From the UHGV virus genome UHGV-0217156: DNA of 46,368 nucleotides; one strand, written 5' to 3'. Each line of letters opens with the position of its first letter. Position 1 is the stretch's first letter. Of the stretch, positions 1 through 46,368 are shown piece after piece. The notes beneath the pieces were generated by a model that was given only the letters and a program-made list of their open reading frames with translations, made no database searches and was not told the origin of the DNA. This DNA is from a virus. A program made the translations under genes and the position numbers.

Positions 1-2286
1 ATTTTTCACGAGGCGATTGAAGCCGTTAATGATGCCGCCAAACGTGCGGAGGAGGCCGGAGATAAGGCTATAGCTGCTGCGGATGAGGCCGAAAAAGCAG
101 CCACCCAGACAGCGGAGCATCTGCAAGCTACAGAGGGGCTTGCAGAGCAGGTAGAGACCAATGCCGACACTGTGGCACAGGATAAGCAGACTGTAACAGG
201 GATGCTCTCTCAGACCCAGCAGGCGGCCTCAGATGCGGCATTATCGGCACAGGCGGCTAAGTTATCAGAGATAGCCGCAGCACAGGCACAGACGGGCGCT
301 GAGGCGGCTGAGGATACAGCAAGACAGTACGCTGAGGAGACGGAGGCAGACCGGCAGGCAGTTGCCAATGATAAGCAGGTAGTTAGCCAGATGAGGGAAG
401 CAGTGGCGGCAGACCGTCAGGCGGTAGAGCAGACCGCTGCGCAGTTTGGACAGACCTCCCAAGACGCGCTTACAGCCATAGGGCAGGCTCAGAGCACAGC
501 TGTGGGGGATGTTAAGGCCGAGGGGCAAAAGCAGACCACAGCGGTACAGGAGGCAGGCACACAGGCGGTCAGTGAGGTTACTGAGGCCAAGACTACAGCA
601 GTGCAGGCAGTCACCACGGAGGGCGATACGCAGACCAAAAGGGTTGAGGATGCGGCTGCCGGGATCGTGGCGGATAGGGAGCAGATCAACCAGAATAAAC
701 AGGGGATTAGCGCCTTGCAGCAGACTGTCCAGGATGCACAGGAAAAAGTAGATGACATCGAAAGCACATTAAAACAGGCAGCATCTTTGGAGAGGGCGGT
801 GGAAAATTATTATGCCCTGAGGCGTACAGGGAAAGTATACCAAACGAAAATCTGGAAGTTTGATATCAATCCGACCAGTGCAGGAGAAAAGCTGCTTGAT
901 AATGCAGGGCTCGCTTGGGAACCATCAACAGATACAGTAAGAGGCGTGGATGATTATGCAGATATTCCTCTTTTTGAATGGAAAAATGTTAATTATGTCA
1001 GAGACCCAGACGGTACTCCTCGCCCTGTGGTTTTAGAAGGTGATTCAAACTATAAGACAAGCGGGTCTGTTGATGTTGGGACTATGCAAATGTCATTTTG
1101 GTGGGATTGGGACTCTTCCAATCCGGAATACGATCTCGTTACAATATCAGATATGCCACATCCGGAACTTGGACTTACGCCATGGCCGGAATGCGTAAAG
1201 GCAGATGGTACAGTGATGCCGTGGTGTATTGGCAGTAAATATTTTTCCGGTGTTGCGTCTGATGGACTTTTGAGATCCCAGCTAGGTTTGCCGCTTGCCA
1301 ATTTCCAGAGCCATAACAATATGATCGTCAACTATCAAAAAAAGGGCGAGGGATACTTGGGAGCAGGGGCTGTGCGAAATCTGTTCCAGATTGTGTTTAA
1401 CATCATAAAAGGAGCAACGAAAAACAGCCAGAGTCTTTATTCGGGATGCACGTCCTATAACTGGCAGTACGATGCAAGCATAGAACGCAGCACGAAAGAG
1501 ACATATTTCCCGGTAACAAACGCACAGGCTGATAACATATTGGTTGGAAGCCGTGTCTATGTGGGATATGGGAGCGATAATAAGGGGGCGCTTAATAAAG
1601 ACCGTGGCGTTGAAACAATGAGGGCTTATGCAGACATGGCCAAAGTTATACGGATTGAGCCATTGGATGATGCCAATAAGGCGGTGTATTTAGATATTTC
1701 AGAGGGGTTTTCCACCACTCCGGTAGAGGTGACAGAAACTCTGCAATCCCCGATCATAATAAGTTCGATGCCGTGGGGAGCGGGAAATACAGATGCAGTA
1801 ATAGGTCATCACGATGGATCGGCTATATCCAACAGTGACGGAAAGCACCCGTACCGTGTCCAAGGGCGGGAATACGCCGTAGGATGCTATGCGATAGCAT
1901 CTGACACTGTGCTTGATTTTCAGCCCGACCATAGCAAAAACGTATATGTAGCAGAGAGAGGACTTGACCACAGCTCGACGGATACAGTTATAAAAAGCAC
2001 TTACCGCATGATTGGAAATATCCCTGCGCTTCCGGACGGAAAGGATTTTTGGATAGGAGATATTTCGGTAGACAAAAAGACCGGCGCATGGTTTGTGGCC
2101 AAAAAAGGAAGTGGAAGCACTCAGGGATATGGAGATATGCTTTATTCCGGCGGGACATCCACATCCGGAACCCGTGGATTTATGCAGGGCGGCAGTCTCT
2201 GGAGCGGCTCGTTCGCTGGTTGTGCGTTCCTGCACTGCGGGAGCAGGCTTGGCTGGGCTGGCTGGTACTTCGGCGGCTGCGATTAA
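1..2286 (+). CDS. Tail-fibre-like protein, 5'-truncated at the window edge; its C-terminal ~30 aa are the DGR variable region
   Basis: Frame 1 is open from base 1 through the listed 172..2286 ORF. N-terminal half is Ala/Gln/Glu-rich coiled coil; C-terminal half is Gly/Trp/Tyr-rich (lectin-like). The last 93 nt are near-identical to a downstream repeat, with A-specific differences. Confidence 0.8.
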   Translation: MFHEAIEAVNDAAKRAEEAGDKAIAAADEAEKAATQTAEHLQATEGLAEQVETNADTVAQDKQTVTGMLSQTQQAASDAALSAQAAKLSEIAAAQAQTGAEAAEDTARQYAEETEADRQAVANDKQVVSQMREAVAADRQAVEQTAAQFGQTSQDALTAIGQAQSTAVGDVKAEGQKQTTAVQEAGTQAVSEVTEAKTTAVQAVTTEGDTQTKRVEDAAAGIVADREQINQNKQGISALQQTVQDAQEKVDDIESTLKQAASLERAVENYYALRRTGKVYQTKIWKFDINPTSAGEKLLDNAGLAWEPSTDTVRGVDDYADIPLFEWKNVNYVRDPDGTPRPVVLEGDSNYKTSGSVDVGTMQMSFWWDWDSSNPEYDLVTISDMPHPELGLTPWPECVKADGTVMPWCIGSKYFSGVASDGLLRSQLGLPLANFQSHNNMIVNYQKKGEGYLGAGAVRNLFQIVFNIIKGATKNSQSLYSGCTSYNWQYDASIERSTKETYFPVTNAQADNILVGSRVYVGYGSDNKGALNKDRGVETMRAYADMAKVIRIEPLDDANKAVYLDISEGFSTTPVEVTETLQSPIIISSMPWGAGNTDAVIGHHDGSAISNSDGKHPYRVQGREYAVGCYAIASDTVLDFQPDHSKNVYVAERGLDHSSTDTVIKSTYRMIGNIPALPDGKDFWIGDISVDKKTGAWFVAKKGSGSTQGYGDMLYSGGTSTSGTRGFMQGGSLWSGSFAGCAFLHCGSRLGWAGWYFGGCD
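2188..2280 (+). repeat. DGR variable repeat (VR), 3' end of the tail-fibre gene
   Basis: 93 nt aligned without gaps to 2357..2449 at an offset of 169. There are 13 mismatches, and each one lies where the TR has an adenine. Confidence 0.85.
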
Positions 2287-2356
2287 AAGAAGGCCGTCGG
2301 GGGTGAATTTGCGAAGCAAAGAGGGGATCTCCCCTAAAATAGAGGACTCATGGTGT

Positions 2357-2449
2357 GGCGGCAATCTCAGGAACGGCTCGAACGCTGGTTGTGCGTACCT
2401 GAACTGCAGGAACAGGCTTGGCAGGGCTGGCTGGAACTACGGCGGCTGA
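2357..2449 (+). repeat. DGR template repeat (TR)
   Basis: Non-coding copy of the VR lying between the target gene and the RT. Read in the VR frame it is rich in AAC/AAT/TAC/AGG codons and ends in TGA where the VR has TGC. Confidence 0.85.
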
Positions 2450-2674
2450 TATTATCTATCTATTTTCCGCATTGGCGGCATTAAACCATGTTTCGCACTC
2501 GAAAAGAGTGTAACCGAAAGGTTCTCGGGCAGATGCCCAAAATTCTTTTTATAGGCCCGCCGGAGCCAGTAAAATGGCGAAGGAATACCGGTGCAGTAGG
2601 CCGGTGTTGTGGCTAGTAGAAAAACCGAAAACCATCGCAAAGATAATCGAAGAAAAATCAGAAGGTCTAAGAAT

Positions 2675-3847
2675 ATGAAAAAATACTGTAAAAAAGTAGA
2701 TATAACTGATAGGGCATTGATATCAAAATCAGTGCATCAATGCCTGGCAGATAAATTAAAACGCCGTGACACGTTACGGCTGCTGTCAAGTGTTACCGTC
2801 CTGTCTCCGGAGCAGATATATTATTTGCTATACCGGGGAGGGAAGATTGCGGTAGACTGGTGCATTGAGCGTGTGATAAATGATATTCACGCAGAGATCA
2901 TTGCCAGAAATCCTAAATTCCCGCCTATTTGGTACAAAAAGCGCAAGGATCCGTCCAGTGGGAAAAACAGGGAAATAGGAATCCAGGATGTAAAGCAGCA
3001 AATATATGATTATGTTGCTGTAAATGCATTAGAACCAATAGGCGTTCGGATCGGCGTCCATCAATATGCATCCATTAAAGGACGCGGCCCCGTAAGGGGA
3101 ATGAAGAAAATTTATAAATGGATGAGAGATAAAACCCTGCGCTATTATGGCAAATTCGATGTCAAAAAGTGCTTTGAAAGTATCAGCAGAGAAAAAATGA
3201 TGGAATTTCTTTCCCGGTACATTAAAAATGATCCGCTTTTGTGGCTTGTTGATACGCTCCTTAAAACGTTCCGGAAAGGATTGAGTATAGGATCTTACCT
3301 ATCTCAGTTTCTCTGCAACCTGTATATGTCTCAGCTTTATCACGAGATTTCAGAGCGGATGTACCATATCCGGAAGCGGAGAGCAGGAGGTGCAGAAAGA
3401 GTGAATCTGGTAAAGCATGTGTTGTTTTACATGGATGACATTTACATTACGGGAACAAATGCAAAATTGCTCAATATGGCTGCAAAAAGAATTGTATCCT
3501 ATGCTGCTAAAATGGGGATTACCATAAAACAGGAATGGACGATACAGCCATGTGGGGTTGTGGACATGATGGGATTTAAGATCTATCGCGATCATGTAAC
3601 GATAAGAAAACGCGTCTGGAAACGCATCCGGCGGGTGTATATGAGGACATACCGCAAAATAAAAACACATAAGCCCATACCGCTCTCAACGGCAAGGCGG
3701 TGTCTGTCATATAAGGGATTTTTTGATAATACAAGCAGCTTCAGGACTGTAGTAAAATATAAAGCCCGGGAAGTGGCCCGTGTGTGTAAAAGGAGGGTAT
3801 CATATGCCGACAAAAGCAAGGTTTTTCGATCCACAGCCACCTGTTAA
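2675..3847 (+). CDS. DGR-type reverse transcriptase
   Basis: RT motifs are present: IGIQDV...YASIKGRGP, FDVKKCFESI, LSIGSYLSQ (the DGR hallmark I-G-x-x-x-S-Q replaces the usual QGxxxSP), and FYMDD (YxDD). The ATG at 2675 follows GAAGG; an in-frame GTG at 2609 is an alternative start. Confidence 0.85.
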   Translation: MKKYCKKVDITDRALISKSVHQCLADKLKRRDTLRLLSSVTVLSPEQIYYLLYRGGKIAVDWCIERVINDIHAEIIARNPKFPPIWYKKRKDPSSGKNREIGIQDVKQQIYDYVAVNALEPIGVRIGVHQYASIKGRGPVRGMKKIYKWMRDKTLRYYGKFDVKKCFESISREKMMEFLSRYIKNDPLLWLVDTLLKTFRKGLSIGSYLSQFLCNLYMSQLYHEISERMYHIRKRRAGGAERVNLVKHVLFYMDDIYITGTNAKLLNMAAKRIVSYAAKMGITIKQEWTIQPCGVVDMMGFKIYRDHVTIRKRVWKRIRRVYMRTYRKIKTHKPIPLSTARRCLSYKGFFDNTSSFRTVVKYKAREVARVCKRRVSYADKSKVFRSTATC

Positions 3848-4103
3848 AGTGGTGGATGATGGGGGCTTTGTTTACATTTTTATATGTCTCAACGAGGAAC
3901 AAAAAACAGAAAAGTACGATGAGGAAACAACGTCATATCTGGAATATGATTACAACGAATTTAGAGAAGAAAAATCACAGATCGATCTTGAGGATGTGAT
4001 GAAAAACCCAGAGAAATATCTTGTTTACTCAGCGAAACAAGATAAGCAGGATATTGTTACACGTTTGGAAGCATTGGAAAAAAGAGTGTTGCAGGAGGGG
4101 TAA
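3804..4103 (+). CDS. Hypothetical acidic 99-aa protein between the RT and the lysin
   Basis: Strong RBS AAAGGAGGG before the ATG. The C-terminus has a coiled coil (DIVTRLEALEKRV) and there is no transmembrane segment. Confidence 0.5.
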   Translation: MPTKARFFDPQPPVKVVDDGGFVYIFICLNEEQKTEKYDEETTSYLEYDYNEFREEKSQIDLEDVMKNPEKYLVYSAKQDKQDIVTRLEALEKRVLQEG

Positions 4104-4106
4104 GCT

Positions 4107-4910
4107 ATGGAGATACGAAAAGAGATTAAGCAGATAAACTGTTACGCAGGTCAAAACCGTCCTGCATGGATTGTAATCCATGAGACGGATAATTACAGTA
4201 AGGGTGCAGGCGCGCTCAAACACGCTCAGGCCCATAAAAACGGCAACCTGTCCACCTCTGTGCATTGGTATGTAGACGATACGGTGGCTGTACAGACCTT
4301 ATATTACAGCGACGGTGCCTATGCAGTCGGTAGACAGTACGGTACGCCTCTGGTAGCAGGAGTAACCAACACAAACAGTATCAACATCGAGATCTGCGTC
4401 AATCCAGACTCTGATTACGATCAGGCCCGTGCAAACTGCATAGAGCTTGTGCGACAGATTATGGCAGAGCAGGAGATACCTGCCGATCATGTGATCCGGC
4501 ACTATGATGCCAAGCGCAAGCACTGCCCCCGTAAGATGCTGGATCAGCCGCAGTTATGGACAGGCTTCAAAGCAGCGTTGGCAGAACCAGATAAAAAAGC
4601 CGGCTGGCAGCAGGAAGATGGCGGTTGGCGGTATTATCTTGGCAACGGTCAGCCAGTCCGTAATGACTGGTACTGGCATGAGGGCAAGTGGTACTGGTTC
4701 GACGGCTCCGGCATGATGGTACATGATACATGGTACAAGTACAAGGATCATTGGTACTACCTGGGAGCAGACGGTGCTATGGTAACAGGCCAGCAGACCA
4801 TAGACGGTAAGTGGTACATCATGGATACTGAGGGCCGGATGATTACAGAGCCGGTGACGCTTACTCCGGATCAGGATGGGGCACTGAGATGGCCGGGGCT
4901 GGCGAAATAG
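4107..4910 (+). CDS. Endolysin: N-acetylmuramoyl-L-alanine amidase with C-terminal cell-wall-binding repeats
   Basis: Amidase_2/PGRP-type motifs (WIVIHETDN...HA; HYDAKRKHCP). The C-terminus carries W/Y-rich ~20-aa repeats (GWQQEDGGWRYY, GKWYWFDGSG, DHWYYLGADG, GKWYIMDTEG). Confidence 0.8.
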   Translation: MEIRKEIKQINCYAGQNRPAWIVIHETDNYSKGAGALKHAQAHKNGNLSTSVHWYVDDTVAVQTLYYSDGAYAVGRQYGTPLVAGVTNTNSINIEICVNPDSDYDQARANCIELVRQIMAEQEIPADHVIRHYDAKRKHCPRKMLDQPQLWTGFKAALAEPDKKAGWQQEDGGWRYYLGNGQPVRNDWYWHEGKWYWFDGSGMMVHDTWYKYKDHWYYLGADGAMVTGQQTIDGKWYIMDTEGRMITEPVTLTPDQDGALRWPGLAK

Positions 4911-4964
4911 GCTTTTATGGTGTAAAAAGAGCGGGCAAATTACACCTGCCCGCTCGTCATTATA

Positions 4965-5231
4965 TTATATATTTATCTCTTTATTTAGGGATAAATTGAT
5001 GCTTTTTAAATTTTCTCTATCTTCTTCGGTCTGGACAAATTCTAATAAATCTTTTGGCTGTAAATCCAAAATATTACAAATAGCATTTATAGCACCAAGT
5101 GTAATAGATGTATCTTCTTTTTTTAACTTATATAGCGTGTTTTGACTTATTAACCCACTTGTTTTTGCTTTGTACGTGTTAAATCCAGCACGCTGTAGTG
5201 CATCATAGACATTGATTTTATACTTTAGCAT
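4965..5231 (-). CDS. XRE-family helix-turn-helix regulator
   Basis: Cro/C1-type HTH (ISQNTLYKLKK...ITLGAINAICNILD). Divergent from the 5378 operon. Confidence 0.7.
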   Translation of the reverse strand: MLKYKINVYDALQRAGFNTYKAKTSGLISQNTLYKLKKEDTSITLGAINAICNILDLQPKDLLEFVQTEEDRENLKSINLSLNKEINI

Positions 5232-5296
5232 TTTAACACCTCCGTTTTTATAATAATAGCATATATGGCAAAGTGAAAAAAGTCAATAAAATATTT

Positions 5297-5346
5297 CTTT
5301 TAAAAGTGATAAAAACTATTGACATCTCTTTTAAAAGTGATATAAT
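5297..5346 (+). promoter_or_regulatory. Consensus promoter (TTGACA-16-TATAAT) carrying a duplicated 15-bp operator-like repeat
   Basis: TTGACA at 5319-5324 and TATAAT at 5341-5346. CTTTTAAAAGTGATA occurs twice (5297-5311 and 5328-5342), overlapping the spacer and -10. Confidence 0.5.
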
Positions 5347-5377
5347 GTAGTTACAACAAAGAACGGAGGAAATAGAG

Positions 5378-5794
5378 ATGAAAAAATATGACTTAAGCAA
5401 TATTATGAAGCAGGCTTGGAAGATGGTTAAAGAAATCGGATTGACTATTTCCGCCGCACTTAAAAAATCTTGGCAGGAGGCAAAGAAGATGAAAGATGAA
5501 GTTAAGAATGTAGTGGTAAAGAGTTTTTATGATTACAATGCACGTCGGTATGGCACACCGTGGGTGACTGTGATGGACGAGCAGGGTAAATACGATTTTA
5601 CCAAAAGAATCGGAACTTTTACCGGCAACGCTGATGATGGCGGGGATTTGATTGTATACGCTCCCGTAGTTGGCCAGGTATATGGCTACGGTCAAAAAGA
5701 TTACCGTGGTAACAATACCATTAAGCGGTTTTGCGTGTGGACCGAAAACGGTTTTGCAGAGTGTGATAAGATGGGTAAAATAAAGGAGGCGTAA
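5378..5794 (+). CDS. Hypothetical protein (138 aa)
   Basis: RBS GGAGGAAA before the ATG. No recognisable motifs. First gene of an operon downstream of the consensus promoter. Confidence 0.5.
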   Translation: MKKYDLSNIMKQAWKMVKEIGLTISAALKKSWQEAKKMKDEVKNVVVKSFYDYNARRYGTPWVTVMDEQGKYDFTKRIGTFTGNADDGGDLIVYAPVVGQVYGYGQKDYRGNNTIKRFCVWTENGFAECDKMGKIKEA

Positions 5795-5797
5795 TTG

Positions 5798-6085
5798 ATG
5801 AAAGAAATCAGCAGGAAGGAAATAGAACAGCAGGTTCGAGAGGAGCTTAAGGAAGCGAGAGCGTTCTGCTCTTATGGTTATGGAAGGTATTACACGATGA
5901 TGATTGATTTATCAGATGGGAGCATTTGGTCAGATCACTTCCTGGATTGCGAGACTTGGAAAGAATATCGCAGTGAAAGCATCGTGAGATTAAGCACCAA
6001 TGGCATGATTGATAATGTGGACAGTGCGTATATTGATGATGCCGTTGATAAGTTGACCACAGCAGGATGGATTGTCAAAAAATAA
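5798..6085 (+). CDS. Hypothetical protein (95 aa)
   Basis: RBS AAGGAGG before the ATG, which overlaps the upstream stop. Confidence 0.5.
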   Translation: MKEISRKEIEQQVREELKEARAFCSYGYGRYYTMMIDLSDGSIWSDHFLDCETWKEYRSESIVRLSTNGMIDNVDSAYIDDAVDKLTTAGWIVKK

Positions 6086-6181
6086 GCGGCTGCGTAACCG
6101 ACCAAAGTACACCGCAACCGCTACCAACTAAGGGCAGCTTCATTATATCATAGCTGCCCCTAACATTACAAGGAGAGCCGA

Positions 6182-7021
6182 ATGAAAAAGAAAGAAGTAA
6201 TAGTGGCTATATATATTAGGGTTAGCACCTTAGATCAAGCAAGGGAAGGCTATTCTTTGAAAATGCAAGAACAGACATTGCGTGAGTGGTGCAAAGAAAA
6301 AGGATATATCATTTATGATCTGTATGCCGACAGAGGCATAAGTGGAAAAGATTTTAATCATAGGCCTGATATGTTGCGCTTGATGCGTGATGCAAAGGAT
6401 GGGTGCTTTAATTCTGTGGTATTCTGGGCTTTGAGTAGATTTACCAGAAGCGTACAGGATTTGTATAATACATTAGATAAGTTCCAAAAATGGGGGGTGT
6501 CCATGGTGTCTTATACAGAGGCATTTGACACGTCTACACCTATGGGACGGGCTATGATCGGAATAGTCGGAGTCTTTGCGCAGCTGGAAAGAGAAATTAC
6601 CAGCGAAAGAGTAGCGGCTGCTATGCAGATGCGAGCAGCGCAAGGGAAACGAACCTGCAGTGAGATTTTGGGATATGATAAAAAAGGAAAAGACAGCTTT
6701 TCGGTCAATCCCCAAGAAGCAGAATATGTTAAATTTTGTTTTGAGAAATATTTGGAAAGAAAAAACCTGTCAGAAGTGGCTGAGTTATGTCGGCAACATG
6801 GTTATCGTGGAAAGCGCGGAAAAGAACCATGTGCATGGACGGTTTCCGTTATTTTGAGCCGTCCACAATACTGTGGATATAATCCGTATTGCGGAGAATA
6901 TTATAAAGGGGATTACGATCCCATAATATCGATAGAAACATACAACAAAGTACAACGATTGTTGGAAAGACAAGGCAAAATAGTAGGACGAAATAGAAGA
7001 AAGAGACTTATGCATTTATAA
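6182..7021 (+). CDS. Short serine recombinase (resolvase catalytic domain plus recombinase domain, no Zn-ribbon/coiled-coil)
   Basis: N-terminus YIRVSTLDQ...G with the serine-recombinase catalytic Ser. The recombinase domain follows. Length 279 aa and it is followed by a terminator, so it may be a truncated large serine recombinase. Confidence 0.7.
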   Translation: MKKKEVIVAIYIRVSTLDQAREGYSLKMQEQTLREWCKEKGYIIYDLYADRGISGKDFNHRPDMLRLMRDAKDGCFNSVVFWALSRFTRSVQDLYNTLDKFQKWGVSMVSYTEAFDTSTPMGRAMIGIVGVFAQLEREITSERVAAAMQMRAAQGKRTCSEILGYDKKGKDSFSVNPQEAEYVKFCFEKYLERKNLSEVAELCRQHGYRGKRGKEPCAWTVSVILSRPQYCGYNPYCGEYYKGDYDPIISIETYNKVQRLLERQGKIVGRNRRKRLMHL

Positions 7022-7060
7022 TATTCAAGACGATATAGGTATCTGGGGGTAATATAAAAA

Positions 7061-7090
7061 GCGGCTGCAAAATAAAGCAGTCGCTTTTTT
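7061..7090 (+). terminator. Rho-independent terminator between the convergent recombinase genes
   Basis: Stem GCGGCTGC/GCAGTCGC (one mismatch), loop AAAATAAA, then TTTTTT. Confidence 0.5.
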
Positions 7091-7313
7091 GAAAAAAATC
7101 CGTATATGAGCCGAAACTCAACATAACAAAAAATATAATAAAACTTAAATCCACAATGCGGTGATGCATTGACAAGGTACTTGAAGTATAATACTGATTC
7201 TTGCGGATGTCAAGGGAATTTGGAAATGATATTCGCATAGGAAGCCATATCTAAATTATTGCAGTATGGAAGCGACTACCAATGAATGGTATCTGCTTCT
7301 ATTTTTGTTTATA

Positions 7314-7361
7314 CTCACTTTTTTATTATGCGTTTGGAAGCCATCATAATAAAAAAGTGAG
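7314..7361. other. Perfect 17-bp inverted repeat with a 14-bp spacer abutting the integrase stop: candidate recombination (att) site
   Basis: CTCACTTTTTTATTATG (7314-7330) and CATAATAAAAAAGTGAG (7345-7361). A 48-bp palindromic unit of this size matches serine-integrase att-site architecture. It is too AT-rich for a good terminator. Confidence 0.3.
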
Positions 7362-7363
7362 AT

Positions 7364-8935
7364 TTAAAGGACAATAGAAAGTTCTGAGCCATCCCAAACA
7401 CATTCCTTCAAGATATCTCTCATAATACGATTCTTTTCTTCGGCAGTAAATCCATTTAGTCCTTTCATGACATTTTGGATATGCTGCGCTTTGCCCTCGG
7501 CTGATTCATTTAATTCATCCCGTTTTTTGATTTCAACATTTATTACAGCTCTTTCACGCTTGAGAAATTGGAGATCAGAATCTAATCTCTCGATTTCAGC
7601 AACGATATATTTTGAGGCAGCTGAACCATCTGCGAGAGCCAGAGAGGATGCGAGCCGTCCGATTCGTAATTCTATGGAGGAAATTTTGTTATTGATTGTT
7701 TTGATATCCGGAAGAGGAAGCTCGCTTTTTTGGACAAAGCGGTAAATCATAGATGGATCGATCTCAATAGAGTGCAGAGTGTTGAGAAGCTTTTGGTCTA
7801 TGATATCAACTTTAATTTGTTTCCGATCACACGCCTCAACGCCATTCTTCATACGACGGAGGCAATAGTACCAGGATGATACCTCACCGTTTATCTTCTT
7901 TTTTCTCGATACGGCCATAATGGATCCGCAAGAACACCTAAGTATACCTTTAAGGAGAGGGATATCGTATTTCTGGGTTTTATCAAATTTATTTTCAGAA
8001 AATTGGTTTTGAACTGCAAGCCATTTGGCAGCGGGCATAAACGGTTTATGTAGGCCGAGGCAGACCAGCCATTTTTCGGGTGGTTGTAGCTGATGCTTTT
8101 TATTTACCCCTGTTGATCTACCATAAATCATAACACCTACACTGCCATCCCACTTTTCGCGAGGGGAATCAGGATCCATTTGACAGCCTTTAGCAGCAAA
8201 ATAGTCATATATCTCAGGTGTGGCTTCAACACAATAAGGCATGGTCAATATTTTGTACAACTGAGTGGTTGAGAAAAACGCCCCGTTTCGGGTTTTAATA
8301 CCCTCTTTTCGGAAATATGTTTCCATAGATTGTAGCGAACAATGATTCTTCAAAAATGAGTCATAGATCCATATGTTATATGCGACACCATCCGGATCTG
8401 GTTCGATCGTAACATGTTTTTTTCCATTGATAACGATATTTTTGCGTATATAACCATAGGGTGGGTTTCCACCGGTCCAAAATCCTTTTTTAGCCAGCCC
8501 TATCATATTGTCACGCACTCGCGTGGCAATGGTTTCCCGCTCCATTTGTGCAAAAACAACTGTGACATACATCATGGCTCTTCCGATCGGTGTAGTTGTG
8601 TCGATATTTTCCTTGATAGATATAAACATCACATGATATTCTTCCAACATGGCATAGATATTAGAAAAATCACGCACATCCCTGGATATTCTATCAAGCT
8701 GATAAACTACCAGAACATTGATTGCACCGGATTTTACATCTTCAAGTAGTCTCTGTAAATCTGGGCGTTTTGTGTTGGCTCCCGTGTAATCTTCGTCTGA
8801 ATATGATGTCACAAGGGTAATATCGTCAGCTTTAAAATGCGCTTTGATATAATCATTACACATCCGATGCTGGTTATCTACAGAATCAGACTTATCAGAA
8901 TAGACAGATTTTCTTCCATAAATTCCAAAAAACAT
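7364..8935 (-). CDS. Large serine recombinase (phage integrase)
   Basis: 523 aa with an N-terminal resolvase domain (YGRKSVYSDKSDS...), a recombinase domain, and a Cys-rich zinc ribbon (CSCGSIMAVSRKKK...WYYC) followed by a coiled coil. Confidence 0.85.
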   Translation of the reverse strand: MFFGIYGRKSVYSDKSDSVDNQHRMCNDYIKAHFKADDITLVTSYSDEDYTGANTKRPDLQRLLEDVKSGAINVLVVYQLDRISRDVRDFSNIYAMLEEYHVMFISIKENIDTTTPIGRAMMYVTVVFAQMERETIATRVRDNMIGLAKKGFWTGGNPPYGYIRKNIVINGKKHVTIEPDPDGVAYNIWIYDSFLKNHCSLQSMETYFRKEGIKTRNGAFFSTTQLYKILTMPYCVEATPEIYDYFAAKGCQMDPDSPREKWDGSVGVMIYGRSTGVNKKHQLQPPEKWLVCLGLHKPFMPAAKWLAVQNQFSENKFDKTQKYDIPLLKGILRCSCGSIMAVSRKKKINGEVSSWYYCLRRMKNGVEACDRKQIKVDIIDQKLLNTLHSIEIDPSMIYRFVQKSELPLPDIKTINNKISSIELRIGRLASSLALADGSAASKYIVAEIERLDSDLQFLKRERAVINVEIKKRDELNESAEGKAQHIQNVMKGLNGFTAEEKNRIMRDILKECVWDGSELSIVL

Positions 8936-9095
8936 TCAATCATCCTCCTTTTTGAGTACAAAAATAACAGCCAGCAGGAACGAATGTTCCGCTTGCATGG
9001 CTGCTCCGGAGATGATACAATGAATTATGAATGTTGATGTAACTCTCCGGGGTTATAGAAAACCGTTCCTGTTGGCGCAGGGGCGGTTTTGCAAT

Positions 9096-9124
9096 TTGAC
9101 AAATAAACTTATTTGACATATAAT
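9096..9124 (+). promoter_or_regulatory. Consensus promoter (TTGACA-17-TATAAT) facing the small toxin-like gene: candidate antisense sRNA promoter
   Basis: TTGACA at 9096-9101 and TATAAT at 9119-9124. No protein ORF lies downstream; the transcript would run antisense toward 9222-9305. Confidence 0.45.
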
Positions 9125-9190
9125 ATACTTAACAAGGAACCGGTACGATAGAACACACCTATCCGTTTCCGGTGTTATAAGAACATAGAA

Positions 9191-9226
9191 AATAGCGCCT
9201 TACTTTACCAGAGCAGGGGCGCTATT
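9191..9226. terminator. Bidirectional terminator shared by the toxin-like mRNA and the convergent antisense transcript
   Basis: Perfect 9-bp inverted repeat AATAGCGCC/GGCGCTATT with U-rich tracts on both strands. The peptide stop codon lies inside the right arm. Confidence 0.45.
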
Positions 9227-9305
9227 TTCTATGTGTCAGATTCAGAATTGCTACAATCAACATGGCAACGCCTAAAATGATTTGAAATTCTTCATATGTA
9301 CTCAT
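9222..9305 (-). CDS. 27-aa hydrophobic peptide (MSTYEEFQIILGVAMLIVAILNLTHRK), type I toxin-like and reminiscent of Hol-Tox 'holin-like toxin' peptides
   Basis: Near-perfect RBS GGAAGGAGGTGG 7 nt before the ATG. Single TM helix with a basic tail. Not in the ORF track because it is shorter than 60 aa. Confidence 0.45.
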   Translation of the reverse strand: MSTYEEFQIILGVAMLIVAILNLTHRK

Positions 9306-9391
9306 AGAAAACCACCTCCTTCCAACAAGGATGGAAACAGATGGCATGGACGCCCTACCGGCTTCTAGGTAAGTATATTATCAAGGTGGCG

Positions 9392-9419
9392 GCCCCTGCG
9401 TGGCGCAGGGGCGGTTTTT
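9392..9419 (+). terminator. Rho-independent terminator
   Basis: Stem GCCCCTGCG/CGCAGGGGC, loop TGG, then GGTTTTT. Confidence 0.5.
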
Positions 9420-9447
9420 GTTGCTTATAAGAATTTTTTGTGAAAGG

Positions 9448-9693
9448 TTACAGTTCAAGTTCTTTCATAGCTTCTTCTGCTGAGATAAATTCGTGGCAGT
9501 CAGGATCATTTTCAATTTCTCTGAGCATAGCCAGATCAAATTCATCAGGTTCGATTTCCTCGATATTGTCCCAGGAATTTTGAGTCTTGGGAGTGATAAT
9601 ATAGCGGTTTTGAATTAACTTCCAAAATATAGCAGCTTCCTGATCACTCATGAGAGAAACCGCACCGATGATACGTTCTTTTATTGCAGTCAT
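9448..9693 (-). CDS. Putative antitoxin partner of the RelE/ParE-like toxin (81 aa, acidic)
   Basis: The internal ATG with RBS AAAGGAGTG lies 4 nt after the toxin stop. Small acidic protein, operonic with the toxin. The longer ORF in the track overlaps the toxin and lacks an RBS. Confidence 0.45.
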   Translation of the reverse strand: MTAIKERIIGAVSLMSDQEAAIFWKLIQNRYIITPKTQNSWDNIEEIEPDEFDLAMLREIENDPDCHEFISAEEAMKELEL

Positions 9694-9697
9694 ATAA

Positions 9698-9967
9698 TCA
9701 CACTCCTTTATAGATTTGTCCACGGTTATCAATTTTTTCAATATAGAGTATATTGCCTTCTTTATCGAAAATTACTCTATAGTCACCAACTCGGAGGCGG
9801 TATCCAGAACGTCCCTGTAAAGATTTTACATCTCCGGCAGGAAGAGCATTGATCGCTGTTATGATACGCTTTCTGGTCGGCAGGTCTTGCTTTTTTAAGA
9901 ATTTGATTGCTTGTTTAGAATATTGTATTTCCAATAGATCACCACCATTCTGTAAAACAATAATCAT
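9698..9967 (-). CDS. RelE/ParE-family type II toxin
   Basis: C-terminal signature YRLRVGDYRVIFDKEGNILYIEKIDNRGQIY, typical of the RelE/ParE/StbE fold. Confidence 0.7.
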   Translation of the reverse strand: MIIVLQNGGDLLEIQYSKQAIKFLKKQDLPTRKRIITAINALPAGDVKSLQGRSGYRLRVGDYRVIFDKEGNILYIEKIDNRGQIYKGV

Positions 9968-9998
9968 TGGTTTGTTTTATTAAAACGCCATAGGCGGT

Positions 9999-10829
9999 TT
10001 AATACATTACTTTCCCAATCACCTTTCCCATACAGACTACGTTATCCCCTTCATGAATGGGGATATTCTTATACTTTTTGTTTCTGGAAATCAGTTCTTT
10101 TTCCCCTAATTCCTTAATAAAGGCATCACCATTTACTATGAATACGCCAACATCTCCGATATGCATTTCTGCGTCCCGTTGCACCAGTGCAATATCCTCA
10201 TGGGAAAAATCCGGTTCCATGCTGTCGCCGTTTACGTCGATGGCAAAGTCGGCTGCCTCATATTCTGGAAGCGCTGGGAGTTCAATATCATCTTCGGCTT
10301 CATTTCCCAATATAAAGATTCCTGTTCCGGCAGATACTCCGGCCCGGAAGTAAGGGAGAGCGATAATTTTGCTTTTTGGTTTGGGATGAAATTCTACTAT
10401 AGTATTAGCTTCCAGAGAGCCAGTATATAGATAACCCTGTTCCTCCTCCATTTTTTGGGCTTTTAAAAGACTATTAGAGTAATCAATAACCTTCTTTTTG
10501 TTAATATCGGAAAGTTGCTCATAGTTTTCTATGAGTTTATTAGGTTCCCCGTGGAATTTTAGAAGGTTCTGCGCAAGTTTTATTACTTTTTCATCGGACG
10601 CTTCTTTACCAGAGCAGGAGTCATCGTGTTTTATCCAGCCCATAAGATATGCAGGGGAAACATTTAATACTTTAGCAGCATCCTCTATTTTATCTGATGG
10701 AATATTGGTAATAATATCATTTTCATATTTATATAGGCTTTGTTTTGATACATTAATTTTACTAGCAAAATCAACTTGACTTATGCCAGCCTGTTCTCGT
10801 AATTGTTTTAATCGCTTTCCGACTGTCAT
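9999..10829 (-). CDS. CI/LexA-like phage repressor (XRE HTH plus S24 peptidase domain)
   Basis: N-terminal HTH (LKQLREQAGISQVDFASKINVSKQSLYKYE). C-terminal S24 autopeptidase motifs (VNGDSMEP ... FIKEL). Confidence 0.8.
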   Translation of the reverse strand: MTVGKRLKQLREQAGISQVDFASKINVSKQSLYKYENDIITNIPSDKIEDAAKVLNVSPAYLMGWIKHDDSCSGKEASDEKVIKLAQNLLKFHGEPNKLIENYEQLSDINKKKVIDYSNSLLKAQKMEEEQGYLYTGSLEANTIVEFHPKPKSKIIALPYFRAGVSAGTGIFILGNEAEDDIELPALPEYEAADFAIDVNGDSMEPDFSHEDIALVQRDAEMHIGDVGVFIVNGDAFIKELGEKELISRNKKYKNIPIHEGDNVVCMGKVIGKVMY

Positions 10830-10895
10830 ACAGAATCCTCCTTTGAAGTAACTTTATAATAGCACAAAAATGTTATAAAAGCAATAAAAAATATC

Positions 10896-10923
10896 TTGAC
10901 AAGTTACAAAAATGTGTTATCAT
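10896..10923 (+). promoter_or_regulatory. Early rightward promoter (TTGACA-16-TG-n-TATCAT), divergent from the repressor
   Basis: TTGACA at 10896-10901 and an extended -10 TGTTATCAT at 10915-10923. Confidence 0.45.
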
Positions 10924-10961
10924 ATAAGTATCTTAAAAAGTTACTAAGGAGGTGGTACGCG

Positions 10962-11162
10962 GTGATAAGAACAGATGAATTGAGGGGGATTATAGCCAAG
11001 AATGGTCTCTCTCAATCAGACGTGGCATTAAAAATTGGAATAACACCAAAAACATTCTATGAAAAAATGAAGATAGGTGTTTTTGGAAGTGATGAAATTC
11101 AGATTATGATAGATGAACTTCATATTAAAGATCCAGTAGCAATTTTTTTTGCCAAGGAGTAA
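10962..11162 (+). CDS. Cro-like small HTH protein
   Basis: GTG start after AAGGAGGTG. HTH (LSQSDVALKIGITPKTFYEK). Positioned divergent to the CI-like repressor. Confidence 0.55.
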   Translation: MIRTDELRGIIAKNGLSQSDVALKIGITPKTFYEKMKIGVFGSDEIQIMIDELHIKDPVAIFFAKE

Positions 11163-11196
11163 CTTTTAAAGATACTAAAAGAGAGGTGGGCGAGAA

Positions 11197-11406
11197 ATGA
11201 AAACTACAGAAGAGATACGTAAAGAAGTAAATGAAGCCATGATAAAAGAATTCAATGCGTTGCATGGAAAAATTATGGCCGATTTAGAAAGCGGAAAAAT
11301 GACAAACGAAGAAGCCTTTAAAATGATTCGTTTGCAGATTGACTTAGCTGCTCAAATTGTAAGAGAACAGAGGGCCTTAAATGGAGAACGTGCATACCTC
11401 ATTTAA
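11197..11406 (+). CDS. Hypothetical protein (69 aa)
   Basis: RBS AGAGAGGTGGG. No recognisable motif. Confidence 0.45.
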   Translation: MKTTEEIRKEVNEAMIKEFNALHGKIMADLESGKMTNEEAFKMIRLQIDLAAQIVREQRALNGERAYLI

Positions 11407-11423
11407 GAGATATGCACAAAAGG

Positions 11424-11606
11424 TCATATAGTTTTTTCACTGATCCAATTATGATAACGCTCAAGTAATTCTAATGCAATGAAAAATGCCTGAGCATCAC
11501 TGCCACAGCGATTATGGGAGTTCATAGTTTGACGTGCAGAAAGCATTATCGTGTTGTAGGTATCAGGATCAATAGAAAAAATGAATTCTTCAAAGTCCTT
11601 TTTCAT
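11424..11606 (-). CDS. Hypothetical protein (60 aa)
   Basis: Internal ATG with RBS AAAGGAGA. The longer track ORF lacks an RBS. Confidence 0.4.
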   Translation of the reverse strand: MKKDFEEFIFSIDPDTYNTIMLSARQTMNSHNRCGSDAQAFFIALELLERYHNWISEKTI

Positions 11607-11716
11607 GACAACAATCTCCTTTCGTATGTACTCGGCTTGGCCAGAGCCTGTAAGTACAGTATAGAGCAGAGGATTGGGAAAAATCAAGAAGTTGAATTAC
11701 CTACAGAGACTGAGGA

Positions 11717-12238
11717 ATGGAGGTGAGAGAGGTGAATGAGGCAGTTTTTATTCACAATCTATATTGTTCTCAATCAGGAGCAGTAAATGAAGTACGAGAA
11801 ATTATTGAAAGACAGTGGGCACTTAGAGAACATCTGAAAAAATTAGAAATAGAGATTGGAAATCTTCAAATCAAAGAAGGCGGAGCTGTTGAAATTACTG
11901 TGGATGAAAGAAAATTTCATCACATAGAGAAGTCGATAAGCCAAGAGTTAACTGGAATCTGGGAAAGCTACGAGAAACTTCGTGAGCTTGGCGCTGTGAA
12001 AATAGTGCAAGAGAATAACATGAAAATGGTGAGAGAGGTGGAAGAAGAAAAACTTAGTTTAGTAAAAGAAATGAGCATACAGAGGTTGGAAGTTGAAAAA
12101 TTCTGTGTCGCAATTAAGCAACTTGTAGATCCGTTGGAATTAGGTAAAAAAACTCGGATCATAGCTGAGTACGATCCGAAACTTCCAACTGTTAAAATCA
12201 ATTTTTATTCAGAACATGAGACTGAGAATGGGAGATGA
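11717..12238 (+). CDS. Hypothetical coiled-coil protein (173 aa)
   Basis: ORF with RBS GGAGGTGAGAG. No motif recognised. Confidence 0.5.
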   Translation: MEVREVNEAVFIHNLYCSQSGAVNEVREIIERQWALREHLKKLEIEIGNLQIKEGGAVEITVDERKFHHIEKSISQELTGIWESYEKLRELGAVKIVQENNMKMVREVEEEKLSLVKEMSIQRLEVEKFCVAIKQLVDPLELGKKTRIIAEYDPKLPTVKINFYSEHETENGR

Positions 12239-12515
12239 TAGCGGAATGTGGATTTCCAGAAAAAAATGGAATGCACTGGAAAAACGAGTGGCCGACCTTG
12301 AAATGGAAGTTCAAGGCCAGCGCGTAAAGGATGAAGTCATATTTGAATTTTGCCGAAGTGTTGCCAGCAAGGAAAAATTATCATTACTTTCCTATCAACA
12401 ATTGTACAGCCCATCCGCCGACAGCAGTCAGAAGGTCCGTATGCTTTTTGAGAAGATTAGAAAATCACCTTCTGCTACACAGAGACTGAGAAAGAGAGGT
12501 GAGAGCGGTGGCTGA
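12216..12515 (+). CDS. Hypothetical protein (99 aa)
   Basis: Overlapping-stop gene arrangement typical of phage early operons. Confidence 0.4.
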   Translation: MRLRMGDDSGMWISRKKWNALEKRVADLEMEVQGQRVKDEVIFEFCRSVASKEKLSLLSYQQLYSPSADSSQKVRMLFEKIRKSPSATQRLRKRGESGG

Positions 12516-12681
12516 AGTGATTGTAGTGCTTGCAGTATGGGTGTTTGCAGCGGTAGCGGTTGCAATTATGAAAAAGATTGATCCAGAAAACAAAGTATAT
12601 GCGATTTGGACTATATTGGTCTGTATTCTGCTCACTTTGTTTGTAGGATGGTATGAATCTTGGTGGATAATTTTTCGATGA
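12508..12681 (+). CDS. Small two-TM membrane protein
   Basis: GTG after GAGGTGAGAGCG. Sequence VAEVIVVLAVWVFAAVAVAIM ... WTILVCILLTLFVGW. Confidence 0.4.
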   Translation: MAEVIVVLAVWVFAAVAVAIMKKIDPENKVYAIWTILVCILLTLFVGWYESWWIIFR

Positions 12682-13043
12682 TAACGGAAGAGGTGCGAAA
12701 TGGAAGCGAAAAAATAGCTGAAATTCATCAGCATTGCTGCCAGCAAAGCATTGAGACGGTTTTAGAGCATTTTGGGATTTCACATAAAGAACTTTCAAAA
12801 ACAGAACCATTCAGTGAAGTTAAAAATAATCCAAACACACGTAAAGCATATGGGATTGATCGTATTTTGAAAAATAGAAGAATCCAGAAAGCCCGTATCA
12901 TAATTGATTATGATGCAGACTTTCCGGAGATTGTGATTAGAGTTTTTTCAAAAGACAGCCAGAAACACCAGTATAGGGTAGAGGAAAAGAAAAGGCAAGA
13001 TAAAACAGAAGAAGGTGAGAGAAACGAAAGCAGAGGATATTAA
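12678..13043 (+). CDS. Hypothetical basic/charged protein
   Basis: ATGA overlap with the preceding stop. The start is uncertain, with alternatives at 12660 and 12693. Confidence 0.35.
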   Translation: MITEEVRNGSEKIAEIHQHCCQQSIETVLEHFGISHKELSKTEPFSEVKNNPNTRKAYGIDRILKNRRIQKARIIIDYDADFPEIVIRVFSKDSQKHQYRVEEKKRQDKTEEGERNESRGY

Positions 13044-13217
13044 GGTAAAGATAACGTTTACACCAGGTTATCAGCAGAGATTCACAGAAGCTTGTCTTCG
13101 GCAGTTAGAACGTCGCCAAAAACATCAGGAATTACAAAATACAGCTCCGTGGAAGACGGATAAAGATTCTATGCCGAAAGTGTCAGCATAGAGAAAAAGA
13201 GAGTATAGGAGGCAATT

Positions 13218-13439
13218 ATGCAGGCAGAAGTAATTAAATATGAGGCCCCAGTGGAGGGCGTTGTAGTCACTCAGGAGGAAGAGAAACAGATCCTGAAGCT
13301 GGGCCGGATCATGAGGGAACAGCTGGATCAGAGCCATAAGGATGTGCGCCTGTTTGGCGGGCTGTCTACTGTGATGGCGTTCCTGCTGGGGGCGGAGACA
13401 GTGCTGCTATTGGTAGCCTGTGGGATTGTAACACTGTGA
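13218..13439 (+). CDS. Hypothetical protein with a C-terminal TM anchor
   Basis: RBS TAGGAGG. Hydrophobic C-terminal tail (LSTVMAFLLGAETVLLLVACGIVTL). Confidence 0.45.
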   Translation: MQAEVIKYEAPVEGVVVTQEEEKQILKLGRIMREQLDQSHKDVRLFGGLSTVMAFLLGAETVLLLVACGIVTL

Positions 13440-13456
13440 GAGGAGGCGAGAAAAGG

Positions 13457-13651
13457 ATGGTTAGAGGAGCAAAGACAATAGCGGAATTTAAGATCCGTAA
13501 ACATCTGGAAAAACTGGAAGAGAGAGGCCTTGTGATGGACAATATATCATTTGAGATGAAGAGCCAGAATGAAGCAGAGCTGACAGATGTGAATGGAGAC
13601 AAACTGAGATTGATCTACGATCAGGAAACACGGACGGTTATAGAAATATGA
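13457..13651 (+). CDS. Hypothetical protein (64 aa)
   Basis: RBS GAGGAGG before the internal ATG. Confidence 0.4.
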   Translation: MVRGAKTIAEFKIRKHLEKLEERGLVMDNISFEMKSQNEAELTDVNGDKLRLIYDQETRTVIEI

Positions 13652-13842
13652 GGGAGAGGAAAAGAATAAAAAGGATCTGCACAGCAGCAACTGTAACAGA
13701 TCCTGACACATTGAGCGTAGACCCTGACCGGTTTACGCTCAGACCTTATGGTCCGCGAAAAATAACCATATATAAAGTATACGGCGGCCATAGGGGAAAG
13801 TCAAGGAAAACAGCGGTGAAAACCGCTTATATCACTTGTTAA
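13648..13842 (+). CDS. Hypothetical basic protein (64 aa)
   Basis: ORF overlapping its neighbours by 4 nt. Confidence 0.35.
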   Translation: MRERKRIKRICTAATVTDPDTLSVDPDRFTLRPYGPRKITIYKVYGGHRGKSRKTAVKTAYITC

Positions 13843-13874
13843 GGTTATTATCTTATCGACAGGAGAGGAACGGA

Positions 13875-14621
13875 ATGCCGTATTACACATGGGAGGCACG
13901 GGCAGGGATCACAATGAGTATCTGTAATTACCATGATAGATCCAGACCGGAGCCGGGAATGGAGAGGCGCAAGAAGACGAAGCCCACACCGGAATCCCAG
14001 AGAAAGAACAATATGCGCAGGGCAGCCCAGAGGTTGACACTGGATCTGAATGAGAACTTCGGTCCAGACTGCTGGTACCTTACATGGAACTACAGCCCGG
14101 ATAAGCGCCCAAAGGATAGGGCGGAGCTGCTGCAGCAGGTAAGCAAAACCCTGAGGAAGCTCCGGAATATATATAAAAGATCAGGAAAGCCCCTGAAATA
14201 TGTCTGGGTTCCGGAAGTGGGGCCAAGAGGAGCCTGTCATATCCATATCGTGGTATCTGGGATTACCCTGAACCTGATCCGGGATGTATGGATCTATGGG
14301 GGAATGTATATAGAACCCCTGAGGAAAGACCGGAACTACCGCCAGCTGGCAGAATACTTCGTGAAATACTCGGAGAAGACAAGACAGACCTACGGGGGAA
14401 AGCAGGCGGGGCGTTATAACCCCAGCAGGAACCTGACCCATGTGAAGATAGAGCGGCGCCGGAGGAGAAAGAAGACCTTTGCCGCAGATGAGATCAAAGT
14501 CCCGGAAGGCTGGTATCTGGACAAGGGCAGCGTACAGGAGTGGATTAACGATCAGGGTTACAAATACCTGTACTACATTCTGGTACAGATCGAAAGGGGG
14601 CCGGAACGATGCAGGACGTGA
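13875..14621 (+). CDS. HUH-superfamily rolling-circle replication initiator (Rep)
   Basis: Motif I WYLTWNY, motif II GACHIHIVVSG (HUH) and motif III YFVKYSEK (Y-x-x-K). RBS AGGAGAGGAA before the internal ATG. Confidence 0.55.
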   Translation: MPYYTWEARAGITMSICNYHDRSRPEPGMERRKKTKPTPESQRKNNMRRAAQRLTLDLNENFGPDCWYLTWNYSPDKRPKDRAELLQQVSKTLRKLRNIYKRSGKPLKYVWVPEVGPRGACHIHIVVSGITLNLIRDVWIYGGMYIEPLRKDRNYRQLAEYFVKYSEKTRQTYGGKQAGRYNPSRNLTHVKIERRRRRKKTFAADEIKVPEGWYLDKGSVQEWINDQGYKYLYYILVQIERGPERCRT

Positions 14622-15049
14622 ATATCTACATAGCGGGTACGATCCATGGCCCTGCCAAAAAGGCAGGAGGATATCTCTATATCCTGGAATGCTTCCGAGG
14701 CGGACAGGCGGTCACTCTGGAAAAATCAGTATGGATGGAGAACGCCACGGAAAACCAGCTGGCGCTTACTGCCCTTGGGGAGGCCCTTGGGCGGATCAAC
14801 TGCCCCTGCAGCCTTAGGATCTACACAGACTGCCAGCACATCATCCATGCCATGAGAAACAGCTGGGCCAGACAGTGGCAGAAAAACGGGTGGAGGAACG
14901 CCAAGGGGAAAGCGATTAAAAATGCGGATCTGTGGCAGGTGGTTTTAGAACAGCTGGATACCCATCTGTATACCTTTACAGACGAGCCCCATACCTACAG
15001 CCAGTGGATGATAGATGAACTCGAACGGGAGGGGGAGAAGCATGGATAA
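14609..15049 (+). CDS. RNase H-like protein (RNase HI fold), probably degenerate at the first catalytic Asp
   Basis: Clear RNase HI similarity (GPAKKAGGY; IYTDCQHIIHAMRNSWARQWQKNGWRNAKGKAIKNADLWQ). The first catalytic Asp motif reads IYIAGT, whereas RNase HI as recalled from memory has IFTDGS. Confidence 0.65.
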   Translation: MQDVNIYIAGTIHGPAKKAGGYLYILECFRGGQAVTLEKSVWMENATENQLALTALGEALGRINCPCSLRIYTDCQHIIHAMRNSWARQWQKNGWRNAKGKAIKNADLWQVVLEQLDTHLYTFTDEPHTYSQWMIDELEREGEKHG

Positions 15050-15302
15050 AAGCTTGCTATGCCGGGTAAATACTCGGGCGGGACTGAATTCATACGCCTG
15101 CCATCTGGATCATATTGCGGGGCGTATGGGAGAGGATGATAGTCTGATCATTCTGCCACACCCACAGGGCTGGCAGATCGAATATTACATCGGACAAAGA
15201 AAGATCATAAAAAAAGCCGGCTGCCCGGAGGAAACCTTAAGATATCTGGGACACCTCCTTCGGGTGCTGAGAAAACTGGAAGGGAAGGAAAATTATGTTT
15301 GA
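15042..15302 (+). CDS. Hypothetical protein (86 aa)
   Basis: RBS GGGAGGGGGAG. Start overlaps the upstream stop. Confidence 0.4.
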   Translation: MDKSLLCRVNTRAGLNSYACHLDHIAGRMGEDDSLIILPHPQGWQIEYYIGQRKIIKKAGCPEETLRYLGHLLRVLRKLEGKENYV

Positions 15303-15780
15303 TAAATTTGGAGAATTTGATTCATCGGATGAGATAAACCGGGCCGCAGCAGCCCAGAGAAGAGAAGGGGATTATGAAGCGATCCTCGCTATTGCCGAGG
15401 AAAATGGCATTGACCCAGAGGACGCTCAGGATTTTATAGACGGCAACGTGACAGCTCTTGTTACACCCTTGACGGCCGCGTTCGGGAAACTGGATATAGA
15501 GGCCGCAGAGCTGGAACCCTATGAGATCATGGAGGACTGGCTGGGATATATCAGACTGCGCTGTACAGAATCGCCAGAAATGGCAGAGGCAGTCCGTCAC
15601 AGAGGAAAGAGCCTGAGAGGGTGCATTGCGGCCATTTTGGCATGGAGTTTTAAAAATCAGCACCCGGTGCCGGAAGAGATCGCAAAAGCGGCCGGAATCA
15701 GCTTTCGGGTCACTCTTGGAATCCCGGGGATGGGAAAGGCAAAACAGATTATCACGGATTACTACATGGGAGGACAGTGA
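15295..15780 (+). CDS. Hypothetical acidic protein (161 aa)
   Basis: ORF in operon context. Confidence 0.45.
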   Translation: MFDKFGEFDSSDEINRAAAAQRREGDYEAILAIAEENGIDPEDAQDFIDGNVTALVTPLTAAFGKLDIEAAELEPYEIMEDWLGYIRLRCTESPEMAEAVRHRGKSLRGCIAAILAWSFKNQHPVPEEIAKAAGISFRVTLGIPGMGKAKQIITDYYMGGQ

Positions 15781-15781
15781 G

Positions 15782-16360
15782 ATGCTTGCATACAAAGGAT
15801 TCAAAAAGGATCTGACCTGTACGTTTGGCCAGGGAATCTTTCAGTACGAGGCAGACCAGACTATGAAAGAAGATTCCTCCAAGTGCCAGGATCGGGGGCT
15901 GCACTGCGCAGAGAACCCTCTGGAGTGCCTAAGGTGGTATCCATTGGGATATGGGAACCGGTATTTTCTCGTGGAAGCTTCCGGGAGCCTGGACGAACTG
16001 GGCGGAGACGATACACAGCTCGCCTGTACGGAAATGACACTGGTAAGGGAATTAAGCGTTAAGGAGATGGCAGGTCACGCCATGATGTACATGGTCAGAC
16101 ATCCGCTCCGGCCATGGAAAAGGACAGGGAATATGCTGCAGGTGGCACAGGATCAGGCAGAGGCAAAGACTTCGGGAGCCGTGGCAATCGCCAGAGGGCC
16201 GCATCCGAAGGTCAGGGGAGCTGCGGGGGCAATCCTGGGGCTGATCCGGGAAGATGGAGGACTGATCAAGGATGCCAAGCTGTTTGTTGTGCAAGGCAAT
16301 ATCAAGCCGGATACATGGTACACCCTGAAAGAACGGGAGCCTCAGGAGGTGAAATCATGA
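15782..16360 (+). CDS. Conserved phage hypothetical protein (N-terminal MLAYKGFKKDLTC...GIFQYE motif)
   Basis: Internal ATG after GGGAGGACAG. The N-terminal motif recurs in many Firmicutes phage DUF proteins. Confidence 0.5.
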   Translation: MLAYKGFKKDLTCTFGQGIFQYEADQTMKEDSSKCQDRGLHCAENPLECLRWYPLGYGNRYFLVEASGSLDELGGDDTQLACTEMTLVRELSVKEMAGHAMMYMVRHPLRPWKRTGNMLQVAQDQAEAKTSGAVAIARGPHPKVRGAAGAILGLIREDGGLIKDAKLFVVQGNIKPDTWYTLKEREPQEVKS

Positions 16361-18483
16361 AACGGAAGACTATACTGGCTCATCCGGCCTCTGAAACCAG
16401 AAAAAAAGGGGAAATCCTTACAACGCAGCTCATAGGGAATATTTTGGTCCTGAACTATTGGAAGGACCGGGTTCTGCAGGGGCGCTACTGTATGAATACA
16501 GCTACGGGAGAGTATGAATACTGGGATGCAGAAAGAAATGTGTGGAGACAGGCCAGACTTAATACAATGGTAGAACATGATCCGTGGTGCTACCGGTCGA
16601 TCAATCTGAAAAAACGTCTCAGCTTTGACTGTATGGAGGATGAGCAGAGAGCGAAGGATGCGATTGCATCTAAGACCAAATGGCAGGAATCTGATATATT
16701 TTGCCGAATCTATGACTGGGAGTCAGATTACAGTGAACAGGTTAGAGATAACCGCCGAATAAGTCACAGGAACCGGATAGAACGCTTAATGGCACAGATT
16801 CCACCGATACCGGATGATTTTACCGAATGGCTCTTCCGAGTGGCCGCTCATGGACAGGAATATGCTTTCCACGATAAGACAGGAGCTTCTTATAGCTGTA
16901 CTGCCTGTGGGAACACTTCTCCGGAGCAAAAGTGGGAACGGGCAGAGGGAGGAAAAGCAAGACATAATGACCGAGCCATATGTCCCATCTGCGGAGAGGC
17001 TGTGACGGTTAAAAGGCGGACGGATCACATGACGTATGAGACGCAGGCGATGCTCATCCAGAACATGACACTGGACACCAGCGTATCCAGGCATATTGAT
17101 GTAAAACTCCAATGGAGCGCCGGGGGAAAGAAAACAGTCTGCTCAGAGGGAATACGGCTTATATTCCAGAGAAATTATAAGGTTCGTCCCACCAAGATTT
17201 ACTATGCCTATATCAACAAAAATTGTTGGGATCCTGACCCTGCATGTTTTGACGAGCATAACCCCTGCAACCGTCGGATCCGGGAGACCTATCTGTATCC
17301 GGAAGGGGTCAGGGAAGCTCTGAAGGGAACAGCCTACGACGTATGGATGGATCTGTTCCCCCAGTTAGCTGAGGCGGGAAAGAAGCTGGACTATAACAAG
17401 CTGCTGATTGCAGGCCTGCGGGAGCCGGATATACCCAGAGTCATAGAATATCTGTTTAAAGGACGCTTCTCTCGGATGCTCCGGGAAACGGCCGCAGCTG
17501 TAAGCACCTGGTCGGGACGGTACAGCGGCCCTCTGGCCCTGGACGGGGAATGCATCGAAGATGTTTTTGCGTTGGAGGATCGTCAGAAGATCAACCGCTT
17601 CCGCCAGATAGACGGAGGGGAACAGCTCCTGGAATGGCTGCGTTGGTGCGATCATACAGGAAAGAGAATAGATGATGTTACCCTGCAATGGCTGGACAGA
17701 CAGAAAATGAGCGAAGAACAGCTGTCATTCATTCTGGACCGAATGAACCCCTGCCAAATCATGCATTACATACAGAGACAGCAGAAAGAGTCCTATAAGG
17801 GAAAAAGCTGTTATGTTGTCCTGACTGCCTGGAAGGATTACCTGAGCATGTGTGGAAGGCTGAGGAAACATACAGAGGATGAGATGATATTCCGGCCCAG
17901 GGAACTGAAACGCCGCCATGATGAGGCGGTAGAGGAGTGTCGGATCCGTCAGGAAGAGCTTTTGGAAATCGAGAGGGAACAGGCGGCAGACCGGATGCGT
18001 GATAAGTATCCGGGGGCAGAGGAACACCTTGCAGAGATCCGGGAGCGGTACGAATACAGAGATGATCAGTACATCATCAGGGTACCCGAAAGGCTTATGG
18101 ATATCATGCAGGAGGGAGCAGCCCTCCATCACTGCGTAGGATCCAGTGAACGCTATTTTGAACGGATCATGCAGAAGGAGACCTATATCTGTTTCCTGCG
18201 CCGCACAGAGGCCCCGGACAAGCCCTACTATACCATCGAGGTAGAACCTGGGGGAACTATCCGCCAGCACCGGTCAGAGTATGACGAGGAGCCGGATATT
18301 GAGAAGATCCGGGGATTCCTAAGACAGTGGCAGAAAGAGATCAAGAAGCGGCTCAATGAGGAAGACCGCCGTCTGGCTCATATCAGCGCACAAAAACGGC
18401 AGCAGAACATAAACGAACTGAGAGAAAAGAACAATATCCGGGTCCTGAAAGGCCTGGAAGAAGATTTTATGGAGGCAATCTAA
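16357..18483 (+). CDS. Large phage protein with an internal zinc ribbon, PcfJ-like C-terminal region
   Basis: ATGA overlap with the upstream gene and RBS AGGAGGTGAAATC. Cys4 ribbon CTACGN...CPICGE. C-terminal LHHCVGSSERYFERIMQKETYICFLRR...YYTIEV resembles PcfJ-like (PF14284) proteins. Confidence 0.5.
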   Translation: MKRKTILAHPASETRKKGEILTTQLIGNILVLNYWKDRVLQGRYCMNTATGEYEYWDAERNVWRQARLNTMVEHDPWCYRSINLKKRLSFDCMEDEQRAKDAIASKTKWQESDIFCRIYDWESDYSEQVRDNRRISHRNRIERLMAQIPPIPDDFTEWLFRVAAHGQEYAFHDKTGASYSCTACGNTSPEQKWERAEGGKARHNDRAICPICGEAVTVKRRTDHMTYETQAMLIQNMTLDTSVSRHIDVKLQWSAGGKKTVCSEGIRLIFQRNYKVRPTKIYYAYINKNCWDPDPACFDEHNPCNRRIRETYLYPEGVREALKGTAYDVWMDLFPQLAEAGKKLDYNKLLIAGLREPDIPRVIEYLFKGRFSRMLRETAAAVSTWSGRYSGPLALDGECIEDVFALEDRQKINRFRQIDGGEQLLEWLRWCDHTGKRIDDVTLQWLDRQKMSEEQLSFILDRMNPCQIMHYIQRQQKESYKGKSCYVVLTAWKDYLSMCGRLRKHTEDEMIFRPRELKRRHDEAVEECRIRQEELLEIEREQAADRMRDKYPGAEEHLAEIRERYEYRDDQYIIRVPERLMDIMQEGAALHHCVGSSERYFERIMQKETYICFLRRTEAPDKPYYTIEVEPGGTIRQHRSEYDEEPDIEKIRGFLRQWQKEIKKRLNEEDRRLAHISAQKRQQNINELREKNNIRVLKGLEEDFMEAI

Positions 18484-19691
18484 TGGACGAGATGATACAG
18501 GGAAGGCCCCAAGGGGCCAGCTTTACGGATTTTGCAGAATACGAAAAGGCGTTCGACCAGGAGGTAGACCGGATAGAACTGGGGTTTGTACGGATCGGAT
18601 ATATGCTCCGATATGCCCTTGATACGGATATCCTGGAAGGCTCCGGATACACCAGCATGGAAGAATTTGCCTATGCCAAGTATAAGATTGACAAGTCACA
18701 GGCTTCCCGTTTTATCGGGATCAACCGCAGGTTTTCCGAAGGCGGGTATTCGGACCGCCTGAAAGAACAGTTCCAGGGGTACGGTGTGGCCAAGCTGGGA
18801 GAACTGCTCACCCTTCCGGATGAGATCATTGAGGTGCTGCCGGAGAAACTTTCCCGATCCGCTATCCAGACGGTAAAAAAGGAGATCCGCGAGGAGGAGA
18901 AGATATCCGACCTTGAGGTTATGATGGAAGAACCGAAGGGGAGCGGTGGCTCCCTTCTGGATCAGTGGATGGAAGTGTATTTTAGAGAACATCCGGATAA
19001 ATACCTGCAGATCCGCAACCTGTATCTGAGTACGGACAGAGAGCGTATGACAGTGGATATCCTGGCCCCCAGCGGCACGGCGGCTGAGACTGCCAGGATC
19101 CCCGGCACCGGAAAAATAATCTTGGCCATTAAGGGAAGTGATCAGAACCCGATCCTCATGAATGTCAGAACCATGGAAAAGGAATCATACAGCTGGTCGG
19201 ACTGCGTGGAAGCCCTGCGGAGGCTGTGCCCTTATACGGTGGAACCCAAACAGGCCTATGAACAGCACTATGGGATCCCGTTTCCGGAAGAAACACCGGA
19301 TCAGAAACCTGAAAAGAAACCGGAGTCCACAAAAAAGAAAGAGACTCCGCCCAAACCACAGAAATCTGAAAAATCGCCAGTTGCACCGGTACAACAGAAG
19401 AAAGAACTGGAAGCGCCTCCCACAGAACCAGCTCCGCCGGAAATCCCCCAAGAGCGTCAGATGGAACTGGAGGAATACCAGGGAGTTGTCCCGGAAAGCT
19501 GTATTGTATGCCATGACGGGACGGAAGTGGTGCAGCCTAAGGAAACACTCCGGGCAGAGGGAATCCGGCTGGCGGATGAGCTGGCCCAGTGGATGCGTAC
19601 GGGAACTGTTTCTTATGCAGGGCAGGCAGAGGGGATTGCGCTGCGTCTGGCAGAGATTATAAGGCAGATTGCCAATGAAGAGCATAGTTGA
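18483..19691 (+). CDS. Hypothetical protein with a Pro/Lys-rich linker
   Basis: ORF coupled to the upstream stop. Low-complexity PEKKPESTKKKETPPKPQKSEKSP segment. Confidence 0.5.
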   Translation: MDEMIQGRPQGASFTDFAEYEKAFDQEVDRIELGFVRIGYMLRYALDTDILEGSGYTSMEEFAYAKYKIDKSQASRFIGINRRFSEGGYSDRLKEQFQGYGVAKLGELLTLPDEIIEVLPEKLSRSAIQTVKKEIREEEKISDLEVMMEEPKGSGGSLLDQWMEVYFREHPDKYLQIRNLYLSTDRERMTVDILAPSGTAAETARIPGTGKIILAIKGSDQNPILMNVRTMEKESYSWSDCVEALRRLCPYTVEPKQAYEQHYGIPFPEETPDQKPEKKPESTKKKETPPKPQKSEKSPVAPVQQKKELEAPPTEPAPPEIPQERQMELEEYQGVVPESCIVCHDGTEVVQPKETLRAEGIRLADELAQWMRTGTVSYAGQAEGIALRLAEIIRQIANEEHS

Positions 19692-19971
19692 GCGGGATCC
19701 GGCTGAGAGATGCTTCCTCTGCGGAACCTGGGGACAATTAGAAAAGCATCATATCTTTGGAGGCCCTAACAGGAAATGGTCTGAAAAATACGGCATGACC
19801 GTCCATCTCTGTCCGGTATGCCACCGGGACAACCGCAGGGGAGTGCACGGGGATGCTGAGAAGATGCTGGCTCTTCATCAGACCGGGCAGAGGGAGTTTG
19901 AGCAGAAATACAGCCACAAGAAGTTTATGCAGGTGTTTGGAAAAAACTACCTGGATACAGAGGAAACCTAA
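19669..19971 (+). CDS. HNH endonuclease
   Basis: CFLCG...LEKHHIFGGPNR...HLCPVCHRDNRRGVH, i.e. the C-x2-C / HH / C-x2-C-H pattern. Confidence 0.6.
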   Translation: MPMKSIVERDPAERCFLCGTWGQLEKHHIFGGPNRKWSEKYGMTVHLCPVCHRDNRRGVHGDAEKMLALHQTGQREFEQKYSHKKFMQVFGKNYLDTEET

Positions 19972-20183
19972 TGGATCTTATGACAGAAGCCAGGAGCATA
20001 GAAAGCAAGCCGGGCGGCGAACCGGTGGAGCGGATTGGACGCTATCAGAATGGGAACCGGATCTATATATTCTATCGGGGAAATACAGGAAATATCTGGT
20101 ATGAGACCCGGTTCCTGATGGGCGAAAAGGAAGTTTCGGAATATGAATCCATTTTTGGAGAAAGGAAAAGAAAAAGACGATGA
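19971..20183 (+). CDS. Hypothetical protein (70 aa)
   Basis: ORF in a coupled array. Confidence 0.4.
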   Translation: MDLMTEARSIESKPGGEPVERIGRYQNGNRIYIFYRGNTGNIWYETRFLMGEKEVSEYESIFGERKRKRR

Positions 20184-20614
20184 ACCGAGTAATACTGATG
20201 GGACGCCTTACACGGGATCCGGAAGTGAGATGGTCGAGAGGAGAAAGGGCGATAGCAATCGCAAGGTACACTCTGGCGGTAGACCGAAGAGGCCGCAGGA
20301 ATCAGGAGGGAAATTTTAAACAGACTGCTGATTTTATCAACTGCGTGGCATTTGACCGTGCTGGGGAATTTGCAGAGAAGCATTTCAGTCAGGGGCAGAG
20401 GATACTGATATCTGGACGGATCCAAACCGGAAGCTATGTCAACAAGGATGGACAGAAGGTATATACAACAGAGGTCATAGTAGATGAGCAGGAGTTTGCG
20501 GACAGCAGAGGCCATTCCGCACCGACGGAAAGACCAGCACAGGGAACCGATATCGGGGATGGTTTTATGAGCATCCCTGAGGGGATAGAGGATGAGGGAC
20601 TGCCATTTACTTAA
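20180..20614 (+). CDS. ssb: Single-stranded DNA-binding protein
   Basis: MNRVILMGRLTRDPEVR...OB fold...GQKVYTTEVIVDE. Acidic C-terminal tail ending DEGLPF. Confidence 0.8.
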   Translation: MNRVILMGRLTRDPEVRWSRGERAIAIARYTLAVDRRGRRNQEGNFKQTADFINCVAFDRAGEFAEKHFSQGQRILISGRIQTGSYVNKDGQKVYTTEVIVDEQEFADSRGHSAPTERPAQGTDIGDGFMSIPEGIEDEGLPFT

Positions 20615-20624
20615 AGGAGAAGGA

Positions 20625-20834
20625 ATGAAAAATGGAGATGCAATAAACGTCAATAAACGATACAGGATAACCTGCCCGTATTGCGGAAAGACTCAGTATG
20701 CGTGTTTATCAATTGCTCACACATGGGGGATTGCTGATGGAGGCAGAGGGATATGTTTAGAATGTAAAAAGGTTATGACATTGGTGTTTGACTATGAAGC
20801 TGAGGCAATGACGGCTAAAGCGAAGGAGACTTAA
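20625..20834 (+). CDS. Small zinc-ribbon protein
   Basis: RBS AAGGAGAAGGA. CPYCG...CLECKK. Confidence 0.45.
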   Translation: MKNGDAINVNKRYRITCPYCGKTQYACLSIAHTWGIADGGRGICLECKKVMTLVFDYEAEAMTAKAKET

Positions 20835-20853
20835 GGACTTTTGGAGGCGTGAA

Positions 20854-20955
20854 ATGGTAACAGATCTAAGCAGATTTAAAGTGATACATGGGGAAAAGGT
20901 ACTGAATGCTGGAGACTTCCGCAAGCAGATCTGGCAGAGGCACAGGGAGTGGTAG
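20854..20955 (+). CDS. 33-aa ORF lying mostly inside repeat copy 1 (possible relic)
   Basis: Good RBS GGAGGCGTGAA. Ends at a TAG created by one of only two mismatches between the 96-bp repeats. Confidence 0.25.
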   Translation: MVTDLSRFKVIHGEKVLNAGDFRKQIWQRHREW

Positions 20956-20997
20956 GGCTGTGCACTATGTGTGCATTTAGAAAAGGAATGGAAAATT
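20902..20997 (+). repeat. 96-bp direct repeat, copy 1
   Basis: 94/96 identical to 21353..21448. Confidence 0.8.
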
Positions 20998-21015
20998 AGA
21001 CTTTGGAGGTGTGAG

Positions 21016-21459
21016 ATGAACGGGAAAGGTTTACCGCAAACGATTTTTGTTGGCGATCTTACTGTCACGCAGGCAACAAATTGCCATGTCAGTATATGCA
21101 AGGATGGGCGGAGAGTCTTCCATGCACCAGTTGATAGGCCACTGGATTTTGATGAGCTGATGGAATGCGTGAAGATGTATAAGGTGATGGCATCGATAGC
21201 CCCAGAGCCATATCAGAGCCGTCCTGAAAATTATATAAAGTTAAGACCAAGGGGAGTCGGTGAAAGGGGAGGATACTTCTGTATGCCATTAAAGAAGAAT
21301 GTACCAGAAGGGCATCCGAACTGGAAAATGGTACGTTGCCCGGAATGTGGGGCTGAATGCTGGAGACTGCCGCAAGCAGATCTGGCAGAGGCACAGGGAG
21401 TGGCAGGGCTGTGCACTATGTGTGCATTTAGAAAAGGAATGGAAAATTTTAAGGTTTAG
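21016..21459 (+). CDS. Hypothetical zinc-ribbon protein (148 aa) flanked by the 96-bp direct repeats
   Basis: RBS GGAGGTGTGAG. CPECGAEC...CTMC motif. The last 31 codons are encoded by repeat copy 2. Confidence 0.5.
   Translation: MNGKGLPQTIFVGDLTVTQATNCHVSICKDGRRVFHAPVDRPLDFDELMECVKMYKVMASIAPEPYQSRPENYIKLRPRGVGERGGYFCMPLKKNVPEGHPNWKMVRCPECGAECWRLPQADLAEAQGVAGLCTMCAFRKGMENFKV
21353..21448 (+). repeat. 96-bp direct repeat, copy 2
   Basis: See copy 1; offset 451 bp. Confidence 0.8.
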
Positions 21460-21469
21460 GAGATCAGCT

Positions 21470-21700
21470 ATGAATTTTATCAAAAAGTTGTTTTGCAAGC
21501 ATAAAAACAGTGAAGTTATTTGTTGGCATTGGACACATGGGCCAAATGGTAATGATATCAGATATTTAGAAATCCAGAGGAAATGTTCAGACTGTGGGAG
21601 ATTTTTCTTTTCGTACATAGAAAATCGGAATGATTGTGAAAAATTTGTTTCAAAATATCCAGATAAACAGTGGTCAAATAAATGCAAACCAGTTTTGTAA
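21470..21700 (+). CDS. Hypothetical Cys-rich protein (76 aa)
   Basis: RBS TAGGAGA. CWHW...CSDCG. Confidence 0.45.
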   Translation: MNFIKKLFCKHKNSEVICWHWTHGPNGNDIRYLEIQRKCSDCGRFFFSYIENRNDCEKFVSKYPDKQWSNKCKPVL

Positions 21701-21752
21701 AACTGACATTTAACACAGGAGGGGATTACCATAAGACGTTGTTATATGGATA

Positions 21753-22241
21753 ATGGCAGAGGATTCTGTGACGGTCAAAGAACCCGGAAAGGGAATATAT
21801 TCAGAAAGTGTTGGGGATGTCCATATTTGCAAGGAGGCGGTACCATTGGACAAGATAAAAAAGAGGGACATGAAATTAAGCGACTATAATATATCCCGCG
21901 CCAAATACAATGAATTAAAGTATTTCTGTATGCAGTACGCTGAAAAAAAGAGAGAACTTGAAAAAGGGTATGGCCTGAATGCGATTGTTAATGATGGAAT
22001 GCCAAAAGGGAATATGTCAGGAAATCCCGTGGAAAGAGCAGCTATACATAATACTATGCTGCGGGCGGACATTGAACTGATAGAGCAGACGGCTATAGAA
22101 GCAGATTCAGAAATTTACCCATGGATACTTAAGAATGTAACAGATGGTTTGCCATATGAATACATGGATGTTCCTATAAACAGAACAGACTTTTATTGTA
22201 TCAGAAAATACTTTTTTTATTTGCTTTCCCTAAAAAGATAA
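21753..22241 (+). CDS. ArpU-family-like phage late transcriptional regulator
   Basis: SRAKYNELKYF...GMPKGNMSGNPVERAAIHNTMLRADIELIEQ pattern. Positioned just upstream of the terminase genes. Confidence 0.5.
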   Translation: MAEDSVTVKEPGKGIYSESVGDVHICKEAVPLDKIKKRDMKLSDYNISRAKYNELKYFCMQYAEKKRELEKGYGLNAIVNDGMPKGNMSGNPVERAAIHNTMLRADIELIEQTAIEADSEIYPWILKNVTDGLPYEYMDVPINRTDFYCIRKYFFYLLSLKR

Positions 22242-22419
22242 AAAAATGTGCACTAGAAGGGGGTACATCCGTGATATTATGATAGCATGGAAATGGGTAA
22301 AAGAACTGCCATACTCTCCTTTGCTGGAAGCCTCCGCACGATTGCGAAGGCTTCTAGTTTATCAACATATTGTGCATAAAAAGTGGATAAATACAAAATG
22401 TGGAGTGATTTTGTGAAAA

Positions 22420-22608
22420 TCATAAGTGCTCATCTCGACACAGCTCATCAAGCGTGACGCCGAGAGCATCAGCTAATTTGATTGCCGTTGATATCCGGCC
22501 GTCGCCACGGGATTCCAAGTCCTGGATTGTTCGGCGGGGCACTCCGGAAAGCTCTACAAGCTGAGGAACCGACAGCCCTTTTCCGGTACGTATTTCTTTT
22601 AATCGCAT
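22420..22608 (-). CDS. Small XRE HTH protein
   Basis: Internal ATG with RBS AAGGAGGG. LKEIRTGKGLSVPQLVELSGVPRRTIQDLE. Confidence 0.55.
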   Translation of the reverse strand: MRLKEIRTGKGLSVPQLVELSGVPRRTIQDLESRGDGRISTAIKLADALGVTLDELCRDEHL

Positions 22609-22769
22609 TTCCGTGCCCTCCTTGAACAGATAAAGTAGATGACTGTACAGACGAGTAGGGAAAGCCATTTAAAGCAATCGAAAACAGTAGGGGCATAGAA
22701 TTCGCCATTGAAGCCCTCATAAAGAAAAAGGATGGCAAGGGCGATTAAAATGTTACGGTAAATTTTCAT
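22599..22769 (-). CDS. Possible 56-aa membrane protein overlapping the start of the HTH gene
   Basis: Hydrophobic (ILIALAILFLYEGF ... WLSLLVCTVIYFIC) but lacks a clear RBS. Confidence 0.25.
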   Translation of the reverse strand: MKIYRNILIALAILFLYEGFNGEFYAPTVFDCFKWLSLLVCTVIYFICSRRARKCD

Positions 22770-22815
22770 AGTTTATTTTAGCAAATGATTGTGCTATATT
22801 ATAAGTGAGGAAGAA

Positions 22816-22831
22816 AGGGGCCGAAGCCCCT
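22816..22831 (-). terminator. Hairpin terminator after the 43-aa peptide gene
   Basis: GGGGC-loop-GCCCC stem 1 nt after the stop, then U-rich (UUUCUUCC) on the minus strand. Confidence 0.4.
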
Positions 22832-22835
22832 GTTC

Positions 22836-22967
22836 TTACTTCTTTTTTCTTTTAGACCTTTTGGATTTGTTTTCCTGCTTCGTCTTAACTATCAGGCAGA
22901 TGGCGGTGACGAGCGCAAGAAACGCTTCCGAAAGGTCTTTGATGATCTCACTTATGGATTCATTCAT
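22836..22967 (-). CDS. 43-aa single-TM peptide with a poly-basic C-terminus (MNESISEIIKDLSEAFLALVTAICLIVKTKQENKSKRSKRKKK)
   Basis: RBS AAAGGAGGG 8 nt before the ATG, preceded by a perfect consensus promoter. Not in the ORF track because it is shorter than 60 aa. Confidence 0.45.
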   Translation of the reverse strand: MNESISEIIKDLSEAFLALVTAICLIVKTKQENKSKRSKRKKK

Positions 22968-22993
22968 TTGCTTTTCCCTCCTTTCTATGGTTA

Positions 22994-23022
22994 ATTATAG
23001 CACGTATTTACGTGCTTGTCAA
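22994..23022 (-). promoter_or_regulatory. Consensus promoter TTGACA-17-TATAAT whose spacer is a perfect 18-bp palindrome
   Basis: Read on the minus strand: TTGACA AGCACGTAAATACGTGC TATAAT. The palindrome AGCACGTA-nn-TACGTGCT spans plus-strand 22999-23016. Confidence 0.5.
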
Positions 23023-23254
23023 GCATAAATAAATGATTTTAAAAGGGTAGGTGTGACTATCCTTTTTTTATGCAACGCTTATGGGAGAAAAAACGGGTCC
23101 TTCCAGCCCACTACCCCCCTATGCGGGTCGCGGAAGGCCCGGTATTTTTCTCTGTACAGACATTTTTTTTACGGCACTTCCTTCCGCTTTTGGGGCGCTG
23201 CATGGGTAGTAGAAAAATATGGAAGGGGGGAGATACAGGAGGGGCAGAAAAAAT

Positions 23255-23773
23255 ATGATTGTGAATCAAAAGGAATTGGCGCAATGCCTTGGAATATCAA
23301 GCAGAAGAGTGCGTGCGCTGAGAGAAGAAGGGCTGTTCCAAACCGCCCAAAATGGACGAGGATATCCACTCGAAAACTGCGTTCAGGAATATATCGAATA
23401 TAAGGTAAATGCGGAACTGGGACGCAGTGCATTGATCTCTAAGGAGAAAGTGCAGGCGGAACACGAAGAAGTGAAGCGGCAGATCTCTCTGCTGAAGCTG
23501 AGAAAGCTGAGAAGAGAGCTGCATGAAGCGGCCGATGTGGAATTTTATCTATCGGATATGCTGGTCCGTTTTAAAAACAGGCTCCTTGCACTGCCTTCCA
23601 AACTTGCTATGGAGATTGCAGGCCTGGAGGATATCAACGATATCATACAGATCATACAGAAAAATATGCTGGATACTCTGGAAGAACTTTCGGAATATGA
23701 TCCGGATGAGATCGACCAGGGAGATGTATATTTACCCGAAGAAGATGAGGAAGGAGAGGAAGAGGAGGAGTAA
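23255..23773 (+). CDS. terS: Terminase small subunit
   Basis: N-terminal HTH (KELAQCLGISSRRVRALREEGLF), acidic C-terminus, immediately upstream of TerL. Confidence 0.65.
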   Translation: MIVNQKELAQCLGISSRRVRALREEGLFQTAQNGRGYPLENCVQEYIEYKVNAELGRSALISKEKVQAEHEEVKRQISLLKLRKLRRELHEAADVEFYLSDMLVRFKNRLLALPSKLAMEIAGLEDINDIIQIIQKNMLDTLEELSEYDPDEIDQGDVYLPEEDEEGEEEEE

Positions 23774-23779
23774 GCACGC

Positions 23780-25624
23780 ATGAGCCAGAGAAGCCGGTCG
23801 AAAATAAAAACAAAGAAATTATTTAAACGAGTTATACGGCATACGCTGGCAAAGCCGGAGGAGCTTACGGTCAGCCAGTGGGCGGAAAAATACCGTGTAT
23901 TGGATGATTCCAGTAATATTTCAGGAAAGTGGTCGAATAGTGTGACGCCCTATCTGGTGGGGATCATGGATGCGATCAATGACCCTTATATACGCGAGAT
24001 TTATTTCTGCAAATCCTCACAGATCGGCGGTACGGAGGCTCTTATCAATATTTTATGCTACCTTATCATGGAGCAGCCGGCCCCTACGATGATCGTTTAT
24101 CCTTCTGATGATCTGGCTAAGGATATCTCAAATGATAAATTAAAACCGGCGTTCCGGCTGATTCCGGAAATACGGAAAGTGTTTTTTGAGAACAGCTCCA
24201 AAGAGCTGCGGTTAAAGTTCAAAACGATGGTCCTGTATCTGCGCGGCGCCGGATCGCCGGCAAAACTGGCGTCGAAAGCAATTAAATATCTGTTTTTTGA
24301 TGAGATCGACAAGATGGGCGGAGCTTCCAAGAAGGAGGCTTCGCCTTTTAACTTGGCGATGGAACGAATCAAAACCTATAAATCCCAGAGTAAAGTATAC
24401 GCCTGCTCCACGCCTACACTGGCTACAAATTATATATGGAGCCTGCACGATAATGCGGATGAAGTCCGCCATTACCTGGTACCCTGTCCGCATTGTGGAG
24501 AGATGATCGAGCTGAAATTCAGCAGCATTATATTTGAAAAAGACGAAGAAAAGAAACTCAGCCCATATGACCGCGCGAAAACAGCGGTGTATGTCTGCGA
24601 TAAATGCGGATGCATCATTGAAGACAGCGCGAAACCCGGAATGTTAAAAAAGGGGAAGTGGGTCGCAGTAAAAAAGAGGGGAGTTGGAAGACCGAAAAGC
24701 ATAGGATATTGGATCAATTCCCTTTACAGTGTGTTTGTTACCTGGGCGGATGTGGCAGAGGAGTATATAAAGTCAAAAGATGATCCTGAGCTTTTACAGA
24801 ATTTTGTTAATTCATGGCTTGCAGAACCGTGGGAAGACACAAAACTGAAAACAAGTAAGGATACGGTAATGGAGCGCCAGACGGAAATTCCAAAGCTGAT
24901 CATTCCAGACTGGGCGGAACTGCTTACGGCGGGCGTGGATGTTCAGGAAACGAGCCTGTATTATACGATCCGTGCATTTGGAGCATACACTACAAGCCAG
25001 AATATAGCCCATGGACAGGTCCTTGATTTCGCAGGGATCGAACGCATTATGGAGGGGGAATTCCGGCGGGAAGATGGAGAGAGGATGGTAGTCAATCTGG
25101 CGTTGATAGATTCCGGATATCAGGCAGATAATACATACGATTTTTGCATTGACCATTCTGATTGGGCGCTTCCATGCAAGGGCTCCAGTAATCCCATGCG
25201 GGACCGGTACAAAATCAGCAAGGTCGATAAAAGAGATTCAAAAGCCTATGGTATGCAGGTAGTCCTGGTAGATGGCGATAAATATAAGGACTCGATCGCA
25301 GCGAGGATGAAGAGGGAGAATAGCACAGGTTCCTGGATGGTATATAAAGACTGCGACGAGGAATATGCCACGCAGGTTACATCTGAACATAAAGCAATGG
25401 TGAGGGCCGCGAACGGTTCAAGAAGCCTGCGCTGGATAAAAAAACACAGCCATGGGGACAACCACTATCTGGATTGTGAGGTGTATGCGATGGCAGCAGC
25501 GGAAATAATGGGCGTTAGGGAGTTGCATCTGAAGCAACAGGAAGTTGCACCGGTACAACCCGAAAAACAAGGCAGCCATACACCGGAGGAAAAGTGGATC
25601 AGCACACAGGAAAATTGGTTATAG
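23780..25624 (+). CDS. terL: Terminase large subunit (GpA family)
   Basis: 614 aa with an internal Cys4 zinc finger (CPHCGE...CDKCGC), as in lambda gpA-type terminases. Lies upstream of a gpW-like gene and a lambda-type portal. Confidence 0.85.
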   Translation: MSQRSRSKIKTKKLFKRVIRHTLAKPEELTVSQWAEKYRVLDDSSNISGKWSNSVTPYLVGIMDAINDPYIREIYFCKSSQIGGTEALINILCYLIMEQPAPTMIVYPSDDLAKDISNDKLKPAFRLIPEIRKVFFENSSKELRLKFKTMVLYLRGAGSPAKLASKAIKYLFFDEIDKMGGASKKEASPFNLAMERIKTYKSQSKVYACSTPTLATNYIWSLHDNADEVRHYLVPCPHCGEMIELKFSSIIFEKDEEKKLSPYDRAKTAVYVCDKCGCIIEDSAKPGMLKKGKWVAVKKRGVGRPKSIGYWINSLYSVFVTWADVAEEYIKSKDDPELLQNFVNSWLAEPWEDTKLKTSKDTVMERQTEIPKLIIPDWAELLTAGVDVQETSLYYTIRAFGAYTTSQNIAHGQVLDFAGIERIMEGEFRREDGERMVVNLALIDSGYQADNTYDFCIDHSDWALPCKGSSNPMRDRYKISKVDKRDSKAYGMQVVLVDGDKYKDSIAARMKRENSTGSWMVYKDCDEEYATQVTSEHKAMVRAANGSRSLRWIKKHSHGDNHYLDCEVYAMAAAEIMGVRELHLKQQEVAPVQPEKQGSHTPEEKWISTQENWL

Positions 25625-25637
25625 AGGAGGCAGGAAG

Positions 25638-25874
25638 ATGGAAGAGGAACTGATACCGTTTGGTACTCCTCAGGAGCAGCTGGCAACGGTAAACCAGGCG
25701 ATTTATAACATTTTGGTAGGGGGACAGTCCTACCAGATTGGTTCAAGACGGCTGACAAGAGCAGATCTGGCCCGCCTACAGGACATGCAGAGTAAACTGC
25801 AGGCCCAGATCGCATCAAACGAACCAAGCGGATTATTTGCTGATACAGTAGTTGCGATATTTGAAGGGAGGTGA
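25638..25874 (+). CDS. gpW-like head-tail joining protein
   Basis: 78 aa, sitting between the GpA terminase and the portal as lambda W does. RBS GAGGAGGCAGGAAG. Confidence 0.45.
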   Translation: MEEELIPFGTPQEQLATVNQAIYNILVGGQSYQIGSRRLTRADLARLQDMQSKLQAQIASNEPSGLFADTVVAIFEGR

Positions 25875-25881
25875 ATGTACT

Positions 25882-27375
25882 GTGAACTGGCTGGATCAAA
25901 TGATTGGATTTATCTCTCCGAAGGCGGAATATGAACGGGAAGCATACCGGAAAGCATTGAAAGAGCAGCGCAGCTATGATGCGGCGGACTATGGAAGACT
26001 TAATGCGAATTGGAGAGCTTCCATTGAATCGGCAGAAATGACTGATCGGTATGGAAGGGATACGATACGGGCCAGGGCGAGAGATATGGAACGGAATTCG
26101 GATATCATGAATTCCGTGATTAGAGCCTATAAGCGAAACATATTTGGGAAGGGATACCGGCTCCGGGCGTCCACGGGGGAAGAAGAACTTAACCAGAAGA
26201 TTGAACACTACTGGCGGATCTGGTGCAAGAAGCAGAACTGTGACGTGACCGGAACCCAAAGCTTTAATGCCATGATGCGGATGGCAATACAGAGAAAGAA
26301 AGTAGATGGAGGGATCCTGATCCTAAAGCGCTATACAGGAGGCGGGCTTGTACCTTTTAAGCTACAGGCTTTGGAAGTGGACGAACTGGATCTGACATCT
26401 GTTGCTCCGAGACATCAGGGGAATAAGGTGGCCGGAGGAATCGAATATGATCCATACAATAAACCGGTGGGATACTGGATCCGACAATATAGCATTGACG
26501 GTATGGACGCAGTGGAGCCTACATACATCGAAGCCAAGGATGTTATTTTTTTCTACACTAAAAATCGCCCATCTCAGATTCGGGAAATATCAGATATGAC
26601 TCCGACAATGATCCGCATCCGAGATGTAAATGAGTTTATGCGTGCGGTCAGTGTGAAAGAACGGATTCTGGCGTGTTTATCCGCTTTTATCAAACGTGCT
26701 CTGCCACAATCGGGAATCGGGAGGTATGGTGGGGGAGGAACGGGCGCCAATGCAGGAACGGATGAACGGTATCAGGGGAAAACCTTGACACCTGGAATGA
26801 TACAGTATCTGAACCCGGGAGATGAGGTCCAGGTGGTCAATCCGAGCGGACAGGCTACGGATGCGACTGCTTATATGAAACAGGAGATCCGGTTGGTGGG
26901 AGCCGGACAGGGGCTGAGCTACGAAACTATAAGCCGTGATATGTCAGAGAGCAATTACAGCTCAGCCAGACAGGGCATGATCGAAGATGATCTGACGTAT
27001 GAAGAAGACAAGGAGCAGCTCCTGGAGATTATGGATGAAATTTATGAGAGCTTTGTTATTTCTCTGGTATTGGCCGGAAAAGTATCTATTTCCGATTTTT
27101 GGGGAGAAAAGAAGGAAGTTTATCTGTCCCACAGCTGGATACAGGCACCGAAGAGGTGGATCGATCCGCTAAAAGAAGCAAATGCAAATAGGACAGCGCT
27201 TAATACCGGTCAAAAGACCTGGGCGGATATGGCAGCAGAAAACGGAAAAGATTGGAAGGAACAGGTAGACGAAATTGCCGAAATTATGGAATATGGCATG
27301 AAAAAAGGAATTGATATGGGAGGTGTGATCTTTGGACAATCAATCAAAACAGACACAAATGAGAGGAAGCCTTGA
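25882..27375 (+). CDS. Portal protein (lambda family)
   Basis: ~500 aa. GTG start after GGGAGGTG; the ORF track lists an earlier TTG at 25852. Position and size fit a lambda-type portal. Confidence 0.8.
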   Translation: MNWLDQMIGFISPKAEYEREAYRKALKEQRSYDAADYGRLNANWRASIESAEMTDRYGRDTIRARARDMERNSDIMNSVIRAYKRNIFGKGYRLRASTGEEELNQKIEHYWRIWCKKQNCDVTGTQSFNAMMRMAIQRKKVDGGILILKRYTGGGLVPFKLQALEVDELDLTSVAPRHQGNKVAGGIEYDPYNKPVGYWIRQYSIDGMDAVEPTYIEAKDVIFFYTKNRPSQIREISDMTPTMIRIRDVNEFMRAVSVKERILACLSAFIKRALPQSGIGRYGGGGTGANAGTDERYQGKTLTPGMIQYLNPGDEVQVVNPSGQATDATAYMKQEIRLVGAGQGLSYETISRDMSESNYSSARQGMIEDDLTYEEDKEQLLEIMDEIYESFVISLVLAGKVSISDFWGEKKEVYLSHSWIQAPKRWIDPLKEANANRTALNTGQKTWADMAAENGKDWKEQVDEIAEIMEYGMKKGIDMGGVIFGQSIKTDTNERKP

Positions 27376-27931
27376 CCGTTTCTGTGTTTCAGGGTCGATC
27401 CGGGCGGTTGAGGGAGAGGAACGGGTAGTTGAGCTTTCTTTCTCATCAGAAGAACCATACAGTCGGTGGTGGGGAGTCGAGATTCTGGACCATACAGAAG
27501 GGTGTATGGATTTGACGCGGTTGAACGAGATCGGCTGTGTTCTGTTTAATCATAAAAGGGATCAGGTGATTGGGCAGGTACTGAAAGCCTGGAACGAAAA
27601 CGCTAGGGGAATAGCCCAAATACGTTTCGATGAAGATGAGGCATCGGATGTAATCTACAAGAAAGTACAGTCGGGAACCTTAAAGGGAGTTTCGGTTGGG
27701 TATCTGGTAGATTCCTGGGAAGAGGTAATGCCCGGAAAGAAATCGGCAGACGGGCGCTTTCTGGGGCCTTGTGAGATCGCAAAGAAATGGACACCCTATG
27801 AAATTTCGATTGTTTCTGTCCCTGCGGATCCGACGGTAGGAGTAGGCAGAGAGATGGAAGGACATTCCGGGAGGACGAGAGAATATTTTGAAACACAGTT
27901 AAAATTGAATTTTGGCAGATATGGAAGGTAA
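27332..27931 (+). CDS. Prohead maturation protease (HK97-type)
   Basis: Between the portal and the major capsid. GSLDRFCVSGS...FNHKRDQVIGQ...GVSVGY pattern. The start is TTG at 27332 or ATG at 27359. Confidence 0.65.
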   Translation: MDNQSKQTQMRGSLDRFCVSGSIRAVEGEERVVELSFSSEEPYSRWWGVEILDHTEGCMDLTRLNEIGCVLFNHKRDQVIGQVLKAWNENARGIAQIRFDEDEASDVIYKKVQSGTLKGVSVGYLVDSWEEVMPGKKSADGRFLGPCEIAKKWTPYEISIVSVPADPTVGVGREMEGHSGRTREYFETQLKLNFGRYGR

Positions 27932-27988
27932 TCAGAGCGCTGTTTGAAGGCGCTCTTTTTGCATACAAAAATACAGGAGGTATAGAAA

Positions 27989-29512
27989 GTGAACAGAAAA
28001 GACCAGATTATGCGGCGGCAGCAGGAACTTCTGACCGCGGCAAGAAATGAACAGAGAAATCTGACAGAGGAAGAACAGGCAGAGTTCGACAATCTGCAGA
28101 GGGAGCTGGAAGCACTACCAGATGATAGTAGTTCCGCAGGGGCTCAAACATCCGGGCAGAGGGATATGGGGGCAGGAATGGATGGAAAAAGTACGGAAAC
28201 ACCTGCTCAGGCAGCACAGAGGGCAGTGGCACAGGAGCGCCAGAGGATTGCAGACATTACGGCTCTGTGCCGGAATTTCGGCCTTTCTCCGGACGATTTC
28301 ATTTCCCGTGGGTATGATATGGACCGTACCAGACAGGAAATACTGGAACAGCTGCAGCGCACAGGTGCACCGGTCAGCGCGCGTGTGACAGTGGACGAAC
28401 AGGACAAGTTTCGCGAAGCGGCTTCGGATGGACTGATGCTCCGGGCTGGGGTGACGGTGGAACGGCCGGCAGAGGGCAGTACACAGTTTAGGGGAATGAG
28501 CCTGAGGGATCTGGCGATTGAATGCGCAGCGAGAACTGGGGAGGATACCCTGACATATCTGAGGATGGACGCCAGTGATCTATACAGTCATCTCTGCAGA
28601 CAGTTTTATAATCCAACTGCTGCTTTTCCTGCGATTTTGGATTCGACCATCCGAAAGAGCATTGTGCAGTTATATAATCAGGTTCCCACAACCTTTCAGG
28701 TATGGACAACCAAAGGCAGCCTTAGCGACTTTAAGGAAAGTCCGGATCATGAGTATGTGATTGGAGGGCTGGGAGATTTTGAAGAGGTGCCGGAAAACGG
28801 AGAAATCAAGGCCGATCTTCCGCATACCGAAAAGCTTCCGAGCCGTAAATTAAAAACGTATGGAAAGCAGTTCTCCATGACCAGGCAGGCATTCATCAAT
28901 GATGATATCGGATTCTTAACCCGGGTTCCGGGCCTGTATGCAACAAAGGCCAAAATGACGATTGACAAGCAGGTTTATTCGCTCCTGTACAAAAACGAGA
29001 AGGTATGGGACGGGAAACCACTGTTTGACGCATCTCATGCAAACCTTATCGGAAACGGGACCAAACCCTCTCAGGTTTCCATCCAGCAGATCATTCTTCA
29101 GATGCAGAAGCAGAAGGATCCGTTTGGGGATGCGATCTATGTAACACCCCGTTGGATCATTGTCCCTGTAGGATACGAATTCGATCTGGCAGTTATTCTT
29201 CATTCTGCTCAGGTCACGGGATCTGCCAATAACGATATTAACCCCCTGTACAATTATCCACTTAATGTTGTACAGACTCCGGTGCTTAACGCATTGGCGG
29301 GGGAAAAGGCTGCCCCATGGTTTATGGCGGCAGATCCGATGAGTGCGAGATCCATTCAGGTAGATTATCTGAATGGTCAGGAAACCCCGATTGTACGGCG
29401 CATGGAAGCACCTGGCGTATTAGGGTTTACCTGGGATATTTATACAGACTGGGGAATTGCAGTGCGGGATTTCCGGGGAATCGCAAAGAATCCGGGAGCA
29501 GTAATTGAGTAA
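27989..29512 (+). CDS. Major capsid protein (HK97 fold, N-terminal coiled-coil delta/scaffold region)
   Basis: GTG start after CAGGAGGT. 507 aa. Position follows the protease. Confidence 0.7.
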   Translation: MNRKDQIMRRQQELLTAARNEQRNLTEEEQAEFDNLQRELEALPDDSSSAGAQTSGQRDMGAGMDGKSTETPAQAAQRAVAQERQRIADITALCRNFGLSPDDFISRGYDMDRTRQEILEQLQRTGAPVSARVTVDEQDKFREAASDGLMLRAGVTVERPAEGSTQFRGMSLRDLAIECAARTGEDTLTYLRMDASDLYSHLCRQFYNPTAAFPAILDSTIRKSIVQLYNQVPTTFQVWTTKGSLSDFKESPDHEYVIGGLGDFEEVPENGEIKADLPHTEKLPSRKLKTYGKQFSMTRQAFINDDIGFLTRVPGLYATKAKMTIDKQVYSLLYKNEKVWDGKPLFDASHANLIGNGTKPSQVSIQQIILQMQKQKDPFGDAIYVTPRWIIVPVGYEFDLAVILHSAQVTGSANNDINPLYNYPLNVVQTPVLNALAGEKAAPWFMAADPMSARSIQVDYLNGQETPIVRRMEAPGVLGFTWDIYTDWGIAVRDFRGIAKNPGAVIE

Positions 29513-29527
29513 GCAGGAGGAAAAAAG

Positions 29528-29920
29528 ATGAAGGCAGAATATGTACAGAGAGGCGAAATCCTGGACTACACCAACCAGACCGGAAAAACGATTGAGGCAG
29601 GAGAAGTAGTTGTATTCGGAAACAGGATCGCAGTCGCAGGAACAACCATTTTAGAAGGGGAAATAGGAACACTCCATATGACAGGAGTATATAGAGTGCC
29701 CAAAAAAGCCAGTGAAGCAATCGAAGCAGGAGCTGATGTATATTATACGGATGCCGGCTTTTCTGCTGTAGCCGCTGTAATGGCAGCAGCTACAGCAGGA
29801 CGGGCAAAAGCAGGAGAAGCGGAGGTTGCAGAAAAAGCAGCTGCACCTAAAAATGCAGTGGGTTATGCAGTGAGAAAAGCAGAGGCAGATGACGCGATGG
29901 TTATTGTTAATCTGAAGTAG
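29528..29920 (+). CDS. Head decoration-like protein (DUF2190-like)
   Basis: 130 aa, Ala/Gly-rich, immediately after the major capsid gene. Confidence 0.5.
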   Translation: MKAEYVQRGEILDYTNQTGKTIEAGEVVVFGNRIAVAGTTILEGEIGTLHMTGVYRVPKKASEAIEAGADVYYTDAGFSAVAAVMAAATAGRAKAGEAEVAEKAAAPKNAVGYAVRKAEADDAMVIVNLK

Positions 29921-29933
29921 GGAGGATTGGAAA

Positions 29934-30224
29934 ATGGCATATACACCACATAAATGGAGCGATGGGGAACTGATCACGGCTGAACGGTTGAACGCATTAG
30001 AAAATGGAGCAGCAGAACCGGGAGCAGCAGGCCCGAAAGGAGATAAAGGCGATCCCGGAGCAACAGGACCGAAGGGAGATCCGGGAGCAAAGGGAGCAAC
30101 GGGACCTGCCGGGAAGGGTGTTAAGAGCCTTTCGCTGACCACGAACGGAGAAGGCAAAGTAACTGGGGGAACCTTGACATTTTCAGATGATACAACAGCC
30201 CCGGTTACAGTTACAACATCATAA
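29934..30224 (+). CDS. Small collagen-like repeat protein
   Basis: Eleven G-X-Y triplets (GAAGPKGDKGDPGATGPKGDPGAKGATGPAGKG) within a 96-aa protein. Confidence 0.6.
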   Translation: MAYTPHKWSDGELITAERLNALENGAAEPGAAGPKGDKGDPGATGPKGDPGAKGATGPAGKGVKSLSLTTNGEGKVTGGTLTFSDDTTAPVTVTTS

Positions 30225-30233
30225 GGAGTGAAA

Positions 30234-30572
30234 ATGGGGAATGCATTCAAGGACATCATACGAAATGACAATGTATCGGTATTCCTTAATCCAGATGAAT
30301 TTGGAGAAATACACCTTGTAGGCGGCCGCCGGATGAACGTGATTGTGGATGATAACGAAATGATAGAACGTGAAAAGCGGCAATCCGGAATGAAGGATTA
30401 TCGGCAAGGCGTATATAAGCGCCAGATGCTTTTTTATGCCTGCGCTACGAGTTTCGGACCCTTACCGCCGGTAGGAAGAAGCCTGAGCTTTGACAACCAG
30501 CCGTATGTTATTACGGATGCTGTAGAGGAAGATGGAATCTATTCCATCAGTCTGGAGGCGATGAGATCATGA
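30234..30572 (+). CDS. Head-tail connector/adaptor protein (putative)
   Basis: Position in the head-neck module. RBS AAGGAG. Confidence 0.4.
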   Translation: MGNAFKDIIRNDNVSVFLNPDEFGEIHLVGGRRMNVIVDDNEMIEREKRQSGMKDYRQGVYKRQMLFYACATSFGPLPPVGRSLSFDNQPYVITDAVEEDGIYSISLEAMRS

Positions 30573-31162
30573 GGACGCTCATAGCGGTCGGAATCGACAC
30601 AAGGGAAGTCGATCTGATTTTTTCCCGCCTTGAAGAAAAGGGCAGCAGGGACCAGGCGTTGAAAAAAGCGCTGAATCTCACTGCCCGCCAGGCGCGGGAG
30701 CGACTGGCACAGAAAGCGCAGGAAACGTATGCAGTTAAGAAAACGAGCTTCCGGAAGGAGATAAAGATCCGGAGTGCCACAACAAACCGTATGTCAGCCA
30801 GCCTTTTAGCGTCGGGAAGAGCCAAGGAGCTGCTGGATTTTAAAGTTTCTCCGGCAACGGTGCAAAAAGGAAACAAACGTCCAAAGATAACGAAGGGAAA
30901 GGTTTTAAAAAGAAGCCCCATGAAAAAGCTGCAAATAGGGGAACTAAAAGCGTTTGTTGTACGTTTTTCTAATGGCCATAAGGCAGTCGCACAGAGACGC
31001 AGTAAACAACGGTATCCGATCAAAAATCTGCTAAGCCCATCGATCCCCGTGATGTTGGGAAATGCCAGAAGGGTGTATGGCATAGTTGAGCCATATATTC
31101 AGGATGATCTGGAACGGAATTTAGAACACTTTGTCAGCATGGCGCTGGAGGGAAAAAATTGA
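30569..31162 (+). CDS. Neck / head-closure protein (putative)
   Basis: Basic 197-aa protein in the neck module. Confidence 0.4.
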   Translation: MRTLIAVGIDTREVDLIFSRLEEKGSRDQALKKALNLTARQARERLAQKAQETYAVKKTSFRKEIKIRSATTNRMSASLLASGRAKELLDFKVSPATVQKGNKRPKITKGKVLKRSPMKKLQIGELKAFVVRFSNGHKAVAQRRSKQRYPIKNLLSPSIPVMLGNARRVYGIVEPYIQDDLERNLEHFVSMALEGKN

Positions 31163-31659
31163 CAGTAAATGAATTGCAGAAATGCCTGATTAAAGAGATT
31201 GAACAGATCACAAAAGAAATGTCTTTTCTGGACTGTGAAAGAAATCCGGCATCCATGAAGGGATACTCACAGGCCATTCCTATATTTTCTGTGTTCCGGG
31301 AAACGGACAGCATAGACAAGGAGCCTTTGGGAGAGGACAGCCTGTTTCCATATTTTGTTGTCCGGGCAGACAGCGTTGAGTATCAGGCAGACGATAAAGA
31401 CGGGCAAGGGAACCGGGTCCGGATCATGATCGTGTTTGCAGTGATGGACGAAGATCCGGATATGAACGGATATTGCACACTGACTGCGGCAGTGGAACGA
31501 GTCATAGAACGATTTCAGAGAAATCAATCTCTGGAAGCGTTCTGGTGCAGCCGCCGGATGAATGTGGCTTATCAGGAAGATGATACATTTCCGCATTTTT
31601 TTGCAGGGATAGAAATGATCTGGTATATACCGGAAATTGAACAGGAGGAAATGTGGTGA
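31159..31659 (+). CDS. Tail completion / neck protein (putative)
   Basis: Position immediately before the sheath gene. Confidence 0.4.
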   Translation: MTVNELQKCLIKEIEQITKEMSFLDCERNPASMKGYSQAIPIFSVFRETDSIDKEPLGEDSLFPYFVVRADSVEYQADDKDGQGNRVRIMIVFAVMDEDPDMNGYCTLTAAVERVIERFQRNQSLEAFWCSRRMNVAYQEDDTFPHFFAGIEMIWYIPEIEQEEMW

Positions 31660-31895
31660 TGAAACAGACGATGGTTTATATTGGCCCGTCCATCGGCCAT
31701 TTGGTGCAGACTGGTACTGCGTTTAAAGGTGGCTATCCGCCCAGGATGGAAGCGGCTTTGAAAAGAGAACCCTTTTTAAATGATTTGATGATTCCGGTTG
31801 AGCAGCTGTCTGAAGCACGAAAAGAGCTGCGAAATCCGGAGAGCGGCCTGGCGGCATTGTACCGTCGGGCAGAAGGAGGAAAGCATGGCATATAA
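31653..31895 (+). CDS. Small hypothetical protein
   Basis: 80-aa ORF overlapping its neighbours. Confidence 0.3.
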   Translation: MVMKQTMVYIGPSIGHLVQTGTAFKGGYPPRMEAALKREPFLNDLMIPVEQLSEARKELRNPESGLAALYRRAEGGKHGI

Positions 31896-33390
31896 GCATG
31901 GAATTGAAGTAACGGAAAAAGCAACTTCTGTACGCAGCCCTTTATCTACCCGGTACGGCGTACAGGTGATTTTTGGAACGGCACCGGTAAACCTGGCAAA
32001 GGATCCGGCAGCCACAGTAAACAGGCCGATCAAAGCGGACACATTTGAAGAAGCACAGGAGGCATTAGGATACAGTGAGGATTGGGAACAGTATACGCTT
32101 TGTCAGGGGATGTATGCAAGCTTCCAACTGTTCCAGATTGCCCCAGTTATTTTCGTCAATGTTCTGGATCCCCAAAAGCATACGAAGGAGTTAGAGGAAA
32201 AAGAATATGCAGTGAGCAATCACCGGGCGGTAGTTGATATTTTGGGTGTCCTGAAAGATACGGTGACAGTAACGGCGAAAATGGAATCACGGGTTGGAGC
32301 GGCTTCTGTAGGGGTGGCTGTTGCATCGGGAGGATCGGTTGAACTGGAGGAAGACAAGGATTACATCCTGGATTTTGATGATTATGGACGTCTTGCAGTC
32401 ACTCTTTTAAGCACGGGCGCAGCATACAGTGCAGTGGGGGTTACTGTAACAGGAAACGTGCTGGCTCCGGAAAAAGTAACAGAAGAAGACCTCATCGGTG
32501 CATATGATGTGGAACATGGAACGGAAAGCGGAATGGAAGTGCTGCGCCAGGTATATCCGAAATACGGGCTGGTTCCTTCGATCCTTCTGGCTCCAGGATG
32601 GACGGAAAAGCCCAATGTGGGAGTGGCGCTTCAGGCAAAATGCCAGGACATTAACGGAGCCTTCAGAGCGGTGTGCCTATTGGACCTTGATACAAAACAG
32701 GCGCATAAGTATACAGACTGTATCAAGGTAAAGGAACAGATGGGATATGATGACCCTCATGCGATCGTGCTGTGGCCGAAGGTCATAACAGCAGGACGGT
32801 GTATGAGCTATTCCGCTGTGTACGGCGCCATGATGAGTTACAATACGGCAAATAACAGCGATGTACCATATCTGTATCCTTCCAACCGTGCTCTGAACGT
32901 AGAAGGAGCCGTTTTGTCAGATGGAACGGAAGTATATCTGGATCAGGTCCAGGCTGGAAATCTGAACGGAGACGGCGTGGTAACAGTATTCTGCGATCTG
33001 GAGTGGAAATCCTATGGAAACAATACAGGATGCTATCCTGCCAATACAGATCCAAAAGACAGGTGGATCGGATGCCGGAGAATGTTTGACTATGTAGCCA
33101 ATTACTTTGCGGTAGAGTACAGAAAACGTCTGGACAGCAACATGAACTGGAGGACTGTAGACGATATTGTAAACAGCTTTAATATCTGGGGCAACAGCCT
33201 GACCGCATCTGGTATGTGTGCAGGATTGTACATGGAATACCGCAGAGAAGAAAATACGGTGGAGAACATTTTAGCAGGTTACATGAAGCTTAGGATTTAT
33301 TTTGCCCCATATACACCAGCAGAGTACATCGGAGCTACTATGGAATTTGACGTTTCTACGCTGGAGAACGCAATGGCAGAGGAGGGATAA
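31885..33390 (+). CDS. Contractile tail sheath protein
   Basis: 501 aa, RBS AGGAGGAAAG, immediately followed by tube and chaperone genes in a PBSX-like arrangement. Confidence 0.7.
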   Translation: MAYKHGIEVTEKATSVRSPLSTRYGVQVIFGTAPVNLAKDPAATVNRPIKADTFEEAQEALGYSEDWEQYTLCQGMYASFQLFQIAPVIFVNVLDPQKHTKELEEKEYAVSNHRAVVDILGVLKDTVTVTAKMESRVGAASVGVAVASGGSVELEEDKDYILDFDDYGRLAVTLLSTGAAYSAVGVTVTGNVLAPEKVTEEDLIGAYDVEHGTESGMEVLRQVYPKYGLVPSILLAPGWTEKPNVGVALQAKCQDINGAFRAVCLLDLDTKQAHKYTDCIKVKEQMGYDDPHAIVLWPKVITAGRCMSYSAVYGAMMSYNTANNSDVPYLYPSNRALNVEGAVLSDGTEVYLDQVQAGNLNGDGVVTVFCDLEWKSYGNNTGCYPANTDPKDRWIGCRRMFDYVANYFAVEYRKRLDSNMNWRTVDDIVNSFNIWGNSLTASGMCAGLYMEYRREENTVENILAGYMKLRIYFAPYTPAEYIGATMEFDVSTLENAMAEEG

Positions 33391-33393
33391 AAG

Positions 33394-33909
33394 ATGTTTA
33401 AGACACATTTAGTCAATCGATACAATGTTTACAAAAGTGGCAAGCAGCTGATCGGTGTTGCGGGAGAACTGACACTCCCGGAGGTGACAAACCTGACGGA
33501 TACCATGGAAGGGGCAGGAACCGGCGGCAATATGGATATCCCGGTAATTGGCCTGTTGGATGATATGGAGATGCAGATCGGTTTTATGTCGCTGTGTGAG
33601 GACATTTTCTCGATCATGGACCCAACGGAGGCAACCGATCTGACTCTGAATGGAGCCTTGCAAGGGACAAATGCAGGAAGCGGAGCTGTGCAGTACCAGA
33701 ATGTAAGTATTTCTGTCCGCGGAATCTTAAAGCAGTTTTCGCCTGGTACTATGAAATCAGGAGGGCGTATGGATTCCAGCGTGACCCTTGGGCTGAGTTA
33801 CTATAAGATCGTTTTAGGCAATAAGACAATGCTTGAAATCGACCGTCTGAACGGAGTGTTTATCATCAACGGAAAGGACATTTTAAAAGAAGTCCGTGAT
33901 ATGTGTTAA
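33394..33909 (+). CDS. Tail tube protein
   Basis: 171 aa directly after the sheath gene. Confidence 0.65.
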   Translation: MFKTHLVNRYNVYKSGKQLIGVAGELTLPEVTNLTDTMEGAGTGGNMDIPVIGLLDDMEMQIGFMSLCEDIFSIMDPTEATDLTLNGALQGTNAGSGAVQYQNVSISVRGILKQFSPGTMKSGGRMDSSVTLGLSYYKIVLGNKTMLEIDRLNGVFIINGKDILKEVRDMC

Positions 33910-33920
33910 AGGAGGAACAT

Positions 33921-34232
33921 ATGGCAGAACAGAAAAACGATTTTTTGAAGTTGAAGCTTACAATACCTGTGGAATGGCAGGGACAGGAGATCAGGGAACT
34001 GGATCTGTCAAAACTTCGGGAAATGACAGGGGAAGAACTGAATGTGGTTTACAATCTGTATGAGACTCAGGGTGGAGAAGGACTTGTCATGCAGGAGGGA
34101 AAGCTGTTGTTCGCTCAGATCATTGCTTCCCGTATAACGGGATATCCCTTGGAAGCAATTTACAAGATCAAGGCCAAAGACAGTGTTACACTGAAGAACC
34201 GGGTATACCGTTTTTTCTTCCTTGCGGCATAG
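33921..34232 (+). CDS. Tail assembly chaperone (G-like); the frameshift-extended product (GT-like) would run to 34417
   Basis: RBS AAAGGAGGAAC. Ends 190 nt before the tape measure gene, with a slippery heptamer near its 3' end. Confidence 0.55.
   Translation: MAEQKNDFLKLKLTIPVEWQGQEIRELDLSKLREMTGEELNVVYNLYETQGGEGLVMQEGKLLFAQIIASRITGYPLEAIYKIKAKDSVTLKNRVYRFFFLAA
34211..34217 (+). promoter_or_regulatory. Programmed -1 ribosomal frameshift site T_TTT_TTC
   Basis: The heptamer is in X_XXY_YYZ register with the chaperone frame. The -1 frame stays open for 64 codons to a TGA at 34415-34417, 3 nt before the tape measure ATG. Confidence 0.45.
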
Positions 34233-34420
34233 CCGGACTTCCCGATATCAGGGAAATGAACCGGACATTTATATCTGCGGGGCGGTATTCAAGGTCCGGC
34301 CCGCAGTTCTTTTTGATGCTGCCGCTTCCGACAGCTATCCACTATGTCCAGGATACAATAGAAACAGCCAGACAGGAACGCGAAATAATAAAAAATGACA
34401 GCAGAAAGAGGCGATGACAG

Positions 34421-37400
34421 ATGGCGGACAAAAAGAAAAAATATGAATTGGAGATCATGATCGCGGGCGGAACGGACCGGTCTTTGGAAGCATCTATCAG
34501 AAGGGCTCGTAAGGAGATCGACCATCTGGAAAAGAACGCCGGACTGTCAGCGCAGAAAATAGGGGATTCCTTTGGCGGCATGAGCGTGAAAGGAATCAAC
34601 AGTCTGGCAAAAGTATCCGACCGTGCATTTGACGCTATGGTGAAAGGAAGCAAGTCGGCGGCATTGGGTATAACGGCTGCACTGGGAGCAGCCACTATGA
34701 CCGGAATGGGCTTTGAAAGCCAGATGAGTACTGTACAGGCTATTTCACAGGCTTCGGAAGCAGATATGCGGAAGCTGACCAGTCTGGCAAAGGAGATGGG
34801 GGAAACCACCCAGTTTACGGCAGAGGAAGCCGGACAGGGATTGGAATACATGGCATCAGCCGGATGGACCACGCAGCAGATGTTAGACGGCCTGCCGGGA
34901 GTGATGTATCTGGCTGCGGCATCCGGAGAGGGATTGGCTCTGTCTTCTGAAATCGTAACGGGAACACTGACTGCATTTGGGAAAAATGCCAGTGAGGCAG
35001 CACGGTTTGCGGACGTGCTGGCCCAGGCAGCCGCTGCCTCCAATACAGATGTAGCGGGGCTGGGAGGAACCCTTGAGTATGTAGCACCTGTGGCCGGGGC
35101 ACTCAAATATTCATATGAAGATGTTGCGATCGCGGCCGGATTGATGGCAAATGCAAATATTAAGGGAGAAAAGGCCGGAACGGCGTTAAGAGCTGCCCTG
35201 ACGAATCTTGCAAAGCCTACGGAGCAGATGCAGGGATACATGGATGACCTGTCCTTATCCTTGACAGACAGCAATGGAAATATTGTCTCTCTTCGGGAAC
35301 TTCTTGGGGATGCAAGGGAAGGATTTGCAAAGCTGTCAGAAGCCCAGAAAGCGGAATATGCTGCGGGGATTGCCGGGAAAGAGGGAATGTCCGCATTGCT
35401 TGCAATCGTCAATGCTTCTCAGGAAGATTTTGATAAATTGGCACAAGCGATCGATCACAGTACTGGAGCCGCGCAGGAAATGTCTAAGATCCGCTTGAAT
35501 AACTTGAAAGGAGATTTGACGATTCTTTCTAGCGCTGCTCAGGGGCTGGGAATCGAAGCATATGGGGGATTCTCGGAAGAATTAAGGGGATTGACCCAGG
35601 ATGCCACTGAGGGAATCGGGATCCTTACAGAGAACCTGAAAGAAAATCTTCCTACCATCCGCCGTGAGATGAAGGAGGCCGGAGAGAGTGCAAAGGAATG
35701 GGTCTCGCCCATTTTAGAGTTTGGAGAATGGAGCCTGGATCATCCGGAAGCAATCCAGGGGACGATCGTGGGAATTACGGGAGCACTAGCGACATTTAAG
35801 GGCGTACAAACGGCACAGGCAGGCATTAAATTATTAGGGAACCTTTCGGGAATGCTCAGTGCATGGCCAGTAGCATTAGCCGGTGTTACGATCGGAGGAA
35901 TAGCGGGCGTTGCCACGGCCATAAAGGCACACAATAAACAACTTAAAAAGGCGGATTTGAATAAGCGATTTGGAGATATTACCCTTTCCATGGAAGAACT
36001 AGACCAGACGGCCAGGATGATTATAGATAATGGAAATCTGGATCATGCATTGGCATCGATAGAAGAAATGGATAAGGTCAAGGATCTGTCCGAGAGCTTC
36101 CAGCAGGCTGGAAAAGAACTGGACAAGCTGAACTGGAAAATCGGAATGGGTTTTGGACTGGACGAGGGTGAGCTGCAGGATTATGCGTCTGCGGTAAATG
36201 AATCGATCCAGAGCGCTCTTCAGATCGTAGAGCAGTCGCAGTACACTACGCAGATCAGTGTGCAGGCTCTGTTTGGAAAGGATAATGCAGCTGGGAATGA
36301 ACTGATCACTGGATTTGACAGTATGTATGCATCCATCAATGGAGAAGTTCAGGAGCTTGGCAGGCAGCTGGGTGATGCATACAGCGCGGCCATGGAGGAT
36401 GGAATCATCGATATAGATGAAGCCAGAACGATTCAGGAGTTACAGAAAAAGCTGGCAGACGTCACCCAGCAGGTATCCAAAGCACAGTTTAATGCCAAGA
36501 TGGAACGGATTGTTATGGAATACAGCGGAAAAGAGCTGGATCCGGAGACGTTCCAAAACTTACAGGCAGAGATCCAGTCGGCTGCCGCAGAACAGAAAGC
36601 AGCTCTGCAGCAGTCAACGGAATGGAGCCTTGCAAGTGTAGAACTTCAGGCAGACAGAGAAGGAAAAGATGGGCAATGGGTTGCCAAACGCAAACAGGAG
36701 ATACAGGATGCGTTTGCTTCTCAACAGATGGAATTGGACATGAGCGGTGTATCGTTTACAGCCCAGTCCATTAAAGAAGCATATGGCCAAGAACTGGATA
36801 ACATTCTTCCAGAAATGCAGGAAGCATTGAAACAGGCCATGGCATCAGCCATGCAGAACCATGTACAAGGTGACGAGCAACTGGCGGATTGGACAGCAGC
36901 TCAGATTCAGCCCTGGATGGACGCACAGGGATTAAGCGATGTATCGCAGAAAGCAATCCAAGATTTATGGGATACGATTGAACCCCAATTTGAACAGTTG
37001 GCAGAAATGAAACGTCAGATGGAGGAAAAGGGAGAAGAAATTCCACAGGCGTTCATGGAAAGTTTTCAAACAGCGGCCCAGATTGGAGCTGTAGCAGGAA
37101 ACACAGATGCGATCTATTCACTTTTGGGAGGTATGACGGAAGATGAAACATACGTCTCCATACTGAGTGAATATGAAAATGCAGGCGGAAAGATACCGGA
37201 GGCGCTTGGAAATGGAATCCTAAACAGCACAGATTCTGTAACACAGGCAGTAGGGAGTTTAAGGGAGGAAACGCAGGCTGAACTTGACCGGCAATTCGGA
37301 AGCTTTTCCGTGACGGGTAAAGTGAACGTGCGGTTATCTGCAGCAGGAAAAACCGGGGAGGATATCCCTCACTATGCAAAAGGTGGTCTGATTGCTCGCC

Positions 37401-37738
37401 CAACGCTATCATGGTTTGCGGAGGAAAGCCCGGAGATGGCGATCCCTATAGATGGGTCGAAACGCTCCATGAATTTGTGGAAGCAGGCAGGAGAACTGTT
37501 GGGTGCTTACGATCGGAATAATTATGGACGCATGGCAGGAGAATTAAATGCAGCAGGAGTGGCGTCACAGTCTCATTCCCAAGCTGTGCCTGCGGCGCCT
37601 GTATTTTCACCTGTTATTCATATACAGTCCGGGGAGAATGTAAAAGAGCAGGTAATGGAAGGACTGAACATATCTTATGAGCGGTTCGTGGAATACATGG
37701 AGCGATTTAAAAGGGAACAGTACAGACAGGCGTTTTAA
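34421..37738 (+). CDS. Tail tape measure protein
   Basis: 1105 aa, Ala/Gly/Gln-rich with TM-like segments, located after the chaperone frameshift pair. Confidence 0.85.
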   Translation: MADKKKKYELEIMIAGGTDRSLEASIRRARKEIDHLEKNAGLSAQKIGDSFGGMSVKGINSLAKVSDRAFDAMVKGSKSAALGITAALGAATMTGMGFESQMSTVQAISQASEADMRKLTSLAKEMGETTQFTAEEAGQGLEYMASAGWTTQQMLDGLPGVMYLAAASGEGLALSSEIVTGTLTAFGKNASEAARFADVLAQAAAASNTDVAGLGGTLEYVAPVAGALKYSYEDVAIAAGLMANANIKGEKAGTALRAALTNLAKPTEQMQGYMDDLSLSLTDSNGNIVSLRELLGDAREGFAKLSEAQKAEYAAGIAGKEGMSALLAIVNASQEDFDKLAQAIDHSTGAAQEMSKIRLNNLKGDLTILSSAAQGLGIEAYGGFSEELRGLTQDATEGIGILTENLKENLPTIRREMKEAGESAKEWVSPILEFGEWSLDHPEAIQGTIVGITGALATFKGVQTAQAGIKLLGNLSGMLSAWPVALAGVTIGGIAGVATAIKAHNKQLKKADLNKRFGDITLSMEELDQTARMIIDNGNLDHALASIEEMDKVKDLSESFQQAGKELDKLNWKIGMGFGLDEGELQDYASAVNESIQSALQIVEQSQYTTQISVQALFGKDNAAGNELITGFDSMYASINGEVQELGRQLGDAYSAAMEDGIIDIDEARTIQELQKKLADVTQQVSKAQFNAKMERIVMEYSGKELDPETFQNLQAEIQSAAAEQKAALQQSTEWSLASVELQADREGKDGQWVAKRKQEIQDAFASQQMELDMSGVSFTAQSIKEAYGQELDNILPEMQEALKQAMASAMQNHVQGDEQLADWTAAQIQPWMDAQGLSDVSQKAIQDLWDTIEPQFEQLAEMKRQMEEKGEEIPQAFMESFQTAAQIGAVAGNTDAIYSLLGGMTEDETYVSILSEYENAGGKIPEALGNGILNSTDSVTQAVGSLREETQAELDRQFGSFSVTGKVNVRLSAAGKTGEDIPHYAKGGLIARPTLSWFAEESPEMAIPIDGSKRSMNLWKQAGELLGAYDRNNYGRMAGELNAAGVASQSHSQAVPAAPVFSPVIHIQSGENVKEQVMEGLNISYERFVEYMERFKREQYRQAF

Positions 37739-37776
37739 AAAGACCGCCTATGATAGGCGGCCTAAGAGAAAGAGGA

Positions 37777-38175
37777 TCAATGCATTTGAATTTTAGAAAT
37801 AAGAGCTTCCTGGAGTACCTGAGAAAAGTTGAGCCCCATAGAAGTTGCGGCTTCGTTTAACCACTCTGGAATGGTAAGCGTTTTTTTGACGGCTTTATTA
37901 TTATACATTTTTCGGTAAGCCATGGTATCACAGGCGATAAAATTAACAAATTCATTTTCAGATACTGTAATAGCCGTAGGAACAGATGCTTTGGGGATTT
38001 CTCGCCCCTCTTTTTCGTACCCATAGAGAGTGAGAGCCAAGGCATCCTCGGCCATTTCGATTCCATCTTCCAGACTGTCTCCACAGGTGTAGCAACCTTC
38101 TAAGTCTGGAAAAATAATGGAATAGGTACCATCCTCTTCAAGAGTAAAAACTGCGGGATAAGCATATTTGAACAT
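37777..38175 (-). CDS. hicB: HicB-family antitoxin
   Basis: MFKYAYPAVFTLEEDGTYSIIFPDLEGCYTCGDSLEDGIEMAEDAL (HicB/UPF0150 N-terminal fold) and a C-terminal DNA-binding region. Followed on the minus strand by a terminator hairpin (CCGCCTAT/ATAGGCGG plus U-run). Confidence 0.75.
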   Translation of the reverse strand: MFKYAYPAVFTLEEDGTYSIIFPDLEGCYTCGDSLEDGIEMAEDALALTLYGYEKEGREIPKASVPTAITVSENEFVNFIACDTMAYRKMYNNKAVKKTLTIPEWLNEAATSMGLNFSQVLQEALISKIQMH

Positions 38176-38224
38176 AATTGACTCCTCCTTGTTATTCTAT
38201 AAAAATATGATAAAAGGGCCGGGG

Positions 38225-38407
38225 CTATTTAAGCCCCGCATCCTTCAGTATGTTGTTTACCGTTCCTGTAGGAACCTCTGCTTTGTGGCGTGGTACTGTG
38301 AATTGCTTGCCAGTTATTTCACTGTACCATACATCATGGCGACTGCCATGCCTCAGAATGTAGCATTGGTTCTTTTTTAATTTTTTGATTAACTCCTGAG
38401 TATTCAT
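38225..38407 (-). CDS. hicA: HicA-family toxin (mRNA interferase)
   Basis: 60 aa, LRHGSRHDVWYSEITGKQFTVPRHKAEVPTGTVNNILKDAGL. RBS AGAGAGGAGGTAAC. Confidence 0.75.
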   Translation of the reverse strand: MNTQELIKKLKKNQCYILRHGSRHDVWYSEITGKQFTVPRHKAEVPTGTVNNILKDAGLK

Positions 38408-38430
38408 GTTACCTCCTCTCTTATGTTAAT

Positions 38431-38459
38431 ATTATAGCACGTATAAATACGTATGTCAA
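38431..38459 (-). promoter_or_regulatory. Consensus promoter TTGACA-17-TATAAT for hicAB, carrying ACGTA/TACGT palindromes
   Basis: Minus strand reads TTGACA TACGTATTTATACGTGC TATAAT. Shares the 12-mer TATAGCACGTAT and GTCAAGCA with the promoter at 22994-23022. Confidence 0.5.
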
Positions 38460-38510
38460 GCAAAATACGTGTGAATACGTAAAAAAGTTTGGAAAAGGAG
38501 CTGATTTCAT

Positions 38511-38729
38511 ATGAACGAAGCCTATCGGACGATTCAGGGGGACACCTGGGATATGATCGCAAAAAAAGTTTATGGTGATGAAAAATACCTGGACTATTTG
38601 ATGGCCCATAATTTTTCGCTGTTGGATTATTTTGTTTTTCCGGCAGGGGTTACAGTGAATACTCCTTTGCTCTCCTCTCAGACACAGCAGGATGATCTGC
38701 CATCATGGCGTAAGGGGGTGCGGGCTTGA
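38511..38729 (+). CDS. LysM-domain tail protein (XkdP-like)
   Basis: YRTIQGDTWDMIAKKVYGDEKYLDYLMAHN matches a LysM motif. Confidence 0.55.
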   Translation: MNEAYRTIQGDTWDMIAKKVYGDEKYLDYLMAHNFSLLDYFVFPAGVTVNTPLLSSQTQQDDLPSWRKGVRA

Positions 38730-39949
38730 AAACACGAAAAAAATCTGTGAGTTTAATTTATAACGGAACAGAGGCGTACAGCGAACTGGCTCCTTATTTG
38801 GAGCAGATCACTTACACCGATTCAGTAGATGAATCAGATATGATTTCACTGGAATTGTCAGATCGGGACCTGAAATGGAGAAATGCATGGATCCCGCGCA
38901 AAGGAGATGTTTTGATTCCGGCTCTTACTTTGGAGGACTGGAATTATGAGGGCGAAAAAATGACAATCCAGTGTGGATCTTTTATAGTGGATGATTTTGG
39001 GTTTTCTTCTCCACCCGCGATAGGAAATATAAACGGGGTTTCATCCCCGGTTAATACGGGATTCAAAGAAACGGAAAATACAAAAACATGGGAGGCGGCC
39101 ACAGTACAGCTGATCGCAGGGGAAATTGCCGGGAAATATGGATTAAACCTGATCTATGAGGCACAGGAAATTGCTGTCGCAAAAATCGAACAGGACAAAA
39201 GGACAGACAGCGATTTTCTGAAAACACTGTGCGAAAAATATGGTTTGGGGCTTAAGGTTTTTTACAACCGTTTGGTGATCTGGGATTACAGGGAGTATTT
39301 AGGCCGTACTCCCATAACCGAGATAAAACCGGAGATGTGCTCAAAATGGTCGTACAGGAGTTCCATGCAAGGGACTTATACAGGCGCGCGGGTGAGCTAT
39401 AAGAACCCCAAAACGAAGAAAATGGTGGACGTTCTGGTAGGAACGGAAGAAAGACTGTATAAAACAAACCAGAAGGCAGACAGCGAAGCGGATGCACATT
39501 TGATTGGTGAAGCAGCGATCAGAAACGCCAACCGCAGGGAAAGTACAATGCAGCTGACCATGCCGCCTCAGTTTTTGTTGATGGCGACATTAACCGTGCG
39601 ATTAAATGGATTCGGACAGATGGACGGAGCCTATTTTATCGAAAAGGTTACACACCAGATTGGGCGTAAGGCTTATGTAATGCAGGTGTTGTTGAGCAGG
39701 ATACCAGAGGGCGATTCAGAAAAAATATCTGCCCCAACAGTAACAGGAACGGGAAAGGCCTACATAGTGCAGAAGGGGGATAATCTGTGGGATTTGTCCC
39801 AGAAGTTTTATGGGACACCATCCAGATGCGAAGAAATATACCGTGCAAATAAAGACAGGATTGAAACTGAAGCCAGAGAACACGGAAAGAGCAACTCCAG
39901 CAATGGATATTGGATCTGGCCTGGGACTCCGCTTGATATTCCATTATAG
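38726..39949 (+). CDS. Tail/baseplate hub protein with a C-terminal LysM domain (XkdQ-like)
   Basis: 407 aa. C-terminal YIVQKGDNLWDLSQKFYGTPSRCEEIYRANKDRI is LysM-like. Confidence 0.5.
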   Translation: MKTRKKSVSLIYNGTEAYSELAPYLEQITYTDSVDESDMISLELSDRDLKWRNAWIPRKGDVLIPALTLEDWNYEGEKMTIQCGSFIVDDFGFSSPPAIGNINGVSSPVNTGFKETENTKTWEAATVQLIAGEIAGKYGLNLIYEAQEIAVAKIEQDKRTDSDFLKTLCEKYGLGLKVFYNRLVIWDYREYLGRTPITEIKPEMCSKWSYRSSMQGTYTGARVSYKNPKTKKMVDVLVGTEERLYKTNQKADSEADAHLIGEAAIRNANRRESTMQLTMPPQFLLMATLTVRLNGFGQMDGAYFIEKVTHQIGRKAYVMQVLLSRIPEGDSEKISAPTVTGTGKAYIVQKGDNLWDLSQKFYGTPSRCEEIYRANKDRIETEAREHGKSNSSNGYWIWPGTPLDIPL

Positions 39950-39961
39950 GAGGTGAGATAG

Positions 39962-40366
39962 GTGCAGGATATTGCAAGAGTAGGGGTGGTATCCTCCATA
40001 GAAAAGGATGGAGGGATACGCATCTACTACCAGGACCGGGAACAGACAACAGCCCCCATGCAGCTGTTCTCCGGATACGGAGAATATGCGCTGCCACAGA
40101 TCGGGGATCAGGTATTAGCCATCCATCTGTCAAATGATACCAGCAGCGGAGTTGTATTGGGAAGCGTCCGAAGCCAGGAGGATGCTGTGCCAGAAGGTAT
40201 CTTGTATAGAAAGAATTTGGGGAAAGGGGCATATGTGGAGTTCCGGACAGGCATTGTAATTATTCATGGCCCGGAAATCCGATTTGAAAATGAAGATGAA
40301 AGTATAAGCTTATCTGAGATCCTGGAACTTGAAAAACGGGTTAAACGATTGGAGGAGAAAGCGTGA
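39962..40366 (+). CDS. Baseplate-associated protein (putative)
   Basis: Position within the baseplate module. GTG start after GGAGGTGAGATAG. Confidence 0.4.
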   Translation: MQDIARVGVVSSIEKDGGIRIYYQDREQTTAPMQLFSGYGEYALPQIGDQVLAIHLSNDTSSGVVLGSVRSQEDAVPEGILYRKNLGKGAYVEFRTGIVIIHGPEIRFENEDESISLSEILELEKRVKRLEEKA

Positions 40367-40752
40367 TCGGATTATTGGGAGATATTCGGTTCAGAGTATC
40401 AGACAAACGTGTATTGACAATACGCAATCTAAAACGGGAAATCAGCTCTTCATGGAATACAATGGACAGAATTGGCCTAAAACCTTTGATGGAGTATGCT
40501 GGGCCGAACCTTCAAACGATATCGTTTGAAATGACGCTTGATGCCTCTTTGGGGATAAAACCCAGAGTGATGCTGCAGACACTGGAACGGATGGCAGAGG
40601 GACAGGAAGCGTATGAGCTTGTATTAGGAAGACGGCTGATCGGAAAGAATAAGTGGGTTATCACAAAGTGCTCTGCTGCCTATGATGTGATTTTACGGGG
40701 CGGGGAGATTTACAAAGCAACCGTCAATCTGAATTTACAGGAATATGTGTAG
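40363..40752 (+). CDS. Baseplate-associated protein (putative)
   Basis: 129-aa ORF translationally coupled to its neighbours. Confidence 0.4.
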   Translation: MIGLLGDIRFRVSDKRVLTIRNLKREISSSWNTMDRIGLKPLMEYAGPNLQTISFEMTLDASLGIKPRVMLQTLERMAEGQEAYELVLGRRLIGKNKWVITKCSAAYDVILRGGEIYKATVNLNLQEYV

Positions 40753-40761
40753 GAGCGGCAG

Positions 40762-41058
40762 ATGGATCGAAAATTTAAAATTGATGTTGAAGGAACGGAA
40801 GAAGAGAAGGAATTGCTCCGGACACTGACAACCCTTTTTTCTACACGGGCAGGAAGCCAGCCGGCAGACCGGGAGTTCGGAATCGACTGGAGCTGTATGG
40901 ATGAACTGCCGGAAGTAGCGGAAAGCCTGTTCGCATTGGAAGCGTATAGAAAAGTTGAACGCTATGAACCAAGGGTTGAAATCAAGGATATCAAATTTGA
41001 AAATACACAAGGGGTACTGTGCCCTTGTATTTATTTTGCCAGAAAGGAAAACGCTTGA
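40762..41058 (+). CDS. Baseplate wedge protein, gp25/GPW family
   Basis: 98 aa with a gp25-like pattern (REFGIDWSCMDELPE...YEPRVEIKDIKF). Confidence 0.6.
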   Translation: MDRKFKIDVEGTEEEKELLRTLTTLFSTRAGSQPADREFGIDWSCMDELPEVAESLFALEAYRKVERYEPRVEIKDIKFENTQGVLCPCIYFARKENA

Positions 41059-42200
41059 TGGAAGGAATTGAAAGGCTGAAAAACTATCCGGACGTAACGT
41101 TTATTGAAGCGATCAGCTTTGAAAAATTAAAAGAAAGCATGATAAGCGATTTTGAAAAACGGTACAGGGAACTGACCGGAAACACCATGACACTGGCGGC
41201 GGCAGACCCATACCGTCTGATTTTGTATGCCTGTGCGGTGGCGATTTACCAGGGATATCAATATACTGACAAAGCAGGAAAGATGGGACTGCTAAAGTAC
41301 AGTACAGGGGACTTTCTGGATAATCTTGCAGCGCTTAAGGGTATCACACGAAATGAAGCTGTTCCGTCCAGAACAACGATGAGGTTTACATTATCGGCAG
41401 TCCAGAGCAGAAAGGCTGTTATCCCAAAAGGAACACGCCTGAAGGGACAGGAATTGTATTTTGAAACAGTGGAAGAAGGTGAGATACCGGCAGGAGAATT
41501 GACAACAGACGTTCCAGCTGTATGCCAGACCGCAGGGGCAATAGGCAACGGATACAGAGAAGGAGATATCACAACTCTGGTAGATCCACTGCCATTTAAC
41601 GCAAAAGTATCCAATGTAGAGATTACGGATGGAGGAGCGGACCGGGAAGAGGATACAGATCTGGCGGAACGTATCTATCTTGCCCCGTCCAAATATTCGA
41701 CGGCCGGGCCTGAACCGGCATATGAATACTGGGTGAAGACATACAGCTCTGCTGTTGACGAATGCAGAGTGATAACGGAATCTCCGGGTGAGGTAGATAT
41801 TTATATTATGGTAGACGGTAAATTGCCGACAGAATCCTTTATAAAAGAACTGACGGAAAAACTGAAGAATGGAGAGCAGAGGCCATTAACGGATCATGTA
41901 GTGGTCAAGGCTCCGGAAACGGTAAAGTATGAGATCGATTTTACGTACTATATTCGGTCTTCGGATAGGGATATGGTGGATACGATCCAGAAGGCAGTGA
42001 AGAATGCCTGTAATAATTTTATAGCATGGCAAAATAAAATCGGAAAAGATATTACGCCATCGCAGCTGATCAGCGAAATTATGCAGGCTGGCGTCCAGTC
42101 AGTAGAGATTAAAAAACCATCCTATACAGAAATCTCCGATTCTCAGATCGGCATTACTTCTGAACCAGTAATTACTTATGGAGGTCTTAGGGATGGTTGA
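41058..42200 (+). CDS. Baseplate J-family protein
   Basis: ATGA overlap with the gp25-like stop. ~380 aa with Baseplate_J-like composition; the longer GTG start in the track is unlikely. Confidence 0.75.
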   Translation: MEGIERLKNYPDVTFIEAISFEKLKESMISDFEKRYRELTGNTMTLAAADPYRLILYACAVAIYQGYQYTDKAGKMGLLKYSTGDFLDNLAALKGITRNEAVPSRTTMRFTLSAVQSRKAVIPKGTRLKGQELYFETVEEGEIPAGELTTDVPAVCQTAGAIGNGYREGDITTLVDPLPFNAKVSNVEITDGGADREEDTDLAERIYLAPSKYSTAGPEPAYEYWVKTYSSAVDECRVITESPGEVDIYIMVDGKLPTESFIKELTEKLKNGEQRPLTDHVVVKAPETVKYEIDFTYYIRSSDRDMVDTIQKAVKNACNNFIAWQNKIGKDITPSQLISEIMQAGVQSVEIKKPSYTEISDSQIGITSEPVITYGGLRDG

Positions 42201-43152
42201 GTTTTTACATGGAGAAATAAAAGACATTCTGCCTCACAATCTGCTTACGCCGGAAATATACTCGATCAGTTATGCGGTAGGAGAGGCGATGAGACGCTGG
42301 GGACGTTTCTGCGCATCTGTACACCTGTATGCAGAAATAAGCTGTGTTCCGGAAGAGGCACTGGATTTGATGGCAATAGAAATGAATACCCAGTATTACG
42401 ATCAGTCAATGAACCGGAAGATGAAGGAACAGTTGATTATGCAAAGCCTGGTCTGGCACTTGCGGGCAGGAACCCCTTCTGTGCTTAATGAATTCCTGGC
42501 GACTGTATTGGGAGGAGGATATATAGAGGAATGGATGGAGTATGATGGGGAGCCCTATCATTTCCGAGCCTACGCCAAAGTGGATGAAGGGATGGAGGTC
42601 CCTTTGGGATATGTAACAGAAATAAAGCGGCAGCTGAATACATACAAAAATGTACGATCATGGCTGGAAGATTTCTTCCTGATGATACAGACTGCGGTAA
42701 CAGAAACGATCGAAGTAAGCAGCCAGCTGGAACTATTCACAGAGTTTTATGCAAGGAACAACAGAGCCTATCTATTACTGGATGGGAGCTGGGATCTGGA
42801 CGGCCTCTATTATCTGAATGGATATAAGACAGAAAATATGGATCTGTATCCGGTACGGCTAAGAATTTCAGGAGAAATTCCGGTGACAATTACGTGTGGA
42901 AAAGATTCTGCCATGCAGGTAGAAAGCCGTGCAAACTTGGAATTGGCAGCAGAAGCAATTTTTGATGTAACAGGACAGGCTGTTCAAACGATTTACATAG
43001 AGGACTGCTTGGGAATAGTAGGAAAAACAGAAATTGGATGTGAAGCAGCAGGGCACTTGAGGGTAGAAAACAATCTGTGGTATTTGGATGGAACATATTT
43101 GTTAGACGGAACAAAAATATTAAATGCGCAAATTTTTGACTATGACTTATAG
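42193..43152 (+). CDS. Tail protein (P2 gpI / XkdU-like, putative)
   Basis: ATG with RBS GGAGG 8 nt upstream. Position follows baseplate J. Confidence 0.45.
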   Translation: MVEFLHGEIKDILPHNLLTPEIYSISYAVGEAMRRWGRFCASVHLYAEISCVPEEALDLMAIEMNTQYYDQSMNRKMKEQLIMQSLVWHLRAGTPSVLNEFLATVLGGGYIEEWMEYDGEPYHFRAYAKVDEGMEVPLGYVTEIKRQLNTYKNVRSWLEDFFLMIQTAVTETIEVSSQLELFTEFYARNNRAYLLLDGSWDLDGLYYLNGYKTENMDLYPVRLRISGEIPVTITCGKDSAMQVESRANLELAAEAIFDVTGQAVQTIYIEDCLGIVGKTEIGCEAAGHLRVENNLWYLDGTYLLDGTKILNAQIFDYDL

Positions 43153-43166
43153 AGAGGAGAATGGAT

Positions 43167-43553
43167 ATGCCAAATGGAGTAATTACAGAGATCGGGAGAA
43201 AGAAACTTTGCAAAGCACACGCAGGAGATGTTACGCTGCCTAAAATAACTCAAATGGCGTTTGGGAGCGGTGGCGTTAATCCGAGTGGGGAAGTGATCGC
43301 GCCAACAGGAGCAGAAACCGCTCTGAAAAAAGAAATATTGAAAAAGAACATTGGCGGCCATATGTATACCAATGAAAAGGAAACTTCCTGCCGTTACACT
43401 GCCCGTTTGGAAAAAGAAGAACTTGCAAATCAGAGTATTTCTGAGCAGGGGCTGTTTGACGAGGATGGAGATCTGGTTGCGTATATAACATTTTTGCCTA
43501 AAGGAAAAGATGAGGGTATGGTGTTTATTTTTGATATGGATGAAATTTTCTAA
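43167..43553 (+). CDS. Tail-collar fibre-like protein
   Basis: RBS GAGAGGAGAA. N-terminal GVITEIGRKKLCKAHAGDVTLPKITQMAFGSGG pattern. Confidence 0.5.
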   Translation: MPNGVITEIGRKKLCKAHAGDVTLPKITQMAFGSGGVNPSGEVIAPTGAETALKKEILKKNIGGHMYTNEKETSCRYTARLEKEELANQSISEQGLFDEDGDLVAYITFLPKGKDEGMVFIFDMDEIF

Positions 43554-43566
43554 GGAGGATTTACAT

Positions 43567-43977
43567 ATGGCAGACTTACCGATCACGGAAAACCCGCAAT
43601 TTTCAGAAACGATGGAGGCACTTACACCTCAGGATCGGGCAGAACCGCAGACATTTGACATACGTTATCAGAAGCTGCTGGATAATGATAATTATTTAAA
43701 AAAGAAAATAATGGGACGAAAAAATATTGTTTTTTTAGCAGCAGGCTGGACAGGAGAGGGATCGTTTAAACAGACGGTTAGCGTAGAAGGAATTACAGCA
43801 GAGGATGTCCCCGTTCCTGCGTTTGTGGACGACGGAGGAAATGAAGCAGAAAGCAAGGCAAAAAAGAAAGCATATGGTTGTATTACATATTTTGAAAGCA
43901 GCGATGGAACTGTAACAGCAGTTTGCAATTACAAAAAACCGGAAGCAGACTGCACAATTGAGCTGAAGGGAGTGTAA
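43567..43977 (+). CDS. Hypothetical tail-fibre-associated protein
   Basis: RBS TAAGGAGGA before the internal ATG. Confidence 0.4.
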   Translation: MADLPITENPQFSETMEALTPQDRAEPQTFDIRYQKLLDNDNYLKKKIMGRKNIVFLAAGWTGEGSFKQTVSVEGITAEDVPVPAFVDDGGNEAESKAKKKAYGCITYFESSDGTVTAVCNYKKPEADCTIELKGV

Positions 43978-43981
43978 GCAT

Positions 43982-44857
43982 ATGGCGAGATTTTATCCGA
44001 TTGGGGCAACTGGAGGTGGAGCCGGGAGTGATGACTGCACCGCAACGGCCGCAGAACTTCTGAAAGGCTACACGGGCATACTGAAAGGATCAGATGATGA
44101 ACCGGTTCAGGGAACGTTGGAATTGACAGGGAACGCACAGGCAGCCCATGTGCTGAATGGAGAAACGTTTTATACGAACAATGCCAAAAGCAAACAGACT
44201 GGCACCATGCCCAACCGTGGCGATTACAACGGCTGGGGCAACAGCAAAGGCAATGATGCAGGCAATCAGCGGATGTGGGTCAAAATACCTCAGGGATACT
44301 ATAACGAGAACGCCAATGTGTTTCTGTCATGGGCCGATATCCGGGCTATGGCGGGGATCACGCCGGAGAAGATCAAAAAGAATGAGCCGATAATGGGTAT
44401 TATCGGAAGTTTTGAGGGGTGGGTACCAACGCCTCAGGATCTATATTATAACGGTGTAAATGTTGGGGGATTGCAAATCAACTTGTTTGCGCAAGAGAAT
44501 ACCAGACTACTTATGAAAGGCGACTATTCAACATGGAACCATAGAGCTATTGTTTTCCCAAACACGATTGATGTACGAAGTTATAGTAAGTTGATTTTTG
44601 AAGGACAATTTCTTAGATATTGGAAAAATGATCCTGATAATGGCATCCCTCCGTCATGGATCAGTCTTTGTCGATATAAGACGTATAATAGTGATGAGGA
44701 GATTGCAAAAGTTAAGTGGGATGGAGGATATGGAGCCTCTATTGGAAATTTTCAACTTGACATTTCACAACTCACTACTTTTGAAGCCAATAAATATTAT
44801 ATCAGTATTGGTTATATTGCCAAGGGGACATATATTACCCGCATTAGATTGGAATAA
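43982..44857 (+). CDS. Tail fibre / receptor-binding protein with an AT-rich C-terminal domain
   Basis: 291 aa after the tail-collar gene. The last ~130 codons and the 3' flank drop to roughly 35% GC. Confidence 0.55.
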   Translation: MARFYPIGATGGGAGSDDCTATAAELLKGYTGILKGSDDEPVQGTLELTGNAQAAHVLNGETFYTNNAKSKQTGTMPNRGDYNGWGNSKGNDAGNQRMWVKIPQGYYNENANVFLSWADIRAMAGITPEKIKKNEPIMGIIGSFEGWVPTPQDLYYNGVNVGGLQINLFAQENTRLLMKGDYSTWNHRAIVFPNTIDVRSYSKLIFEGQFLRYWKNDPDNGIPPSWISLCRYKTYNSDEEIAKVKWDGGYGASIGNFQLDISQLTTFEANKYYISIGYIAKGTYITRIRLE

Positions 44858-45084
44858 ATTAAGCTATATAAATACGAGTAATAGAACCTCTCCAACCATT
44901 GGCAGCGTATGGAAACGAGATTTGCGGTGTAAATGTTACATTTCTATTTATAGAAAATGAAAAACCATTAGCTATAGATACATCCCCCAGTTTTATTGAG
45001 GAAATAATATTATAATTACTGGTTCACGACTATTGCGAAAGGAGATGATTCAAATGATTACAAAACCAGTAAAGGAGCCAGATG

Positions 45085-45420
45085 ATGGATGATTTAACAA
45101 AAGCAGAGCTGGCCCGCATCCGTGACGAGGATCAGCGCCAGAACCGGCGCATTGAGCTGCTGGAGGACATGAGTAAGGTGATCCAGGATCTGGTACTCTC
45201 CATCCATGGCCTTGCGAAAGACATGGAACAGATGCTACAGGAGCAGAAGGAGCAGGGGAAGCGACTGGACAACCAGAGTAAGCGTCTGGACGCCCTGGAA
45301 CGGGAACCGGGCAACACCTACAAGGACATTAAAAAAACAGTAATCACAGCGATAGTAAGCGCGCTTGCCGGATCACTGGCAACCGGGCTTATTTTAATTT
45401 TGTCGCAGACTATCCATTGA
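45085..45420 (+). CDS. XhlA-like lysis-associated membrane protein
   Basis: Coiled coil followed by a C-terminal TM segment (VITAIVSALAGSLATGLILIL). Lies immediately upstream of the holin. Confidence 0.6.
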   Translation: MDDLTKAELARIRDEDQRQNRRIELLEDMSKVIQDLVLSIHGLAKDMEQMLQEQKEQGKRLDNQSKRLDALEREPGNTYKDIKKTVITAIVSALAGSLATGLILILSQTIH

Positions 45421-45434
45421 GAGGAGGTGAGTAT

Positions 45435-45665
45435 ATGCTTAAGAACTGTGTATTCCGTGCCGACGTGGATACCATCCAGTGGGTCAAGGCTGCAGGTATC
45501 CGTGCAGTCAAGACCATGGCGCAGACATTTGTCGCCACCATCGGCTCGGCAGCGGTCATGGGTGAGGTCAACTGGCCTATGGTAGCCAGTGCATCCGCGC
45601 TGTCCGGTATCCTGTCAGTGGCAACATCCATTGCAGGCCTTCCGGAACTGCCAGCCAAGACCTGA
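45435..45665 (+). CDS. Holin
   Basis: RBS GAGAGGAGGTGAG. 77 aa with two TM segments (FVATIGSAAVMGEV ... ALSGILSVATSIAGL). Confidence 0.6.
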   Translation: MLKNCVFRADVDTIQWVKAAGIRAVKTMAQTFVATIGSAAVMGEVNWPMVASASALSGILSVATSIAGLPELPAKT

Positions 45666-45755
45666 GAGGAGGTGATCCATAGGTCTCCCGTCCGGCAGGG
45701 TCAGAGCCGGAGCAACTACTATTACATATCAACAGTGAAAGAGAGGACAAAGATT

Positions 45756-45923
45756 ATGGCAAACGCAACAGGTAAGAGAGCAGACAAGAGAACAGCAGAG
45801 CAGAGAAAGAACGACGCAGCACAGAAGAGAAGACCCAAGGGTGCACAGGATACCACTTTTGTAACCACCGGCCCTGCAACCGGCACGGAAGATGAGCGGG
45901 CGGTAGGCACGGAAGATAAGTAA
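45756..45923 (+). CDS. Small basic hypothetical protein
   Basis: RBS AAAGAGAGGA before the internal ATG. Lys/Arg-rich, no TM segment. Confidence 0.35.
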   Translation: MANATGKRADKRTAEQRKNDAAQKRRPKGAQDTTFVTTGPATGTEDERAVGTEDK

Positions 45924-45948
45924 GCTGTGCGACGTCGCAACGCAGACA

Positions 45949-45978
45949 GACCCCAGGGAAATCTCTGGGGTCCTTTTT
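45949..45978 (+). terminator. Rho-independent terminator
   Basis: Stem GACCCCAG/CTGGGGTC, 8-nt loop, then CTTTTT. Confidence 0.55.
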
Positions 45979-45993
45979 AGTTGGAGGTGACCA

Positions 45994-46368
45994 ATGGTTA
46001 CAGCAGTATTTACAGATAACGATGATTACGCCCATGCCTACGGCCTATGGCAGTGGGATTATGGTCAGCAGCTCAGGATAGAGGGACTGCATCTTCCGAC
46101 GGCAGTTGAGATCCACTTTGCGCTACAGGAGACTGGCGGCGAGGCCATAACCCGTGTGGGTACCACTAAGGACGGCGTAACAACCGTCACAATCCCGGAC
46201 AGCATGCTGGAGGGAAATCGTGCGACATGGACGGCAGATAAGGCATATAACATCTATGCGTGGGTATACCTGTCGGATAAGTCATCCGGCGAGACGATCA
46301 AGCGCATTACCATGCAGGTCAAATCACGCCCCAAGCCGGAAGCCTTTGAGGCACCGGGAAATGGGGAG
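45994..46368 (+). CDS. 3'-truncated gene at the window edge (125 codons); possibly the 5' part of the DGR-targeted tail-fibre gene
   Basis: RBS TTGGAGGTGA 4 nt before the ATG. Frame 1 stays open to the last base and is the same frame in which the window begins mid-gene. Confidence 0.5.
   Translation, partial: MVTAVFTDNDDYAHAYGLWQWDYGQQLRIEGLHLPTAVEIHFALQETGGEAITRVGTTKDGVTTVTIPDSMLEGNRATWTADKAYNIYAWVYLSDKSSGETIKRITMQVKSRPKPEAFEAPGNGE

Follow-up and report, generated by a model that had tools for sequence, protein, structure and literature searches.

The window analysed here, a 46,368-nt stretch of DNA from a virus (UHGV-0217156), carries a diversity-generating retroelement (DGR) consisting of a target gene that ends in a variable repeat (VR), a non-coding template repeat (TR) and a gene for a reverse transcriptase (RT). 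These parts and their neighbours are arranged as follows.

45995 to 46368, plus strand: 5' part of the target gene, which continues in frame at position 1 (about 886 aa in total)
1 to 2286, plus strand: remainder of the target gene, with its TAA stop at 2284-2286
2188 to 2280, plus strand: VR, at the C-terminal end of the target gene, with 12 diversified codons
2271 to 2286, plus strand: IMH-like 3' boundary of the VR, made up of the GC-rich CGGCGGCTG common to the TR, then CG (AT in the TR), then ATTA
2299 to 2308, plus strand: box GGGGGTGAAT downstream of the VR, conserved across the family
2308 to 2320, plus strand: hairpin 1, TTTGC-GAA-GCAAA, a GNA triloop closed by C-G; candidate target-site hairpin or cruciform
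2321 to 2335, plus strand: hairpin 2, GAGGGG-N4-CCCCT, VR-linked, conserved in position and with variable loops across the family
2357 to 2449, plus strand: TR, non-coding, with 19 adenines
2675 to 3847, plus strand: DGR reverse transcriptase, 390 aa, with LSIGSYLSQ and FYMDD and with RVT_1, PHROG 1423 and Brt matches
3804 to 4103, plus strand: small acidic ORF, 99 aa, pI 4.5, overlapping the RT 3' end by 44 nt

An earlier note, made from the sequence alone, had described a gapless VR/TR alignment of 93 nt with 13 differences, every one at a TR adenine, and both statements were reproduced on realignment. The two copies start 169 nt apart with 76 nt between them, and the chance that 13 mismatches would all fall on the 19 adenines among the 93 positions is 1.0e-11. 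The substitutions, previously given as five to G, seven to T and one to C, were recounted as A>T seven times, A>G four times and A>C twice. It had also been stated that no non-adenine position differs until homology ends; this is true within the 93 nt but not beyond, as the final adenine mismatch (A2449>C2280) is followed by a non-adenine mismatch (T2450>G2281) and then by four bases, ATTA, that still match. As every related VR has the same C2280 and G2281, we read these two positions as the IMH/IMH* boundary rather than as products of mutagenesis. The AT (TR) versus CG (VR) difference is kept across the RT family, and 2271-2286 is best regarded as a putative IMH-like end in which the AT of the TR would act as IMH*. 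This assignment is modelled on BPP-1 (PMC3240598), whose IMH comprises (GC)14 plus 21 bp, whereas the GC-rich tract here is far shorter. With its adenines masked, the TR pattern matched two places in the window, the VR and the TR itself, where 0 were expected. The VR spans 31 codons near the 3' end of the target gene, with two codons remaining after it. Read in the VR frame, the TR gives GGNLRNGSNAGCAYLNCRNRLGRAGWNYGG*, and its adenines lie in six AAY, four AGG and two TAC codons, from none of which a stop can be reached by mutation.

Judged by its sequence, the enzyme encoded after the TR is a DGR-type RT. The two motifs on which this had first been recognised, LSIGSYLSQ and FYMDD, are both present, and the protein matched Pfam RVT_1 (1.9e-16) and PHROG 1423 (1.3e-60), with Bordetella Brt as the best match in the PDB (8ub7, E 7.8e-9). 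The alignment to BPP-1 Brt that had been proposed as a check gave 24% identity over 228 aa in BLASTP (E 2e-14). Among the matches listed, IGS[YFC]LSQ occurred in 120/120 RT homologues and QGxxxSP in 0. A tblastn search with the RT led to DGR-bearing phages, namely those of Bordetella, LBR48, FP_Epona, the crAss-like cr55_1 and Bacteroides phages. Because MK[KR]YC is conserved across the family, the RT start was set at ATG 2675; gene callers give GTG 2609.

The target gene had been placed within 1-3847, but its start is at 45995 and it extends past the window ends. The reading frame stays open where the two parts meet (45995-46368 joined to 1-2286), and four relatives (L001-L004) keep the same order over this junction; the window is a circular permutation, with the target ORF running through its ends. 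The product consists of an Ala/Gln-rich coiled-coil segment followed by a conserved C-terminal domain of about 500 aa. Its N-terminus matched PHROG 16164 (E 6e-51) and the protein also matched PHROG 17147 (E 1.8e-81), both families of unknown function. No Pfam family was matched by the protein, none of its more than 3000 homologues carried a Pfam domain, and similarity to Mtd of BPP-1 was not detectable; homology to a tail-fibre or receptor-binding protein family was thus found neither in Pfam nor in PHROG. Its gene is located between those for the holins and the endolysin, with recognisable fibre-like genes at 43161-44857. In some relatives the target homologue follows tail genes (for example DUF859 in L011), and one homologue is annotated in Blautia wexlerae. 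The proposal that the receptor-binding tip of a tail fibre is diversified therefore stands as far as the C-terminal tip of a phage protein is concerned, while the tail-fibre identity is without a family match. We infer that the target is a fibre-like protein with a probable receptor-binding function, of which the 31-residue C-terminal segment is presumably the ligand-binding tip. Regarding the phage itself, megablast of positions 1-6000 against 50,697 INPHARED phage records gave no match, and the GTDB species genomes held no close RT relative, with only 34-50% identity in MAGs of Eubacteriales, Blautia and Bacilli. The host is probably a Clostridia or Lachnospiraceae-like bacterium.

Activity was assessed by comparing contigs from different samples. 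Nine near-identical phages or prophages keep the TR nearly invariant while their VRs differ. In nine intact related loci each VR departs from its TR at 8-16 positions, all of them TR adenines, so that the search for non-adenine mismatches suggested earlier yielded 0 in these loci as well as 0 in the 93-nt repeat of the window. Even pairs of loci with 0/600 upstream and 0-1/600 downstream flank differences had VRs that differ at 9-12 positions. Over 140 TR-adenine sites the VR base was A 55, T 41, G 35 and C 9 times. The target protein falls in a 90%-identity cluster of 1012 sequences; the C-termini read from it (14/14) were all distinct, with the same 12 codons varying. TR substitutions at the non-adenine columns 51 and 72 were mirrored in the cognate VR. 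That VRs differ only at adenine sites, even beside identical 600-nt flanks, indicates that the DGR is active in nature and bears out the earlier suggestion of adenine-directed mutagenic retrohoming. Further afield, the target-TR-RT layout persists at 34-60% RT identity.

A covarying RNA structure takes in approximately 300 nt around the TR, as found by comparative analysis of 19 diverse loci in two RNA alignments (A2 and A4). Its elements are listed below.

2349 to 2354, plus strand: 5' strand (CAUGGU) of the TR-bracketing duplex, pairing with 2485-2490
2451 to 2457, plus strand: TR 3' flank AUUAUCU, pairing with AGAUAAU at 2641-2647; candidate template side of a priming duplex
2485 to 2490, plus strand: 3' strand (ACCAUG) of the TR-bracketing duplex, pairing with 2349-2354
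2491 to 2650, plus strand: structured spacer RNA, as aligned in A2 and A4
from 2491, plus strand: spacer start UUUCG, preceding P1
2495 to 2511, plus strand: spacer helix P1
2512 to 2523, plus strand: spacer helix P2
2527 to 2538, plus strand: spacer helix P3
2539 to 2554, plus strand: single-stranded AAAAUUCUUUUUAUAG
about 2555 to 2583, plus strand: variable hairpin P4, recognised by eye only
2584 to 2608, plus strand: spacer helix P5
2609 to 2635, plus strand: spacer helix P6, with the loop UAGUAG...CGAAA
2641 to 2647, plus strand: AGAUAAU
2648 to 2650, plus strand: near-invariant CGA, just before the RT start

The model has 8 helices with 46 pairs, 37 of which show changes on both sides; in this model 86% of cells were paired, and 33-44% after sliding. 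Over A2 and A4 together, 86-89% of cells were paired, compared with 33-46% when the partners were slid, and the covariation score of 0.52-0.55 (versus at most 0.12) was reached by 0/500 shuffles. For the TR-bracketing duplex, changes on both sides were seen in 9/10 pairs of A4 with 85-90% of cells paired. The TR 3' flank helix was 89% paired, and one of its pairs (A4 131/372) occurs as G-C (11 sequences), A-U (6) and U-A (1). RNAalifold also proposed that UUUC (2491-2494) pairs with GAAA of the RT start, a pairing that never varies. The structure is revealed by comparative analysis alone, as the fold of the single sequence was no better than that of shuffles (z -0.8). A search of the entire window against Rfam gave no match at the gathering threshold, and positions 2280-2720 gave none even with E values up to 10. 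A local hairpin right after the TR (GATA/TATC, GAAATT/AATTTC), weighed as a minimal priming duplex, is not supported, its stems being no longer than those of shuffled AT-rich sequence.

The elements immediately downstream of the VR behave differently from the TR flanks in that they are VR-linked: where VR and TR lie 740-1834 nt apart, the GGGGGTGAAT box stays with the VR and not with the TR, and a VR-linked counterpart of hairpin 1 with a GAA or GTA loop was found in most family members. BPP-1-type DGRs require, 4-34 bp past the VR, a GC-rich hairpin whose loop is GRNA (Guo 2011, PMC3240598), and the stem lengths and loops of hairpins 1 and 2 differ from that consensus. By analogy, the two hairpins may play a role in target recognition. 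Hairpin 2 was reported as terminator-like on the minus strand only.

The element shares with BPP-1 (mtd-avd-TR-brt) the adenine-specific transfer from TR to VR, the placement of the VR at the very 3' end of a structural gene of a phage, an RT with IGxxxSQ and YMDD that is related to Brt, a GC-rich, putatively IMH-like VR end with candidate target-site hairpins downstream, and RNA flanking the TR that pairs with sequence lying upstream of the TR as well as with its 3' end. In the BPP-1 RNA these pairings are the cPRT Stop duplex, between the upstream-of-TR region and the spacer, and the template:primer duplex, in which the spacer pairs with the TR 3' end (10.1101/2023.10.23.563531). Candidates for both are present and covarying here, and the two duplexes that would clamp the TR resemble the BPP-1 stop and priming duplexes, arranged as a pseudoknot. 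Cis-priming may take place at the 3' duplex (2451-2457 with 2641-2647). The analogy is inexact, because the clamping duplexes cross here, with their spacer strands in opposite order, whereas those of BPP-1 nest; the 3' duplex has its spacer strand at the far 3' end, adjoining the RT start. Furthermore, the spacer is about 225 nt long (140 nt in BPP-1), the RT has 390 aa (328 aa in BPP-1), and both an avd gene and an Avd-binding stem-loop directly after the TR are lacking.

The earlier note had seen the classic BPP-1 layout in this locus, which does not hold: the order is target-TR-RT, with no avd detectable between VR and TR or elsewhere. A Pfam scan gave no match for the flanking ORFs or for 20 further small or early-region ORFs of the window, and the genes called in 13 related loci included no PF05635. 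Conservation among Avd proteins is poor, and an Avd-like helper that is divergent or encoded by the host may therefore act on this element; the DGR is putatively independent of Avd. In its adjacent upstream target and in lacking avd, HRDC, MSL and CH1, the cassette agrees with Architecture A (A1: target, TR-RT) of Wu et al. 2018 (PMC5758913), who found 75/372 DGRs without accessory genes, recognised an avd-less "Lineage 3" and proposed Avd-independent homing. The conserved RNA structure found here is not described in that survey (PMC5758913), and the RNA survey of Handa et al. took in only Avd-containing DGRs (10.1101/2023.10.23.563531). DGRs of gut and Firmicute phages (LBR48, FP_Epona, human-gut MT835469 and others) have RTs related to this one at 25-48% identity (tblastn). 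In Lactobacillus phage LBR48 the RT likewise lies near lysis genes and is followed by an overlapping small ORF, which is not homologous to the acidic ORF here.

Taken as a whole, the locus is best explained as a functional DGR free of accessory genes (target-VR, TR and RT) in a circularly permuted, temperate, myovirus-like phage of about 46 kb from a gut Firmicute, a reading to which we assign a probability of roughly 93%. A partial duplication of the gene 3' end beside an unrelated RT (of a retron, Abi/DRT system or group II intron) is effectively refuted. Although the RT draws weak NCBIfam and PADLOC matches to group II, retron and DRT models, these score far under the model cut-offs (63.8 versus 300 bits, 27 versus 235), which together with the motif conservation upholds the earlier assignment of the RT to DGRs; the adenine-only pattern recurs in 51 of 67 RT-bearing IMG/VR loci, and msr/msd-like or intron RNA is absent. 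It is also quite improbable that the cassette is a recently inactivated relic whose VR/TR pattern stems from past retrohoming. The lineage does lose its DGR, since 3/12 close relatives (L002, L008 and L010) have a collapsed VR-TR, but all parts are intact here: the RT ORF retains its YMDD, and the TR, the IMH-like end and all conserved RNA helices are in place. Moreover, the TR of the window has a private adenine (AAC at 2381-2383, AGC in relatives) at which the VR is already mutated (TTC), so retrohoming must have taken place after that change in the TR.

Whether Avd has been replaced by another protein bears on the acidic ORF at 3804-4103, which we think unlikely to be an accessory factor that substitutes for Avd in this DGR lineage. 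In favour of such a role, the ORF follows the RT, overlapping its 3' end, in 66/67 RT-bearing IMG/VR loci with 38-54% identity, and an acidic accessory protein, CH1, is known solely from DGRs without avd, HRDC and MSL (Wu et al., PMC5758913). However, CH1 has 160-169 aa and belongs to a Bacteroides lineage (PMC5758913), the 99-aa ORF matched nothing in Pfam, PHROG, PADLOC or the PDB, and in 12/80 loci it directly follows a target homologue with neither RT nor TR within 6 kb. The ORF thus travels with the target gene and not with the RT, and it is probably target-linked rather than a DGR component.

In the favoured reading of a functional DGR, the transcript spanning the TR and its flanks would fold so that both ends of the TR are clamped by the spacer (2349-2354 with 2485-2490, and 2451-2457 with 2641-2647). 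The RT encoded just downstream would then copy the TR to cDNA, misincorporating opposite the 18 adenines of the AAY, AGG and TAC codons. This cDNA would replace the VR at the end of the fibre-like gene, guided by the GC-rich IMH-like end and probably also by the hairpins just downstream, and up to about 1.5e10 variants of the C-terminal segment could result. More tentatively, and at somewhat less than even odds in our estimation, this Firmicute-phage DGR family (more than 1000 RT homologues) performs mutagenic retrohoming with RT and RNA alone. In that case, the pseudoknotted RNA of about 300 nt that clamps the TR ends may also wrap the RT start codon, and may do the scaffolding and priming work of Avd and the Avd-binding stem-loop in BPP-1.

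With tens of thousands of gut-phage DGRs already catalogued, and with architectures free of accessory genes on record, an element of this kind was to be expected. As a representative of a well-known class it is unremarkable, its chief peculiarities being the lack of an Avd gene and the large conserved RNA structure around its TR. To our knowledge, everything that is known structurally and biochemically about DGR reverse transcription comes from the Avd-dependent Bordetella system. The covariation-supported RNA model makes priming and termination of cDNA in Avd-less DGRs directly testable. If the recurrent fusions of VR and TR are real, they point to a simple way in which such phages lose the element. 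The family supplies an Avd-less cassette that is compact (about 1.6 kb between the TR and the RT stop), abundant and active in nature, and is a candidate for a simpler targeted-mutagenesis tool. If RT and RNA alone indeed suffice, it would count as a minimal DGR of two components and could be reconstituted and engineered more easily than that of Bordetella.

Realignment upheld the gapless pairing, described in the earlier note, of the variable repeat (VR) at the 3' end of the target gene with the template repeat (TR) downstream. The two form an ungapped 93-nt direct repeat with 13 mismatches, each of which lies opposite an adenine of the TR. With adenine at 19 of the 93 TR positions, the probability that 13 of 13 mismatches fall on adenines by chance is 1.0e-11. 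The seven A to T substitutions counted previously were found again, while the five A to G and one A to C became four and two on recount. The adenine-masked TR pattern matched twice in the 46-kb window, at the VR and the TR themselves.

Diversity-generating retroelement (DGR) cassette of the window
45995-46368, continued at 1-2286: target ORF
2188-2280: VR
2299-2308: box GGGGGTGAAU, family-conserved, downstream of the VR
2308-2320: hairpin with GNA triloop, family-conserved, downstream of the VR
2321-2335: GGGG-N4-CCCC hairpin, family-conserved, downstream of the VR
2357-2449: TR
2675-3847: reverse transcriptase (RT) ORF, starting with ATG, 390 aa
3804-4103: small ORF, 99 aa, pI 4.5

When the reading frame of the upstream ORF is applied to the TR, the translation is GGNLRNGSNAGCAYLNCRNRLGRAGWNYGG followed by a stop codon. 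Its adenine codons comprise six AAY, four AGG and two TAC, from which no stop codon is reachable, and its coding capacity amounts to 6.9e10 DNA variants and 1.5e10 peptide variants. This codon composition is a design typical of DGR templates. At the 3' end, the final mismatch (A2449/C2280) is followed by a difference at a non-adenine (T2450/G2281) and then by ATTA in both repeats. Since the CG at the VR end is fixed in every related VR, these last two differing bases probably represent the IMH/IMH* boundary (the terms used for the 3' ends of VR and TR in BPP-1, the Bordetella phage with the reference DGR) and not mutagenesis.

Two routes, an IMG/VR scan with the adenine-masked TR and the look-up of a 97%-identical RT, yielded 12 distinct close relatives, several of them prophages beside Asp23, NusB and XseAB genes. 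VR and TR were intact in nine of the 12, and each VR differed from its own TR at 8-16 positions, none of them a non-adenine. Loci with virtually identical surroundings nevertheless carried different VRs: L001 and L003 differ at 12 VR positions but at 0/600 nt upstream and 1/600 nt downstream, and L005 differs from L006, L007 and L009 at 9-11 VR positions with 0/600 differences in both flanks. Changes in the TR were lineage-specific only and had been copied to the cognate VR, as seen for column 51 (C/T) and column 72 (T/G) in both repeats. The window TR has a private extra adenine (AAC at 2381-2383, AGC in relatives), and its VR is mutated there (TTC). Over 140 TR adenine sites, the VR base was A in 55 cases, T in 41, G in 35 and C in 9. 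The target protein belongs to a 90%-identity cluster of 1012 distinct sequences; in all 14 members whose C-terminus was read the VRs were different, with variation at the same 12 codons. VRs that vary at TR adenines only, beside a nearly constant TR, bear out the proposed adenine-targeted mechanism and are the hallmark of mutagenic retrohoming that is active in the lineage, as judged from contig comparison and at lineage level rather than in the window's own sample. The earlier interpretation, that an active DGR diversifies the tip of a fibre-like phage protein at its C-terminus, is essentially correct.

Three related loci (L002:153-244, minus strand; L008:4597-4688; L010:2974-3065) contain a single hybrid repeat, in which the 5' part of the VR with its flank is joined to the 3' part of the TR with its flank. 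Each has lost one repeat unit, the 169 nt from VR to TR; its target ends in GG instead of GGCD, and no two share a crossover point. Either the DGR is lost recurrently through recombination between VR and TR, or the hybrids are products of assembly collapse.

The RT was said to be of the DGR type on account of its LSIGSYLSQ and FYMDD motifs, and this assignment held. The protein matched Pfam RVT_1 (1.9e-16) and PHROG 1423 (1.3e-60), and its best match among all PDB sequences was Brt, the BPP-1 RT (8ub7, E 7.8e-9), with IGSLTSQ aligned to IGSYLSQ. Direct BLASTP against Brt gave 24% identity over 228 aa (E 2e-14), while scores against group II intron, retron and DRT models were far under the cut-offs. 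IGS[YFC]LSQ was present in 120/120 of the best RT homologues and QGxxxSP in 0/120. Taken together, these results argue against the clustering with group II intron, retron or Abi RTs that the earlier note had named as contrary evidence. A tblastn search of phage genomes led to known DGR carriers: Bordetella phages, Lactobacillus LBR48, Faecalibacterium FP_Epona, crAss-like cr55_1 and Bacteroides phages. Gene callers place the RT start at GTG 2609 (412 aa); the family-wide N-terminus MK[KR]YC begins at ATG 2675, and the RNA structure described below extends to 2650.

The window represents a circularly permuted temperate phage genome; the target ORF runs off the window end and continues in frame from position 1, a junction across which four IMG/VR relatives are collinear. 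The target protein (~886 aa) consists of an N-terminal domain matching PHROG 16164, an Ala/Gln-rich coiled-coil middle and a conserved C-terminal domain of ~500 aa matching PHROG 17147; both PHROGs are families of unknown function, and no Pfam domain was found. Two AlphaFold runs gave pLDDT <50 over the VR, fold and profile searches for relatives of the variable domain found nothing, and the only likeness to the Mtd VR seen was a GGx[WL]xxGSxAG resemblance. The genome further encodes terminase, portal and head protein; sheath, tape measure and baseplate proteins; an XhlA-like protein, an r1t-type holin and an amidase with choline-binding repeats; two serine recombinases and a CI-like repressor; and Rep protein, RNase H and SSB. 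The module of target, TR, RT and small ORF is embedded in the lysis cassette, preceded by the XhlA-like and holin genes (45082-45665) and followed by the amidase endolysin gene (4107-4910). It is outside the baseplate/fibre module (41019-44857), where tail-fibre-like genes are recognisable at 43161-44857. In some relatives the target gene comes after tail genes. The designation tail fibre is therefore a reasonable presumption, drawn from the protein architecture and the relatives with the gene after tail genes; it is no established identity, given the matching families of unknown function and the holin-endolysin position.

Several other features of the genome were recorded. Directly upstream of the target gene lie a very basic 55-aa ORF (45756-45920; MANATGKRADKRTAEQRKNDAAQKRRPKG...), which had no family match and is kept in relatives as a 55-67-aa gene, and then a GC hairpin with a T-run (45948-45975). 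The RNase H gene (14609-15049, plus strand; PF00075, E 4.9e-13) belongs to the replication module, beside Rep (13836-14621) and near SSB (20180-20614); a role of this enzyme in processing the DGR cDNA:RNA hybrid is conceivable. The tape-measure gene and the tail gene that follows it are separated by an oppositely oriented HicB-like antitoxin gene (37777-38175, minus strand; PF15919, E 1e-13), likely a moron. A probable operator lies in the intergenic region at 5291-5354, where inverted repeats overlap an imperfect direct repeat of 31 nt; it is flanked by an ORF at 5378-5794 and a divergently oriented Cro/CI-type HTH gene (4965-5231, minus strand). The adjoining serine recombinase genes (6182-7021, plus strand, only 279 aa; 7364-8935, minus strand) are oppositely oriented, whereas the close relatives L005-L010 end at ToxN and host genes or have a tyrosine integrase, which indicates that the lysogeny module has been exchanged.

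The gene order had been called the classic BPP-1 layout, which is mtd-avd-TR-brt, and this description did not hold. In BPP-1, avd (encoding the accessory protein Avd) lies between mtd and the TR, whereas the VR-TR gap of the window is only 76 nt. No Pfam match to Avd (PF05635) was found in the ORFs around the cassette, in 20 further small or early-region ORFs of the window, or in the called genes of 13 related loci (50-97% RT identity). According to Wu et al., who proposed that homing can be Avd-independent, 29% of DGRs are without accessory gene (Architecture A; PMC5758913), so the window layout is a known architecture.

The small ORF overlaps the RT 3' end, shows 38-54% identity among relatives and had no match in Pfam, PHROGs, PADLOC or PDB. 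CH1 was considered and rejected, being 160-169 aa long and from a Bacteroides lineage (PMC5758913). An IMG/VR scan found relatives of the ORF in 80 loci. The RT was present in 67, in 66 of which it shares its last 7-40 nt with the ORF. The other 13 were without RT or TR within 6 kb, and in 12 of these the ORF directly follows a target homologue, which indicates that it belongs with the target gene; the TR-RT unit is located between the two. Its product may perhaps be an assembly factor or partner of the target protein. In these 12 loci (L033-L038, L040-L042, L044, L045 and L057; around 4200-6650 in each), the target homologue has a C-terminus resembling a diversified VR, e.g. GGNLGGSSSAGFAYLACWNGLAWASWGFCAAD, and the small-ORF homologue is sometimes 144-218 aa. 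Four of the RT-less loci lie on 100-170-kb contigs. All 12 may be remote targets, served by a DGR at another site of the phage, or former DGR loci.

A hairpin/cruciform shortly after the VR is a requirement in BPP-1 (PMC3240598). The GGGGGTGAAU box and both hairpins stay with the VR when VR and TR are set 740-1834 nt apart by an intervening gene, and this linkage makes the elements at 2299-2335 candidates for a counterpart, although their stems and loops are unlike the published GRNA consensus (PMC3240598).

An alignment of 19 diverse family members, starting 25 nt before the TR and ending at the RT start, revealed a conserved structure with many compensatory changes.

RNA elements around the TR
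2349-2354 with 2485-2490: TR-bracketing duplex, CAUGGU immediately upstream of the TR with ACCAUG; ~9 bp, 9/10 tested pairs changed on both sides
2451-2457 with 2641-2647: TR 3'-flank duplex, AUUAUCU with AGAUAAU, then a near-invariant CGA and the RT start
Between the duplex strands, in order: UUUCG, hairpins P1-P3, conserved single-stranded AAAAUUCUUUUUAUAG, variable hairpin P4 (identified by eye only), P5, P6
P6: loop UAGUAG...CGAAA

Over 46 pairs, 86% of cells were paired, compared with 33-44% for slid partners; the covariation score was 0.55 versus at most 0.12, and 0/500 shuffles reached the observed values. In one pair of the 3' duplex, 11 sequences have G-C and 6 have A-U. A search of Rfam gave no match to the structure. 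In some relatives the RT ATG overlaps the CGA, so that translation initiation may be coupled to RNA folding.

By cryo-EM of BPP-1, Handa et al. described an avd:Sp duplex upstream of the TR ("cPRT Stop"; Sp, the spacer RNA 3' of the TR) and a TR:Sp template:primer duplex, in which cDNA priming takes place at Sp A56. The DGRs in their conservation survey all had Avd (bioRxiv 10.1101/2023.10.23.563531). The two duplexes of the window are the obvious analogues of these. In contrast to BPP-1, however, their spacer strands, which enclose most of the structured spacer, occur in opposite order, making the fold a pseudoknot, and there is no stem-loop at the position of the Avd-binding one. We infer that priming of cDNA synthesis would occur at the 3' duplex or beside it; the position of this duplex, two nucleotides past G2448 (the last base that VR and TR share), fits the observed homology boundary.

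The DGR of the window is of a very well-known kind, and its accessory-free architecture has been described before. What the present analysis adds is a model, supported by covariation, of the RNA in a large family without Avd, and the demonstration that the ORF following the RT is not specific to DGRs.
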